Assembly (NCBI GenBank): GCA_051881335.1 | Contig: JBJEPR010000139.1 | Location: 1 to 51,441 of the forward strand | Source of the DNA: Candidatus Fimenecus sp. | Lineage (GTDB): Bacteria > Bacillota > Clostridia > Oscillospirales > Acutalibacteraceae | Reading direction: 5' to 3' | Length of the DNA stretch: 51,441 nucleotides | Shown here: piece after piece, positions 1 to 51,441 of the stretch | Numbering within the stretch: the first letter of the stretch is position 1 | Layout of the letters: every line of letters starts with the position of its first letter | Notes under the pieces: model-generated | Told to the model about the DNA's origin: nothing | Databases searched by the model: none | Seen by the model: the letters and a program-made list of their open reading frames with translations, nothing else | Made by a program: the position numbers and the translations under genes

Positions 1-79
1 GTAAGGGCAAATCCGCCACGAGAAACCGTGGTTCGGATGATTACCGTTACCCTAAATGCTCTCCCCCGAAAGCCGCAAA

Positions 80-814
80 TTACACCCCGCCGAACCGCCG
101 ATTGCGCTTTTCAAATTCGCGCAGCGCTTCGGTAAAATCTTCCTCCGTAAAATCCGGCCACAGAATATTGGAATACCAAAATTCCGAATACGCCGACTGC
201 CACAACAGGAAGTTCGACAAACGGTATTCTCCGCTCGGGCGGATAATCAAATCGGGATCGGGCAGACCGCCTGTATACAGGTGGTCGGAAATCATATCCT
301 CGGTGATGTCCGCCGCTTTGAGTTTGCCTGTTTCGACCTCTTTGGCAATCGCCTGCACGCTGTGCAAAATCTCCTGCCGCCCGCCGTAATTGATGGCGAT
401 ATTCAAAATCACATGGTCTTTTTTACGGGTGATGCGTTCGCTGTACCCCATCATTTTTAAAATATCCTTCGGAATCCCGCGGCGGTCGCCGATGAAATTG
501 ACCTTGATACCCTTTTCCTCGTTCTCCGCCTTGCGCTCGTCAAGCTCGCGCAGGTATTCGCGGAACAAATCCATAATCGCCGAAACTTCCTCGGGCGGGC
601 GCTTCCAGTTTTCGGTGGAAAACGCGTAAAAGGTCAAGCACTCAATGCCGAGGTCCCCTGCAAATTCGCCGATTTTCCGAAAGGTTTTTGCGCCCTCAAT
701 ATGCCCTTTATAGCGCGGCAAGCCCCGTTTTTGCGCCCAGCGGCCGTTGCCGTCCATAATAATGCCGACATGGCGCGGCAAAACGGAAAACTGCGGTAAA
801 TTCTCTTTCTCCAT
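80..814 (-). CDS. uppS: Undecaprenyl-diphosphate synthase (cis-prenyltransferase)
   Basis: 244-aa ORF with the HVGIIMDGNGRWA motif and a C-terminal RRFGG. It sits in the conserved pyrH-frr-uppS order. Confidence 0.95.
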   Translation of the reverse strand: MEKENLPQFSVLPRHVGIIMDGNGRWAQKRGLPRYKGHIEGAKTFRKIGEFAGDLGIECLTFYAFSTENWKRPPEEVSAIMDLFREYLRELDERKAENEEKGIKVNFIGDRRGIPKDILKMMGYSERITRKKDHVILNIAINYGGRQEILHSVQAIAKEVETGKLKAADITEDMISDHLYTGGLPDPDLIIRPSGEYRLSNFLLWQSAYSEFWYSNILWPDFTEEDFTEALREFEKRNRRFGGV

Positions 815-829
815 AGCGTTCCTCGGGCG

Positions 830-1384
830 TTAAATCGCCATAATGTCTTTTTCCTTTTCCTCGACCATTTCATCAATGCGCTTGATGAATTTGTCGGTGA
901 TTTTCTGCATTTTTTCCTCGCCGTTATGCAAATCGTCCTCGGTGATTTCACTGTCTTTTTTCATTTTTTTGAGTTTGTCGATACAGTCGCGGCGAATGGA
1001 ACGCACGGCCACTTTCGCTTCCTCGCCGTATTTGCTGACATCTTTGGCAAGTGCTTTTCTTTTCTCCTCCGTCAGCGGCGGGAAAATCAAGCGAATGACT
1101 TTGCCGTCATCCTGTGGATTGACGCCGAGGTCGGACGCCTGAATGGCTTTTTCAATGGTGGAAATGGTGCTGACATCCCACGGCTGAATGACCAAAATTC
1201 TGCCCTCGGAAACGGAAACCGCCGCCATTTGCTGTACGGGTGTGGGCACGCCGTAATAATCCACGCTCACCTTGTCAAGCAATGATGCGCTTGCACGCCC
1301 TGCGCGCATAGTTGCAAATTCGTTGTGCAACGCCGTCAGGCTCTTTTCCATTTTTTCATTTGCGAAATCAAATACCTCTTGCAT
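830..1384 (-). CDS. frr: Ribosome recycling factor
   Basis: Full-length Frr-like sequence (ATMRAGRAS..LLD.V.VDYYG, LGVNP..DG..IRL.FPPLTEE.R). I chose the ATG at 1384 because AGGAGG lies 7 nt upstream; the track start at 1408 is a TTG inside the upstream spacer. Confidence 0.95.
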   Translation of the reverse strand: MQEVFDFANEKMEKSLTALHNEFATMRAGRASASLLDKVSVDYYGVPTPVQQMAAVSVSEGRILVIQPWDVSTISTIEKAIQASDLGVNPQDDGKVIRLIFPPLTEEKRKALAKDVSKYGEEAKVAVRSIRRDCIDKLKKMKKDSEITEDDLHNGEEKMQKITDKFIKRIDEMVEEKEKDIMAI

Positions 1385-1420
1385 AAAGTACGCCTCCTGT
1401 AATTGCAATATATTTCAGAA

Positions 1421-2125
1421 TTATTTTACGACAGTACCGATATTCTCGCCCTTTGCCGCCCGCACGATATTTTCGGGGTCGGAAAGGTTGAAGACCAAAA
1501 TCGGAATGTTGTTGTCGCGGCAAAGCGATGCCGCCGTGGAATCCATTACCGCAAGTCCTTTTGCAAGCACCTCGGTGTGCGACAGCGTATCGTACTTCAC
1601 GGCATCGGCGTATTTGTTCGGGTCTTTGTCATACACGCCGTCCACATTGGTGGCCTTAAAGATAATGTCCGCATCGATTTCCGCCGCGCGCAATGCCGCC
1701 GCCGTATCGGTCGAGAAGAATGGGTTGCCCGTGCCGCAACCGAAAATCACCACTCTGCCTTTTTCGAGGTGACGAATGGCTTTGTTGCGGATATACGGTT
1801 CTGCAATCTGGCGCATTTCAATCGCCGTTTGCACACGCACCTCTAAGCCGTATTGCTCCAGCGCGTCGGCAAGCGCCAAGGAGTTCATTGCCGTGGCAAG
1901 CATACCGATATGGTCGGCACGCGTACGGTCCATATTGCCCGAGCTTCTGCCGCGCCAAAAGTTACCGCCGCCGACCACAAGCCCGATTTGCACGCCGAGC
2001 TTTGCGCATTCATTTACCCATTTGCAGGTCTCCTGCACGGTGTTAAAATCAATGCCGTGCCCCTGCTTGCCGGCGAGCACTTCGCCGGACAATTTTAACA
2101 GTATGCGTTTATAAACCGCTTCCAT
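1421..2125 (-). CDS. pyrH: UMP kinase
   Basis: 234-aa ORF with [11 protein letters not shown] at the N-terminus and the amino-acid-kinase fold motif [19 protein letters not shown] precedes the ATG. Confidence 0.95.
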
Positions 2126-2252
2126 AGCTTTCCTCCAAAACGCGTCTGCAAACTGAATTGCAAACGGTATTCTTTATCCCTATTATTTTACAGTAAAAAA
2201 GACATCGTGTAAAGAGATTTTTTTGCCGAAAGACAGTTTCTGTCGTCTGATG

Positions 2253-2281
2253 TTGACGAAACACAAAAAAAAGTATATAAT
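2253..2281 (+). promoter_or_regulatory. Sigma-70-type promoter candidate for the kinase gene
   Basis: TTGACG (2253-2258), a 17-nt spacer, then TATAAT (2276-2281), about 90 nt upstream of the ATG at 2371. Confidence 0.5.
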
Positions 2282-2370
2282 AGTTAAACTTGACACGCGC
2301 GGCGGCAAGTTTTGGCCGTCCGTGCCGAAAACAAATCGAACGGAAAGGCGTGTTCTTTTTGGAAACAGCG

Positions 2371-3471
2371 ATGTTTGACATAGAGTTTCTGCAAAGCCAT
2401 TTCAATTTACAGGGCACTTACCAATCTTATAAAACCTTAAATGACGGGCATATCAATTCTACTTTTGTGGTCGAATTCGCCGACGAAAACGGCGGCACAC
2501 ACAGCTATGTTGTGCAAAAAATCAACACCAATATTTTTACGGACCCCGACGCGTTAATGGGAAATATTGTCGGTGTAACGACCTTTTTACAGAAAAAAAT
2601 CGCCGCACGCGGCGGTAATGTGCAACGCGAAACGCTCAATTTCCTGCCTGCCGCCGACGGCAAATACTATGCCGAGGACGAAAACGGCAGCTGCTGGCGT
2701 TGTTATCACCACATCGGCGAAGTGTATACCTGCAACAATATTGACAGCGAAGAGGTCTTTTATAACGCGGGCACGGCGTTCGGCGCATTTCAGCAGGCGC
2801 TTGCCGATTACCCGAGTGAAACGCTCGCGGAGACCATTCCGAATTTTCATAACACCTATTCGCGCTTTTTAGATTTCAAACAGGCGGTGGCAGACAACCT
2901 CTCCGGTCGGCGTGACAATGTGCAGGACGAAATTCAGTTTATTCTCGACCGCGAGGCGGATACGCACATATTGCTCGATTTGATTGACCAGGACGAGTTG
3001 CCGCTGCGCGTGACACACAACGACACAAAGCTCAACAACATTTTGTTTGACAACAAGACCAATCAGGGCATTTGCATTATTGATTTGGACACGGTTATGC
3101 CCGGACTTGCGCTTTACGATTTCGGGGACAGCATTCGCTTCGGCGCAAACACCGCAAGCGAGGATGAAAAAGATGTTTCCAAGGTTTCGTTAAGCCTGCC
3201 GCTTTACAAAGCCTATACCGAAGGGTATTTACATACGGCAAAAGACAGCCTTTGGGCAAAGGAAATCGAATACCTGCCGTTTTCGGCAAAACTGATGACG
3301 CTCGAATGCGGGATGCGCTTTTTGGCGGACTATTTAAACGGCGACACCTATTTTAAAACCGCATACCCCGAGCACAATTTGGTGCGTTGCCGCACACAGT
3401 TAGCACTTGTATCCGATATGGAACGCAAAATGGAAGAAATGCAAAACATCACTGCCGACGCGGCGAAATAA
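2371..3471 (+). CDS. nahK: N-acetylhexosamine 1-kinase-like phosphotransferase (APH/choline-kinase fold)
   Basis: Collinear resemblance, from memory, to Bifidobacterium NahK/LnpB: DGHINSTF, LPLRVTHNDTKLNNIL.D, IIDLDT.MPG...DFGDSIRFGA.TA.EDEKD.SKV, ECGMRFLADYL.GD.YF...YPEHNLVR.RTQ. I used the internal ATG at 2371; the track start at 2290 is an upstream TTG. Confidence 0.8.
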   Translation: MFDIEFLQSHFNLQGTYQSYKTLNDGHINSTFVVEFADENGGTHSYVVQKINTNIFTDPDALMGNIVGVTTFLQKKIAARGGNVQRETLNFLPAADGKYYAEDENGSCWRCYHHIGEVYTCNNIDSEEVFYNAGTAFGAFQQALADYPSETLAETIPNFHNTYSRFLDFKQAVADNLSGRRDNVQDEIQFILDREADTHILLDLIDQDELPLRVTHNDTKLNNILFDNKTNQGICIIDLDTVMPGLALYDFGDSIRFGANTASEDEKDVSKVSLSLPLYKAYTEGYLHTAKDSLWAKEIEYLPFSAKLMTLECGMRFLADYLNGDTYFKTAYPEHNLVRCRTQLALVSDMERKMEEMQNITADAAK

Positions 3472-3493
3472 AATTTTCTCCCAAAATAAATTT

Positions 3494-3525
3494 ACGGGAC
3501 TGTCAAAAGACAGTCCCGTTTTTTG
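3494..3525. terminator. Bidirectional rho-independent terminator between convergent genes
   Basis: ACGGGACTGTC-aaaa-GACAGTCCCGT hairpin followed by TTTTTTGT. Confidence 0.7.
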
Positions 3526-3546
3526 TATGTGTATGGGCAATCCGTT

Positions 3547-5322
3547 TTACTGCATTGCCGAAACTTCGATAATCTCGCCCTCTGCGTCGGCCTTGACGGT
3601 AAAGGTTGCCGTACTGCCGACATTCAACAGTACCACTTTTTCAGCATTGGCAACAGAGACCTTATAAAATGCCGTGTCGCCGTCCAAACGGATATAGAAA
3701 TAGGTTTCACCGCCCGTCACCACGGAACGGATTTCCGCGACGGTACCGCTGACTTCTTTCGTTACGGGCACTTCAACATTCTCCGTCTTTTCCTCGCCCA
3801 TTTCGCTGACATCAATATCCACATTCACGCCGTTGCGTGCAAGCTCTGCGGCGTAATTTTCGGTGCATTCCGTCAGATTGTAGCCGGTTGCCACAATCGT
3901 GGACTGCTTCACATTGACCATCGCGTACATTTTCACATATTCGCTTGAATCCTTCAGCGCCATAAAGTAGGTTGGCTCGCCGCTGATATTCAACAGCAAC
4001 GGGAAAGTTGCACGATAGGCATATTGCTGTACCGCGCCCTGTGCAGATGCTTGTGCCGCCGATTCCAACGCACCGGACATTGCATAATACTTGGTTTCCT
4101 TGGTACGCTGATTTAACAGAACAAACCCGATAATCGACTGGTCGGAGCTGATAGAGGTCACGCCCGTATACATATACACATCGTCATTGAGCGCCAAATA
4201 GTTATAGCCGGAACTGGTAACCTTTACGCCTTCCTGCCCCAAAATGGAGTTGATAAAGCCGCCCGACAGTTTGCCGTAATAATTATACTGCGCGTCCAAA
4301 ATGTTCGCCGTATATACGCGGTCGAGCCACTGCCATTCTGCATCTGTCACAAAATTGTCTGTGTCAAGCTTCGTCTCACCCGTAAGGGAAGTGGAAACCA
4401 GCACCGATTCACCCGTCACCGCGTTGACGACCGCCGCGCCGATAACATCTGTACCACCGAACAGACCGATGGTTTTGTCGAGCACCGGCACAACCCAATA
4501 CGGATTGCCGTCTTCGTCGATTTCAAAGCTCGGCGAATCAAACATCAGCGTCGGATATTGGAAACGCAAATGGCGCATCAAGTAGCGGTTAAAATGCTCC
4601 GAGGGGCTGTATCGCATGCCGTTTTCCAAGCGAATGGCTTCGCCCTCTTGGGTGGTCATATCCACAATAATATAGGCAGGCAAGCCCTCTTTGGTGTTTT
4701 TCAGCCACTTAATCACATCGCCGTAGGCGAGCGGCGTGACGCGCACAGGTCTGCCCTGATAGTTGATTTGCGTGGAATACGAGGAAACCACAAACTGCGA
4801 AACATAGTCGGACAAATTGCCCAGCGTACGGGTTGCGATATTGGTTGCAGACGCCTCGTCCAGCCGCGGCACGCTCGAAAAGTCGATTTCCGCCACATCT
4901 TCGGCAAAATCGCCCTCTTCCACAGTAATCAGCTTGCTGTAAGACTGCGCACGGAAAAAGGTCGCGCCGCAAAGGTAGCCGACCACGCCCACCACCGCAA
5001 GCACCGCCACAAGAATAATCGGCACACGCGCACGCTTGCGTACATACGGTCCGTATTCGGGCTGTGTGGGAAGTTTGACGGAGAGTACCGTCAGCACCAA
5101 GTAAATAAACAGCACAAACGCAATGTACAAATACAGTTCAACCGCTTTGAAGTTGAGTGCCGGTAACATCAAATAGTAAAGCACCGCGCCCAAAATTCCG
5201 GTTAAAATGATATTGATTGCAATTTTTCGACCGGCGTGCTCGGGCGGAATGAAAATATCCGCGACTGTGCTTTTGCCGTCGTCCTTTTTGCCGCCTGTGA
5301 AATCCACATTGATAGGCTCCAA
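3547..5322 (-). CDS. Conserved membrane protein of unknown function with a large extracytoplasmic domain
   Basis: 591-aa ORF. Four predicted N-terminal TM helices are followed by a soluble domain of about 440 aa. I did not recognise a family signature. Confidence 0.75.
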   Translation of the reverse strand: MEPINVDFTGGKKDDGKSTVADIFIPPEHAGRKIAINIILTGILGAVLYYLMLPALNFKAVELYLYIAFVLFIYLVLTVLSVKLPTQPEYGPYVRKRARVPIILVAVLAVVGVVGYLCGATFFRAQSYSKLITVEEGDFAEDVAEIDFSSVPRLDEASATNIATRTLGNLSDYVSQFVVSSYSTQINYQGRPVRVTPLAYGDVIKWLKNTKEGLPAYIIVDMTTQEGEAIRLENGMRYSPSEHFNRYLMRHLRFQYPTLMFDSPSFEIDEDGNPYWVVPVLDKTIGLFGGTDVIGAAVVNAVTGESVLVSTSLTGETKLDTDNFVTDAEWQWLDRVYTANILDAQYNYYGKLSGGFINSILGQEGVKVTSSGYNYLALNDDVYMYTGVTSISSDQSIIGFVLLNQRTKETKYYAMSGALESAAQASAQGAVQQYAYRATFPLLLNISGEPTYFMALKDSSEYVKMYAMVNVKQSTIVATGYNLTECTENYAAELARNGVNVDIDVSEMGEEKTENVEVPVTKEVSGTVAEIRSVVTGGETYFYIRLDGDTAFYKVSVANAEKVVLLNVGSTATFTVKADAEGEIIEVSAMQ

Positions 5323-5434
5323 AACAACACTTCCTTTATTAAATACTCAGAAACAAAGTTCTGTGTTCAGTATAATATATTCTACGGCAATTTGCAAGGG
5401 CTTAAACAAGATATAAAGGGCATATAAAGGTGGC

Positions 5435-5470
5435 AAAAAACGGATACCGCGTAAAGCAGTATCCGTTTTT
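5435..5470 (-). terminator. Rho-independent terminator after the small-ORF operon
   Basis: ACGGATAC / GTATCCGT stem flanked by an A-run and a T-run, about 10 nt after the stop at 5477. Confidence 0.6.
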
Positions 5471-5476
5471 CCTTTT

Positions 5477-5923
5477 CTAAGACATAATGTAAAGCAACGC
5501 CATCATCAGCGCCTCATCCGCACCCTCGGATTTCAACAGTAGCAACAGCGAAAACAAAATCGCTTCGTCCGGCTCCTGCAAAACGGTATCCAACAAATTG
5601 GCTTTGTGTTTTTGCTCGGCCTGTTGCTTCGTTTTTTCTGTTTCGGGTGCAAAATGCTCCTTGAAGCTCGGGTAAACCAAGTCCCGTTCCTCCGGCAAAT
5701 TCAGCGGCATTTTGATACGCCCGCTTTTGTGCGGCGGACTTTGCGGCGGTGCCTCCCTTTGCGGGGTAGCGCTTGATATGCCGCTGTGCGCGGTATTGTC
5801 ACCTGCCAATCCCTGCGCGTTTGTACCCTCTACCGCGCTTTTGGAATACATCTGCATATTGCGCACGCGTTCCAGCGCCTTTTCCTGCATTTGCTGTAAT
5901 TCGTCATAGGTGTATTCGCGCAT
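5477..5923 (-). CDS. Hypothetical protein (148 aa, Gln/Glu/Pro-rich centre, hydrophobic C-terminus)
   Basis: ORF packed 1 nt from the upstream gene's stop and followed by a terminator. No recognisable domain. Confidence 0.6.
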   Translation of the reverse strand: MREYTYDELQQMQEKALERVRNMQMYSKSAVEGTNAQGLAGDNTAHSGISSATPQREAPPQSPPHKSGRIKMPLNLPEERDLVYPSFKEHFAPETEKTKQQAEQKHKANLLDTVLQEPDEAILFSLLLLLKSEGADEALMMALLYIMS

Positions 5924-5924
5924 A

Positions 5925-6272
5925 TCAAAACAGTCCTTTCAGCAGCGGCAAAGCGTCCATCAACCGCAAAAAGCGCATCGCCTCATCCGCACGCTGGCGC
6001 CGTTCTTCGGAAAGCAAGGGCTTTAAGGCGGCAATAAATTTGGTGCGGTCGTCCTCTTGGTTTAACGCTTTGGCAACGGTGGTCAGCATTTTCGCCGTAT
6101 CCCCGCCGAACAGAGATGCAATCCCGTCTAAGGACGCGTCGGATTTTTCTTTTTTCGGCGGCGCATCGTTTGTTTTTTCGCTGTTCGAGGAAATCAAGCT
6201 TTGCGCCACGCCCTTTAAGCGCTCCAATTCCTCGGGACTGACCGAGGAAAGCAATTCACTGATGCTGTCCAT
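5925..6272 (-). CDS. Hypothetical protein (115 aa)
   Basis: ORF overlaps the upstream gene by 17 nt and abuts the downstream gene. The C-terminal motif LKPLLSEERRQRADEAMRFLRLMDALPLL looks like a conserved helical segment. Confidence 0.6.
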   Translation of the reverse strand: MDSISELLSSVSPEELERLKGVAQSLISSNSEKTNDAPPKKEKSDASLDGIASLFGGDTAKMLTTVAKALNQEDDRTKFIAALKPLLSEERRQRADEAMRFLRLMDALPLLKGLF

Positions 6273-6480
6273 TGTCTTCCCCCATCAATTTTTTCAAAAG
6301 GCTTTGCGCCTGCGGCGTAGAAAGCAGCTCGCGCGCGGCGTTCTCGTCGTGGAGCACCTTTTCGAGTTTTTCACTCTGCGCGGGGGAAAGCTGTTCTTTC
6401 AAATAGTCCTCCGCTTCTTTTTTCGTGCTTTTTTTACGCAATTCCGAAACCATTTTGTCCAAAAAACCGTTATCCTGCAT
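6256..6480 (-). CDS. Hypothetical protein (74 aa, helical, Lys/Glu-rich)
   Basis: ATG at 6480 is preceded by GAGGTG plus 6 nt. The track start at 6489 is the GTG inside that RBS. Confidence 0.55.
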   Translation of the reverse strand: MQDNGFLDKMVSELRKKSTKKEAEDYLKEQLSPAQSEKLEKVLHDENAARELLSTPQAQSLLKKLMGEDNGQHQ

Positions 6481-6539
6481 TGCAAACACCTCGTAAATTT
6501 GATATACTTATTTTACAGTATGAAAACGAGGCGTAAAAT

Positions 6540-7010
6540 ATGATTCGCTTGTTAATTCTTTCGGATGCGCACCGCGATTATCTCTCCCTTGCGGCGGCAA
6601 TCCGAATGCACCCAGAGGCAGACGCGGTGTTTTTCCTAGGAGACGGAGAAGACGATTTTTACACCAATACGGTCTCCAAGGAATTGGCCAATAAAAAAGT
6701 AACCGCAGTCTGCGGGAACTGTGATTTGTACTCCACCTTGCCGAAAGAGGAGCTTGTGCTTTTGGGCGGCAAGCGGATTTTTGCTCTGCACGGGCACACG
6801 CGGCAAGTCAAATACGGCTTGCAAATGTTAGAGGAAGCCGCAAAAGAAAAACAGGCGGATTTGGTGCTGTACGGGCACACGCATATTCCGAAAGTGGACT
6901 ACATTAACGGCATTTATTATTTGTGTCCTGGCAGTATTCGGCAGGGCGCTTACGGGCTTGCCGACATTACGGACAACGGCGAAATTGCCTGTTGGACGGC
7001 GAATTTATAA
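6540..7010 (+). CDS. YfcE/MJ0936-family metallophosphoesterase
   Basis: Calcineurin-like phosphoesterase motifs in order: LSDAH, GDGED, GNCD, HGH, GHTH. Confidence 0.9.
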   Translation: MIRLLILSDAHRDYLSLAAAIRMHPEADAVFFLGDGEDDFYTNTVSKELANKKVTAVCGNCDLYSTLPKEELVLLGGKRIFALHGHTRQVKYGLQMLEEAAKEKQADLVLYGHTHIPKVDYINGIYYLCPGSIRQGAYGLADITDNGEIACWTANL

Positions 7011-7028
7011 AGTGGGGTGTTTTGTGAT

Positions 7029-8198
7029 ATGCTGATTTTTAAAAATGTGCAGGTCATCGGCGAAAAGGAAATTTTCTCCGCCGAGGTAGCGGTGGAGAAC
7101 GGCAAAATCATCGAAATCGCCGAAAAAATTGACGCGCCCGCCACAGCCGAGGTGATAGACGGCGGCGGCCAATACCTTTCGCCGGGATTTATCGATTTGC
7201 ATGTGCACGGCGGCGGCGGATATTCCGCAATGGGCGGAAAAGACGCCGTAGTGAAAATGTGCGAGGCGCACGCGAAATACGGCACGACCTCGATTTTGCC
7301 GACGACGCTCGCTGCGCCGATTGCACAACTGAAAACAGCCATTGACGGCATTCGCGCGGCGCAAAGCGCAACGGAAAATGTGCATATTCTCGGTGTGCAT
7401 TTGGAAGGCCCGTTTTTGTCGCCGCATATGTGCGGCGCGCAAAGTCCCGAAAATATTTTAGTCCCCGCCGAGCACGATTACGAAGATTTACTATCCTACT
7501 GGGACGGCATCAAAATCGTCGGTGCGGCACCCGAAACCGACGGCGGCCTGGTGCTCGGCAAAGCCATTCGTGCGCACGGTACTGTCGCTTCGGTTGCGCA
7601 CTCCACGGCAGATTACGATATGGCGCAGACCGCGTTTCAAAACGGGTACAGCGATGTGACGCATTTATATAACGCCTGCACCTCCTGTCACAAGGTCGGC
7701 GTGTTCCGCCACGCGGGAACGGTAGAGGCGGCGTTAGTTAATGACAATGTCACCACACAGGTCATTGCGGATTTACGGCATCAGCCGGCGGGGGTGTTAA
7801 AACTCATATACAAATGCAAGGGTGCGGACAAAATGTACCTCATCACCGACGGGCTGGAATACGCCGCGATGGACATACGCGAGGGAGAGGAATTCACCCA
7901 GGAAAACGGTATGTCCGTGGTGTACGAAAACGGCGTGATGCTCCTCTCTGACCGTTCCTGCCTTGCGGGGTCGGTTGCGACCTGCGACAAGCTGGTGCGC
8001 AACCTTTACAAAACCGTCGGGTTACCGCTCGTGGACTGCGTGAAAATGGCAAGTCTCACACCCGCACGCGTCATCGGTGCGGACAGTCACACCGGCAAAA
8101 TCGCGGTTGGGTATGACGCGGATTTGCTGTTGTTTGACGATAACATCACCCTTTCTGCCGTATTCGTGAACGGTCGCCGAATCACACCGAAGCGGTAA
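7029..8198 (+). CDS. nagA: N-acetylglucosamine-6-phosphate deacetylase
   Basis: Amidohydrolase/NagA motifs GFIDLHVHGGGGY, HLEGPFLS, THLYNA, LAGS and GYDADL. Confidence 0.9.
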   Translation: MLIFKNVQVIGEKEIFSAEVAVENGKIIEIAEKIDAPATAEVIDGGGQYLSPGFIDLHVHGGGGYSAMGGKDAVVKMCEAHAKYGTTSILPTTLAAPIAQLKTAIDGIRAAQSATENVHILGVHLEGPFLSPHMCGAQSPENILVPAEHDYEDLLSYWDGIKIVGAAPETDGGLVLGKAIRAHGTVASVAHSTADYDMAQTAFQNGYSDVTHLYNACTSCHKVGVFRHAGTVEAALVNDNVTTQVIADLRHQPAGVLKLIYKCKGADKMYLITDGLEYAAMDIREGEEFTQENGMSVVYENGVMLLSDRSCLAGSVATCDKLVRNLYKTVGLPLVDCVKMASLTPARVIGADSHTGKIAVGYDADLLLFDDNITLSAVFVNGRRITPKR

Positions 8199-8353
8199 AT
8201 TGGGGTTTGTACGCGTAGTGGCGGGTTATTCCCCTGACAGGGGAAATGTCCGCGAATGCGGACAAAAGGGTGCCCGTTTTCGGAGAAAATCCACGCCCGC
8301 CCGTGAATTTCGATATCATTTTGCGGAACGGTCAAGACCGTTCCCTACGCATT

Positions 8354-8440
8354 GTCATTCTGAGCCGTTAGGCGAAGAATCTCGTTGCGTGCAAGGTTTA
8401 CTTTTTGCTATTGGCGATCCTTCGCTTTGCTCAGGATGAC
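8354..8440 (+). repeat. 87-nt palindromic intergenic element, copy A
   Basis: Left end GTCATTCTGAGCCGTTAGGCGAAGAATCTC and right end GCGATCCTTCGCTTTGCTCAGGATGAC form inverted arms. Same length and ends as copies at 12476-12562 and 48731-48817. Confidence 0.8.
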
Positions 8441-8500
8441 AAATTACCCCTACAAATCCCAATTTATCTTTTTTAATACAGAAAAAATACCACCATAAAC

Positions 8501-8536
8501 ACAAAAACACCCTGCCGCAAAACGGCAGGGTGTTTT
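8501..8536 (-). terminator. Rho-independent terminator of the rplJL transcript
   Basis: CACCCTGCCG-caaaa-CGGCAGGGTG stem with a U-run on the minus strand, 20 nt after the rplL stop. Confidence 0.75.
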
Positions 8537-8553
8537 CGATGTAAAAGACAAAC

Positions 8554-8931
8554 TTATTTGAGTTCGACTTTTGCGCCGACTTCTTCGAGCTTTGCTTTTG
8601 CAGCTTCTGCTTCTTCTTTCGGCATAGCTTCTTTAAGGGTTTTGGGAGCGCCGTCAACGAGAGCCTTTGCTTCGCCGAGGCCAAGGCCGGTGATTTCACG
8701 GACAGCCTTGATAACCTTAATTTTTTCTGCGCCGACTTCTGCAAGAACAACATCAAATTCGGTCTTTTCTTCAGCTGCTGCCGCGCCGCCTTCTGCGGGA
8801 GCTGCAACTGCGACTGCCGCTGCTGCGGAGACGCCGAATTCTTCTTCTACTGCGTGCACGAGCTCGGAAAGCTCAAGAACGGACATTGCTTTGATTTCTT
8901 CAAGCAATGCGGTAACTTTTTCAGATGCCAT
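8554..8931 (-). CDS. rplL: 50S ribosomal protein L7/L12
   Basis: [23 protein letters not shown]-terminus, Ala-rich hinge, C-terminal [26 protein letters not shown] before the ATG at 8931. Confidence 0.97.
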
Positions 8932-8967
8932 TGTATTTTCCTCCAATATTTTGATAGTTGTTAAAGA

Positions 8968-9543
8968 TTATTCAGCAGGGGTTTCCTCTGCTGCAGGTGC
9001 TTCGGCTGCGGGAGCCTCTGCGGGTGCTGCTTCAGCGGCGGGAACTTCCTCCCCGCTCTTGTCAACAACCGCCTGAATTGCGCGCGCAAAAGCGGCAATC
9101 GGCGCGTTGAATGCGCTGAGCACGGTAGCAAGCAAGACTTCACGCGACGGAAGCTTTGCAAGACTTTGGAGCTTGTCAAGACCGATAACCTCGTTATCAA
9201 GGAAACCGCCCTTCAGATTGAAGCTGTCATTGCTGTCGGCGTATTTGCCGAGAATTCTCGCAGCGGCAACATAATCATCTGCGCTGGTTGCAACGGCAGT
9301 GGTGCCTTCCAAAACGCTGTCAAGCGCTGCAAGGTCCGTCCCTTCAATCGCCAAATGAATGAGGGTGTTTTTCGTAACGGTGTACTGCACGCCGGCTTCA
9401 CGAAGCTCTTTACGAAGCTTGGTGTCGTCTGCAACGGAGATACCCTTGTAATCCACGATAACACCTGCGCAAGCGCCTTCAAAGCGTGCTTTGAGGTCGG
9501 CAACCTGCTGTTTCTTCATTTCCAATACTTTCTCACTGGGCAA
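8968..9543 (-). CDS. rplJ: 50S ribosomal protein L10 with an Ala/Pro/Glu-rich C-terminal extension
   Basis: L10-like over its whole length. TTG start lies 7 nt after AGGAGGTG. The last ~25 aa are PAAEAAPAEAPAAEAPAAEETPAE. Confidence 0.95.
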   Translation of the reverse strand: MPSEKVLEMKKQQVADLKARFEGACAGVIVDYKGISVADDTKLRKELREAGVQYTVTKNTLIHLAIEGTDLAALDSVLEGTTAVATSADDYVAAARILGKYADSNDSFNLKGGFLDNEVIGLDKLQSLAKLPSREVLLATVLSAFNAPIAAFARAIQAVVDKSGEEVPAAEAAPAEAPAAEAPAAEETPAE

Positions 9544-9712
9544 ACGGATTCACCTCCTAAAAGAATTTTTTCGCTTGCTTTATGAGAATAGAAAGCGCCT
9601 TTTCCGTAAGACAGAAAAGGCGTGTAAAATCAATATTTCACAACTTTTCCTCGGCAGGCGGACTGTAAGTCCTTACGCAAAACGCACCTGCTGTCTTCGG
9701 CAAGCGGATATT
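9544..9712 (-). promoter_or_regulatory. L10-leader-like 5' UTR with an attenuator hairpin
   Basis: About 170-nt leader between an internal promoter and rplJ. It holds a GC-rich structured segment (CCGCUUGCCGAAGACAGCAGGUGCG...CCGCCUGCCGAGG). A CGCCUUUUC-loop-GAAAAGGCG hairpin followed by a U-rich tract comes next. Position and layout match the Firmicute L10 leader; this was not checked against a covariance model. Confidence 0.55.
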
Positions 9713-9741
9713 ATATTAACATTTCAAAGCAGAAATGTCAA
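9713..9741 (-). promoter_or_regulatory. Internal sigma-70-type promoter candidate for rplJL
   Basis: On the minus strand, TTGACA, a 17-nt spacer, then TAATAT. Confidence 0.5.
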
Positions 9742-9750
9742 TACCGTTTT

Positions 9751-10461
9751 TTACTCAGCCGCAACGGGTGCTGTGCCGAGCTTGTTGGCGTTTACCTTCA
9801 CGCCGGGGCCCATGGTGGTCGCAACCACGCAGGACTTGATGTACTGCCCTTTCATGGCGGCGGGTTTCGCCTTCACGATGGCGTCCATCAAGGTGTTGAA
9901 GTTTTCAGCCAGCTTTTCGGGACCGAACGAAACCTTGCCGATGGGGCAGTGAATGATGTTGGTTTTGTCCAGTCTGTACTCAATCTTACCGGCTTTTGCT
10001 TCGGTAACGGCTTTCGCCACATCGGGGGTAACCGTACCGGCTTTCGGCGAGGGCATCAAGCCGCGCGGGCCGAGCACTTTACCGAGACGGCCGACCAAGC
10101 CCATCATATTGGGGGCTGCAATGCAGACATCAAAGTCCATCATACCGCCCTGCACCTGTGCAACGAGATCTTCCGCACCGACGATTTCCGCACCGGCTGC
10201 TGCCGCTGCGTCCGCGTCCGCACCCTTTGCGAATACGGCAACGCGCACCTGTTTGCCTGTGCCGTTCGGCAGGACAACCGCGCCGCGAACCTGTTGGTCG
10301 GCGTGACGGGAGTCAACGCCCAAACGGACATGGATTTCAACGGTTTCGTCAAACTTCGCCGTTGCTGTTTTTACTGTCAGCGCAAGCGCTTCATCGGTAT
10401 CGTACAGCTTGGTTCTGTCGACGAGTTTTGCGCTTTCCGCATATTTTTTACCGTGTTTCAT
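9751..10461 (-). CDS. rplA: 50S ribosomal protein L1
   Basis: MKHGKKY start and L1 signatures throughout (FDETVE.H..LG.D.R..DQ.VRG, MPSPK.GTVT.DV). Confidence 0.97.
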
Positions 10462-10520
10462 AACTACGAATTTCCTCCTATAAAGTGGTTAAATCGGATG
10501 TTTCCTCCCACAAAGGAGCA

Positions 10521-10946
10521 TCAGTCTTCGACCGTAACGCCCATGGAACGCGCAGTTCCGGCGATCATGCTCATTGCGGATTCCACGCTCGAAGCGTTCA
10601 AATCGGGCATTTTTGTTTCCGCGATTTTACGAATCTGCTCGCTCGTGATTTTTGCGACCTTCGTCTTGTTCGGAACACCCGAACCGCTCTCGATACCGCA
10701 AGCCTTTTTAATAAGCACAGCTGCGGGCGGAGTCTTCGTTACGAATGTGAAAGAACGGTCTGCATAAACCGTGATAACGACGGGGATAATCATACCCATA
10801 TCGTTTTTGGTGCGTTCATTGAATTCCTTTGTGAACGCCATGATGTTAACGCCGTGCTGACCGAGTGCCGGACCAACGGGCGGTGCCGGTGTTGCTTTGC
10901 CGGCGGGGATTTGCAGCTTAATAAAGCCTACAACCTTTTGAGCCAT
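10521..10946 (-). CDS. rplK: 50S ribosomal protein L11
   Basis: [36 protein letters not shown]. The ATG at 10946 gives 141 aa; the upstream extension in the track is not L11-like. Confidence 0.97.
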
Positions 10947-11061
10947 TTGTTTGCACCTCCAAAATTCGTGGTAGTGGCGGAACAGTTGACTTCGACTGCC
11001 CCTCCCACGGCGCGTGTCGCCACACGCCATAAAAAGCGGATTTTCCGCTGATTACCAAAAC

Positions 11062-11622
11062 TTATTCTTTGACCGTTTCCACCTGGTCAAGCTCCAAATC
11101 GACGGGCGTTTCTTTGCCGAACATCGAAATGATGACGCGGACGGAATTTTGGTCAGTGTCAATATCATCCACCACGCCGATGACGCCTTCAAACGCGCCG
11201 TCGATGATGGTGACCATATCGCCTTTTTCGTAATTGACCTCAACCACGCGTTTTTCAACGCCCAATTTGAGGATTTCCTCGTCCGTCAAGGGAACGGGCT
11301 TGCTTTCGGGGCCGACAAAGCCGGTTACGCCGCGCGTATTGCGCACCACATACCAAGCGTCGTCGGTCATTTTGACCTCGTCCGTGTCCTCATTTTCAAA
11401 GACTGCGAACTTTACAAGCACATACCCGGGGAAAATTTTGCGTTCCACCTCTTTTTTGGTGCCGTCCTCCCGAATTTCGGTGACGGTTTCGGTGGGCACG
11501 CTGACCTCGAGGATTTGGTCATGCATTTTCCGATTTTCCACAACGGTTTCGATATTTGCGGCAACCTTGTTTTCATAACCGGAATAGGTATGCACAACAT
11601 ACCATTTTGCATTTTCTGCCAT
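11062..11622 (-). CDS. nusG: Transcription termination/antitermination factor NusG
   Basis: KWYVVHTYSGYENKV N-terminus (NGN domain), C-terminal KOW segment (GD.V.I.DG.F.G..G.V), and conserved secE-nusG-rplK order. Confidence 0.95.
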   Translation of the reverse strand: MAENAKWYVVHTYSGYENKVAANIETVVENRKMHDQILEVSVPTETVTEIREDGTKKEVERKIFPGYVLVKFAVFENEDTDEVKMTDDAWYVVRNTRGVTGFVGPESKPVPLTDEEILKLGVEKRVVEVNYEKGDMVTIIDGAFEGVIGVVDDIDTDQNSVRVIISMFGKETPVDLELDQVETVKE

Positions 11623-11635
11623 AGAACGCCCTCCG

Positions 11636-12046
11636 TTACATACCGAACAGACCGGATATCATTCTGCCTGCTTCGGTAACTGCGGCTTCGGTTTCTCTTT
11701 CACTGCCGACCTTTTCGGCAAGATTGATAAGCGCCTTTACGCCTTCGGAAAGACCTGTATCCACAAGCCAAAGGATAACGGCAAGAATGGCAACGACCAC
11801 TAAAACGACTGCGGTGCTTTTGAGCACGGTTTTACGGTCCGGCCATACGATTTTCTTGCATTCGCCCTTTTCGTCCTTAAAGAACTTGGCAATCGCTCTG
11901 CCCATACGGACGAAAATGTTGGGCTTTTTCTCCTTTGCATCTTTCGATGAACCGTTCTTTTTCGCCGCGGTATCTTTCTTTGCTTTTTCAGCCTTCGGTT
12001 TCGACTTTGAGGTTTCGGCAGCTTCTTTTTTGATTTCGTCAGCCAT
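11636..12046 (-). CDS. secE: Preprotein translocase subunit SecE with a Lys-rich N-terminal extension
   Basis: Single TM helix preceded by the KFFKD.K.E.KK..WP motif. Position between rpmG and nusG. ATG at 12046 follows GGAGGAG. Confidence 0.8.
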   Translation of the reverse strand: MADEIKKEAAETSKSKPKAEKAKKDTAAKKNGSSKDAKEKKPNIFVRMGRAIAKFFKDEKGECKKIVWPDRKTVLKSTAVVLVVVAILAVILWLVDTGLSEGVKALINLAEKVGSERETEAAVTEAGRMISGLFGM

Positions 12047-12060
12047 AATACTCCTCCGTC

Positions 12061-12210
12061 TTATTTGGTTTCTCTGTGGAGCGTATGTTTCTTGCAGAAT
12101 CTGCAATACTTATTCATCTCCAACCGGTCAGGCGTGTTTTTCTTGTTTTTCTTCGTGTTGTAGTTGCGTTGCTTGCATTCCGTGCAAGCGAGTGTGATTT
12201 TGACTCTCAT
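12061..12210 (-). CDS. rpmG: 50S ribosomal protein L33
   Basis: Not in the ORF track (49 aa). My translation is [49 protein letters not shown], with the CxxC...CxxC zinc ribbon. GGAGGTG RBS upstream. Confidence 0.9.
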
Positions 12211-12475
12211 TTCGGCACCTCCGTTATTCGCGGTTCACACCGCTTCTCTTAGCCTACCTCAAAAAGCAGGGTACAAAAAAAGAACCCTCTTAGAGAGGTA
12301 CAAGTACTATACCACACTAAGGGCTGTTCGTCAAGCATTTTTTTCGTTTTTTTATTGGTTTGTTAAAAGCAACCGTCACCGCTTTTATAATGGTATAAAT
12401 AAATTTAATTTAGCGTAGGGGTCGGCGTCCTCGACGACCCGTTATAGGGGCAGGGGCTTATATGCCCGCCCGTTT

Positions 12476-12562
12476 GTCATTCTGAGCCGTTAGGCGAAGA
12501 ATCTCGTTTTGCACATTCTATATTTTATGCTGTTTGAGATTCTTCACTTCGTTCAGAATGAC
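12476..12562 (+). repeat. 87-nt palindromic intergenic element, copy B
   Basis: GTCATTCTGAGCCGTTAGGCGAAGAATCTC ... GAGATTCTTCACTTCGTTCAGAATGAC. The left arm is identical to copy A. It is preceded by the GC-rich hairpin GGGTCGGCGTCCTCGACGACCC. Confidence 0.8.
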
Positions 12563-12619
12563 CAATTTAAATATATTATTCCTCCTTTTTTTCTTTCGTT
12601 GCTTCCACCTGTTTTTATA

Positions 12620-12648
12620 TTGACTTTGCCCGGATTGTATGTTAAAAT
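12620..12648 (+). promoter_or_regulatory. Sigma-70-type promoter candidate for the cation-exchanger gene
   Basis: TTGACT, a 17-nt spacer, then TAAAAT, about 50 nt upstream of the ATG at 12697. Confidence 0.5.
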
Positions 12649-12696
12649 TTATTAAATTTGTGCGTATGCGCTATCAATAAAAAGGGGAATTGCAGA

Positions 12697-13719
12697 ATGG
12701 AAATATCCGCTTCTCTTGCCGGTCTTTTGGGGCTGGCACCCGACAATATCATCTATGTTGTGATTATGTTCGTGCTTGGGCTGTTTCTCATTGTCAAGGG
12801 CGGGGATATTTTTGTGGACGCCGCCACTTGGATTGCGGAAGCCACGGGCATTCCGAAGTTCATTATCGGCGCAACGGTTGTCAGCTTTGCGACCACGCTC
12901 CCCGAATTGCTTGTTTCCGCCATTGCCGCCGCAAAGGGGCAAAATGATATGGCGGTCGGCAATGCTGTCGGCTCGGTCACGGCAAATGTCGGGTTGATTA
13001 TGAGTATTTCCGTTTTGTGTATGCCTGCGATCGTCAAGCGTAAGGAGATTGCGTTTAAAGGCTCTTTGATGATTTTGGCGGTTGCGGCGCTGTTCGCATT
13101 TTCCTGCAATCTTGATTTGAATTTGTGGCAAAGCATTATTATGATTGCGATTTTCGCCGTATTTATGGTGGAAAATATTATGTCCGGCAAAAAGTCCATA
13201 GGCATCACCGAGGAGGACCGCGGCCCTAAAGCCACGGGCAAGGATATTTTTATCAATGTTACAAAATTTATACTCGGTGCGGCGGGTATTGTTGTCGGAG
13301 CGGATTTGTTGGTGGACGACGGCACAATTATTGCCCAGCGCGTCGGTGTTTCGGAAGCAATTATCGGCGTAACGATTATCGCCGTCGGCACTTCGCTCCC
13401 CGAATTGGTCACCACCATTACCGCAATCGTCAAAAAACAGTCCGATTTGTCTATCGGCAACATTATCGGCGCAAACATCATCGACCTGACTATGATTTTA
13501 CCGATATGCGCATTCCTGTCGGGCGGCGCGCTCCCCGTCGGGAAACAATCGGCGTACCTCGATATGCCGATTTGCTTGTTGGTCATTTGCATTGCAATTA
13601 TTCCCACGCTGATTTTCAAAAAACTCAGCCGTTGGCAGGGCGCGTTGATGGTTTGCATTTATATCGGGTATATCGCCGTATTGGTTACAAATTCCTCTTT
13701 TGGATATTTACCTTTTTAG
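12697..13719 (+). CDS. Sodium/calcium exchanger family (CaCA, YrbG-like) membrane protein
   Basis: Two alpha-repeat signatures (GATVVSFATTLPEL and GVTIIAVGTSLPEL) in a polytopic membrane protein. Confidence 0.9.
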   Translation: MEISASLAGLLGLAPDNIIYVVIMFVLGLFLIVKGGDIFVDAATWIAEATGIPKFIIGATVVSFATTLPELLVSAIAAAKGQNDMAVGNAVGSVTANVGLIMSISVLCMPAIVKRKEIAFKGSLMILAVAALFAFSCNLDLNLWQSIIMIAIFAVFMVENIMSGKKSIGITEEDRGPKATGKDIFINVTKFILGAAGIVVGADLLVDDGTIIAQRVGVSEAIIGVTIIAVGTSLPELVTTITAIVKKQSDLSIGNIIGANIIDLTMILPICAFLSGGALPVGKQSAYLDMPICLLVICIAIIPTLIFKKLSRWQGALMVCIYIGYIAVLVTNSSFGYLPF

Positions 13720-13727
13720 ACTGTTTA

Positions 13728-13758
13728 AAGCGACGGTTTTTACCGTCGCTTTTCTTTT
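13728..13758 (+). terminator. Rho-independent terminator
   Basis: AAGCGACGG-tttta-CCGTCGCTT followed by TTCTTTT. Confidence 0.7.
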
Positions 13759-13789
13759 AAATTCGGCAATTATTTTCAGGGGATTTCAG

Positions 13790-13818
13790 TTGAAATCCAC
13801 AGTGTAATATGATAAAAT
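13790..13818 (+). promoter_or_regulatory. Sigma-70-type promoter candidate for carAB
   Basis: TTGAAA, a 17-nt spacer, then TAAAAT, about 40 nt upstream of carA. Confidence 0.5.
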
Positions 13819-13860
13819 TTATTGATAATATTCAGGGCTACGAAAGGCACGGTGTAAAAT

Positions 13861-14943
13861 TTGAAAGCGTATTTGATGTTGGAGGACGGTTCTGTCTACA
13901 CGGGGACCGCGCACGGAGATTTTAAAGAAACCGCCTGCGAGATTGTGTTCAACACCTCCATGACGGGCTATGTGGAGATTTTAACCGACCCGTCTTATGC
14001 CGGACAGGGTGTGGTAATGACCTATCCGATGATTGGCAATTACGGGGTAAGCCGTGTGGATTTTGAAAGTGAAAAATTACAGCCGAGCGCGTTTATTGTC
14101 CACGAGCTGTGCGACACGCCCTCGAACTTCCGCTGTGACGGTACAATCGACGACCTTCTGCACGAATATCATATTCCCTGCCTTTCGGGGATTGACACAC
14201 GCGCGGTGGTCAAAAAGTTACGCGAAAGCGGCACGATGCGCGGCGTGCTGACGGCAGATATTTCCGACAAAGAACGGCTGATGACCGTGATCAAAGCCTT
14301 CAAGCAGGACAAGCTGGTGGAAAGCGTCACCTTGCGCGAAAAAATCGTTTTGGGCGAAAACAACAGCGGTGCGAAAATTGCGCTGATGGATTTCGGTACA
14401 AAGCGCAACATTGCCAACAGTCTTGTAAAGCGCGGGTGCGTGGTCACACAGTACCCCGCGTGGACAACGGCAGAGGAAATCATCAAAGCCGCACCCGACG
14501 GCATTATGCTGTCGAACGGCCCGGGCGACCCGGCGGACTGCGTGGGCATCATCAAAGAAATCAAAAAACTGTACGATTACGGCATTCCGACCTTCGCCAT
14601 TTGTTTGGGGCATCAGTTAATGGCGCTCGCAAACGGCGGCGAAACCGAGCGTATGAAATACGGCCATCGCGGCGCAAACCACCCTGTCAAATTCCTGCAC
14701 GAGGACAGAACCTATCTCTCCTCACAAAATCACGGCTATATGGTCAACGGCAAGGGGCTGCCGAGCAACGCCGAAATCAACTGCATCAATGTCAACGACA
14801 AAACCGTTGAGGGTATTGTGTATCACGGCAAGCCCGTTTTCACGGTACAGTTCCACCCCGAGGCGAATGCCGGCCCGCGGGATACCTCGTTCTTATTCGA
14901 CAAATTCATTAAAATGGCGGCGGAGGGCAGATACGATGATTGA
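13861..14943 (+). CDS. carA: Carbamoyl-phosphate synthase small (glutaminase) subunit
   Basis: TTG start. CPSase small-chain N-domain plus class-I GATase motifs (ICLGHQ, HGYM, QFHPEA). Confidence 0.95.
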   Translation: MKAYLMLEDGSVYTGTAHGDFKETACEIVFNTSMTGYVEILTDPSYAGQGVVMTYPMIGNYGVSRVDFESEKLQPSAFIVHELCDTPSNFRCDGTIDDLLHEYHIPCLSGIDTRAVVKKLRESGTMRGVLTADISDKERLMTVIKAFKQDKLVESVTLREKIVLGENNSGAKIALMDFGTKRNIANSLVKRGCVVTQYPAWTTAEEIIKAAPDGIMLSNGPGDPADCVGIIKEIKKLYDYGIPTFAICLGHQLMALANGGETERMKYGHRGANHPVKFLHEDRTYLSSQNHGYMVNGKGLPSNAEINCINVNDKTVEGIVYHGKPVFTVQFHPEANAGPRDTSFLFDKFIKMAAEGRYDD

Positions 14944-17900
14944 TAAAAGCATCAAAAAGGTTATGGTTATCGGCTCGGGCCCCATTATCATCGGGCAGGC
15001 GGCGGAATTTGACTATGCAGGCACACAGGCTTGCCGTTCTTTGAAAGAAGAGGGCATTGAAGTGGTGCTCGTCAACTCCAACCCCGCCACGATTATGACC
15101 GACGGCGACATTGCCGACAAGGTTTATATTGAGCCTTTGACCATTCCGACCTTAACCAAAATCATTGAAAAAGAAAAACCCGACTCCATTTTGCCCACCC
15201 TCGGCGGGCAAACGGGGTTAAACCTTGCAATGGAGCTCGACGAGCTCGGTGTGTTAAAGGCGAACGGTGTGCGCTTAATCGGCATCAACGCCTCTGCCAT
15301 TAAAAAGGCGGAGGACCGCCAGGAATTTAAGGACACGATGGAAAAAATCGGCGAGCCGTGCATTGAGTCTTTGGTGGTACACGATGTCGAGTCAGCTGTG
15401 GAATTTTCCGCAAAAATCGGCTACCCCGTCATTGTGCGCCCCGCTTACACCTTGGGCGGCACGGGCGGCGGCATTGCCGACGATGAACAGGAACTGCGCG
15501 AAATCTGTGCCAACGGCTTGCGCCTTTCGCGCGTGACCGAGGTTTTGATTGAAAAATGCATTGCAGGCTGGAAAGAAATCGAATACGAAGTGATGCGCGA
15601 CTCCAAAGGCAACTGCATCACGGTCTGCAATATGGAAAACTTCGACCCCGTCGGCGTGCACACGGGCGACTCTATCGTTGTAGCACCCAGCCAAACGCTG
15701 ATGGATAAGGAATACCAAATGCTGCGCTCGTCCGCGCTCAATATCATTACGGAATTGGGCATTGAGGGCGGTTGCAATGTGCAGTTCGCACTGCACCCCG
15801 ACTCGTTCCAATACGCGGTTATCGAAGTAAACCCCCGCGTGTCGCGTTCGTCGGCGCTCGCTTCAAAAGCGACGGGTTACCCGATTGCCCGCGTCGCGGC
15901 AAAAATTGCGTTGGGATTAGGTCTGGACGAAATCCCCAACGCCGTCACGGGAAAAACCTTTGCCTCGTTTGAGCCGGCACTCGACTATTGCGTGGTGAAA
16001 TTCCCGAAATGGCCGTTTGACAAATTTGTCACCGCCAAACGCACCCTCGGCACACAAATGAAAGCCACGGGCGAAGTGATGGCGGTTGCACGATCGTTTG
16101 AAGCGGCACTGCAAAAGGCAATGCATTCACTCGAAGAAAACCGCAAAAGCCTGTTGTATGACGATTTGATTGCGAAATCCAATACAGAATTGGAAGCACT
16201 TTTGCAAAATGTGGACAACACGCGCATTTATGTGGTTGCCGCGGCGATTTACAACGATATGCCGCTTGAAAAAATCCACGACATCACCAAGATTGACATT
16301 TGGTTTTTGCAGAAAATCAAAGTGATTGTCGATATGGAAAAACTGCTCGCGACAGGTTGCTGTGACCGCGATACGCTTTTAGAAGCAAAGCGTTTGGGCT
16401 TTACCGACGATGTGATTGCGAAAAATGTCGGCGTGACCGAAGCCTCGATTAAAAACTTACGCAAAATGTGGAAAATTCAGCCGAGTTTTTCGGTGGTGGA
16501 TACCTGCGCGGCAGAATTTGCGGCGCAAACGCCCTACTATTACTCGGATTACTGTATTGAAAACGAAGTGGACACCACCAAAACCAAAAAGAAAATTATG
16601 GTTTTGGGCTCAGGGCCTATCCGCATCGGGCAAGGCATTGAATTTGACTACTGCTCGGTGCACTCGGTTTGGGCGCTCAAAAAAGCGGGCTGTGAGGCGA
16701 TTATCGTCAACAACAACCCTGAAACCGTTTCCACGGACTTTGATATTTCGGACAAGCTGTATTTCGAGCCGCTGACGCCCGAATATGTTACGAATATTGT
16801 GGAAATGGAAAACCCTGACGGCGCAATCGTGCAATTCGGCGGGCAGACCGCGATTAAACTTACAAAAACACTCAACGATTTGGGCGTGACCATTCTCGGC
16901 ACGGACGCCGACCATGTGGACGCCGCAGAGGACAGAGAACGCTTTGACGAAATTCTCGAATACTGCGACATCGCGCGCCCGAAAGGGCAAACGGTCTTTA
17001 CGACAAACGAAGCGCTCGCCGCGGCGCACAGCCTCGGCTACCCCGTTTTGGTGCGTCCGAGTTATGTTTTGGGCGGGCAAGGCATGCAGATTGCCGCAAA
17101 CGATGAAGACATCACCGAATTTATGGATATCATTACCCGCACCATTCCCGACCTCTCCGAACACCCCGTTTTGGTCGACAAATACTTAATGGGGCAAGAG
17201 GTGGAAGTGGACGCGATTTGCGACGGCAGGGATATTCTAATCCCCGGCATTATGGAGCATGTGGACCGCGCGGGCATTCACTCGGGCGACTCGATTTCCG
17301 TGTATCCGGCGGTAACACTGTCCCCAAAGGTGCAAAAAACCATTGTCGATTACACCAAACGCTTGGCGTCGGCACTGCATGTTATCGGTATGATGAACAT
17401 TCAGTTCATCGTGTTGCACGAAGAGGTTTACATTATCGAGGTAAATCCGCGTTCGTCGCGCACTGTGCCCTACATCAGCAAGGTGACGGGCATTCCCGCC
17501 ATTTCGCTTGCCACGCGCGCGATGCTCGGTGAAAAAATCGCGGATATGGGCTACGGCACGGGGCTTTACAAAAACAGCGGCTATTACGCCATTAAACTGC
17601 CCGTGTTCTCGTTCGAAAAGATTATCGGCGCAGACACCTCCTTGGGTCCTGAAATGAAATCCACGGGCGAAGTGCTCGGCATTTCGCAAGATTACAACGA
17701 GGCGCTCTTAAAAGCGTTTGACGGCGGCGGCGTCTCTTTACCGAAAGACGGCAAGATCATTGTCACCGTGCGCGATAAGGACAAGGCGGAAATTTGCGAA
17801 ATGCTCAAAGAATTTAAAGATTCCGACTTTAAATTCTACGCCACACCCGGTACGCGTAAAGCGCTTCTTGCGGCAGGTATCAACGCGAAACCCGTCAACA

Positions 17901-18151
17901 AGATTTCCGGCGAAAGCCCGAATATTCTCGATATGCTGAATGCAGGCGATGTGTCGCTGATTATCAACACCCCGACACACGGCAGAATTCCCGACCGCGA
18001 CGGCTTTAAACTGCGCCGCATTGCCGTGGAAAGCGGCACTTCGTGCTTAACCTCGTTAGATGCGGCAAAGGCACTGATGCAAAGCACCTTTATTGTGCCG
18101 AGCGACAAAATGTCATTAACTGATATTGCCACCTTGCAGGTGAAAAAGTAA
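14936..18151 (+). CDS. carB: Carbamoyl-phosphate synthase large subunit
   Basis: 1071 aa from the ATG at 14936, which overlaps the carA stop by 8 nt. Two ATP-grasp halves each begin with V.GSGP..IGQ..EFDY, and there is a C-terminal MGS-like domain. The 49-aa upstream extension in the track is out of character. Confidence 0.97.
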   Translation: MIDKSIKKVMVIGSGPIIIGQAAEFDYAGTQACRSLKEEGIEVVLVNSNPATIMTDGDIADKVYIEPLTIPTLTKIIEKEKPDSILPTLGGQTGLNLAMELDELGVLKANGVRLIGINASAIKKAEDRQEFKDTMEKIGEPCIESLVVHDVESAVEFSAKIGYPVIVRPAYTLGGTGGGIADDEQELREICANGLRLSRVTEVLIEKCIAGWKEIEYEVMRDSKGNCITVCNMENFDPVGVHTGDSIVVAPSQTLMDKEYQMLRSSALNIITELGIEGGCNVQFALHPDSFQYAVIEVNPRVSRSSALASKATGYPIARVAAKIALGLGLDEIPNAVTGKTFASFEPALDYCVVKFPKWPFDKFVTAKRTLGTQMKATGEVMAVARSFEAALQKAMHSLEENRKSLLYDDLIAKSNTELEALLQNVDNTRIYVVAAAIYNDMPLEKIHDITKIDIWFLQKIKVIVDMEKLLATGCCDRDTLLEAKRLGFTDDVIAKNVGVTEASIKNLRKMWKIQPSFSVVDTCAAEFAAQTPYYYSDYCIENEVDTTKTKKKIMVLGSGPIRIGQGIEFDYCSVHSVWALKKAGCEAIIVNNNPETVSTDFDISDKLYFEPLTPEYVTNIVEMENPDGAIVQFGGQTAIKLTKTLNDLGVTILGTDADHVDAAEDRERFDEILEYCDIARPKGQTVFTTNEALAAAHSLGYPVLVRPSYVLGGQGMQIAANDEDITEFMDIITRTIPDLSEHPVLVDKYLMGQEVEVDAICDGRDILIPGIMEHVDRAGIHSGDSISVYPAVTLSPKVQKTIVDYTKRLASALHVIGMMNIQFIVLHEEVYIIEVNPRSSRTVPYISKVTGIPAISLATRAMLGEKIADMGYGTGLYKNSGYYAIKLPVFSFEKIIGADTSLGPEMKSTGEVLGISQDYNEALLKAFDGGGVSLPKDGKIIVTVRDKDKAEICEMLKEFKDSDFKFYATPGTRKALLAAGINAKPVNKISGESPNILDMLNAGDVSLIINTPTHGRIPDRDGFKLRRIAVESGTSCLTSLDAAKALMQSTFIVPSDKMSLTDIATLQVKK

Positions 18152-18178
18152 ACGGATAAATCCGCATAAACAGAGCAA

Positions 18179-18209
18179 CACCCCGCAAAATTCCTGCGGG
18201 GTGTTTTTT
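18179..18209. terminator. Rho-independent terminator between convergent carB and rlmH
   Basis: CACCCCGCA-aaattcc-TGCGGGGTG followed by TTTTTT. Confidence 0.8.
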
Positions 18210-18233
18210 ACGATTTTGTTAGTTAAAAATTAT

Positions 18234-18722
18234 CTATTTATGATATTTCCCGCCATTGGCAATTTGAAATGCGCGGTACAGTTGTTCCAATAGCATCACC
18301 CGCGCCATTTGGTGCGGAAAGGTCATTGCAGACATGGAAAACCGAAAATCAGACTGTTTTTTGAGTTCGGCCGCCAGCCCGAACGAACTGCCGAGCACGA
18401 ATACAAGATTACTGACGCCGTCTACGGCAAGGGTAGATATTTTTTGACTAAACTGTTCGCTGGTCATCTGTTTACCCTCAATGCACATCGAAAACACATA
18501 GGCATTTTGCGGGATTTTCGCAAGGATAAGTTTTGCCTCCGCCGCAAGAGCTCGGTCAATTTCGCTTTGTGACGGATTTTCGGGCAAGCGTTCGGGCGAA
18601 AGTTCTACAATTTGCAGTTTGCAAAACGCGCAAAGCCGCTTTTCATACTCGGCGGCAAACTCGCGCATATAGCGTTCTTTCAGCTTCCCGAGGGCAATCA
18701 CCGTCACCGTAATCACAGCCAC
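18234..18722 (-). CDS. rlmH: 23S rRNA (pseudouridine1915-N3)-methyltransferase RlmH (SPOUT)
   Basis: About 160-aa ORF with IALGKLKE...EY.KRL at the N-terminus and the C-terminal LS.MTF.HQ.AR..L.EQ.YRA motif. Confidence 0.9.
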   Translation of the reverse strand: MAVITVTVIALGKLKERYMREFAAEYEKRLCAFCKLQIVELSPERLPENPSQSEIDRALAAEAKLILAKIPQNAYVFSMCIEGKQMTSEQFSQKISTLAVDGVSNLVFVLGSSFGLAAELKKQSDFRFSMSAMTFPHQMARVMLLEQLYRAFQIANGGKYHK

Positions 18723-19507
18723 ACCGCCTTTTCATCCCAAACGGGCTTTGCCACGCGCAAATCGAAATCCGCGTTTTCCACTGCACCTGTGGCGGCAAGC
18801 TCCGACGCCGTCACGCGGTAGGCAAGTGCCGGCAGATTGTTTTGCTCGCTCAAATGCCCCAAAAACAGGTGCTTTGTACCGTTTTTGACCAATTCGCACG
18901 CCGTTTCAGCACAAACCTCGTTACAAAGATGCCCCCGTTCGCCTAAAATCCGTTTTTTCAGCGGATAAGGATACTGCGGATTGTTTTCGAGCATCCGCAC
19001 ATCGTGGTTGGATTCGAGCAACACCGTTTCACAACCCGTAATCGCCGCACGCACCGTGTCGGTCATCACGCCGAGGTCGGTGGCGATTGCCACGCGTTCT
19101 CCGCTTTCCGCCGCAATCACATATCCACAGCTCTCGCGGGCATCGTGTGAAGTACGAAAGGACTTGATAAACAAAGAGCCGACCTCTGTTCCCTGCTCGC
19201 CGAGGGCGTAGGCGTCAAATTTGCCGTTGAGAATTTGCATTTCGTCGAGCGCTTCCAAAGTGCCGCCGCTGGCATACACCCGCGTGCCGTATTTCGAGGC
19301 AAACACCCGCAAACCGTTGATGTGGTCGCTGTGCTCGTGTGTGACGAACACTGCCCGAATGCTGTCGGGCGATACGCCGATATTGTAAAGCGCCGCTTCG
19401 GTTTGGCGGCAGCTTTTTCCTGTATCAATCAAAATGCCGCCGTCGGGTGCGCCTATGTAAATGCAATTTCCTTTGCTGGAAGAAAACAAGGGACAGAATG
19501 TAGTCAT
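18713..19507 (-). CDS. MBL-fold metallo-hydrolase (YycJ/WalJ-like)
   Basis: HxHxDH motif (THEHSDHI) with an LFSSSKGN N-terminus. Overlaps rlmH by 10 nt. Confidence 0.9.
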   Translation of the reverse strand: MTTFCPLFSSSKGNCIYIGAPDGGILIDTGKSCRQTEAALYNIGVSPDSIRAVFVTHEHSDHINGLRVFASKYGTRVYASGGTLEALDEMQILNGKFDAYALGEQGTEVGSLFIKSFRTSHDARESCGYVIAAESGERVAIATDLGVMTDTVRAAITGCETVLLESNHDVRMLENNPQYPYPLKKRILGERGHLCNEVCAETACELVKNGTKHLFLGHLSEQNNLPALAYRVTASELAATGAVENADFDLRVAKPVWDEKAVWL

Positions 19508-19555
19508 AAATTATCTATTCTCCGAAACGCGGCAACGCGCCGCAAATTTTGCGCC

Positions 19556-20413
19556 TTAATCCGGCAAAATGGAATTGGTGGTGATATACTTCACACCGCA
19601 GTCCATCATGGTTTTGAGCAGTTCCGCGCTGTCCACCGTCCAGCACGCCGCTGTAAGCCCCGCTTCGTGCACCTTTTGAATGGCCTCGGGGCGCGGGGCA
19701 TTGTACTGCGCGCAAAACGCAATGCCCGCATTGCCGCAGGACTTCGCCTCTTGAATCCGCTTGTCGTTTATGTAGTTAATCAAATACCACATTTCCAGGT
19801 TTTTGTCTATCGCATACAGCGCGCGAAGCACCGAAATGTGGAACGAAATGATAATACAACTTTCAACGATGTCGTTTTTCACGAGCATTTCATAGAGCGA
19901 CTGCATTTTTTCGGTGCGTGTGTCTTTGACTTCAATCATCGGACGGCAACCGTATGTTTTGCAAATGTCTATGTATTCCTGCAAGGTGCAGATGTGCGCG
20001 TCGGGGTATTTGTCAATGTTCGCGCCGTTAATCATCTTCTTTTTGCGCATTTCTTCGTACGAATAGTCCTTCACATCGCCCGTGCCGTCGAACATCGTTT
20101 TTATCGGTCCGTCATGCAAAACCACCCAAGTGCCGTCGGTGGTACAATGCGTGTCGCACTCCAAGGCGTAAAAGCCCGCTTTGCCGCCTGCCGTGAAGGC
20201 CTCGGCGGTGTTTTCCGGGTAAATTGCCGAAAGTCCGCGGTGTCCCGTCAGGTGGATTTCCTGCTCGTTATTCGGTACAAGGGCGGAAAAATGCTTCAAT
20301 TCCTTCGGCTGGATTTTTTGATGCCGCATACAGCGATACACCACGCCGCCCAAGGGCGTAGAGCCGATAGCGGCAACCGTTGCCATTGCGAATTTTTGCC
20401 CGTAATTACCCAT
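19556..20413 (-). CDS. Glycerophosphodiester phosphodiesterase family protein
   Basis: GDPD motifs HRG....PENT..AF and E.D.H.T.DG..V..HD. The N-terminus is hydrophobic. Confidence 0.85.
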   Translation of the reverse strand: MGNYGQKFAMATVAAIGSTPLGGVVYRCMRHQKIQPKELKHFSALVPNNEQEIHLTGHRGLSAIYPENTAEAFTAGGKAGFYALECDTHCTTDGTWVVLHDGPIKTMFDGTGDVKDYSYEEMRKKKMINGANIDKYPDAHICTLQEYIDICKTYGCRPMIEVKDTRTEKMQSLYEMLVKNDIVESCIIISFHISVLRALYAIDKNLEMWYLINYINDKRIQEAKSCGNAGIAFCAQYNAPRPEAIQKVHEAGLTAACWTVDSAELLKTMMDCGVKYITTNSILPD

Positions 20414-20489
20414 ACAAACACAGTCCTTTCAACAAAAATTGTTTCAGAATTTCACAGTCAGTATACTACAAAAACGAAAAAAAGTAAAT

Positions 20490-21338
20490 TTACTTTGTCA
20501 GCAACGCTTGAATGTCCTGCAAACGGTGCTTACAGTCACGCATACCCTCATTGTAACAGCGCTCCAGTTTGTCGGTATCCGTACCGAATTTATCCACGGG
20601 GAGCGCGTATTCGGGCGCAAGCACCACGGCTTTGCCCTCGTCCTGCAATTCGTAGCAGCGTTTCAGCGATGCATTATAAACCGTATGGCGGTTGTCGAGC
20701 GTTTCAATCACCTGCGGATACGCTTTGAGAATTCTGGTATACGCCGCGCGAATGCGCTCGGGTTCTTTGACAAAGCCGCGCGGACGCGTCAGCACAACGA
20801 CCAAACGGTCACAGCCGTCTGCGAGCGCCTTTTCCACGGGAATAGAGTCCGATGCACCGCCGTCAAAATATTTTTTGCCTTCAAATTCTACGGGCGGTGT
20901 GAACATTGGCAATGCCGCCGAGGCTTTCATCACGGTGAAATCCTTGCCGACGATTTTATCTTTGCCGAAATAGACCGCCTTGCCCGTTTCGACGTCGGTC
21001 ACCACGGTGACAAATTCACTTTTGTCCGCGTGGAATGCGTCATAATCGAACGGGTCCAATTCCTGCGGAATGGTATCGTAAATAAAATCCAATCCGAATA
21101 CAGAATGCTTATGCAAAATGGGGTCTAACCCAATATAACGCTTGTCGCCGACATACTGCGTATCAACGCGGTAGCCGCGGCCGCGTTGCCCGGAAATATA
21201 GGAAGCGGCATTACCCGCGCCCGCCGATACGCCGATGATATAGTCGAAGTGTATGTCGTTATCCATAAACACATCGAGTACGCCCACGGTGTAAATCCCG
21301 CGCATACCGCCGCCCTCAAGCACCAAGCCTGTTTTCAT
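20490..21338 (-). CDS. Patatin-like phospholipase family protein
   Basis: Oxyanion GGGMRG, nucleophile GVSAG and a later DGG motif. Confidence 0.9.
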   Translation of the reverse strand: MKTGLVLEGGGMRGIYTVGVLDVFMDNDIHFDYIIGVSAGAGNAASYISGQRGRGYRVDTQYVGDKRYIGLDPILHKHSVFGLDFIYDTIPQELDPFDYDAFHADKSEFVTVVTDVETGKAVYFGKDKIVGKDFTVMKASAALPMFTPPVEFEGKKYFDGGASDSIPVEKALADGCDRLVVVLTRPRGFVKEPERIRAAYTRILKAYPQVIETLDNRHTVYNASLKRCYELQDEGKAVVLAPEYALPVDKFGTDTDKLERCYNEGMRDCKHRLQDIQALLTK

Positions 21339-21340
21339 AT

Positions 21341-21892
21341 TTACAGCACCTCTTTTAAAATTCTTGCCGTTTTTGCAAGCGGCAACCCCACAACATTCAA
21401 ATAATCTCCGTCAATTTTTTCCACGAACAACGCCCCGCGCCCCTGTATACCGTATGCCCCCGCTTTGTCCAGCGGCTCGCCGCTTTGCACATACGCGTCG
21501 ATTTCCGCGTCGGTCAGTTGGTAAAAGGTCACGCGCGTTTGCGCATAAAATAAGAATTCCCGTTCGCCGTCTGTAATATACACGCCGGTAAACACGCTGT
21601 GCGTGCGCCCCGAAAGCGCACGCAGCATTTCTTTTGCGCCGTTTTCGTCTTTCGGTTTCCCCAATATCCGATTGTCAAGCACAACGACCGTATCGGCGGC
21701 AAGCACAACCTCGTCTGCCGCACGAAAAACAGCGCGCCCCTTGCGCTGTGCCAATATTTCGACCGCCTCCGCGGGCAAAACGCCTGCGGACAGGGTTTCA
21801 TCGGTATCGGCAACGCGTTTTTCAAACGAAAAGCCGCCCTGTGTGAGGATTTCCGCACGGCGCGGCGAATTCGATGCCAAAATCAGTTTCAT
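21341..21892 (-). CDS. maf: Maf-family nucleoside-triphosphate pyrophosphatase
   Basis: LILAS.SPRR.E.L N-terminus and the AGAYGIQG motif. Confidence 0.92.
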   Translation of the reverse strand: MKLILASNSPRRAEILTQGGFSFEKRVADTDETLSAGVLPAEAVEILAQRKGRAVFRAADEVVLAADTVVVLDNRILGKPKDENGAKEMLRALSGRTHSVFTGVYITDGEREFLFYAQTRVTFYQLTDAEIDAYVQSGEPLDKAGAYGIQGRGALFVEKIDGDYLNVVGLPLAKTARILKEVL

Positions 21893-22437
21893 TTTGCCGC
21901 CTGCCCTTTTATAAGATGATAGGTTTTTAAAATCCCGACCTGTGTTTTGCTGTCGCGGATTTCGTTGCGCATTACCATTTGGAACGCTTCTTCGAGTGGA
22001 ATGCGGCGCACCTCTAAAAACTCGTCCGCGTCCAAATGCTGTTCGGAGAAAGTCAATTTTTCCGCCAAATACATATGGATTATCTCGCCGCAGTAGCCGG
22101 GCGTTGGGTAGAGCTTGCCGAGGTCACGATACCTTTCCGCCGCAGCGCCCGTTTCTTCGAGCAGTTCGCGCTTGCCCGCTTCGAATGGGTTTTCGCCGTA
22201 TTCCAATTTCCCTGCGGGCAGTTCCAAAACCGTTTCCATATACGGATAGCGGAATTGCTCGACAAACAGCAATTCTTCTTTTGCCGTCAATGCCGCCACG
22301 CACACGCCGCCCGGGTGCTCTATCACTTCGCGCAGTGCCGTTGTCCCGTCGGGCAATTCTGCGTCATCGACGCGCAAATTGACGATTTTGCCGCGATACA
22401 GATAGTCTTGTTTTAAAGGTTTTTCGGTAAAATCCAT
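21889..22437 (-). CDS. NUDIX hydrolase (ADP-ribose pyrophosphatase-like)
   Basis: Nudix box GK.E.GE....A..REL.EETG. 4-nt overlap with maf. Confidence 0.9.
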   Translation of the reverse strand: MDFTEKPLKQDYLYRGKIVNLRVDDAELPDGTTALREVIEHPGGVCVAALTAKEELLFVEQFRYPYMETVLELPAGKLEYGENPFEAGKRELLEETGAAAERYRDLGKLYPTPGYCGEIIHMYLAEKLTFSEQHLDADEFLEVRRIPLEEAFQMVMRNEIRDSKTQVGILKTYHLIKGQAAK

Positions 22438-22524
22438 ACTAAATGAAAACTCCTTTGCATAGATATGAAATAGGACAACCGCTGTCCGTTCGGAAAATCA
22501 AAAAAGAAAGAAGTGCTTTTAAAA

Positions 22525-23418
22525 ATGCAAATTGATTTCGTGCCGTTTACATATGCACAGTCGCAAAAGCTGCTTGCAGAACTCCAAAGCGCCTATCCCT
22601 TTGCCGAATTTTCGGTGTTCGGCAGGACCGTCGCAAAACGCGGCATATTCTCCCTCACGCTCGGCGAGGGTACGGATACTGTCCTGTTTTTGGCAGGACT
22701 GCAAGCCGAAGACACCGCCGCGCCGCTTTTGATGTATCGCTTTTTCTCAAGGCTTTGCGCCGCCTATTCTTCGGACGGAAGCCTTTGCAATGTGCAAATC
22801 CGCCGTTCGTTGCAGGGGCGAAAAATCACCGTTGTGCCGTGCGCAAGCCCCGACGCATTTGAAATTCGCCGCTACGGCGCGTTAGGCGCAGGGTGCTATG
22901 CGGGGCTTATTTCGCGCGCGGCAGGCAACACCTTTGAAAACTGGCGCGCCAACGCGCGGGGCGTTAATATCGCGCACAATTTTGATTTTCACCATCAAAG
23001 CGTATTGCTGGATACCGCCGCTGACCGCCCTTCCCCGTTTGCCTATGCAGGTCCCGCCCCCGAAAGCGAGGCGGAAACGGGCGCGATTGTGCGGCTTTGC
23101 CTGCGGGAAAGCTTTCGCCACAGCGTCCTGTTAGAGGGCTTCGGCAGACACTTTTTTTGGTCGGGCGCGGAGGGGTGCTTTGAAAAAAATGAAATCCCGC
23201 TGACCGCCAAGGTATTGGCAGGCGCGGCGGACTATACCCTGTCCAAAAAAGAGGAAACGCTTCGCCACGGCGCGTTTCCCGAATGGTTTTCCACGGAATT
23301 TCACCGTCCCGCATTTACCGTCGCAGCGGGAAACTGTCCGCAAATCCAAAATCAGGCGGAATTCGACGAAGTCTACCGCGAAATCGAGGAAATGCTGGTG
23401 CTGTCGGCAATTTTATGA
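22525..23418 (+). CDS. M14 (zinc carboxypeptidase / gamma-D-Glu-DAP peptidase)-like protein with a non-canonical metal motif
   Basis: M14-like NWRANARGVNIAHNF segment. The position of the HxxE motif reads GLQAEDT rather than GIHAREW-type. Confidence 0.7.
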   Translation: MQIDFVPFTYAQSQKLLAELQSAYPFAEFSVFGRTVAKRGIFSLTLGEGTDTVLFLAGLQAEDTAAPLLMYRFFSRLCAAYSSDGSLCNVQIRRSLQGRKITVVPCASPDAFEIRRYGALGAGCYAGLISRAAGNTFENWRANARGVNIAHNFDFHHQSVLLDTAADRPSPFAYAGPAPESEAETGAIVRLCLRESFRHSVLLEGFGRHFFWSGAEGCFEKNEIPLTAKVLAGAADYTLSKKEETLRHGAFPEWFSTEFHRPAFTVAAGNCPQIQNQAEFDEVYREIEEMLVLSAIL

Positions 23419-24708
23419 TTGCCCGTACGCCTTTACAAGCGTTTTGTAATGCTGCCCCTTTTCCTCAAAATTTTTATAGACATTGTAACTCGACGCTGCG
23501 GGGGAAAGTAAGCAGATTTTGCCTGCGGCGGTGTATTCGTAAGCCAGGCGCACCGCTTCGTCCAAATCGGCGGCAGCAATGCAGTTTTGCGGTGCTTTTG
23601 CCTGCTGTAATGCCGCGACAATCGCGTGCCCCGTTTCGGGCGTGCCGAGAATATTGCGTATCGAACTGTGTTTCAGGTCTTCCACAAAGCCGCTGTAATC
23701 AATGCCGCGGTCTTTGCCGCCGATAATCAGCGTATCCACGGTTTTGAGCGCTTCTACCGCGCACAGTACCGCGTGCGGAATGGTGGCAATGCAGTCATTG
23801 TAAAAGGTAATGCCTTTATATGAACCGACCTTTTCCATACGGTGCTCTATCCCCTCAAATGTATGCACGGCGGTTTCGCAGTCCGCGTCCGTCGCGCCGA
23901 AACGCTTTGCGGCGGCGCGGGCAAACAGAACATCCTGATAATTATGCGCACCTGCCAAATGCGCATTTTCAACGGAAAACGGTACTACTTCGTCGACACA
24001 AATACCGACTTTTTCGGACGGCACGGCGGACAAATCCACAAATTGTTTGAGCCCCTGCGTACCATTATATAAAAACAAATCGCCACTTTTTTGATACAGT
24101 GCGATATGCGATTTTGCGCGCACATACCCTTGAAAGCCGCCTTTGTAATGCTCCAAATGCTCTTCGTACAAATTCGTGAGCACCGCCACCTCAGGCGAAG
24201 CGTGCGTAAATTCGAGTTGATGTGAGGACATTTCGATAACGGCAACCGTGTCGGGCGTCAAGTCCTCAAGCGCCTCAAACACGGGCACGCCGATATTGCC
24301 GATCAGACGGCAATCTTTCCCCGCGGCTTTCAGCATACGGTAAGTCAGCGTAGAGGTTGTGGTTTTCCCTTTGGAGCCCGTAATGCCGATTTTGTGACAA
24401 TTTGCAAACCGCAAAAACAAATCCACCTGGCAGGTGACCTCGGTGTTGCCGCCAACTTCGACCTCTTTAAACGAAATGCCCGGACTTTTCATCACAAGCG
24501 AAAAATCGTTGATATGCTGTAAGTAATCGTCTCCGCAAAGGCACGCGGTATAAGCGTCCGGCGGGGCGATTTCGTTTTTGTCGGCAATCGTCAGGGGCAT
24601 TTCGGGAAAATAGGTTCGGATATACCGAAAGGTGGATTGCCCCTCGCGCCCGAAGCCGACCAATAAGACGGATTTGTCACGGAAATATTCAGCAATCGGC
24701 GGATACAT
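23413..24708 (-). CDS. murD: MurD-type UDP-N-acetylmuramoyl-L-alanine--glutamate ligase
   Basis: Mur ligase P-loop GITGSKGKTTT with MurD-like N- and C-terminal domains. Confidence 0.9.
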   Translation of the reverse strand: MYPPIAEYFRDKSVLLVGFGREGQSTFRYIRTYFPEMPLTIADKNEIAPPDAYTACLCGDDYLQHINDFSLVMKSPGISFKEVEVGGNTEVTCQVDLFLRFANCHKIGITGSKGKTTTSTLTYRMLKAAGKDCRLIGNIGVPVFEALEDLTPDTVAVIEMSSHQLEFTHASPEVAVLTNLYEEHLEHYKGGFQGYVRAKSHIALYQKSGDLFLYNGTQGLKQFVDLSAVPSEKVGICVDEVVPFSVENAHLAGAHNYQDVLFARAAAKRFGATDADCETAVHTFEGIEHRMEKVGSYKGITFYNDCIATIPHAVLCAVEALKTVDTLIIGGKDRGIDYSGFVEDLKHSSIRNILGTPETGHAIVAALQQAKAPQNCIAAADLDEAVRLAYEYTAAGKICLLSPAASSYNVYKNFEEKGQHYKTLVKAYGQS

Positions 24709-26068
24709 ATTCGTACATCTCCTTCACGGCCTCAAAGAATTCGTCGGGCACATTGTTTTTGGGGTTGTATTCCAGCAACAGATTTTCGCCCGTATATTCC
24801 CCCGCTGTCTCGGTAAAATGCTGTAACAAAACGGGAAGTTTTTTCCCCTCGGCGCGGAATTTTTCCACGGTTTTATGCAGTGCAAACACAATTTCCGACA
24901 CCGTGCCGACGCATTCAAAGGGTTTCACCTCGGAAAAGCCGCACAGCCCGTCAAAATCCGAAAGTAAATCCCCGTCATCAAGCATATTCGCGCCGAAAAG
25001 CGCGCAAAGGCGGTCATACGGAAGAAACGGCGACAAAATCGAAAAGACAAACAGGCATTTTGCACATTTGCCGCACCAAATATTTTGCTTACTGCCGCGG
25101 TTGCAGCTGCGGAAGGTTTCGTGATACTGTGGGTAATCGGCGAACTGCTTGGCAATCTGCAATTCCGAAAACGGGCGCAGTAAACTGAAATAGCGAATGT
25201 CGGGCACCAAATTGCGCTCGGCGTATTTCGAAAAATCACATTCAAACGCATAGGATTTGGAATACTGATGATTGACTTCTGTCCCCGCGATGTTCGACTC
25301 ATTCGCGCTCGACTCGTTCGAGAGCACAATATCCCGTGCGCCGACCAAATACGCGCAGTAGAACGACAAAAACGCCACAATCGCCGAAAACGGCGTGTGC
25401 CCGTTCAAAAAGCCCTCTTGATTTAAGCGTAGTAAATTTTTATCTATCGTGCGGTAGGTGCGGACAATCGCGCTGTCCGTATAGCCTGCCGCGTGTACGG
25501 TATCGGTGCGCGCAGGCTGGTCATTCACGGTGAAAAACAGGTTTTTTTCTTTCTCCCCGCGCAAAAGCTGTGCGGTCACGCAACTATCCTTACCGCCGCC
25601 GACGGGAATGATGTGTATCCCGCTTTGGTTATAATCCCCCAAGGGACGCGCCTCGGCTTCTTTTTCACAGACAATTTCCATAAAATCGTCTTTGTCCGCT
25701 TCAATGTCGTTGATGTAGAAAAATTCCGAAAGTCCGCGGAAATACAGCCGTTTCCAAAAGCGAATATCCCAGTCGGACAAGTACCCGCATTGCACCTTGA
25801 CCGTTTTCGGGCACGCCGCTTTCCAATAACTGATAAGCTCCACCATTCCGAGCGAAAACACCACCGCCTGCGCGTCGGGAGAAGCGGGGTCATTTAAGAT
25901 GTGTAAGTTTTCCGTTTCGATTTCAGTGGACGGCGCAAAGGCACAAAGCCCGTCAATCGAAAAATGAAAGGTCAGCCGAACACGCGTGCCGATTTTTTCA
26001 ATTTCATAGCGTTCATAAGTAAAAGTGGGATATGTTTTTCGCAGTTCTGCAAAGGTTTTTTCCGCCAT
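24689..26068 (-). CDS. PP-loop (adenine nucleotide alpha-hydrolase)-like protein coupled to murD; possible MurL-type epimerase
   Basis: 459 aa from the ATG at 26068 (AGGAGGA RBS). PP-loop-like IIPVGGGKDS and QueC-like CGKCAKC motifs. The stop overlaps the murD start by 20 nt. Confidence 0.75.
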   Translation of the reverse strand: MAEKTFAELRKTYPTFTYERYEIEKIGTRVRLTFHFSIDGLCAFAPSTEIETENLHILNDPASPDAQAVVFSLGMVELISYWKAACPKTVKVQCGYLSDWDIRFWKRLYFRGLSEFFYINDIEADKDDFMEIVCEKEAEARPLGDYNQSGIHIIPVGGGKDSCVTAQLLRGEKEKNLFFTVNDQPARTDTVHAAGYTDSAIVRTYRTIDKNLLRLNQEGFLNGHTPFSAIVAFLSFYCAYLVGARDIVLSNESSANESNIAGTEVNHQYSKSYAFECDFSKYAERNLVPDIRYFSLLRPFSELQIAKQFADYPQYHETFRSCNRGSKQNIWCGKCAKCLFVFSILSPFLPYDRLCALFGANMLDDGDLLSDFDGLCGFSEVKPFECVGTVSEIVFALHKTVEKFRAEGKKLPVLLQHFTETAGEYTGENLLLEYNPKNNVPDEFFEAVKEMYEYVSADC

Positions 26069-26267
26069 AAAATCCTCCTGCGTATGAAAATCAATCAATA
26101 GTATATTATACGATTTACACCGAAAAAAAGCAAGGCGTGGCATAAAAATATACATATAAAGGACAGTGCTCTCCGAATTTGTCGGTTTTTGCACCGTCTT
26201 TTTTCGGAAATTCACAAAAAGTTAATATACATCTGTATAATGGGTAAGGTAAGGAGTGGAACGCCGT

Positions 26268-26945
26268 ATGTTTGACATTTTGGTCGCAGAGGACGACTTT
26301 AAACTCAATCGGATATACTGCTCGGCATTGCAGGACGCCGATTTTCATACCTTTGCCGCCTATAATGGCGAGGAGGCGATGGAGCTGATTGCCGAACATC
26401 CGATGGATTTGGTAATTTCGGATATTATGATGCCCGGTATGGACGGCTATACGCTCACGAAATATTTGCGGAAAGAATACCCCGAAATGCCGATTTTGAT
26501 GATTTCCGCCAAAGAGGGGTACGAGGATAAGCGGGACGGTTTTTTGGCAGGTATTGACGATTATATGGTCAAGCCCGTAGATTTAAACGAAATGCTGTTG
26601 CGCGTACAAGCCCTTTTGCGCCGTGCGAAAATCGTCACTGACCGTAGGCTCACCGTCGGAAACACGGTACTGCGGTATGATTCATATTCTGCCGAGTTTG
26701 ACGGCAAAACCGTGGATATTCCGCAAAAAGAATTTTTGGTGCTTTACAAATTGATGTCTTACCCGGGCCGTACCTTTACACGGCGGCAGTTGATGGACGA
26801 ATTTTGGGGCTGGGAGAGCGACTCGGAGGAACGCACCGTCGATGTGCACATTAACCGCTTGCGCGAACGGCTGCACGATTGCCGCGATTTGCGGATTGAC
26901 ACTGTACGCGGACTCGGATACAGAGGGGTAAAGCTATGCGACTGA
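26268..26945 (+). CDS. OmpR-family response regulator
   Basis: Receiver domain (ILVAEDD...DLVISDIMMPGMDG...SAK) plus a winged-helix trans_reg_C domain (RTVDVHINRLRE). Confidence 0.92.
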   Translation: MFDILVAEDDFKLNRIYCSALQDADFHTFAAYNGEEAMELIAEHPMDLVISDIMMPGMDGYTLTKYLRKEYPEMPILMISAKEGYEDKRDGFLAGIDDYMVKPVDLNEMLLRVQALLRRAKIVTDRRLTVGNTVLRYDSYSAEFDGKTVDIPQKEFLVLYKLMSYPGRTFTRRQLMDEFWGWESDSEERTVDVHINRLRERLHDCRDLRIDTVRGLGYRGVKLCD

Positions 26946-27976
26946 GCAAAATTAACCGCGCGTTTCGCCGCACGACATTCTTGGTTTTCCTGGTACTGTG
27001 CGCTTTGGTTCTGCTGTTTCTGTTTGTAGTACTTTTACTGATGCGCACCAGCTTCGTCAACATTGAAATTATCAGCAACAATACCGCTTTAATTGTGGTT
27101 TGCGTGGCTATTTTTCTGCTGATTGTCAGCCAAGGTGTTGCCATTTTTTGGCGATACCGCATTACAAAACCGGTTGAATCTATTTCCGCCGTGATGGACG
27201 AAGTGGCCAAAGGCAATTTTGATGTGCAGATTGACACCGCAAAATTCCACGACGAAATCCACGACCTCGGCGAAAATCTCAACAAAATGATTTTGGAACT
27301 GCAAAGCATCGAGGTCATGCGTTCGGATTTTGTTTCCAATGTTTCGCACGAATTCCGCGCGCCGCTGTCTGCCATTCAAGGTTATGTCACCCTACTGTCC
27401 AACCCTTCGCTGTCCGACGAACAGCGCAAAGAGTATTTCGCCCTGCTGTCCGAATCTACCCGTGACCTTTCGGGGCTTGTAGACAGCGTGTTGAAGCTCT
27501 CGCGATTGGAATCGCAAAACATTGCGCCCAAATCCGCGCCGTTTCGTTTGGACGAACAGCTTCGGCGCGTTGTGTTGCTGTTTGAATCGCAGTGGGCGCA
27601 AAAAGAGATTGATTTGGAGTTGGACTTGCCCGAATACACCTACACAGGCAATGCGGAACTGCTGCATCAAATCTGGACAAACCTGTTCGGCAACGCCGTG
27701 AAATATACGCCGCCGCACGGCAAAATCGGTGTGCGGCTGTTTCCGGAAAGCAACGGCGGTGTTCGGGTTGAAATCTCCGACACAGGTATCGGAATGAGCG
27801 AAGAGGTAAAATCTCATATTTTTGAAAAATTTTATCAAGGCGATGCCTCGCACCGCGCCGTCGGGAACGGGCTGGGGCTGGCTTTGGTGCAAACCGCCTG
27901 CCAACTGACCGGCAGTAGCGTCTCGGTGGAAAGCACCGAGGGCGTCGGCAGTACCTTTACCGTGCGCCTGCCGTAA
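26936..27976 (+). CDS. Sensor histidine kinase with a very short extracytoplasmic loop
   Basis: Two TM helices separated by about 13 aa, then HAMP, the H-box SNVSHEFRAPLSAIQGY, and N/G boxes. Overlaps the regulator stop by 10 nt. Confidence 0.92.
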   Translation: MRLSKINRAFRRTTFLVFLVLCALVLLFLFVVLLLMRTSFVNIEIISNNTALIVVCVAIFLLIVSQGVAIFWRYRITKPVESISAVMDEVAKGNFDVQIDTAKFHDEIHDLGENLNKMILELQSIEVMRSDFVSNVSHEFRAPLSAIQGYVTLLSNPSLSDEQRKEYFALLSESTRDLSGLVDSVLKLSRLESQNIAPKSAPFRLDEQLRRVVLLFESQWAQKEIDLELDLPEYTYTGNAELLHQIWTNLFGNAVKYTPPHGKIGVRLFPESNGGVRVEISDTGIGMSEEVKSHIFEKFYQGDASHRAVGNGLGLALVQTACQLTGSSVSVESTEGVGSTFTVRLP

Positions 27977-27988
27977 AAATCGTATATA

Positions 27989-28027
27989 AACAGCAGGGAT
28001 TTCCCGAAAAGGGAAATCCCTGCTGTT
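27989..28027. terminator. Bidirectional terminator hairpin between convergent genes
   Basis: Perfect 17-bp stem AACAGCAGGGATTTCCC-gaaaa-GGGAAATCCCTGCTGTT. Confidence 0.75.
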
Positions 28028-28676
28028 ATTGCTTCTCTGCTTCATATCGCATCGGCGTGTAGCGTATGCCGTTTGTCACTTGTTCCCCGTCTGTCGGCGC
28101 AAAGCCGAGACGACGGTAAAATTCCACTGCATACGGCGAGGAATTCACCGTGAAAATCGGGATTTCATAGGTTTCTCGCATCGTTTCGAACAGCTTTCTG
28201 CCGATTCCCCTGCGGTGGTATTCGGGTTTTACAAAAAAATAGCCGATATGCTGCGGCGCGCGCACGGCAAGCACACCGACCAATGTGTTTTCGTCAAACG
28301 CACCGTAAAACTCCATTTGCCGATTTCGCTCGCCGTCCTGTAAGGCGGCCTGAAATTCCCGTATGCCCTCTTGCGTGTATTCCGGTGCTTCAAACTGACA
28401 AAATACCGTCCAACACAGTTCCAACGCCGCGGGCAATTCCGATTGCAAAAGGCGGCGAACCGTAACCACCGCGCCGATGCGGCAAAACTGCACGGTTTGG
28501 TTTTTTATGGAGATTTTTTCAACCTGCCAGCCGTATTGTTTCAGTTCTTTTTTGTACTGCAAAAAGGAGTGATCTATCGGCACGCCTGCAATTTTTTCGA
28601 TTGTATCGAAGGAAAGTCGGATTTGCACAGCGGTTTGCGCGGCAATATATTGCCATAATATTTCGTATTTTTGCAT
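28026..28676 (-). CDS. GNAT-family N-acetyltransferase with an extra ~70-aa N-terminal domain
   Basis: Acetyl-CoA motif A (FVKPEYHRRGIGRKLF) lies in the C-terminal two thirds. The N-terminal part reads LSFDTIEKIAG.PID.SFL.YKKEL..YGW. Confidence 0.85.
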   Translation of the reverse strand: MQKYEILWQYIAAQTAVQIRLSFDTIEKIAGVPIDHSFLQYKKELKQYGWQVEKISIKNQTVQFCRIGAVVTVRRLLQSELPAALELCWTVFCQFEAPEYTQEGIREFQAALQDGERNRQMEFYGAFDENTLVGVLAVRAPQHIGYFFVKPEYHRRGIGRKLFETMRETYEIPIFTVNSSPYAVEFYRRLGFAPTDGEQVTNGIRYTPMRYEAEKQ

Positions 28677-28928
28677 AGGTTCTCCTGCTTTAAAAAGGGT
28701 TGTTATTTACAGAGGGGCAAGCCCCCTCCATTTCTTTTTTCTTTTTCTCACAAGCTACAGGTCTTTGCCTTTTTGAATTGGCACGATGCTTTCTGCAATC
28801 AGCTGTCAAAAAAGAGGTGAATATCGACAATATCCAGTGCGTTCAGCGCAAATACCGCGCCGGCAGACACCAAAACAACGCCTCACAAAATACTGCTGGC
28901 TTTTTTCAAAACCATTCTCTCTTTTGAA

Positions 28929-30524
28929 TTATAAGGTTGCAAAGATTTTTGTGCCTTTGGTTTTCAGCCAACGAATCAGCACCGCCGAAGTGACAGCAAG
29001 AACGCCCGTACTGATGGCAAGAAATGCAATCGGCGAAAGGAAATTCCGCACGGCGTAATACAGCACGCCGAACGCAAGTACAACGACCCAGCCGCCGAAC
29101 AAAGCGAGCATAACGCTCATACTTTGTTTAATGGGCACAATTTCGTTGGTCCAAGTGAGATTGGGCATTTTGAGGTTGAAAAATAACCCCGCCAGCGCCG
29201 TAAGCCAAACAAATGCCACAACCGTTACAAGCAATAAAAGACTTTCGCCCCACTGCAATCTGAACACCCATTCCACCGCGAGCGTCAGCAAAACTGCGGG
29301 CGGAAGCGTCAGCCACAAATGCAGTTTCAATTTTGCTTTTAAAGGCTGAAAGGGCGTTATGGGCAAAACCTGCGCAAGCCAAAGATTTTTGCCCTCCAAC
29401 GAAACGGAGGGGGCGGTCATATCGCACATCGAGGTTATCATACAAACCGCCGCCGCGCAAAACAAGGGCATCAGGTCAAGATAGCCTTCAAACATTCCGT
29501 AAATCATTTCGCGAAGCGCCGCGCCTTTTATCAGCAGTGCCACCGCGCCCACAAGCATAAACACGATACCCAATCCGCAGTTGAGCATATAGGTAGGACT
29601 GCCCAAAAAGCGCCGCAATTCTTTTTGCAGTAATGCGCTGTCGGCTGTACCGCGTTTGGCAGCCTTTTCTTTGTATTTTGCCTTGGCCGCACCGCGGTTG
29701 ACGGTTACGAATTTTAAAAAGCTGTGGGAAAGCACAAACCACACCAAAGCGAACAGTGCCGCCATAATCGCCGTAAAAATCAACATCGAAACGGCACTGC
29801 CCTCTGCGGCACGCCCCATACAGTAAAACGGATACAAAATGCTTTTGACGCTGTCCGCCGCTTTTTGGGGATTGGCAAGGATGATTTCCAGCATTTTATA
29901 CGCCTTTGCATATAAATAATAGTACGCCGCCAAAAAGCCAAGGGATAAAATCACCGTAACCACATTTTTCCGTTTCAGCTTACTGCTGACTGCCGCGACC
30001 ACATACCCCAAAAGGCAGGAAAGCGTCAGCACGAACACCGACAGAACGAACGGAGAAAGCACCGCGAACACCCCGCCGAGCACCGTTCCCTGCCCACTGA
30101 CAAACAGCACAAGCACGGTGGGAATCATTACAATCAGTTCGTACATCAACCCCATCAAATACACACCGAGCAGCCGCGCCGACAAAATTTTCGTAGGCGG
30201 TACGGGCAAAGACAGCAATAAATCGTTATCCTTTGCCTGATAGAGCGAAGCATAGGTATTAAACACACTGCCGAACACACCGAGCGCCACGGCGATAAGT
30301 CCCATCAATGCAAAATATAACCACCCGAAGCCGATTTCAAAAAGCGGTGTGCAAAGCATATTTGCCGTTGAATAAAAAATACTGCCGAGAAAAGCGAACA
30401 GCACCAAATACAACAGTGCAAAACCGATTACGCCGCCTTTGGAGCGGATTTTACCGCTTTTCTTATCCTGAAACAGCCAAGAGAACACCTCCAACATCTG
30501 TTTTTTGAACAGGGCTTTGGTCAT
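28929..30524 (-). CDS. Multi-spanning ABC exporter permease (ABC-2-like)
   Basis: 531-aa polytopic membrane protein with a 4-nt overlap with the upstream ATPase gene. Confidence 0.85.
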   Translation of the reverse strand: MTKALFKKQMLEVFSWLFQDKKSGKIRSKGGVIGFALLYLVLFAFLGSIFYSTANMLCTPLFEIGFGWLYFALMGLIAVALGVFGSVFNTYASLYQAKDNDLLLSLPVPPTKILSARLLGVYLMGLMYELIVMIPTVLVLFVSGQGTVLGGVFAVLSPFVLSVFVLTLSCLLGYVVAAVSSKLKRKNVVTVILSLGFLAAYYYLYAKAYKMLEIILANPQKAADSVKSILYPFYCMGRAAEGSAVSMLIFTAIMAALFALVWFVLSHSFLKFVTVNRGAAKAKYKEKAAKRGTADSALLQKELRRFLGSPTYMLNCGLGIVFMLVGAVALLIKGAALREMIYGMFEGYLDLMPLFCAAAVCMITSMCDMTAPSVSLEGKNLWLAQVLPITPFQPLKAKLKLHLWLTLPPAVLLTLAVEWVFRLQWGESLLLLVTVVAFVWLTALAGLFFNLKMPNLTWTNEIVPIKQSMSVMLALFGGWVVVLAFGVLYYAVRNFLSPIAFLAISTGVLAVTSAVLIRWLKTKGTKIFATL

Positions 30525-31231
30525 TGCTCTCCCTCCAGTTCCAAAAAGACATTTTCAAGCGACGCGTCCCCCTTCACTTCCTCCATCGTGCCGGATTGCA
30601 TCAGCTTGCCGTTTTTAATGATTGCCACCTTGTCGCACAGCTTTTCCGCAACCTCCAAAACATGGGTGGAAAAAAAGATTGCCCCACCGTTTCGGCATCG
30701 GTCGCGCATCAGTTCCTTTAAAACATAGGACGCTTTCGGGTCAAGCCCGACAAACGGTTCGTCCATAATCAACAGCTTCGGCTCGTGCAAAAGCGCCGAA
30801 ATCACAGCCAATTTTTGCTTCATTCCGTGGGAATACGCCGAAATCGGCTGTGCCAAATCGTTTGTCAGTTCAAAGGCGTCACCGTATTTTCGAATACGCG
30901 CCTGTCGGTCTTCCGAACTGACGCCGAAAATATCCCCGATAAAATTCAAAAACTGGATACCCGTCATAAACGCATACAAATCGGGATTGTCGGGAATATA
31001 CGCAATTTTCGCTTTGGCGGCAAGCGGATTTTCTTTCACGGAAATACCGTCAATGTAAATTTCGCCGCTGTCGGGTTGCAAAATACCGCAACAAGCCTTA
31101 ATGGTTGTGGTTTTGCCCGCGCCGTTATGCCCGATAAAGCCGTAAATCTCACCGGGCAGAATATGCAAAGATAAATCGTCTACCGCTTTTTTCTCGCCGT
31201 AGGCTTTCGTTAAATGTTCAATGTTCAGCAT
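30521..31231 (-). CDS. ABC transporter ATP-binding protein
   Basis: Walker A GHNGAGKTT, signature YSHGMKQK, Walker B LLIMDEP. Confidence 0.95.
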   Translation of the reverse strand: MLNIEHLTKAYGEKKAVDDLSLHILPGEIYGFIGHNGAGKTTTIKACCGILQPDSGEIYIDGISVKENPLAAKAKIAYIPDNPDLYAFMTGIQFLNFIGDIFGVSSEDRQARIRKYGDAFELTNDLAQPISAYSHGMKQKLAVISALLHEPKLLIMDEPFVGLDPKASYVLKELMRDRCRNGGAIFFSTHVLEVAEKLCDKVAIIKNGKLMQSGTMEEVKGDASLENVFLELEGEQ

Positions 31232-31391
31232 TGCAGTTCTCCTTTGAAGCCGTATTTATTTCGCTTTTCCATTCCGTCGGCGCGTCCTTGGCCGCCTTTT
31301 TATCATAAAATAGGCGAGCTCCACAACAAATATTTGCACATTGCCCCTCCGTTCGCGGTTTCCGTCAAATGTATTGTACCATAAAACAACG

Positions 31392-31425
31392 CCCGTTTCC
31401 ATTACAAATTTGTAATGAAAACGGG
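31392..31425 (-). terminator. Terminator hairpin after the TPM-domain gene
   Basis: Near-perfect 17-bp palindrome CCCGTTTCCATTACAAA/TTTGTAATGAAAACGGG with a U-rich tract on the minus strand. Confidence 0.7.
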
Positions 31426-31453
31426 TGCAAATATTTGCTGTTTATGTATGCCG

Positions 31454-32281
31454 TCAAAATCCTCTCGACGAGCCGCCGCCACCGAACGAACCGCCACCGC
31501 CCGAGAAGCCGCCACCGGAAAATCCGCCCGAAGAATGGGACGAACCGCCCGAAAAACCGCCGCCCACAGGTCCGCCGTAAAATGTACCGCCGTGGAAACC
31601 GCCATTGCCGCCCGATCCGCGCCCCGACGAGCCGCCGCCTTTGCGCGACATACTGATGGCTATTAAAATCACAATGACAATCAACGCACCGATTAGACTG
31701 ATGGCGCCGAAAAACTCCGCTTCGTCGTCATCGCTTTCATAATCGTCCTCTGCCATCGGCACATAGTCCGACGGCGTTTGCCCGTATTCTGTGTAGACCT
31801 CGTTAATCAGAATTTTATACGCTTCCAAAAGGCCTTTGGAAAAATCGTTGTCTTTTAAATACGGTATGGCGTAGGTATCCAAAATCCGACCGGTTTTGCC
31901 GTCGGGCAAACAGCCTTCCAAGCCTTTGCCGACCTCAATACGCACCTGTCGGTCGCCTGTGGATAGCAAAAGTAAAACGCCGGAATCCGCCGTTTCTTCC
32001 CCAATACCCCATTCATTTGCCAAATCGTAGCCGTAGTCCTCAATCGCTTCGCCGTCTAAGGACGAAACCGTCACCACAACCACCTGCGCGCCCGTCGCCT
32101 GGTAAAGGGCCTCGCCGAGGCTTTGCATTTCTGCGGCGTCCTCGGCAGAGATACAATTCGCAAAATCATTGACAAAAAACGCGTCGGTCGGCGCGGGCAC
32201 ATTTGCCTTTGCCGCCGCAGTAAACAAGGATACGCACAAAGTAAGGCAGGCGGTAAAAACTGCAAAAAGCCGTTTTTTCAT
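31454..32281 (-). CDS. TPM-domain (YgcG-like) protein with a TM helix and Gly-rich C-terminal tail
   Basis: Signal peptide, TPM phosphatase-like domain (V.D.A..IS......L......L...TGAQVVVVTV.SL), one TM helix, then a GGFSGG-type low-complexity tail. Confidence 0.9.
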   Translation of the reverse strand: MKKRLFAVFTACLTLCVSLFTAAAKANVPAPTDAFFVNDFANCISAEDAAEMQSLGEALYQATGAQVVVVTVSSLDGEAIEDYGYDLANEWGIGEETADSGVLLLLSTGDRQVRIEVGKGLEGCLPDGKTGRILDTYAIPYLKDNDFSKGLLEAYKILINEVYTEYGQTPSDYVPMAEDDYESDDDEAEFFGAISLIGALIVIVILIAISMSRKGGGSSGRGSGGNGGFHGGTFYGGPVGGGFSGGSSHSSGGFSGGGFSGGGGSFGGGGSSRGF

Positions 32282-32305
32282 AAATCCCCCTTCGGCTTAA
32301 GCCGT

Positions 32306-32881
32306 TTATGCGCCGAAATCCACACTCGGCACGGTTTGCGATTCTTCGCTTGCCTCGAAATACTCTACCGCTTCAAAATCAAACATACCCGCAATCACCG
32401 AGGTCGGGAATTTTTTGATTTCGGTATTGTAATCTCTTGCTTCCTCGTTGTATTCCTGCCGTGCTTTCGCAATGCGGTTTTCACTGCCCGCGAGTTCGTC
32501 CTGCAAGTTGATAAACTGCGTGTCCGCCTTTAATTCAGGATAGTTTTCTACCACCACAAGCAAGCGGGAAATGGCAGAATCGAGCGCATCGTTTGCCTCG
32601 TTCATTTCACCGACGGTTTTTGCGCCCGCAAGCGCCGCGCGTGCATCGGCAAGCGCAGTATAAACTTCCTCTTCGTGCGCCGCATAGCCTTTTACGGTGC
32701 TGACGAGATTCGGAATTAAATCCGCACGGCGTTGCAAATAGGTTTCAACCGTAGACTGCGCGGTCAAGACCTCCTCGCGGTCTTCGACAAGTTCGTTATA
32801 CGTGGAAACCACACCGCCTACCAGCGCAATCACGAGCATCAAAACAACGGCTAAAATAATCAAACCGGTTTTCTTTTTCAT
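32306..32881 (-). CDS. lemA: LemA family protein
   Basis: N-terminal TM helix and LemA motifs (YN.LV...E.V....S.V...LQRR.DLIPNLV..VKGYA.HE). Usual pairing with a TPM gene. Confidence 0.93.
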   Translation of the reverse strand: MKKKTGLIILAVVLMLVIALVGGVVSTYNELVEDREEVLTAQSTVETYLQRRADLIPNLVSTVKGYAAHEEEVYTALADARAALAGAKTVGEMNEANDALDSAISRLLVVVENYPELKADTQFINLQDELAGSENRIAKARQEYNEEARDYNTEIKKFPTSVIAGMFDFEAVEYFEASEESQTVPSVDFGA

Positions 32882-32922
32882 ACTGTATACTCCTTTCCGT
32901 TTGAAAAAGGGGCTTTTGCTTT

Positions 32923-33939
32923 TTATTCAAATCCGTTGGGATTTTGGCTTTGCCAGCGCCAAGAATCCTCGCACATTTCGGCAAGACCGCGTTTTGCCTC
33001 CCAACCGAGCACCTCTTTCGCTTTGGTGGGGTCGGAATAGCAGGTGGCAATATCGCCCGGGCGGCGCGCTACGATTTTGTACGGCACTTTTTTGCCGCTG
33101 GCTTTTTCAAACGCCTTGACAATATCCAAAACGCTGTACCCGTGGCCCGTGCCGAGGTTGAATACCTGCACGCCTTTGTTGCCTTCCAATATGTTATCGA
33201 GCGCTTTCACATGGCCTTCTGCCAAATCCACCACATGAATATAATCCCGCACACCTGTGCCGTCTGGCGTATCGTAATCGTCGCCGAACACCGAAAGCTC
33301 GGGCAATTTGCCGATGGCAACCTGCGTAATATAGGGCATCAAATTGTTCGGAATGCCGTTCGGATTTTCACCGATTCTGCCACTTTTGTGTGCACCGATG
33401 GGGTTAAAGTAGCGAAGCAGAGTAACATTCCATTCGTTGTCGGACTTGAAAATGTCCTCCAAAATAATTTCAATCATATATTTGGTGGTGCCGTAGGGGT
33501 TGGTGGTGCCGCCGGTTTGCATCGTTTCTTTTAAGGGCGAAACATTGTGCATCCCGTACACGGTAGCCGACGAGCTGAACACAATATTTTTGCAGTGATT
33601 TTGACGCATTACATCGCAAAGCACAAGCGTACCGCCGATGTTGTTATCATAGTATTCAATCGGCTTGCGGCAGGATTCGCCGACCGCCTTGAGCCCCGCA
33701 AAATGAATGGCCGCTTCAATTTTGTTCTCCTTAAAAATTTTGTCCATTCCCGCCTTGTCGCGAATATCGCACTCATAAAATTTGAGTTCCTTGCCGCAAA
33801 GCTCGTTGATGCGCGCAAGCGATTTAGGGCTGGAATTGTAGTAATTATCCACGATAATTACCTCATACCCTGCCTGCGTTAAAGAAACGCAGGTGTGCGA
33901 GCCGATAAACCCGGCACCGCCTGTTACCAAAATTGCCAT
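32923..33939 (-). CDS. galE: UDP-glucose 4-epimerase
   Basis: [13 protein letters not shown]ossmann motif, the YG.TK catalytic motif, and GalE-like sequence throughout. The second ATG (33939) was chosen for RBS spacing. Confidence 0.95.
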
Positions 33940-33988
33940 TTGAATCATTCCTCCCGAAAGAAAATATTGAATATAGATATACTATGAT

Positions 33989-36148
33989 TTATGCAGTTAA
34001 TTGCGCGCCGGCGTAGAATTTAGAAAGAATTTGTGCGTAGCTTGAACCCGTCGCTGCCATTTTGTCCGCACCCGCAAGGCTCATACCGACGCCGTAGCCG
34101 ACGCCGTACACCGTAATGGTAAATTCATTGGTTGGGGTGTTATATGTCACCGAGAAGCACTGCGACGGCAGATTTTTGCCCGCCATCACCTTTTCGATAA
34201 ATTCAATGCCCGAAATCTCCTTGCCGCCGACAGATACCGTTTCCACATAGCCGACGCCGGTATTCACCGCGCCGTCGTGCTTGAGTACTTTTATCCATTC
34301 TGCGGGGTCTTCGGCCAGTTCCAGCGTTGCATCGTAAGCGGTCAGCATCGCTTTCATATCGTCCGCCGAGAAAATCAGTTCGGTTTTGTAGCCTTCCTGC
34401 GTTTTGTCCGTCGCACATTCCACCGCACGCAGATACGGGAAATTTTGCCCGTACACAATGTCGGCAGGCGTTGTTCTGCCGGCAGAAAGCTTGAAATACG
34501 GTGTAAATGCCGTAGTATCGCCGAAGCTCAAATATTCGCCGAACACCGCGCGTACTGCGTTGTAAACCTCATCACTGTATTCGGGGGCAAGCGTTACGCC
34601 CGTGATTTTCCAGTTGGTATTGCGGTATTTCAAATAAGTATAAATTGCAATCGCCTGTGCCTTGAGTGCTTCGGGTTGGGTGTCTGCACTGACTTCTGCC
34701 TCAATCATACGCGCAACAGCCTCTTTGGCATCCATCGTTTTCCCGTTGACAATCATTTCAGAGGGAATGTCGTCCGCAGAAGCGGAAGCGCCTTCCGAGG
34801 TATCAATCGCCGTTCCTGCGGCAGATTGCGTGGTCACTTCGGCGGGAGTTTCCTGCACGCCGGAGCGCATTTCGTTATACATAAACTGTGACATCACCAC
34901 GGTTTCGATTTCCGGCTCGGGCTCGGCAACCGAAACGGGCTGTGTCGTGGCAGGCGCTTCGGTAGATGCGGCGGCACGCTCTGCGTCACGCGCTTTCTTT
35001 TCTTTCACAAAGAAAATACAACCGACGGTAATGGCCGCCACCAACACCAATGCGATAACGGAGAGGGTGATTTTCCCCGATTTTTTGGAAAGGAAGGACG
35101 GCGCTTCGGGCGAAGCGTCCATACCTGTCACTTCAATGCCGACCGCGCCCTTGCCGACCGCCTTTTCACCGATTAACTCCACCAACTCCTCAGCGGCATC
35201 GGCAACAAAGTCGTGTGCACTTTCATCTTCCTCGCGGTACAGCTTGCGCACCACGGCCGTTTTATCGTCGGCAACCGTAATACATATGTAGTCGCCGCCG
35301 TCGCCCGTGCCGATTTCGGAAATTGACGCGCCGAGCTGTGCGCCGGAAAGCTCTTTTGCCGCTTTGGCGGTCAAGGCAACATAATCGGTTAAATTGTAAT
35401 CGCCCTTGTCCTCGACATGGGGTGTGAATACGAAAAAGCTGTCAAAATCCGCAATGCCTTCGCCGAGTTTTTTGATTTCCTCAGCATACGGCGTACCGCT
35501 GACAGCGACTTTTGCGCCTGCTTCCCGCAAAATATTGACGGTATGCTGCATCACATCGGCTTCGGGGAACGAATCCTGCACGGGTATCTCTGCCGGTTCC
35601 GTTTGCGCGGGGACTGCGGGCGTCTCGTCTTTCGCTTCTGCCGGCGCAACGGCACACTGCATCAAATACGGCACCAAGCCCGCTTTTAAAATGCGCTCCA
35701 GCCGTTCCTCGTCCAGCGGCAGAAACACCATCGTCTGCGCGCCCTTCCGGACGGCAAAGCCCGGATACATCCCGTCCTCTGTGAAAAAGCACACTGCATT
35801 TTCGGGCACAGCGGCGTTTTTGACCTTTTCATCGGGGGAAAGCCCCGTGTTTTCCGACAGAAGCGTATAAATCTCTTCGTTCTGTACGGTCGGGAGCGCC
35901 AGTGCCGCGCACAGCTTTGCCCGCACCGAATTGTATTTCGCCTTGTCGATTGCCAAAACGATACATTCTTCGTTTTTCAGAAGCGCCGCAAGCTGCGGGA
36001 GCATAGCTTTGAGCGTCGGAAAACACGCGAAGGCGGTGTCCTCCTCCGAAAACGCACGCAGGGCACCCGAAATGCGTTCAAGCAAGCCCGAAACACTCTC
36101 GCGGTCGGCAGTCAAAGCCAAAAGTTTCATATTCATATCTCTCATCAT
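33989..36148 (-). CDS. Fusion protein: degenerate CinA-like cytoplasmic region, one TM helix, extracytoplasmic SpoIID/LytB domain
   Basis: C-terminal ~270 aa carry SpoIID motifs (MIEAEV....PEALKAQAIAIYTY and SAGRTT.ADIVYGQNFPYLRAVEC). A TM helix lies near residue 370. The N-terminal region aligns by eye to both the CinA N-domain and the PncC domain but lacks the AESCTGG motif. The exact start is uncertain because of several nearby ATGs. Confidence 0.8.
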   Translation of the reverse strand: MMRDMNMKLLALTADRESVSGLLERISGALRAFSEEDTAFACFPTLKAMLPQLAALLKNEECIVLAIDKAKYNSVRAKLCAALALPTVQNEEIYTLLSENTGLSPDEKVKNAAVPENAVCFFTEDGMYPGFAVRKGAQTMVFLPLDEERLERILKAGLVPYLMQCAVAPAEAKDETPAVPAQTEPAEIPVQDSFPEADVMQHTVNILREAGAKVAVSGTPYAEEIKKLGEGIADFDSFFVFTPHVEDKGDYNLTDYVALTAKAAKELSGAQLGASISEIGTGDGGDYICITVADDKTAVVRKLYREEDESAHDFVADAAEELVELIGEKAVGKGAVGIEVTGMDASPEAPSFLSKKSGKITLSVIALVLVAAITVGCIFFVKEKKARDAERAAASTEAPATTQPVSVAEPEPEIETVVMSQFMYNEMRSGVQETPAEVTTQSAAGTAIDTSEGASASADDIPSEMIVNGKTMDAKEAVARMIEAEVSADTQPEALKAQAIAIYTYLKYRNTNWKITGVTLAPEYSDEVYNAVRAVFGEYLSFGDTTAFTPYFKLSAGRTTPADIVYGQNFPYLRAVECATDKTQEGYKTELIFSADDMKAMLTAYDATLELAEDPAEWIKVLKHDGAVNTGVGYVETVSVGGKEISGIEFIEKVMAGKNLPSQCFSVTYNTPTNEFTITVYGVGYGVGMSLAGADKMAATGSSYAQILSKFYAGAQLTA

Positions 36149-36198
36149 CCCTTAAACCGAACATTTCGGTATCAATTTACTTAGGCAAAGCCAACGCT

Positions 36199-37689
36199 TT
36201 AGGCGGGGTCAGTGGGTTCGACAGACGCCGAACCGTTGATTGTCCACTTCTCGGCATTTGCATACGGATTTTCCTGCCCCAGTTTATCATAATACGCCTG
36301 CGGATACCGCGGATTTTCATTCACCTTGGCAAGCGAGGTATCAATCACGGTGCTTTCGTTTTCGCGAAGCATTCTGCCGATGACCACCAAACGCGCGTCG
36401 GAAAACTCATAGGTACAGGTCTGCAGGGTCAGAATTTTATCGGTCGGCTGAATATCCACGCCCGTGGAATAGAGCTTGCGTTCGTCCACTGCGGCAATAT
36501 ATTCCATAAACTTGTCATTTGTGCCGAAATCCGTAACGGTGTAGTTGAAAATATACCCGTTGTCGTCCTCTTCCTTGCTGTTGGTAATCAGCACCGCATA
36601 AATTTTGAATTTATAACTGCGGTACAGCGTATCGAATTCAATCACGGGCGACTCTTGGAAGCCCTCCACTGTTTTGTATTTCTTTAAATCGGCAAAGACC
36701 AGCCCGTCGCTCATATGGTGTCCGTAAATAATGGTGTTTTTATTTAAATATTTCGGGTCGTTGCGGTAATCCATACACGGACAGCCATAGCGGCTGTAAT
36801 TGCCGTAGAAATCCTTTTTGAGATAAGTGGCGTTATCTTCGGCTTGCACAACCTGTACATCAATTAACGAATTGGGAATTTGAATCCAACCGACCAAATC
36901 CTGGTTAATCGCATACAGATACGCATATTTCGCCATCATACCCTCAGGCAGATTGATGTTCGGATATTTCGATAAAAACTCCGACCAAACATCCGAGTCT
37001 GTGGAAGTACCGGTATCGTCGATAATTTGTCCTTTAATCTCTTTGTTCTGCTTGCTCGCCTGATAGCTTTGCACGCCGTACACGCCGAAATACACAAGAC
37101 AGCACGCCAAAGTCACCACCGCCAAATCGGTAATCACCTTGCGAATACCCTCGCCGACGGTATCGTGTTTATTCGGAAAGATTTTTAAGAATGCGCTTTT
37201 AAAAATCTCATTAAAGGTGCGGTATTCCTTTGTGCTTTTAGGCGGCTGGCTGACTGCGGTATTTGATTTTTCGGTGTCGGCCAACGGTGCAGTTTCCGTA
37301 TATCCGGACAAATCAGCGTATTCGTGATAATTGTCGGTTACATCGACAAACTGGTCGCCCTCCGACAGGAATTTGCTCTTTCTGCCGGTCGGAGCTTTCG
37401 TTTCGGGCGTCGTTTCCATCACCGAGCGCAGAACATCATCATAAATGCTGCGGCTTTCCTGCGCGTCGTCGTCCGCCTTCGCTTCTGTCGGGGGTGGCGT
37501 CTCAGCAGGCGGCTTTGCCGCTGAAGCTGTATCAGACGGCGTTTCCTTTGCATCGCGCAAGGAAGAAAGCAGCGCTTCTACCGTATCCACTTCTTGTGTA
37601 TTGTTCTCCTGCGTGCCATCGGAAGCGAGCTTTTTTTTGAGCTCATCAAATGAAAGCACCTCATTTTGTTGTTCATCGTGCTTAGCCAT
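36199..37689 (-). CDS. Class-B-type sortase paralog S3 with a ~190-aa acidic low-complexity N-terminal region
   Basis: TM helix, then DLVGWIQIPNSLIDVQVVQAEDNATYL, TIIYGHH, LTLQTCT and DARLVVIGR. The ATG lies 3 nt after the S2 stop, with a GAGGTG RBS. Confidence 0.85.
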   Translation of the reverse strand: MAKHDEQQNEVLSFDELKKKLASDGTQENNTQEVDTVEALLSSLRDAKETPSDTASAAKPPAETPPPTEAKADDDAQESRSIYDDVLRSVMETTPETKAPTGRKSKFLSEGDQFVDVTDNYHEYADLSGYTETAPLADTEKSNTAVSQPPKSTKEYRTFNEIFKSAFLKIFPNKHDTVGEGIRKVITDLAVVTLACCLVYFGVYGVQSYQASKQNKEIKGQIIDDTGTSTDSDVWSEFLSKYPNINLPEGMMAKYAYLYAINQDLVGWIQIPNSLIDVQVVQAEDNATYLKKDFYGNYSRYGCPCMDYRNDPKYLNKNTIIYGHHMSDGLVFADLKKYKTVEGFQESPVIEFDTLYRSYKFKIYAVLITNSKEEDDNGYIFNYTVTDFGTNDKFMEYIAAVDERKLYSTGVDIQPTDKILTLQTCTYEFSDARLVVIGRMLRENESTVIDTSLAKVNENPRYPQAYYDKLGQENPYANAEKWTINGSASVEPTDPA

Positions 37690-37692
37690 AAG

Positions 37693-38655
37693 TTACTGTT
37701 CACCTCTCGGATACCACTTTGCATCGTTTTTATACGGATTTTTTAGGTTGTACTTATCATAATACAACTGCGGATATTTCGGATTTTCATTCTCCACGGC
37801 ATAGGCGGTATTTTCTTCCGCGCTCTCACCGTCGCGCACCAGCCGCGCCATCACGACCAAGCGCGCATCCTCCTGCTTGTTCTCGCTTAAATCCAAATCG
37901 CGCGTGCAGGTGGAAAGCGTCAGAATTTTGTCACTCGGCAAAATATCCACTCCTGTACGGTAAAGGCTGCGCGTTTGGACTTCGTCGATAAAATCCACAA
38001 AGTTCTCCTCGGTCATAAACGGATATATGTAATTGAACACATAGCCGTTATCCAATTCCGGGGAAGCAGTGGTCAAAAACACCGCAAAGACCTTCCATTG
38101 ATAGTCTTTATAAATCGTATTGAATTCGATAACGGGCGCCGTCTGATAAAATGCGATGTCCTTGTATTTTTCCAAATCCGAGAACATCGTGGAATCCAAA
38201 TAATTGTGCCCGTATAAAATCGTATTGCGATTGAATTCGGAAACGCTGTTGCGGTAATCCATAAAGATACTGCCGCGGCGTAAATATTCCTTGTTTGCAT
38301 CACGGCGCAGATAAAAATCGTTGTCCTCACCTTGGTAAACGGGGAGGTCTATCGCTGTGTTCGGCACGGTAATCCAGCCGACAAAATCATAATTGGCGTT
38401 ATACGCCGCGCGGTATTTCGGCTGCACCTCGGCAGGCTCTGCGGGATAGCTTTCCGTTTCGGATGCCGGCACGGGTTCCGAGGTCATTTCCGGCGGCAAA
38501 GAAGCGTATTTCTCCTTCACATAGTGCACACAGAGCACGACCGCCGACACCAAAAGCAGAACACCGGCAATGACAATGCCGCACACCAGCGCCTTCGACG
38601 GCTTTTTCGGCGATTGCGCACCCGTAGGGGCGGTTATATTCGGCTGTTCCTGCAT
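37693..38655 (-). CDS. Class-B-type sortase paralog S2
   Basis: TM anchor, GWITVPNTAIDLPVYQGEDNDFYL, TILYGHNY, LTLSTCT and DARLVVMAR. The ATG at 38655 was chosen (AAGGAG RBS); the track start at 38721 overlaps S1. Confidence 0.88.
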   Translation of the reverse strand: MQEQPNITAPTGAQSPKKPSKALVCGIVIAGVLLLVSAVVLCVHYVKEKYASLPPEMTSEPVPASETESYPAEPAEVQPKYRAAYNANYDFVGWITVPNTAIDLPVYQGEDNDFYLRRDANKEYLRRGSIFMDYRNSVSEFNRNTILYGHNYLDSTMFSDLEKYKDIAFYQTAPVIEFNTIYKDYQWKVFAVFLTTASPELDNGYVFNYIYPFMTEENFVDFIDEVQTRSLYRTGVDILPSDKILTLSTCTRDLDLSENKQEDARLVVMARLVRDGESAEENTAYAVENENPKYPQLYYDKYNLKNPYKNDAKWYPRGEQ

Positions 38656-38692
38656 AAAAGAAGCTCCTTTTTCCCGTCTGTACGCGTTTGTC

Positions 38693-39682
38693 TCATTCCC
38701 CTTTCGGGTACCATTTTTCATCGTTCAAATACGGATTTTCCAGCTTGTATTTGTCGTAATACAGCTGCGGATATTTCGGATTTTCGTTGACCGTTGCTTT
38801 CGTGACATCGACTGTTTCACTTTCCCCCTCGCGCACAAGCCGCGCCATCACGATACAGCGTGCGTCCTCTTGTTTACGGGAGCTCAAATCCAAATCCCGC
38901 GTGCAGGTTTGCAGGGTCAAAATTTTGTCGGTCGGCAAAACCTCCACATCGGTGTGGTAGAGACTTCGCTTGTTGACCTCGGCAATAAACTCCGCAAAAT
39001 TGTCGTCGGTCATAAACGGATAAATATAATTGAACACATAGCCGTTGTCCAGTTCCGGCGAGGCAGTGGTCAAAAAGACCGCAAACACCTTCCACTTATA
39101 ATTTTGATATATCGTGTTAAATTCGATAACGGGCGCAGTTTTGTAAAATTCAATATCCTTGTATTTTTCCAAATCGGAAAACATCGTGGAATCGAGGTAA
39201 TTGTGCCCGTATATAATCGTGTTTTTGTTAAAGGTATCAATGCTGTTGCGGTAATCCATAAAGATGCTGCCGCGGCGTTCGTATTCCTTGTAAAAATTCC
39301 GGCGCATATAGTAATCGTTGTCAACAGCCTGCACAACCGGCTGGTTAATGGTGGTGTTGGGAATCACAATCCACCCGACCAAATCGTTGTTTTCGTTATA
39401 TGCGGCGCGGTACTGCGGCTGCACCTCGGCAGGCTCAGCAGGATAAGTTTCGGCTTCGGGTACGGTAGTCAGCTCGGCAATATTTTCCGCCTGTTTTTTG
39501 CTGTCGTACACCTCTTTAAAATATTTCACGCATATCCCGCCGGAAACGAGCAATACCAACACCGCAAGCACGGTAATCAGTCGATTGAGAACGCCGCCTT
39601 TTTTGCGCTTTTTCTGCGGCGGCTTTTGCGCAGGGGTATCGGGCACCAAATCCGTCGCCCGTGCGTATTGCTTATTGTCCAT
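38693..39682 (-). CDS. Class-B-type sortase paralog S1
   Basis: TM anchor, GWIVIPNTTINQPVVQAVDNDYYM, TIIYGHNY, LTLQTCT and DARCIVMAR. The start overlaps the pncC stop by 11 nt. Confidence 0.88.
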   Translation of the reverse strand: MDNKQYARATDLVPDTPAQKPPQKKRKKGGVLNRLITVLAVLVLLVSGGICVKYFKEVYDSKKQAENIAELTTVPEAETYPAEPAEVQPQYRAAYNENNDLVGWIVIPNTTINQPVVQAVDNDYYMRRNFYKEYERRGSIFMDYRNSIDTFNKNTIIYGHNYLDSTMFSDLEKYKDIEFYKTAPVIEFNTIYQNYKWKVFAVFLTTASPELDNGYVFNYIYPFMTDDNFAEFIAEVNKRSLYHTDVEVLPTDKILTLQTCTRDLDLSSRKQEDARCIVMARLVREGESETVDVTKATVNENPKYPQLYYDKYKLENPYLNDEKWYPKGE

Positions 39683-40157
39683 CGAATAAGTACCTCCGTA
39701 CAGCCTCTAACGCATGCTGTGCCGATGCAGTGCGGTTTTGCTCCCGCACATTGTCCGTAAATCGGTTTTCGTATTTTTCTACGGTCACGGCGTCTTTATC
39801 TGCCAATGCGATAAAGACAAGCCCCACGGATTTGTTCGTGTCATCGGAATTGGGCCCTGCAATCCCCGTCACGGCGACTGCCAAATCCGCATCGGCGGCT
39901 TTGCGCGCGCCCAACGCCATTTCGCGCGCGGTTTGTTCACTGACCGCACCGTATTTTTGTAAGGTTTCCGCCTGCACGCCGAGCCATTTTTCTTTTAAAC
40001 GGTTGGAATAGGTCACGAGCGACCCGTGGAACACCGCGGACGCCCCCGAAACATCGGTTAAGCGTTTGGCGATCAGCCCGCCTGTGCAGGATTCCGCCGC
40101 CGTGAGCGTCAACCCTTTTTCGGAAAGCAAAGAAATGACTTCTTCTTCGAGTGTCAT
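39672..40157 (-). CDS. pncC: Nicotinamide-nucleotide amidohydrolase (stand-alone CinA C-terminal domain)
   Basis: LTAAESCTGGLIA motif and GIAGP segment in 161 aa. Confidence 0.92.
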   Translation of the reverse strand: MTLEEEVISLLSEKGLTLTAAESCTGGLIAKRLTDVSGASAVFHGSLVTYSNRLKEKWLGVQAETLQKYGAVSEQTAREMALGARKAADADLAVAVTGIAGPNSDDTNKSVGLVFIALADKDAVTVEKYENRFTDNVREQNRTASAQHALEAVRRYLFDGQ

Positions 40158-40170
40158 AGCGTACCTCTTT

Positions 40171-41349
40171 TTAAAATGTGGTTTTAATCAATTCAAACCG
40201 TGCGCCCTCAACCGCGCGTTCCACAAGCGTTTCGACATCGAGCGCGCTTTCGGCGTGCTCCAAAAACGGAATTTGCGGACGCGTTTTCGGGTGCTTCGGG
40301 GTAAATACCGTACAGCAGTCCTCATACGGCTGAATGGAAATGTTAAAAGTATCAATCTGCCGTGCGCGGATAATGATTTCATCTTTGTCCATACCGATAA
40401 GCGGGCGGAACACGGGAAGGTCAACCACCGCGTCGGTACAGCCCAAGGAAAGCATCGTTTGGCTTGCCACCTGCCCGACGCTTTCGCCCGTAATCAGCGC
40501 GGCGCAATCCTCTCTTCTGGCAATGCGTTCGGAAATACGCATCATAAAGCGGCGCATAATCAAGGTGAACAGTTCTTCGGGGCAGTTGTCGCGGATTTGC
40601 GTTTGAATTTCGGTAAACGGCACGGTGTAAAGCCCGATGTCGCCGCTGTATTTCGCCACCTGCCGCAACAGGTCGTGCACTTTCATTTCCGCCTGCGGCG
40701 AAGTGAACGGCGGCGAGGCAAAATGCACCGCGTCAAGCACAATACCGCGCTTCGCCATCATCCAACCTGCCACGGGGCTGTCAATCCCGCCGGAAATGAG
40801 CAACGCCGCCTTGCCGCCTGTGCCCACGGGCATACCGCCCGCACCTTTGATTTGGTTACAGCGGATATACGCTTTTTTCTCACGCACTTCCACCGTGACC
40901 ACGCGGTCGGGGTTATGCACATCGACCTTTAAATGCGGGAACGCCGAAAGCAGCGCTCCGCCGACCTCGCGGCTGATTTCGGGCGAGGTTAAGGGGAATT
41001 CCTTATCCGACCGCTTCGCCTCGACCTTAAAAGTCGAAATTTCCGAAAGCGTATCGGCAAGGTATTCCTTTGCGGCGGGCAAAATCTCCGCCATATCCTT
41101 TTCGACCGCCGCCGCGCGTTGAAAGCCCGCGATACCGAACACCTTGGAAAGGCGTTCGACCGCCTCGTCCATATCAAAATCCGCATCGGTCGGTTCTATT
41201 GTAATCGTAGATTGTGAACGGGATATGACAAACGCGCCCAAACCCTGCATTCTGCGCTTGATATTTTTTACCAATACGCTTTCAAAGGTGGAACGGTTTA
41301 AGCCCTTGAGTGCCAATTCGCCGTTTTTAATTAAAATAATTTCCTGCAT
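40171..41349 (-). CDS. thiI: tRNA 4-thiouridine(8) synthase
   Basis: N-terminal ferredoxin-like/THUMP region and PP-loop LLISGGIDSPVA. Confidence 0.95.
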   Translation of the reverse strand: MQEIILIKNGELALKGLNRSTFESVLVKNIKRRMQGLGAFVISRSQSTITIEPTDADFDMDEAVERLSKVFGIAGFQRAAAVEKDMAEILPAAKEYLADTLSEISTFKVEAKRSDKEFPLTSPEISREVGGALLSAFPHLKVDVHNPDRVVTVEVREKKAYIRCNQIKGAGGMPVGTGGKAALLISGGIDSPVAGWMMAKRGIVLDAVHFASPPFTSPQAEMKVHDLLRQVAKYSGDIGLYTVPFTEIQTQIRDNCPEELFTLIMRRFMMRISERIARREDCAALITGESVGQVASQTMLSLGCTDAVVDLPVFRPLIGMDKDEIIIRARQIDTFNISIQPYEDCCTVFTPKHPKTRPQIPFLEHAESALDVETLVERAVEGARFELIKTTF

Positions 41350-41352
41350 ACT

Positions 41353-42477
41353 TTATCCTTTTTTACGAAGTGTCTGCACTTCGGTTTTCAGCGTTTGTAA
41401 ACAAAAGTCAATTTCTTCCGCCGTCGTTTCGCGCGAAAGGCTGATGCGCACGGCAGTGTCAATTTCCGCTGAAGAAAGCCCCATAGCCGTCAGCACAGGA
41501 CTGCGGTGTCCTTTGGCGCAAGCCGAGCCCGCCGAAACATACACGCCCTGTGATGAAAGAAAATTCACACTCACCTGCGAGGGAATCTCCTCAACGGAAA
41601 TGTTTACAATATAGGGGAGCGCATTTTCGGGGGAGTTTATGCGAATGCCGTCAATCTGTCGCAAACCGCTTACCAGTCGGTCACGAAGTGCCGAAACGCG
41701 TTCCCCGTTTTTGCGAATGTCGCCGACCGCCGCTGTTGCCGCGCCGAACGCCGCAATCGCGGGCATCGCCTGTGTACCCGAGACAAGCCCGTTTTCCTGT
41801 CCGCCGCCGAACAGATACGGTTTCAAATGCAATCCCTGCCGCACATACAGCGCGCCTGCGCCCTTTAAACCGTGAATTTTGTGTGCGCTGACGGACATCA
41901 AATCAATTCCGCATTTTTTCGGCGCAATCGGCAATTTCAGGAAGCCCTGCACCGCGTCCACATGCAAAAGCGCTTTGCTCTTTTTGCGCCGCAGAATGCC
42001 CGCAATTTTATCAAACGGTAAAACACTGCCGACCTCGTTATTCACGGCCATCAGGCTTACCAAAACGGTTTGTTCGTCCACCGCATTTTCGAACTGCTCT
42101 GCGGAGAGATTGCCGTCGGCGTCAGGCAAAAGGCGTACGACCGTAAAGCCCTGTTCCTCCAATCGGCGCATACAGTTTTCCACGCTCGGGTGCTCAAATG
42201 CCGTGGTGACGATTGTGCCGCCATGCCGTCCTGCCGCGCCGAAAATCGCGGTGTTGTTTGCCGCCGTGCCGCTCGGCGTAAAATAAATTTCCGCACGGTC
42301 CGCCGAAAGGGCTTTGGCAACTTCACCGCGTGCCGTTTCAAGCATTTGCAGTGCCGTAAGCCCGCATTCGTGCAAAGACGAGGGATTGCCGAAGGCTTCG
42401 GTCATCGCCGTATTTGCGGCGTCCACCGCCGCTTGACACGGCTTTGTGGTCGCGCTGTTGTCTAAATAACAATGCAA
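41353..42477 (-). CDS. Cysteine desulfurase (class V aminotransferase, NifS/IscS-like)
   Basis: YLDNSATT N-terminus, SAHKIHG.KG PLP-lysine motif and SAGSAC active-site Cys loop. A TTG at 42477 (AAGAGGG RBS) is preferred over the track TTG at 42516; the start is uncertain. Confidence 0.9.
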   Translation of the reverse strand: MHCYLDNSATTKPCQAAVDAANTAMTEAFGNPSSLHECGLTALQMLETARGEVAKALSADRAEIYFTPSGTAANNTAIFGAAGRHGGTIVTTAFEHPSVENCMRRLEEQGFTVVRLLPDADGNLSAEQFENAVDEQTVLVSLMAVNNEVGSVLPFDKIAGILRRKKSKALLHVDAVQGFLKLPIAPKKCGIDLMSVSAHKIHGLKGAGALYVRQGLHLKPYLFGGGQENGLVSGTQAMPAIAAFGAATAAVGDIRKNGERVSALRDRLVSGLRQIDGIRINSPENALPYIVNISVEEIPSQVSVNFLSSQGVYVSAGSACAKGHRSPVLTAMGLSSAEIDTAVRISLSRETTAEEIDFCLQTLKTEVQTLRKKG

Positions 42478-42637
42478 AGCAAACCCTCTTTTCAAAAAAC
42501 TTTCAAAATACAACAATATCGCAGTTTCTTATTATACACGATAATCCTTGCTTTGGCAAATAAAACAGCATATTTTTTCAAAGAAATTTCTGTATATTTT
42601 CATATTTTCTGCAAATTCTACCTGAGAGGTGAACAAT

Positions 42638-43981
42638 ATGAAGCAAGAAATCACCAAACGCGGAAAAATTCGTGTTTTTTCGTTCAGCACGGCTGTGTTC
42701 TTGGTCCTTTTAACCTTTGCGATTGTCGGGAATGTCCGCGCAACAAAGCTGCAACGGCAGGTACGCCTGTCGAGTGAGCGTGCCTTGTGCGAATTGGACA
42801 CCTATTTAGACACGATTTACACAGATTTACAAAAGGGCATTTACACCGCCACCCCGCCGATGTTAGGCAGCCTTTCCGAGGAACTGCACCGCGCGGCAAC
42901 GGGCGCAAAAACCAGCCTGTCGGTGTTGCCGCTGTCGGGCGTACAAATGGACAACACCTACAAATTTCTGTCGCAGGTCGGCGATTTTGTAGCTACGCTC
43001 AACGGGAAGGCACAGCGCGGTGAAAAAATCACCGACGAAGAACGCGCGCAGATGCAAAATCTGTTGTCGTTTTCCCAAACGCTGACGGAGGAAATCTCCG
43101 CGATGCGCACGCAGTTGTACGACGGGAGCTTGGATTTTACGGCAACCAACCAAACACTTGCCGCAACCAAAGAAAAAACCGCCCTGTTATCCGACGATAT
43201 GGAGGACGCGGAGCAGTCGCTGACGGAATATCCGTCGCTTATCTACGACGGGCCGTTTTCCGACCATATTTTGCAGAAAGAGTCCGTCTATTTAGCCGAT
43301 AAACCCGAAATCACACGGGACGAAGCACTCGAAAAAGCGGCAAAAATCTTAAAAATCGATAAGACAAACTTGGAATTTTTGTCGGAGGAGGCAGACAGCA
43401 CCGCCGCCTACTGCTTCCGATATGACGATACCGTAATCGCTATCACCAAAAAAGGCGGCGAGCTATTGTATATGCTGTCCTCCGCATTTGTCGGGGAAAG
43501 TACCATAGGCTATGAGGACGCGCGCAAATACGCTTCCGAATTTTTGGTGCAGAACGGCTTTCACGATATGCACGAAAGCTATTACAGCATCTCCGACGGC
43601 ATTTGCACCATCAATTATGCTTATCAAGACGGAGAATATATCTGTTATCCCGATTTAATCAAGGTTTCCGTCAGCCTTGCGGACGGCAAAATTCTTTCAG
43701 CGGACTGCCGCGGGTATCTGATGAACCACAAAGCGCGCAGTATCCCCGCGCCCGCACTCCCCGCCGCCGAGGCACAGAAAAATATCAGCCCGCTGCTCAC
43801 CGTCATTGACACACATCTTGCGGTCATTCCCACCGACAGCGGGGCAGAAAAATACACCTACGAATTCCATTGCAAAAATGAGAGCGGAACGGAATTTTTG
43901 GTGTATATCGACACCGAAACCGGCTACGAGGACGATATTTTAATTCTTTTGTACGCAGATGACGGCGTTTTGACAAAATAA
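42638..43981 (+). CDS. ypeB: Germination protein YpeB-like (PepSY-domain membrane-anchored protein)
   Basis: N-terminal TM anchor. Collinear similarity, from memory, to Bacillus YpeB (E.AL.EL...LD.I...L.K......P..L..L..E..R.A..A..SLS.LPL......NT.KFLSQVGDF). C-terminal PepSY-like repeats. Confidence 0.8.
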   Translation: MKQEITKRGKIRVFSFSTAVFLVLLTFAIVGNVRATKLQRQVRLSSERALCELDTYLDTIYTDLQKGIYTATPPMLGSLSEELHRAATGAKTSLSVLPLSGVQMDNTYKFLSQVGDFVATLNGKAQRGEKITDEERAQMQNLLSFSQTLTEEISAMRTQLYDGSLDFTATNQTLAATKEKTALLSDDMEDAEQSLTEYPSLIYDGPFSDHILQKESVYLADKPEITRDEALEKAAKILKIDKTNLEFLSEEADSTAAYCFRYDDTVIAITKKGGELLYMLSSAFVGESTIGYEDARKYASEFLVQNGFHDMHESYYSISDGICTINYAYQDGEYICYPDLIKVSVSLADGKILSADCRGYLMNHKARSIPAPALPAAEAQKNISPLLTVIDTHLAVIPTDSGAEKYTYEFHCKNESGTEFLVYIDTETGYEDDILILLYADDGVLTK

Positions 43982-44046
43982 TGTATAAATCCAATCGGGC
44001 GGTGCACACTAACAGCGTCCGAAAATCAGGAAAAGAGGAAAATTCT

Positions 44047-44367
44047 ATGAAAAAAAGCATACTTTTGATTGCGGCGTTAATTGCTGTTTTGGCGATTGCC
44101 TTGGTTGCCTGCGGCGGCAGAAACGACGGTATGGTGACAGACAATGACAATACAGTGACCAACGGTGTGACGAACGGCGTTTCAAACGGTGTCTCCAATG
44201 CAGGAAACGCGGTCGGTGACGCGGCTGAGGACATCGGCAACGGTGTCGGCAGTGCCGTAACCGGCGTCGGCGACCTTGCCGGCGACATTGTAACCGGTGC
44301 GGGCGATCTTGTCAGCGATGTTATGCCCGGCGCACACGAAGGTGTGTCTGAAACCACAACGCGCTGA
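44047..44367 (+). CDS. Small lipoprotein with Gly/Val/Asn repeats
   Basis: Signal peptide with lipobox LVAC|G, then (T/S)NGV x4 and GD..(G/S)D(I/V) repeats. RBS AGAGGAAA. Confidence 0.7.
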   Translation: MKKSILLIAALIAVLAIALVACGGRNDGMVTDNDNTVTNGVTNGVSNGVSNAGNAVGDAAEDIGNGVGSAVTGVGDLAGDIVTGAGDLVSDVMPGAHEGVSETTTR

Positions 44368-44385
44368 GCGCTGCAATCTAAAACG

Positions 44386-44425
44386 AAACACAGCCTTGCA
44401 CAAAACCGTGCAGGGCTGTGTTTTT
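44386..44425. terminator. Bidirectional terminator between convergent genes
   Basis: AAACACAGCCTTGCAC-aaaacc-GTGCAGGGCTGTGTTT followed by TT. Confidence 0.75.
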
Positions 44426-44428
44426 GCA

Positions 44429-45187
44429 TTATAAAATTAAGTTTTCGGCGATCTGCCGTTTGTAATTTAAAAATGCAGGGGTCAGCGAAAAATCGTGCGG
44501 TCGCGGACGCGGCGCATCAATCGGAATTTCACATAAGATATGCCCCGGCTTACCGCCCAAAATGCAAATACGGTCGGACAGCTTCACTGCTTCGTCCGTA
44601 TCGTGCGTGATAAACAGCGTGGACAGCTCAATTTCATTCATAATATCCAAATACCAATCGTGCATCGCGCTTTTGGTAATGGTATCCAGCGCGCTGAACG
44701 GCTCGTCCAACAGTGCCACGCCGTCGCTTGCAAGATAGGTGCGCAACAGCGCCGCGCGCTGACGCATTCCGCCCGACAGCTTATTCGGATATTTTTTTTG
44801 TGTGCCGTCAATGCCGAATTTTTGAAAATAGGACGACGCTTTTTCGCGCGCCTGTTTTTTGGGCATACCCTTGATAATCAGCGGCAACGCGACATTATCG
44901 ACCACCGTGCGGTACGGCAACAGCAAATCCTTTTGGAGCATATAGCTGATTTCGCCGGGATGCCCCGTAATCTCGCGGTCACCGAGATATACCTTACCGC
45001 TGTCGGGCTGCATCAATCCCGAAAGAATGTTGAATAGCGTGGTCTTACCGCCGCCGCTCACGCCGAGCAAGCAAACCAGCTCGCCTTTTTTCAGCGTGAA
45101 ATTCACATTTTCGAGTACGCGGTTGTCCCCGAAGCTTTTGGAAATGCCCTCGGCACGCAATACGATTTCGTTAGGAGAGATAGGCAT
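44429..45187 (-). CDS. ABC transporter ATP-binding protein (NitT/TauT family; ThiZ-like)
   Basis: Walker A GVSGGGKTT, signature LSGGMRQR, Walker B LLDEP. Last gene of the TPP-riboswitch operon. Confidence 0.9.
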   Translation of the reverse strand: MPISPNEIVLRAEGISKSFGDNRVLENVNFTLKKGELVCLLGVSGGGKTTLFNILSGLMQPDSGKVYLGDREITGHPGEISYMLQKDLLLPYRTVVDNVALPLIIKGMPKKQAREKASSYFQKFGIDGTQKKYPNKLSGGMRQRAALLRTYLASDGVALLDEPFSALDTITKSAMHDWYLDIMNEIELSTLFITHDTDEAVKLSDRICILGGKPGHILCEIPIDAPRPRPHDFSLTPAFLNYKRQIAENLIL

Positions 45188-46187
45188 TGGTATACCCCGT
45201 TCCGGCGGGCAATTCTTTTTCAATTAAACCGTTTTCCCAAAGCCAAGCATAAAATCCGTCCCAACGCGCGGGGTCAATATAGCCCCACTGGTCGACCTCG
45301 GCTTTATACTGCTGAGAAAGCCATTTTTGGCTTTCGGTAACCAGCTCTAAAGAATCCTTGAGCGAACCGGTAGTGTCGCCGTCCACCAAAATCTGCGCCG
45401 CTTCTTCGGGATTTGCAATCGCATATTCATAGCCCTTTTTGAGCGCGGCAAGGAATGCCTTGGTCGTTTCGGGATTTTGCTCGATATAGTCGTTATTCGC
45501 AATCAAAATCGGGGTGTAATAATCAAACACGGGGTCAATATCGGCAAAGTTGAAATAATCAAACTCCAAACCCGAAAGCTTTGCGGAAATACCGCCCCAG
45601 CCGTAGTAAATCCAAATCGCGTCGGTCTGCTTTTCTCTGAGCGCGCCCGCTTCGTCGGTAATATTATTCGGAATCAAGTTGACTTTGGAGAAGTCGCCGC
45701 CGTCCTTTTCCACAACGGATTGCAGCATAGCCTTTTCCACCGGAATATCCCAAGTGGAATAAGTATGGTTTTCTAAGCCCTTCGGGCTGTCCATCCCCTC
45801 GCCCTTGCGGGAGATGATACCCGAGGTGTTGTGCTGTACGAGCGCGGCAACTGCCGTTACGCCCAAAGGCTCGTCCGAAGTAAACGCCGAAGCGATGGTA
45901 TCCTGTGCGTCAATCGCAAACTGTGCCTGCCCTGCCGCGCACATCGCGGCGGCACCGCTTTCGGGCGGCTGTACTACAGTCACATCCAAGCCCGCTTCGG
46001 TGAAATAGCCTTTTGCGAGTGCAACATAAATGCCCGTATGGTTGGTATTCGGCGTCCAATCTAACGAAAGGGTGATTTTTTGTAAATCTGCTGTCTGGTC
46101 GGTCTGTTTTCCTGCACAAGCGGCAAGTGACAAAAGCATCACCGCGCACAACAGTACGGCAAGAATTTGTTTTGTATATTTTTTCAT
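45171..46187 (-). CDS. Lipoprotein substrate-binding protein, NMT1/THI5-like (ThiY-like, HMP/pyrimidine precursor binding)
   Basis: Lipobox LAAC. LDWTPNTNHTGIYVA motif typical of NMT1/THI5-like binding proteins. ATGA overlap with the permease stop. Confidence 0.88.
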   Translation of the reverse strand: MKKYTKQILAVLLCAVMLLSLAACAGKQTDQTADLQKITLSLDWTPNTNHTGIYVALAKGYFTEAGLDVTVVQPPESGAAAMCAAGQAQFAIDAQDTIASAFTSDEPLGVTAVAALVQHNTSGIISRKGEGMDSPKGLENHTYSTWDIPVEKAMLQSVVEKDGGDFSKVNLIPNNITDEAGALREKQTDAIWIYYGWGGISAKLSGLEFDYFNFADIDPVFDYYTPILIANNDYIEQNPETTKAFLAALKKGYEYAIANPEEAAQILVDGDTTGSLKDSLELVTESQKWLSQQYKAEVDQWGYIDPARWDGFYAWLWENGLIEKELPAGTGYTNAYLS

Positions 46188-46963
46188 TGATTTTCTCCTT
46201 TTTCTTTTCGTTCCCACGGCATAACGAGTTTGCGAAGCACCGCAACGCCCCACATCAGCAAAAGACTTACAAGTGTTGTAAAAATAATGACGGCGAACAT
46301 TTTGTCAAAGGCATATGCCTTTCGCACACGCGTCATATACACACCCAAGCCCTCAAAGCCGCCGAGCCATTCGGCAACCACCGCGCCGACTACGGCGTAC
46401 GAGGCGGATACTTTCAGCCCTGCAAAAAACGAGCCCAATGCCGAGGGGAATTTAATGTAACGGAAAATTTTTACGCGTCCCGCGCCCATACTGCGCAACA
46501 GATTGATGGCATCTTGGTCTGCACAGCGGTAGCCGTCCAACAAACTGACGGCAATCGGGAAAAAGGTGGTCAACACCACCAGCGTAATTTTCGGCGCCAT
46601 ACCGAAGCCCTGCCAAAGCACCAACAGCGGTGCGACGGCAATGGTCGGCACGGTTTGTGTAATCACCAAAAGCGGATAAATCGCCTTGTAGAGGATTTCA
46701 AAGCGGTCCATCAGCGTGGCAAGTAAGAATGCCAGCACCACGCCGAGTAAAAGCCCCAAAAACGCCTCGGTCAGCGTAACACGCGCGTGCTGACACAACA
46801 GCGAAAAATCCGAAAAAAATGCCTTTGCTACCGCCGCGGGGGACGGTAACATAAACGACGGCACCAAATCGAAGCCCGTTGCCGCCGCCCAAATCGCCAC
46901 CACCGCCAAAAGCGCCACAGCGGGAGAGAGCTTACTGATGATGCTTTGTAACTTTTTGGTCAA
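46184..46963 (-). CDS. ABC transporter permease (NitT/TauT family; ThiX-like)
   Basis: Six-TM BPD-type permease with an EAA-like loop (LLRSMGAGR...F..I.FP.A). Confidence 0.9.
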   Translation of the reverse strand: MTKKLQSIISKLSPAVALLAVVAIWAAATGFDLVPSFMLPSPAAVAKAFFSDFSLLCQHARVTLTEAFLGLLLGVVLAFLLATLMDRFEILYKAIYPLLVITQTVPTIAVAPLLVLWQGFGMAPKITLVVLTTFFPIAVSLLDGYRCADQDAINLLRSMGAGRVKIFRYIKFPSALGSFFAGLKVSASYAVVGAVVAEWLGGFEGLGVYMTRVRKAYAFDKMFAVIIFTTLVSLLLMWGVAVLRKLVMPWERKEKGENQ

Positions 46964-47231
46964 TGGTCAGAACACCGCCCTCCGGCTTGTACGCGACTTT
47001 CACATACGCGGAAACCGACGGTGCGCCTGCGCGGATTGCCACATGCTGGCACTCTTTGACAATGTTCATCAGTTGGTCGTAGCTTTCGCCCTCGATGGTG
47101 GTTTCAAATGGCCCGACATAGTAGTTTAAGCCCGTGCTTTTGATATAGTCGATGACCTCATCGACAATCCGCACCAGCTCGTCAGTGTCCGAAACGCCGG
47201 GCAGTACCTGAATGGCGACACTTGCTTGCAT
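46932..47231 (-). CDS. MTH1187/YkoF-family thiamine-binding protein
   Basis: 99-aa ORF with the ferredoxin-like pattern AIQVLP...........V.EVI..I..SGL.Y.VGP..T..EG. First gene after the TPP riboswitch. Confidence 0.85.
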   Translation of the reverse strand: MQASVAIQVLPGVSDTDELVRIVDEVIDYIKSTGLNYYVGPFETTIEGESYDQLMNIVKECQHVAIRAGAPSVSAYVKVAYKPEGGVLTIDQKVTKHHQ

Positions 47232-47249
47232 ACAAAATTCCTCCTACTA

Positions 47250-47291
47250 AAAATGTAAGCCTTACGATACTTCCTGCATACCGTAAGGCTT
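47250..47291 (-). terminator. Riboswitch expression-platform terminator
   Basis: On the minus strand, AAGCCUUACGGUA-ugcaggaag-UAUCGUAAGGCUU (13 bp including one G-U pair) followed by ACAUUUUUAG. Confidence 0.7.
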
Positions 47292-47304
47292 TTGTGGTTT
47301 TTGT

Positions 47305-47400
47305 GCAACAAACTACCTACGGCGGCATTACCCGCATCAGGTGAAAGGGTCAAAGAAGCGTTCATTCTTTATCTCAGCCGGCTTTTGCGCCAGCCCCCCT
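47305..47400 (-). ncRNA. TPP (THI-box) riboswitch
   Basis: The minus strand reads GGGGCUGGCGCAAAAGCCGGCUGAGAUAAAGAAUGAACGCUUCUUUGACCCUUUCACCUGAUGCGGGUAAUGCCGCCGUAGG. It contains the conserved CUGAGA, ACCUGAU and GGUAAUGCC..CGUAGG elements. Confidence 0.9.
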
Positions 47401-47435
47401 GTGGTTGGATTCAGTTTTCATAAGACTTCCAAAAA

Positions 47436-47464
47436 AGTATAGTACACCGCACAAAAAAAGTCAA
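47436..47464 (-). promoter_or_regulatory. Sigma-70-type promoter candidate for the TPP-riboswitch operon
   Basis: On the minus strand, TTGACT, a 17-nt spacer, then TATACT, about 35 nt upstream of the riboswitch. Confidence 0.5.
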
Positions 47465-47656
47465 TACCGATTGTGCACGCGTTCGGCAAAAACTGTATGC
47501 GTTAAAATGATGTGACCAAAAAAAGAAAGAGAAGTAACTTCAAAATATGGTATAATGGATTAGCTACATACAAGGCGCACGGTGTAGAAAACCGCACGCT
47601 TGATTTGTGCAAGTTGAAAACTGTTCGTCTGCATTTCCATTTTAAAGAAATTCCGC

Positions 47657-47685
47657 TTGACGAACAATCGGAAATCCTGTACTAT
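47657..47685 (+). promoter_or_regulatory. Sigma-70-type promoter candidate for the Pro-rich protein gene
   Basis: TTGACG, a 17-nt spacer, then TACTAT, 25 nt upstream of the ATG at 47711. Confidence 0.5.
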
Positions 47686-47710
47686 GAAACTGAGAAGGGA
47701 GAAATACAAA

Positions 47711-48703
47711 ATGTTCGAAAAGAAAGAAGATACTTACAAAGGGTACAGCGAAACCCATACACAGCCGCTTCGCGACACGACAGACAGTCGGTTTGCGCCG
47801 ACGGAAACCGATACACCCGTTCCGCCCAACACTTACGGGCAACCGACAGAGCCCTATGCACCCGTTCCGCCCAATACTTACGGGCAACCGACAGAGCCCT
47901 ATGCACCTGTTCCGCCCAATACTTACGGACAACCGCAACAGCCTTATGCGCCCGTACAGCCGAATGGGTATGGGCAACCGCAAATGTACGGCCAACCCGC
48001 ATATCCGTATACGCCCGGTCAACCGCCGAAACGCCACAGCGTCGGCAAAACCATTGCGATTGTGATTGCGTGCATTGTCGGCGTGAATTTGCTGTTGTTC
48101 GGCGGCATCGTCGCCTATGTCGCACTGCAATCCCCCGAAAAAAAGGTGGAGGCCTACGAGCAAAGCGGCAATTTGGCAGATTTAATTGACGCGTGTGACA
48201 TCTATGACAACCAAATGCCCGATGTGGACGACCCCGTAGCGGCGGAACAGCATTTTGAAACGGCGCTTTCGGACACAAAAACTTTTTTGCGTGCATTTAA
48301 AGACGCGGAATGCGCCGACTATTACCAAGACGATGTGTCGGCATATAACAAGATGATGACAGACTGGCTGTGTCTGATGCTCATAAACGGGCAGTATGAC
48401 AAATACAACGAGATATTTGTCAAAAAAATGTTGGAGTACTCCCCGTCCGGGAACTATTATTTTGACACTTATACGCTGATGTATTATATCGAAAATGAAT
48501 ATATCACCTTGACCGAGCCGCAAAAGCAAGCCGCCCTTTCGGCATTTGACGCGTTGCTGGCCGCTTCAACCTCTGCGGAAGAACGGCAGTTAAATCTGGG
48601 AGAGTATTACGATTTCTGCGAAGCTTTGGGCGAATATGACAAGGCAGACGAAATCGAACGACAGTTAAACGAAGCTGTAACCGCAACCGAACCCACAGTG
48701 TAA
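47711..48703 (+). CDS. Membrane-anchored protein with a Pro/Tyr/Gln-rich repeat N-terminus and a helical extracytoplasmic C-domain
   Basis: ATG at 47711 after GAAGGGAG. Three 15-aa PVPPNTYGQPTEPYA repeats plus degenerate YGQP repeats, one TM helix, then about 200 aa with no family I recognise. Confidence 0.75.
   Translation: MFEKKEDTYKGYSETHTQPLRDTTDSRFAPTETDTPVPPNTYGQPTEPYAPVPPNTYGQPTEPYAPVPPNTYGQPQQPYAPVQPNGYGQPQMYGQPAYPYTPGQPPKRHSVGKTIAIVIACIVGVNLLLFGGIVAYVALQSPEKKVEAYEQSGNLADLIDACDIYDNQMPDVDDPVAAEQHFETALSDTKTFLRAFKDAECADYYQDDVSAYNKMMTDWLCLMLINGQYDKYNEIFVKKMLEYSPSGNYYFDTYTLMYYIENEYITLTEPQKQAALSAFDALLAASTSAEERQLNLGEYYDFCEALGEYDKADEIERQLNEAVTATEPTV
47816..47950 (+). repeat. Three tandem 45-nt coding repeats
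   Basis: Units start at 47816, 47861 and 47906 and are nearly identical. Degenerate copies continue to about 48020. Confidence 0.9.
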
Positions 48704-48730
48704 AAAACATAAAACACAAAATAAAGACTT

Positions 48731-48817
48731 GTCATTCTGAACGAAGCGAAGAATCTCAAAAAGCGTAAAATACAGAGTGTGGGGAATGAGATTCTTCGGC
48801 TGTCGCCTCAGAATGAC
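48731..48817 (-). repeat. 87-nt palindromic intergenic element, copy C (inverted relative to copy B)
   Basis: The reverse complement reads GTCATTCTGAGGCGACAGCCGAAGAATCTC...TTTGAGATTCTTCGCTTCGTTCAGAATGAC. It closely matches copy B and abuts the terminator at 48818. Confidence 0.8.
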
Positions 48818-48860
48818 AAAACCACGGGCTGTTCATAATTTTGAACAGCCCGTGGTTTTT
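48818..48860. terminator. Bidirectional terminator between convergent genes
   Basis: 18-bp stem AAAACCACGGGCTGTTCA / TGAACAGCCCGTGGTTTT. Confidence 0.75.
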
Positions 48861-48877
48861 ATACACCGTATTTTGTT

Positions 48878-49849
48878 TTATTCCGCCGTCTGCACGGTTT
48901 CTTCGGTAAATTCGTGGTCGTCACTCTCTACCGACACCCATTCGGGTTTTTGCACCATAATGCGCACCGCATGTTTTAAGGTGGTTACATCTACTTCTAA
49001 ATGTTCCCCGCCGAATTCGCCGTCGAGCGTAAAGGGAGTGGGGTCATCAAACATAAATTTGATGTTTTTGCAATGGCGAATAATCACATTGTCATTTTGT
49101 GCTACGGTTTTATGTACCATATCGTTGGCAAGGCGCAACAATTCCCCTAAATTTTTGAACATCCGCACAAGCACCAATTCGTGCAGACCGTCATCAAATT
49201 CCACACCCATATTGTGGAGCACCGGCATACCGCCGACAGAATAGGAATTGGACGCCGCGCCGTAGAACCAATCGCCCTCAAAGAATTCGCCGTCTGCCTC
49301 CACACGCGCGTGGTACGCGTGCATTTTCACAAAATCCTTTGCCGCCTGCACATAATAGGCATTTTTGCCCAAAACATTTTTAATCTTTTGGTTGACGCCG
49401 TAGGAAATCGCCGTAAAATTGCCGAAGCCTGCCACATACATAAAATGTTCATCACCGAATCTGGCGATATCTATCGGTTTCGGCTCGCCGTTGATAATCG
49501 CTTCCACCGCCGCGAACACATCGGTCGGAATATTTAAGGAGTGGGCGAAATCGTTGGTCGAACCCATCGGCAAATACCCAATCGGAATGTCTTTGTTGAG
49601 CGCCATCACACCGCAAACCGTTTCTTTTAAGGTGCCGTCGCCACCGCAGCAAACGATAATATCAAATTCACCGCCGCGGGTTTTCACAATATCGAACGCG
49701 TTTTTGTCGATTTGCGTACAGCACGCGGTCACATTGTACCCCGCCTGGTCAAAGCGGTTGATCATACGCATCATATACTGCTTTGCCATTTTTTTACCCG
49801 AAACGGGATTGACAACCAACAGCATTTTTTGATTGTTTGCATCTGCCAT
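48878..49849 (-). CDS. Diacylglycerol/lipid kinase family protein (YegS/DagK-like)
   Basis: LLVVNPVSG, CCGGDGT and GSTNDF motifs. ATG at 49849 after GAGGTG. Confidence 0.9.
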   Translation of the reverse strand: MADANNQKMLLVVNPVSGKKMAKQYMMRMINRFDQAGYNVTACCTQIDKNAFDIVKTRGGEFDIIVCCGGDGTLKETVCGVMALNKDIPIGYLPMGSTNDFAHSLNIPTDVFAAVEAIINGEPKPIDIARFGDEHFMYVAGFGNFTAISYGVNQKIKNVLGKNAYYVQAAKDFVKMHAYHARVEADGEFFEGDWFYGAASNSYSVGGMPVLHNMGVEFDDGLHELVLVRMFKNLGELLRLANDMVHKTVAQNDNVIIRHCKNIKFMFDDPTPFTLDGEFGGEHLEVDVTTLKHAVRIMVQKPEWVSVESDDHEFTEETVQTAE

Positions 49850-49880
49850 GCCCACACACCTCAGTTTTTCTTTGGATTGA

Positions 49881-51263
49881 TTAAAATACGATTTTCTCGG
49901 CAATGAACGCTTCCAATTCGTCAATCGGCAAGCGAACTTGTTCCATGGTATCGCGGTCGCGCACGGTTACACAGCCGTCTTGCTCACTTTCAAAGTCAAA
50001 GGTAATGCAATACGGTGTGCCGATTTCGTCCTGACGGCGGTAGCGTTTGCCGATAGAGCCGGTCTCGTCGAAGTCCACCATAAATTTCTTGGAAAGCGCC
50101 TCGTATACGGGCATTGCCTTTTCCGACAATTTCTTGGAAAGCGGTAAAACCGCCGCCTTGTAGGGCGCGACTGCGGGGCTTAAATGCAGCACCACGCGGG
50201 TATCGTTTTTCTCGGCGTCGAGCACTTCCTCGTCATACGCCTCGCACAACAGCGCCAAAACGGTGCGGTCCAGCCCATAAGTGGATTCAATGATAAACGG
50301 AATGAATTTTTCATTGGTTTCGGGGTCCAAATACTCCATTTTCTGCCCGCTGTATTCCTGATGGCGGGTTAAGTCGAAATTGGTACGGTTGTGCGTACCA
50401 TTGATTTCGCCCCAGCCGAACGGGAACAAAAATTCAATGTCACAGGCGGCTTTCGCATAGTGCGCCAATTTTTCGTGGTCGTGATACCGCAAATGGTCGG
50501 AAGGAATGCCCAAATCCTCAAAATACTGCTTGCCGTATGCCTTGAAATAGTCGTACAACTCGCTGTCCGTGCCCTCTTTGCAGAAGGTTTGGAACTCCAT
50601 TTGCTCAAACTCAATGGTGCGGAAGGTGAAGTTGCCGGGCGTAATCTCATTGCGGAACGCCTTGCCGATTTGCCCGATGGAAAACGGCAGCTTCGCACGC
50701 ATGGTACGCTGGACATTCAAGAAGTTAACATATTCACCCTGCGCGTTTTCGGGGCGCAGATAAATCACGCTTTTGCTGTTATTGGTCACGCCGCGGAAGG
50801 TCTGGAACATCAAATTGAATTCACGAATATCCGTGAAATTGTGCTTGCCGCAGTTCGGGCAGGGAATGTGATGGTCCTTAATATACTGGAACATTTCCTC
50901 TTTGGTCATACCGTCGGCGTGCGCGTCAGGATCAAAATCATCAATCAAATTGTCGGCGCGGTGGCGCATTTTGCACTCTTTGCAGTCGAGTAACGGGTCG
51001 GAGAACGACGCCACATGGCCGCTTGCCTCCCAAACACGCGGGTGCATCAAAATATCCGCGTCCACTTCATAGCTGTTTTTGCGCTCCTGGATGAAGCGCT
51101 TGCGCCAAGTGTCTTTCACATTGTTCTTTAACCGTGCGCCCAACGGACCATAGTCCCAAGTGTTGGCAAGCCCGCCGTAAATGTCGCTTCCCGGGAAAAT
51201 AAACCCGCGATTTTTACACAGCGCCACGATTTTCTCCATAGATTTTTCTTCGTTTTTCAACAT
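49881..51263 (-). CDS. glyQS: Glycine--tRNA ligase (alpha2 homodimeric type)
   Basis: [26 protein letters not shown]-terminus, class-II motifs and an anticodon-binding C-domain. An alternative ATG lies at 51239. Confidence 0.96.
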
Positions 51264-51322
51264 AATAACCGTCCTTTGCTCCCTTCCCGGCTGGAAGGTT
51301 CATCAAAAGTATCTGAACTAAA

Positions 51323-51351
51323 ATTTTAATCCATATTTTCGGATATGTCAA
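51323..51351 (-). promoter_or_regulatory. Sigma-70-type promoter candidate for glyQS
   Basis: On the minus strand, TTGACA, a 17-nt spacer, then TAAAAT, about 60 nt upstream of the ATG. A TTGACTTGTCAA palindrome lies just upstream. Confidence 0.5.
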
Positions 51352-51441
51352 GGCAAAATCTAACATTTTGACAAGTCAAGGAACATTTGGCAGGATTTCC
51401 GTATGGAAAATGTCCCTGTCTTTCGGTATAAATCGCTTGCG

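Follow-up and report, generated by a model that had tools for sequence, protein, structure and literature searches.

Five co-directional genes in a 51,441-nucleotide stretch of DNA from Candidatus Fimenecus sp. (contig JBJEPR010000139.1, the whole of which we refer to as the window) raise the question of why three sortases should be packed between pncC and a gene for a 719-aa membrane protein that ends in a SpoIID/LytB domain. An earlier note on this DNA had read them as a dedicated envelope or spore-cortex remodelling module. Having compared the locus with its relatives, we lean, at a little better than even confidence, towards its being one case of a conserved Clostridia module for vegetative wall anchoring and peptidoglycan remodelling.

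Layout and predicted expression of the locus

The positions of the five ORFs (pncC, S1, S2, S3 and the 719-aa gene) agree with those in the earlier note, as does their tight packing on the minus strand: pncC overlaps S1 by 11 nt, the ATG of S3 lies 3 nt past the S2 stop, and 50 nt separate S3 from the 719-aa gene. Family models also identified the flanks as had been proposed, with galE downstream and thiI and a cysteine desulfurase upstream.

42531..42559, minus strand: sigma-70-like promoter match (TTGCCA-17-TATAAT, 11/12), 15 nt upstream of nifS; consensus match only
41353..42516, minus strand: cysteine desulfurase of the NifS/IscS type (nifS; PF00266, E 2e-70), where the co-directional run starts
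40171..41349, minus strand: thiI, tRNA 4-thiouridine sulfurtransferase (TIGR00342, 370 bits against a cut-off of 264.5)
39672..40157, minus strand: pncC, 161 aa (PF02464, E 3e-56; TIGR00199, 158 bits against a cut-off of 68.9)
38693..39682, minus strand: S1, short class-B-type sortase, 329 aa (TIGR03064, 192 bits)
37693..38721, minus strand: S2, class-B-type sortase, 342 aa (TIGR03064, 177 bits)
36199..37689, minus strand: S3, long class-B-type sortase, 496 aa (TIGR03064, 160 bits)
33989..36148, minus strand: 719-aa protein (CinA-like domain, TM helix, SpoIID/LytB domain)
32923..33948, minus strand: galE (TIGR01179, 456 bits), 40 nt downstream of the 719-aa gene
31454..32881, minus strand: LemA and TPM-domain gene pair, the last genes ahead of the terminator and a lineage-specific flank
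31392..31425, minus strand: intrinsic-terminator-like hairpin (15-bp stem and T run), 29 nt past the TPM gene; consensus match only

The run from nifS to the TPM gene comprises 10 genes with intergenic gaps of -29 to +50 nt; thiI starts 3 nt past nifS and ends 13 nt ahead of pncC. The start of S2 is ambiguous, being either the ATG at 38721 (a 29-nt overlap with S1) or Met23 (a 37-nt gap), and in the database the gene of the 719-aa protein (P0001) is called from four codons further on, giving 715 aa. The site before nifS was the best match in the region, and the only strong one, in a scan limited to sigma-70-type promoters, and the hairpin after the TPM gene was the best terminator-like match on the minus strand. 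A single sigma-70-type promoter and a single terminator probably serve the run, and this predicted arrangement suggests that the module is expressed vegetatively. The germination gene ypeB lies upstream of the run and is divergent from it.

The pncC product is a stand-alone CinA C-terminal (NMN amidohydrolase-type) domain and a regular member of its family, with the ESCTGG motif intact at aa 22. Full-length, three-domain cinA takes its position in more distant lineages.

The sortases and the membrane-bound CinA-like protein

All three sortases pass the NCBIfam class-B model (TIGR03064, cut-off 153.75 bits), in keeping with the class that had been proposed for them. The catalytic motifs previously reported are also in place in each: TI[IL]YGH (His160 in S1, His172 in S2, His324 in S3), LTL[QS]TCT (Cys260, Cys272, Cys425) and DARx[IV]V (Arg275, Arg287, Arg433). 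Each has the single hydrophobic anchor described before, at aa 35-52 in S1 and aa 189-206 in S3, where it follows a cytoplasmic extension of about 188 aa that is, by composition only, rich in charged, Pro, Thr, Ala and Ser residues. The best solved relative of S1 is B. anthracis SrtB (1rz2, E 5e-45), with S. aureus SrtB also near; the structure model of S1 itself failed (pLDDT 41). The description of three tandem sortases holds for this locus but not for the conserved state. S2 is 66-72% identical to S1, and a copy of it was found outside the window in L001-L003, L005 and L022, being absent from L017 and more distant loci, whilst S3 corresponds to the conserved second sortase of relatives. S2 is a recent tandem duplicate of S1, found in the closest relatives only, that may have no special meaning, and the conserved state is of two ancestral paralogues, one short and one long.

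Alignment across lineages revealed a C-terminal tail of about 50 aa common to the cluster sortases, which in S1 reads RLVREGES..VDV..A.VNENPKYPQLYYDKY.LENPY.NDEKWYP and falls outside the Pfam Sortase match (aa 105-283). Comparison with solved relatives found no such tail in SrtB structures, and it is the signature of the cluster sortase subfamily. These tails, and the parts of the 719-aa protein, are placed as follows.

38696..38842, minus strand: S1 C-terminal tail, aa 281-329
37696-37845, minus strand: S2 tail
36202-36375, minus strand: S3 tail
35114..36148, minus strand: predicted CinA-like pseudoenzyme domain, cytoplasmic, aa 1-345 (AF2, Foldseek, hhalign)
34967..35083, minus strand: single TM helix, aa 356-394 in the model
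33992..34765, minus strand: SpoIID/LytB domain, extracytoplasmic, aa 462-719 (TIGR02669, 95 bits against a cut-off of 83.3)

S1-S3 resemble the class B sortases of S. aureus, B. anthracis, L. monocytogenes and C. difficile in matching the class-B model, in their N-terminal anchor and in their His-Cys-Arg residues. They differ from these in lying outside an isd/haem-uptake locus and having no adjacent NPQTN-type substrate, in carrying the extra tail, and in occurring as a short and long pair, the cytoplasmic extension of the longer enzyme reaching about 190 aa or more. They are constantly accompanied by cinA and the SpoIID-type protein, and the substrates that lie beside cluster relatives end in IPxTG.

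The label of CinA-like/SpoIID fusion given to the 719-aa protein is borne out by Foldseek, hhalign and TIGR02669. CinA is a bifunctional ADP-ribose pyrophosphatase and NMN deamidase, exemplified by the T. thermophilus enzyme (4ct8), and the N-terminal 345 aa hold both of its lobes: the AF2 model (pLDDT 79) has a MoCF-like lobe at aa 1-165 and a PncC-like lobe at aa 195-335, with a linker modelled at low confidence in place of the KH domain of CinA. Although a Pfam search gave no match for this domain, Foldseek matched it to 4ct8 (E 2e-11), 3kbq and 5vu3, and hhalign aligned it with CinA at 99.7% probability (E 1e-25). The tethered copy has neither the KH domain nor the GGLGPT.DD and ESCTGG/YSN..K motifs, and given this loss of the CinA catalytic motifs the tethered domain is most likely not an enzyme. 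Unlike CinA, it is membrane-anchored and fused to a wall-acting domain, with the TM helix at about aa 335-370 in most full-length members of the family.

SpoIID is an engulfment lytic transglycosylase in Bacillus and Clostridioides, and LytB a modifier of the LytC amidase. The outer domain of the 719-aa protein has the SpoIID fold: its profile matches C. difficile SpoIID (5i1t, E 2e-32; Foldseek TM-score 0.77), and it retains Glu485 at the SpoIID catalytic position, a residue that is Glu in 19 of 20 homologues and invariant in 15 distant members. With 109 bits, however, it stays far short of the SpoIID equivalog cut-off of 235 and so passes the generic domain model only. It also departs from these proteins in being preceded by about 350 aa of cytoplasmic domain and by a long linker, in having no counterpart in the family profile to some 30 residues that C. 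difficile SpoIID holds between two aligned segments, and in being encoded beside sortases, with no spoIIP or spoIIM neighbour seen. In most distant members of the family the domain is circularly permuted, and many family members are wholly without it.

Conservation of the cluster in Clostridia

The gene order is conserved in relatives, which goes decisively against the first ground on which the earlier note would have had its reading fail. Every complete locus (L001-L025) has it, with 719-aa homologues 44-90% identical to that of the window, and the same core surrounds family members with as little as 20-29% identity in the CinA-like domain, with different flanks and in some cases without SpoIID. 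Some 20-30 Clostridia lineages show the arrangement nifS-thiI-cinA/pncC-sortase(s)-[CinA-like-TM±SpoIID], with variable flanking genes; nifS-thiI accompanies the cluster in most loci, and a cysteine desulfurase stands upstream of thiI in nearly all related ones. The cluster core consists of cinA or pncC, one to three tail-bearing class-B-type sortases and the membrane protein, whose cytoplasmic CinA-like domain is predicted to be catalytically dead and which in most cases also has, outside the cell, a SpoIID/LytB domain of the peptidoglycan-binding or glycan-cleaving kind. Its carriers are gut and rumen lineages of the Oscillospiraceae/Acutalibacteraceae type.

A metagenome sample seeded on the sortase, counting only loci with at least 1.5 kb on the relevant side, ties these neighbours to the tail. 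A CinA-like and/or SpoIID gene lay downstream in 38 of 43 tail-bearing loci and cinA/pncC upstream in 28 of 33, compared with none of the 28 tail-less SrtB loci for any of these genes. At 70% sortase identity there are about 30 groups, and by our reading of the table a partner gene is present in 21 of the 26 informative ones. Two single ORFs join the parts directly, each on a single metagenome contig: L087 encodes MoCF_biosynth, CinA_KH and CinA, then a TM helix, Sortase and SpoIID, with each Pfam domain above its cut-off, and L075, truncated at the 5' end, has a TM helix followed by Sortase and SpoIID. In L045 and L049 the CinA-like part and SpoIID are instead encoded by two neighbouring genes. 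Fusions of this kind, and an order kept while flanks change, argue that the envelope module of the earlier note is real and conserved. We found no description of the cluster, or of an architecture joining a membrane CinA to a wall domain, in the literature searched, in keeping with the previous remark that no described operon of this kind was known.

Substrates and the likely role of the module

Over the entire window, scanned in all six frames, no ORF ends with such a motif and, after it, a hydrophobic stretch and basic tail, in agreement with the earlier note, which had looked for signals of the LPXTG, NPQTN or SPKTG type. That note had also held that its reading would fail if ordinary substrates flanked the same sortases elsewhere, and this is so in a few cases: in L026 and L043/L062 the next genes after the cluster encode cadherin-like proteins whose C-terminus has IPDTG or IPGTG, then a hydrophobic stretch and a basic tail, and an IPKTG protein follows a lone tail-bearing sortase in L040. 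Since adjacent IPxTG-type substrates occur in only three or four lineage groups, with none near most clusters, any substrate specificity put forward for these sortases is a guess. Housekeeping sortases such as S. aureus SrtA and C. difficile SrtB usually do not lie beside their substrates, and a missing nearby substrate is normal for an enzyme of this kind. In the related organism R. bromii, scaffoldins with sortase signals are encoded elsewhere in the genome (PMC5814915, PMC4611034).

Three other explanations deserve consideration. It is conceivable, though rather unlikely, that the tail-bearing sortases do no sorting-signal anchoring and that, with SpoIID, they have peptidoglycan itself or some unconventional substrate as their target, for instance in cleaving or exchanging stem peptides or in processing their own partner, with the pseudo-CinA domain gating this activity from the cytoplasm. 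The unique conserved tail, the nearly constant and sometimes fused peptidoglycan-acting partner, the lack of a nearby substrate in most clusters and the CinA-type domains fused across the membrane would all fit this, but the sortases pass the class-B equivalog model with His, Cys and Arg kept, classic IPxTG anchor proteins adjoin the cluster in some lineages, and the distance from substrates is that of housekeeping sortases generally. We give still less credence to a sporulation module that would anchor proteins to the forespore wall, or remodel it, in engulfment or cortex formation, parallel to the sortases of Bacillus sporulation and to the SpoIID/SpoIIP hydrolases of engulfment. Among solved proteins those of the SpoIID type are nearest to the outer domain, ypeB is divergent upstream, and the carriers look like spore formers with ypeB in many loci. 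Yet ypeB adjoins the cluster in Fimenecus-like lineages only, its place being taken elsewhere by an ABC binding protein, a chromate transporter or other genes; the genes follow on from housekeeping nifS-thiI, with 3-13 nt in between, and a sigma-70-like promoter match precedes them; and the SpoIID domain, besides falling short of the equivalog cut-off, is often missing. It is on these grounds that we retain the envelope part of the earlier proposal and not the spore cortex. The Bacillus sporulation sortases (B. anthracis SrtC with BasH/BasI, B. subtilis YhcS/YhcR) are class D, substrate-adjacent and under sporulation sigma factors; S1-S3 are likewise sortases in a spore former and could act on developmental walls, but are class B, with a vegetative-looking promoter match and no adjacent substrate.

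Least probable, in our estimation, is that the cluster is an inherited string of unrelated housekeeping genes, left unbroken within one bacterial order. The whole 10-gene block, including the unrelated nifS, thiI, galE, LemA and TPM genes, is syntenic in Fimenecus-like loci, and the carriers, all Clostridia of similar type, seem to form one broad group, so that part of the synteny could be inherited and not selected. Against this, flanks vary on both sides of a constant core (galE is found in Fimenecus-like lineages and a few other groups only), the sortase-SpoIID and CinA-sortase-SpoIID parts occur as single ORFs, the CinA-like part is fused to SpoIID in some lineages but not in others, and tail-less SrtB genes have none of these neighbours.

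On the reading that we favour, the module is an apparently undescribed wall-anchoring system and not a sporulation device. Its sortases would be general, housekeeping-type transpeptidases that anchor proteins with IPxTG/LPxTG-like signals encoded elsewhere. Beside them, the SpoIID-type domain may bind or cut glycan strands at the anchoring site, giving access to the wall or processing the strands that bear anchored proteins, and the cytoplasmic pseudo-CinA domain could serve as a scaffold or ligand sensor, perhaps paired with the co-encoded soluble CinA/PncC. We know of no sortase-linked example of a dedicated peptidoglycan lytic enzyme; the likeness is to VirB1, FlgJ and EtgA, lytic enzymes of secretion and flagella that are mostly Gram-negative and of other folds, where, similarly, a wall-cutting domain accompanies or forms part of a machine that has to work within the wall.

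The gene block and its conservation

The five genes lie on the minus strand of the window, and a recheck of the ORF coordinates bore out both their placement and the junctions described in the earlier note, with an overlap of 11 nt between pncC and S1, a gap of 3 nt between S2 and S3, and a gap of 50 nt between S3 and the gene for the 719-aa protein:

39672-40157, minus strand: pncC, 161 aa
38693-39682, minus strand: sortase S1, 329 aa
37693-38721, minus strand: sortase S2, 342 aa
36199-37689, minus strand: sortase S3, 496 aa
33989-36148, minus strand: CinA-like/SpoIID protein, 719 aa

S2 may start at one of two positions, so that it overlaps S1 by 29 nt or, from Met23, lies 37 nt away from it; for the 719-aa protein, public annotation places the start four codons later. 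Intergenic distances in the run range from -29 to +50 nt. The top sigma-70-like match in 16 kb, at 11/12 positions, lies 15 nt upstream of nifS, and the best minus-strand terminator hairpin, with a 15-bp stem, follows just after the TPM gene; both are consensus matches only. Because of the short gaps and overlaps and these promoter and terminator matches, the ten genes are suggested to form one long, putatively vegetative, transcription unit. RNA elements and tRNAs were looked for within the cluster and none was found.

The gene order proposed to define a module is conserved in close relatives, and its core extends to distant ones. Among the close relatives (22 GTDB species loci and three metagenome loci), every locus reaching far enough keeps the order ypeB (divergent), nifS, thiI, pncC, short sortase, long sortase, homologue of the 719-aa protein, galE, LemA and TPM, even where the identity of the 719-aa protein falls to 44%. 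In distant family members, whose N-domain is only 20-29% identical, the core runs from nifS and thiI through a full-length cinA and two sortases to the family member, with ABC binding protein or chromate transporter genes upstream and a cadherin-like protein or lexA downstream. We therefore reject ypeB, galE, LemA and TPM as members of the module, since other genes take their place in other lineages. In two of the distant loci (L029, 5120-7117; L030, 5135-7156) a 665-673-aa highly charged, Lys/Glu/Ala-rich, coiled-coil-like protein with no Pfam hit is encoded between the two sortases, and the long sortase of these loci has a charged cytoplasmic extension similar to this intervening protein.

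The association was also examined from the side of the sortases, which in the cluster share a C-terminal tail of about 50 aa. Metagenome contigs were scanned with the sortase alignment, and the 80 returned loci were annotated with our own profiles. An N-domain and/or SpoIID gene was found in 38 of the 43 tail-bearing loci with at least 1.5 kb downstream, and cinA or pncC in 28 of the 33 with at least 1.5 kb upstream, whereas no gene for an N-domain, SpoIID, CinA or PncC protein occurred at tail-less SrtB loci (0/28). At a threshold of 70% sortase identity, about 30 groups of tail-bearing loci can be distinguished; as read from the table, 21 of the 26 informative ones have a partner gene. Sortase number varies, with one in L054-L057 and three in L079. 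The N-domain and SpoIID domain are separate adjacent genes in L045 and L049, and six loci (L079, L084, L085, L089, L091 and L098) encode a SpoIID-type protein without an N-domain hit; that of L085, the only one of the six to be read, begins with a hydrophobic signal or anchor segment. Fusions also exist: a single ORF in L075 places a sortase and then a SpoIID domain behind a TM helix, and one in L087 carries MoCF_biosynth, CinA_KH, CinA and, after a TM helix, Sortase and SpoIID, each domain scoring above its Pfam cut-off. Flanks that change around a constant core, together with the fusions and fissions of its parts, argue that these parts probably work together and do not simply share an inherited neighbourhood. 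The idea of an envelope module put forward in the earlier note is now much stronger than the window by itself could make it. In the metagenome loci L062 and L072 the sortase and CinA-like/SpoIID genes are split into several ORF fragments, which are either pseudogenes or the result of sequencing frameshifts.

Sortases, their tail and their substrates

All three sortases are of class B type by sequence, passing the TIGR03064 model (cut-off 153.75 bits) with 192 (S1), 177 (S2) and 160 bits (S3). The catalytic motifs that had been read in them behind a single anchor are all present, with His160/172/324, Cys260/272/425 (in TLxTC) and Arg275/287/433 in S1, S2 and S3, respectively, and each has one N-terminal hydrophobic segment of 18-22 aa. 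S1 has strong sequence similarity to SrtB proteins of solved structure and is closest to SrtB of B. anthracis (E 5e-45) and S. aureus, with C. difficile SrtB more distant. An AlphaFold2 model of S1 built from the three window sortases only reached a pLDDT of 41.5, and is unusable for docking of the tail or for assessing features of the class B fold.

The tail follows the catalytic Arg and, in an alignment across lineages, is common to all cluster sortases, short and long, with the consensus R[LM]VR.GE..VDTS.A..N.NP[RK]YPQ.[WY]YD..G..NPY...E.W.P. The cluster sortases differ in this from the solved SrtB proteins, in which the chain ends before the position of the tail. Three tandem sortases are indeed present in the window, but this is not the conserved state. 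S2 is 66-72% identical to S1, while S3 is 44-51% identical to both, and besides the window the three-sortase state occurs among close relatives only in L001-L003, L005 and L022; two are present in L017, which is equally close to the window, and in every more distant locus of the close-relative set. Given this confinement to the closest relatives, S2 is a recent duplicate of S1, and S3 is the conserved second paralogue. A pre-TM motif, which includes F..IFP.K.DT and a subsequent [IV]RK, occurs in S3 (37126-37215, aa 159-188) and in the long sortases of the related loci L026, L075 and L087, and is absent from S1 and S2.

A six-frame scan of the whole window revealed no ORF with a C-terminal sorting motif, hydrophobic stretch and basic tail, in agreement with the earlier remark that no sorting-signal substrate lies nearby. 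The 719-aa protein was considered as a substrate and rejected, as it has no C-terminal sorting signal. Class B sortases normally recognise an NP(Q/K)(T/S)(N/G/S) signal, typically encoded nearby as in an isd-type locus; no such signal accompanies the sortases here, and the neighbours in relatives are of a different kind. In L026 and L043/L062, cadherin-like proteins with a signal peptide are encoded directly downstream of the cluster and end in IPDTG or IPGTG, a hydrophobic stretch and a basic tail, and in L040 an IPKTG protein follows a lone tail-bearing sortase. Neighbours at tail-less SrtB loci carry the motifs VPTTG, NPDTG and GPETG. In the related organism Ruminococcus bromii, the scaffoldins Sca2 and Sca5, which bear sortase signals, are encoded elsewhere in the genome (PMC5814915, PMC4611034, PMC12663171). 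In view of these findings, the missing nearby substrate is what is expected for a general sortase and is no anomaly.

The 719-aa protein and its CinA relatives

The co-encoded PncC is a regular CinA C-terminal domain (PF02464, 190 bits, E 3e-56; TIGR00199, 158 bits against a cut-off of 68.9), with the ESCTGG active-site motif at aa 22. The N-terminal part of the 719-aa protein presents a different picture. An AlphaFold2 model of the whole protein, built on 20 homologues (pLDDT 79), has four parts: a pair of folded lobes within aa 1-345, a long helix spanning aa 356-394, a linker modelled at low confidence and a folded C-terminal domain. In Foldseek searches of the PDB, the N-terminal part resembles full-length CinA of T. 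thermophilus (4ct8, E 2e-11), and the single lobes, one MoCF-like and one PncC-like, match CinA N-domain structures (3kbq, 6mr3) and PncC-type structures (5vu3, 5kvk, 2a9s). Profile-profile alignment (hhalign) of the N-domain family with full-length CinA proteins encoded by the same clusters extends over the whole CinA length, with 99.7% probability and an E of 1e-25. In that alignment the KH middle domain of CinA is missing from the family, a gap or linker taking its place, and the motif columns GGLGPT.DD, the Ser of ESCTGG and the Lys of YSN..K are not kept. A Pfam search of the N-terminal part gave no CinA or MoCF hit. Because the KH domain and the catalytic and ligand motifs are lost, this part, a membrane-tethered paralogue of CinA, is most likely no enzyme, and on the same grounds, together with the absent Pfam hit, we rejected the N-terminal 345 aa as a working CinA.

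Searching the N-terminal 350 aa against 1.84 billion representative proteins returned only 201 clusters. In most full-length family members a membrane helix directly follows the N-domain, and the family comes in a short form (320-500 aa) and a long form (700-860 aa), the latter with a SpoIID-type domain. When full-length distant fusions were used as protein queries there were only 18 matches, mostly relatives of one sequence, and we suspect that Thr-rich linkers dominated the word index in that search. This membrane-tethered pseudo-CinA represents an unannotated family of about 200 clusters at 50% identity with no Pfam model, and the cluster adds a new genomic partner for CinA. The extracytoplasmic linker of the 719-aa protein (34790-34900, aa 417-452) holds a conserved helix, SQFMYNEM.NGVQETPAE, and an AIDTS motif across the 20 homologues.

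The outer domain passes the generic SpoIID/LytB models (TIGR02669, 95 bits against 83.3; PF08486, 29 against 23) but falls far short of the sporulation SpoIID equivalog (TIGR02870, 109 bits against 234.75). Its model resembles SpoIID of C. difficile (5i1t, E 5e-19, TM-score 0.77) and of B. anthracis, and Glu485, in 'EAEV', aligns with the Glu of 'GEM' in the C. difficile protein; the catalytic Glu of the lytic transglycosylase is reportedly E88 in B. subtilis SpoIID (Morlot et al. 2010). The Glu at this position is kept in 19 of 20 homologues and is invariant in the 15 distant members aligned (15/15). In most distant long forms (L026, 8001-10352; database homologues P0170, P0171, P0185, P0196 and P0256) the domain is circularly permuted, such that GYGHGVGMSQ.GA...YY precedes E..EALKAQ, whereas the GYGHGVGMSQ segment of the window protein is C-terminal, as it is in canonical SpoIID. 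The stand-alone SpoIID-type protein of the split cluster in L045 (12789-14096) has a marginal Dockerin_1 match (aa 37-86, 23.0 bits against 22.9), which hints that in this one lineage the wall-acting domain may be held on a cohesin scaffold.

Possible function and other features of the window

The components fall into known families, namely class B sortases, SpoIID/LytB domains and CinA/PncC. Literature searches on sortases with SpoIID, CinA, lytic transglycosylases and class B sortases in Clostridia returned no description of the cluster, nor of the tail-bearing subfamily, the pseudo-CinA family, their fixed association with a SpoIID-type domain or the natural fusions. Directly observed are the domain identities, the intact sortase and SpoIID-type catalytic residues, the decay of the CinA motifs, the conserved linkage of the genes and their fusion in some ORFs. 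The reading we favour on this basis, at somewhat better than even confidence, is that general protein-anchoring sortases are coupled with a SpoIID-type domain and a pseudo-CinA scaffold or sensor. The tail-bearing sortases would act as general anchoring enzymes on IPxTG/LPxTG-like signals, and the SpoIID-type domain, held at the membrane beside them or in the same chain, would bind or cut glycan strands at the anchoring site. On the cytoplasmic side, the pseudo-CinA domain would be a scaffold or a sensor, possibly in partnership with the CinA/PncC protein of the same cluster.

Other explanations need to be weighed against this. The sortases may be non-canonical, acting on the wall or on a partner, which we consider unlikely. 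A sporulation module seems less probable again: the ypeB flank is lineage-specific, the score against the SpoIID equivalog is below threshold, family members without SpoIID exist, and the promoter match at nifS is of vegetative type, so that the spore-cortex reading of the earlier note is weakened. The lowest probability falls to mere inherited synteny, against which stand the fusion ORFs and the flanks that change around the core.

A bolder pair of possibilities, which we regard as improbable, is that the cluster encodes one trans-envelope machine under a cytoplasmic nucleotide signal, or that the tail-bearing sortases act on peptidoglycan or a partner and not on classical signals. In the former, sortase(s), SpoIID-type domain and tethered pseudo-CinA would form a single machine, and the site and timing of protein anchoring or wall cutting could be set, for instance, by a wall-precursor nucleotide or by an NAD-derived metabolite on which the co-encoded CinA/PncC acts. 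Either case, if true, would be a new coupling of cytoplasmic state to Gram-positive wall assembly.

Returning to anchoring by general sortases, surface proteins that sortases attach, among them adhesins and the scaffoldins of amylosomes and cellulosomes, are central to fibre binding and degradation by abundant gut Clostridia, and we know of no prior study of the sortases of abundant gut Clostridia. The cluster singles out a sortase subfamily of its own kind, whose partners are fixed, and offers the concrete, testable idea that protein anchoring may be physically coupled to local peptidoglycan processing; the naturally fused proteins could be used directly as constructs in biochemical work.

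The window comes from a Candidatus Fimenecus-type Clostridium, and outside the cluster it consists of ordinary chromosomal DNA that includes carAB, ABC transporters and genes for a Mur-ligase-like protein and a class II tRNA synthetase. Two long minus-strand ORFs have no Pfam hit (3547-5322, 591 aa; 24689-26215, 508 aa), the second overlapping the start of the Mur-ligase-like gene (23413-24708) by 20 nt. Also on the minus strand are a leader of ribosomal protein L10 at 9580-9718 (65.5 bits against 44) and a TPP riboswitch at 47296-47410 (59 bits against 54.3), the latter upstream of an ABC transporter operon (44429-46963) with an NMT1/THI5-like binding protein. The LemA and TPM-domain pair (31454-32881, minus strand) follows galE, and in L001-L025, the Fimenecus-like loci, it accompanies the cluster; a long tail rich in Gly and Ser forms the end of the TPM protein.
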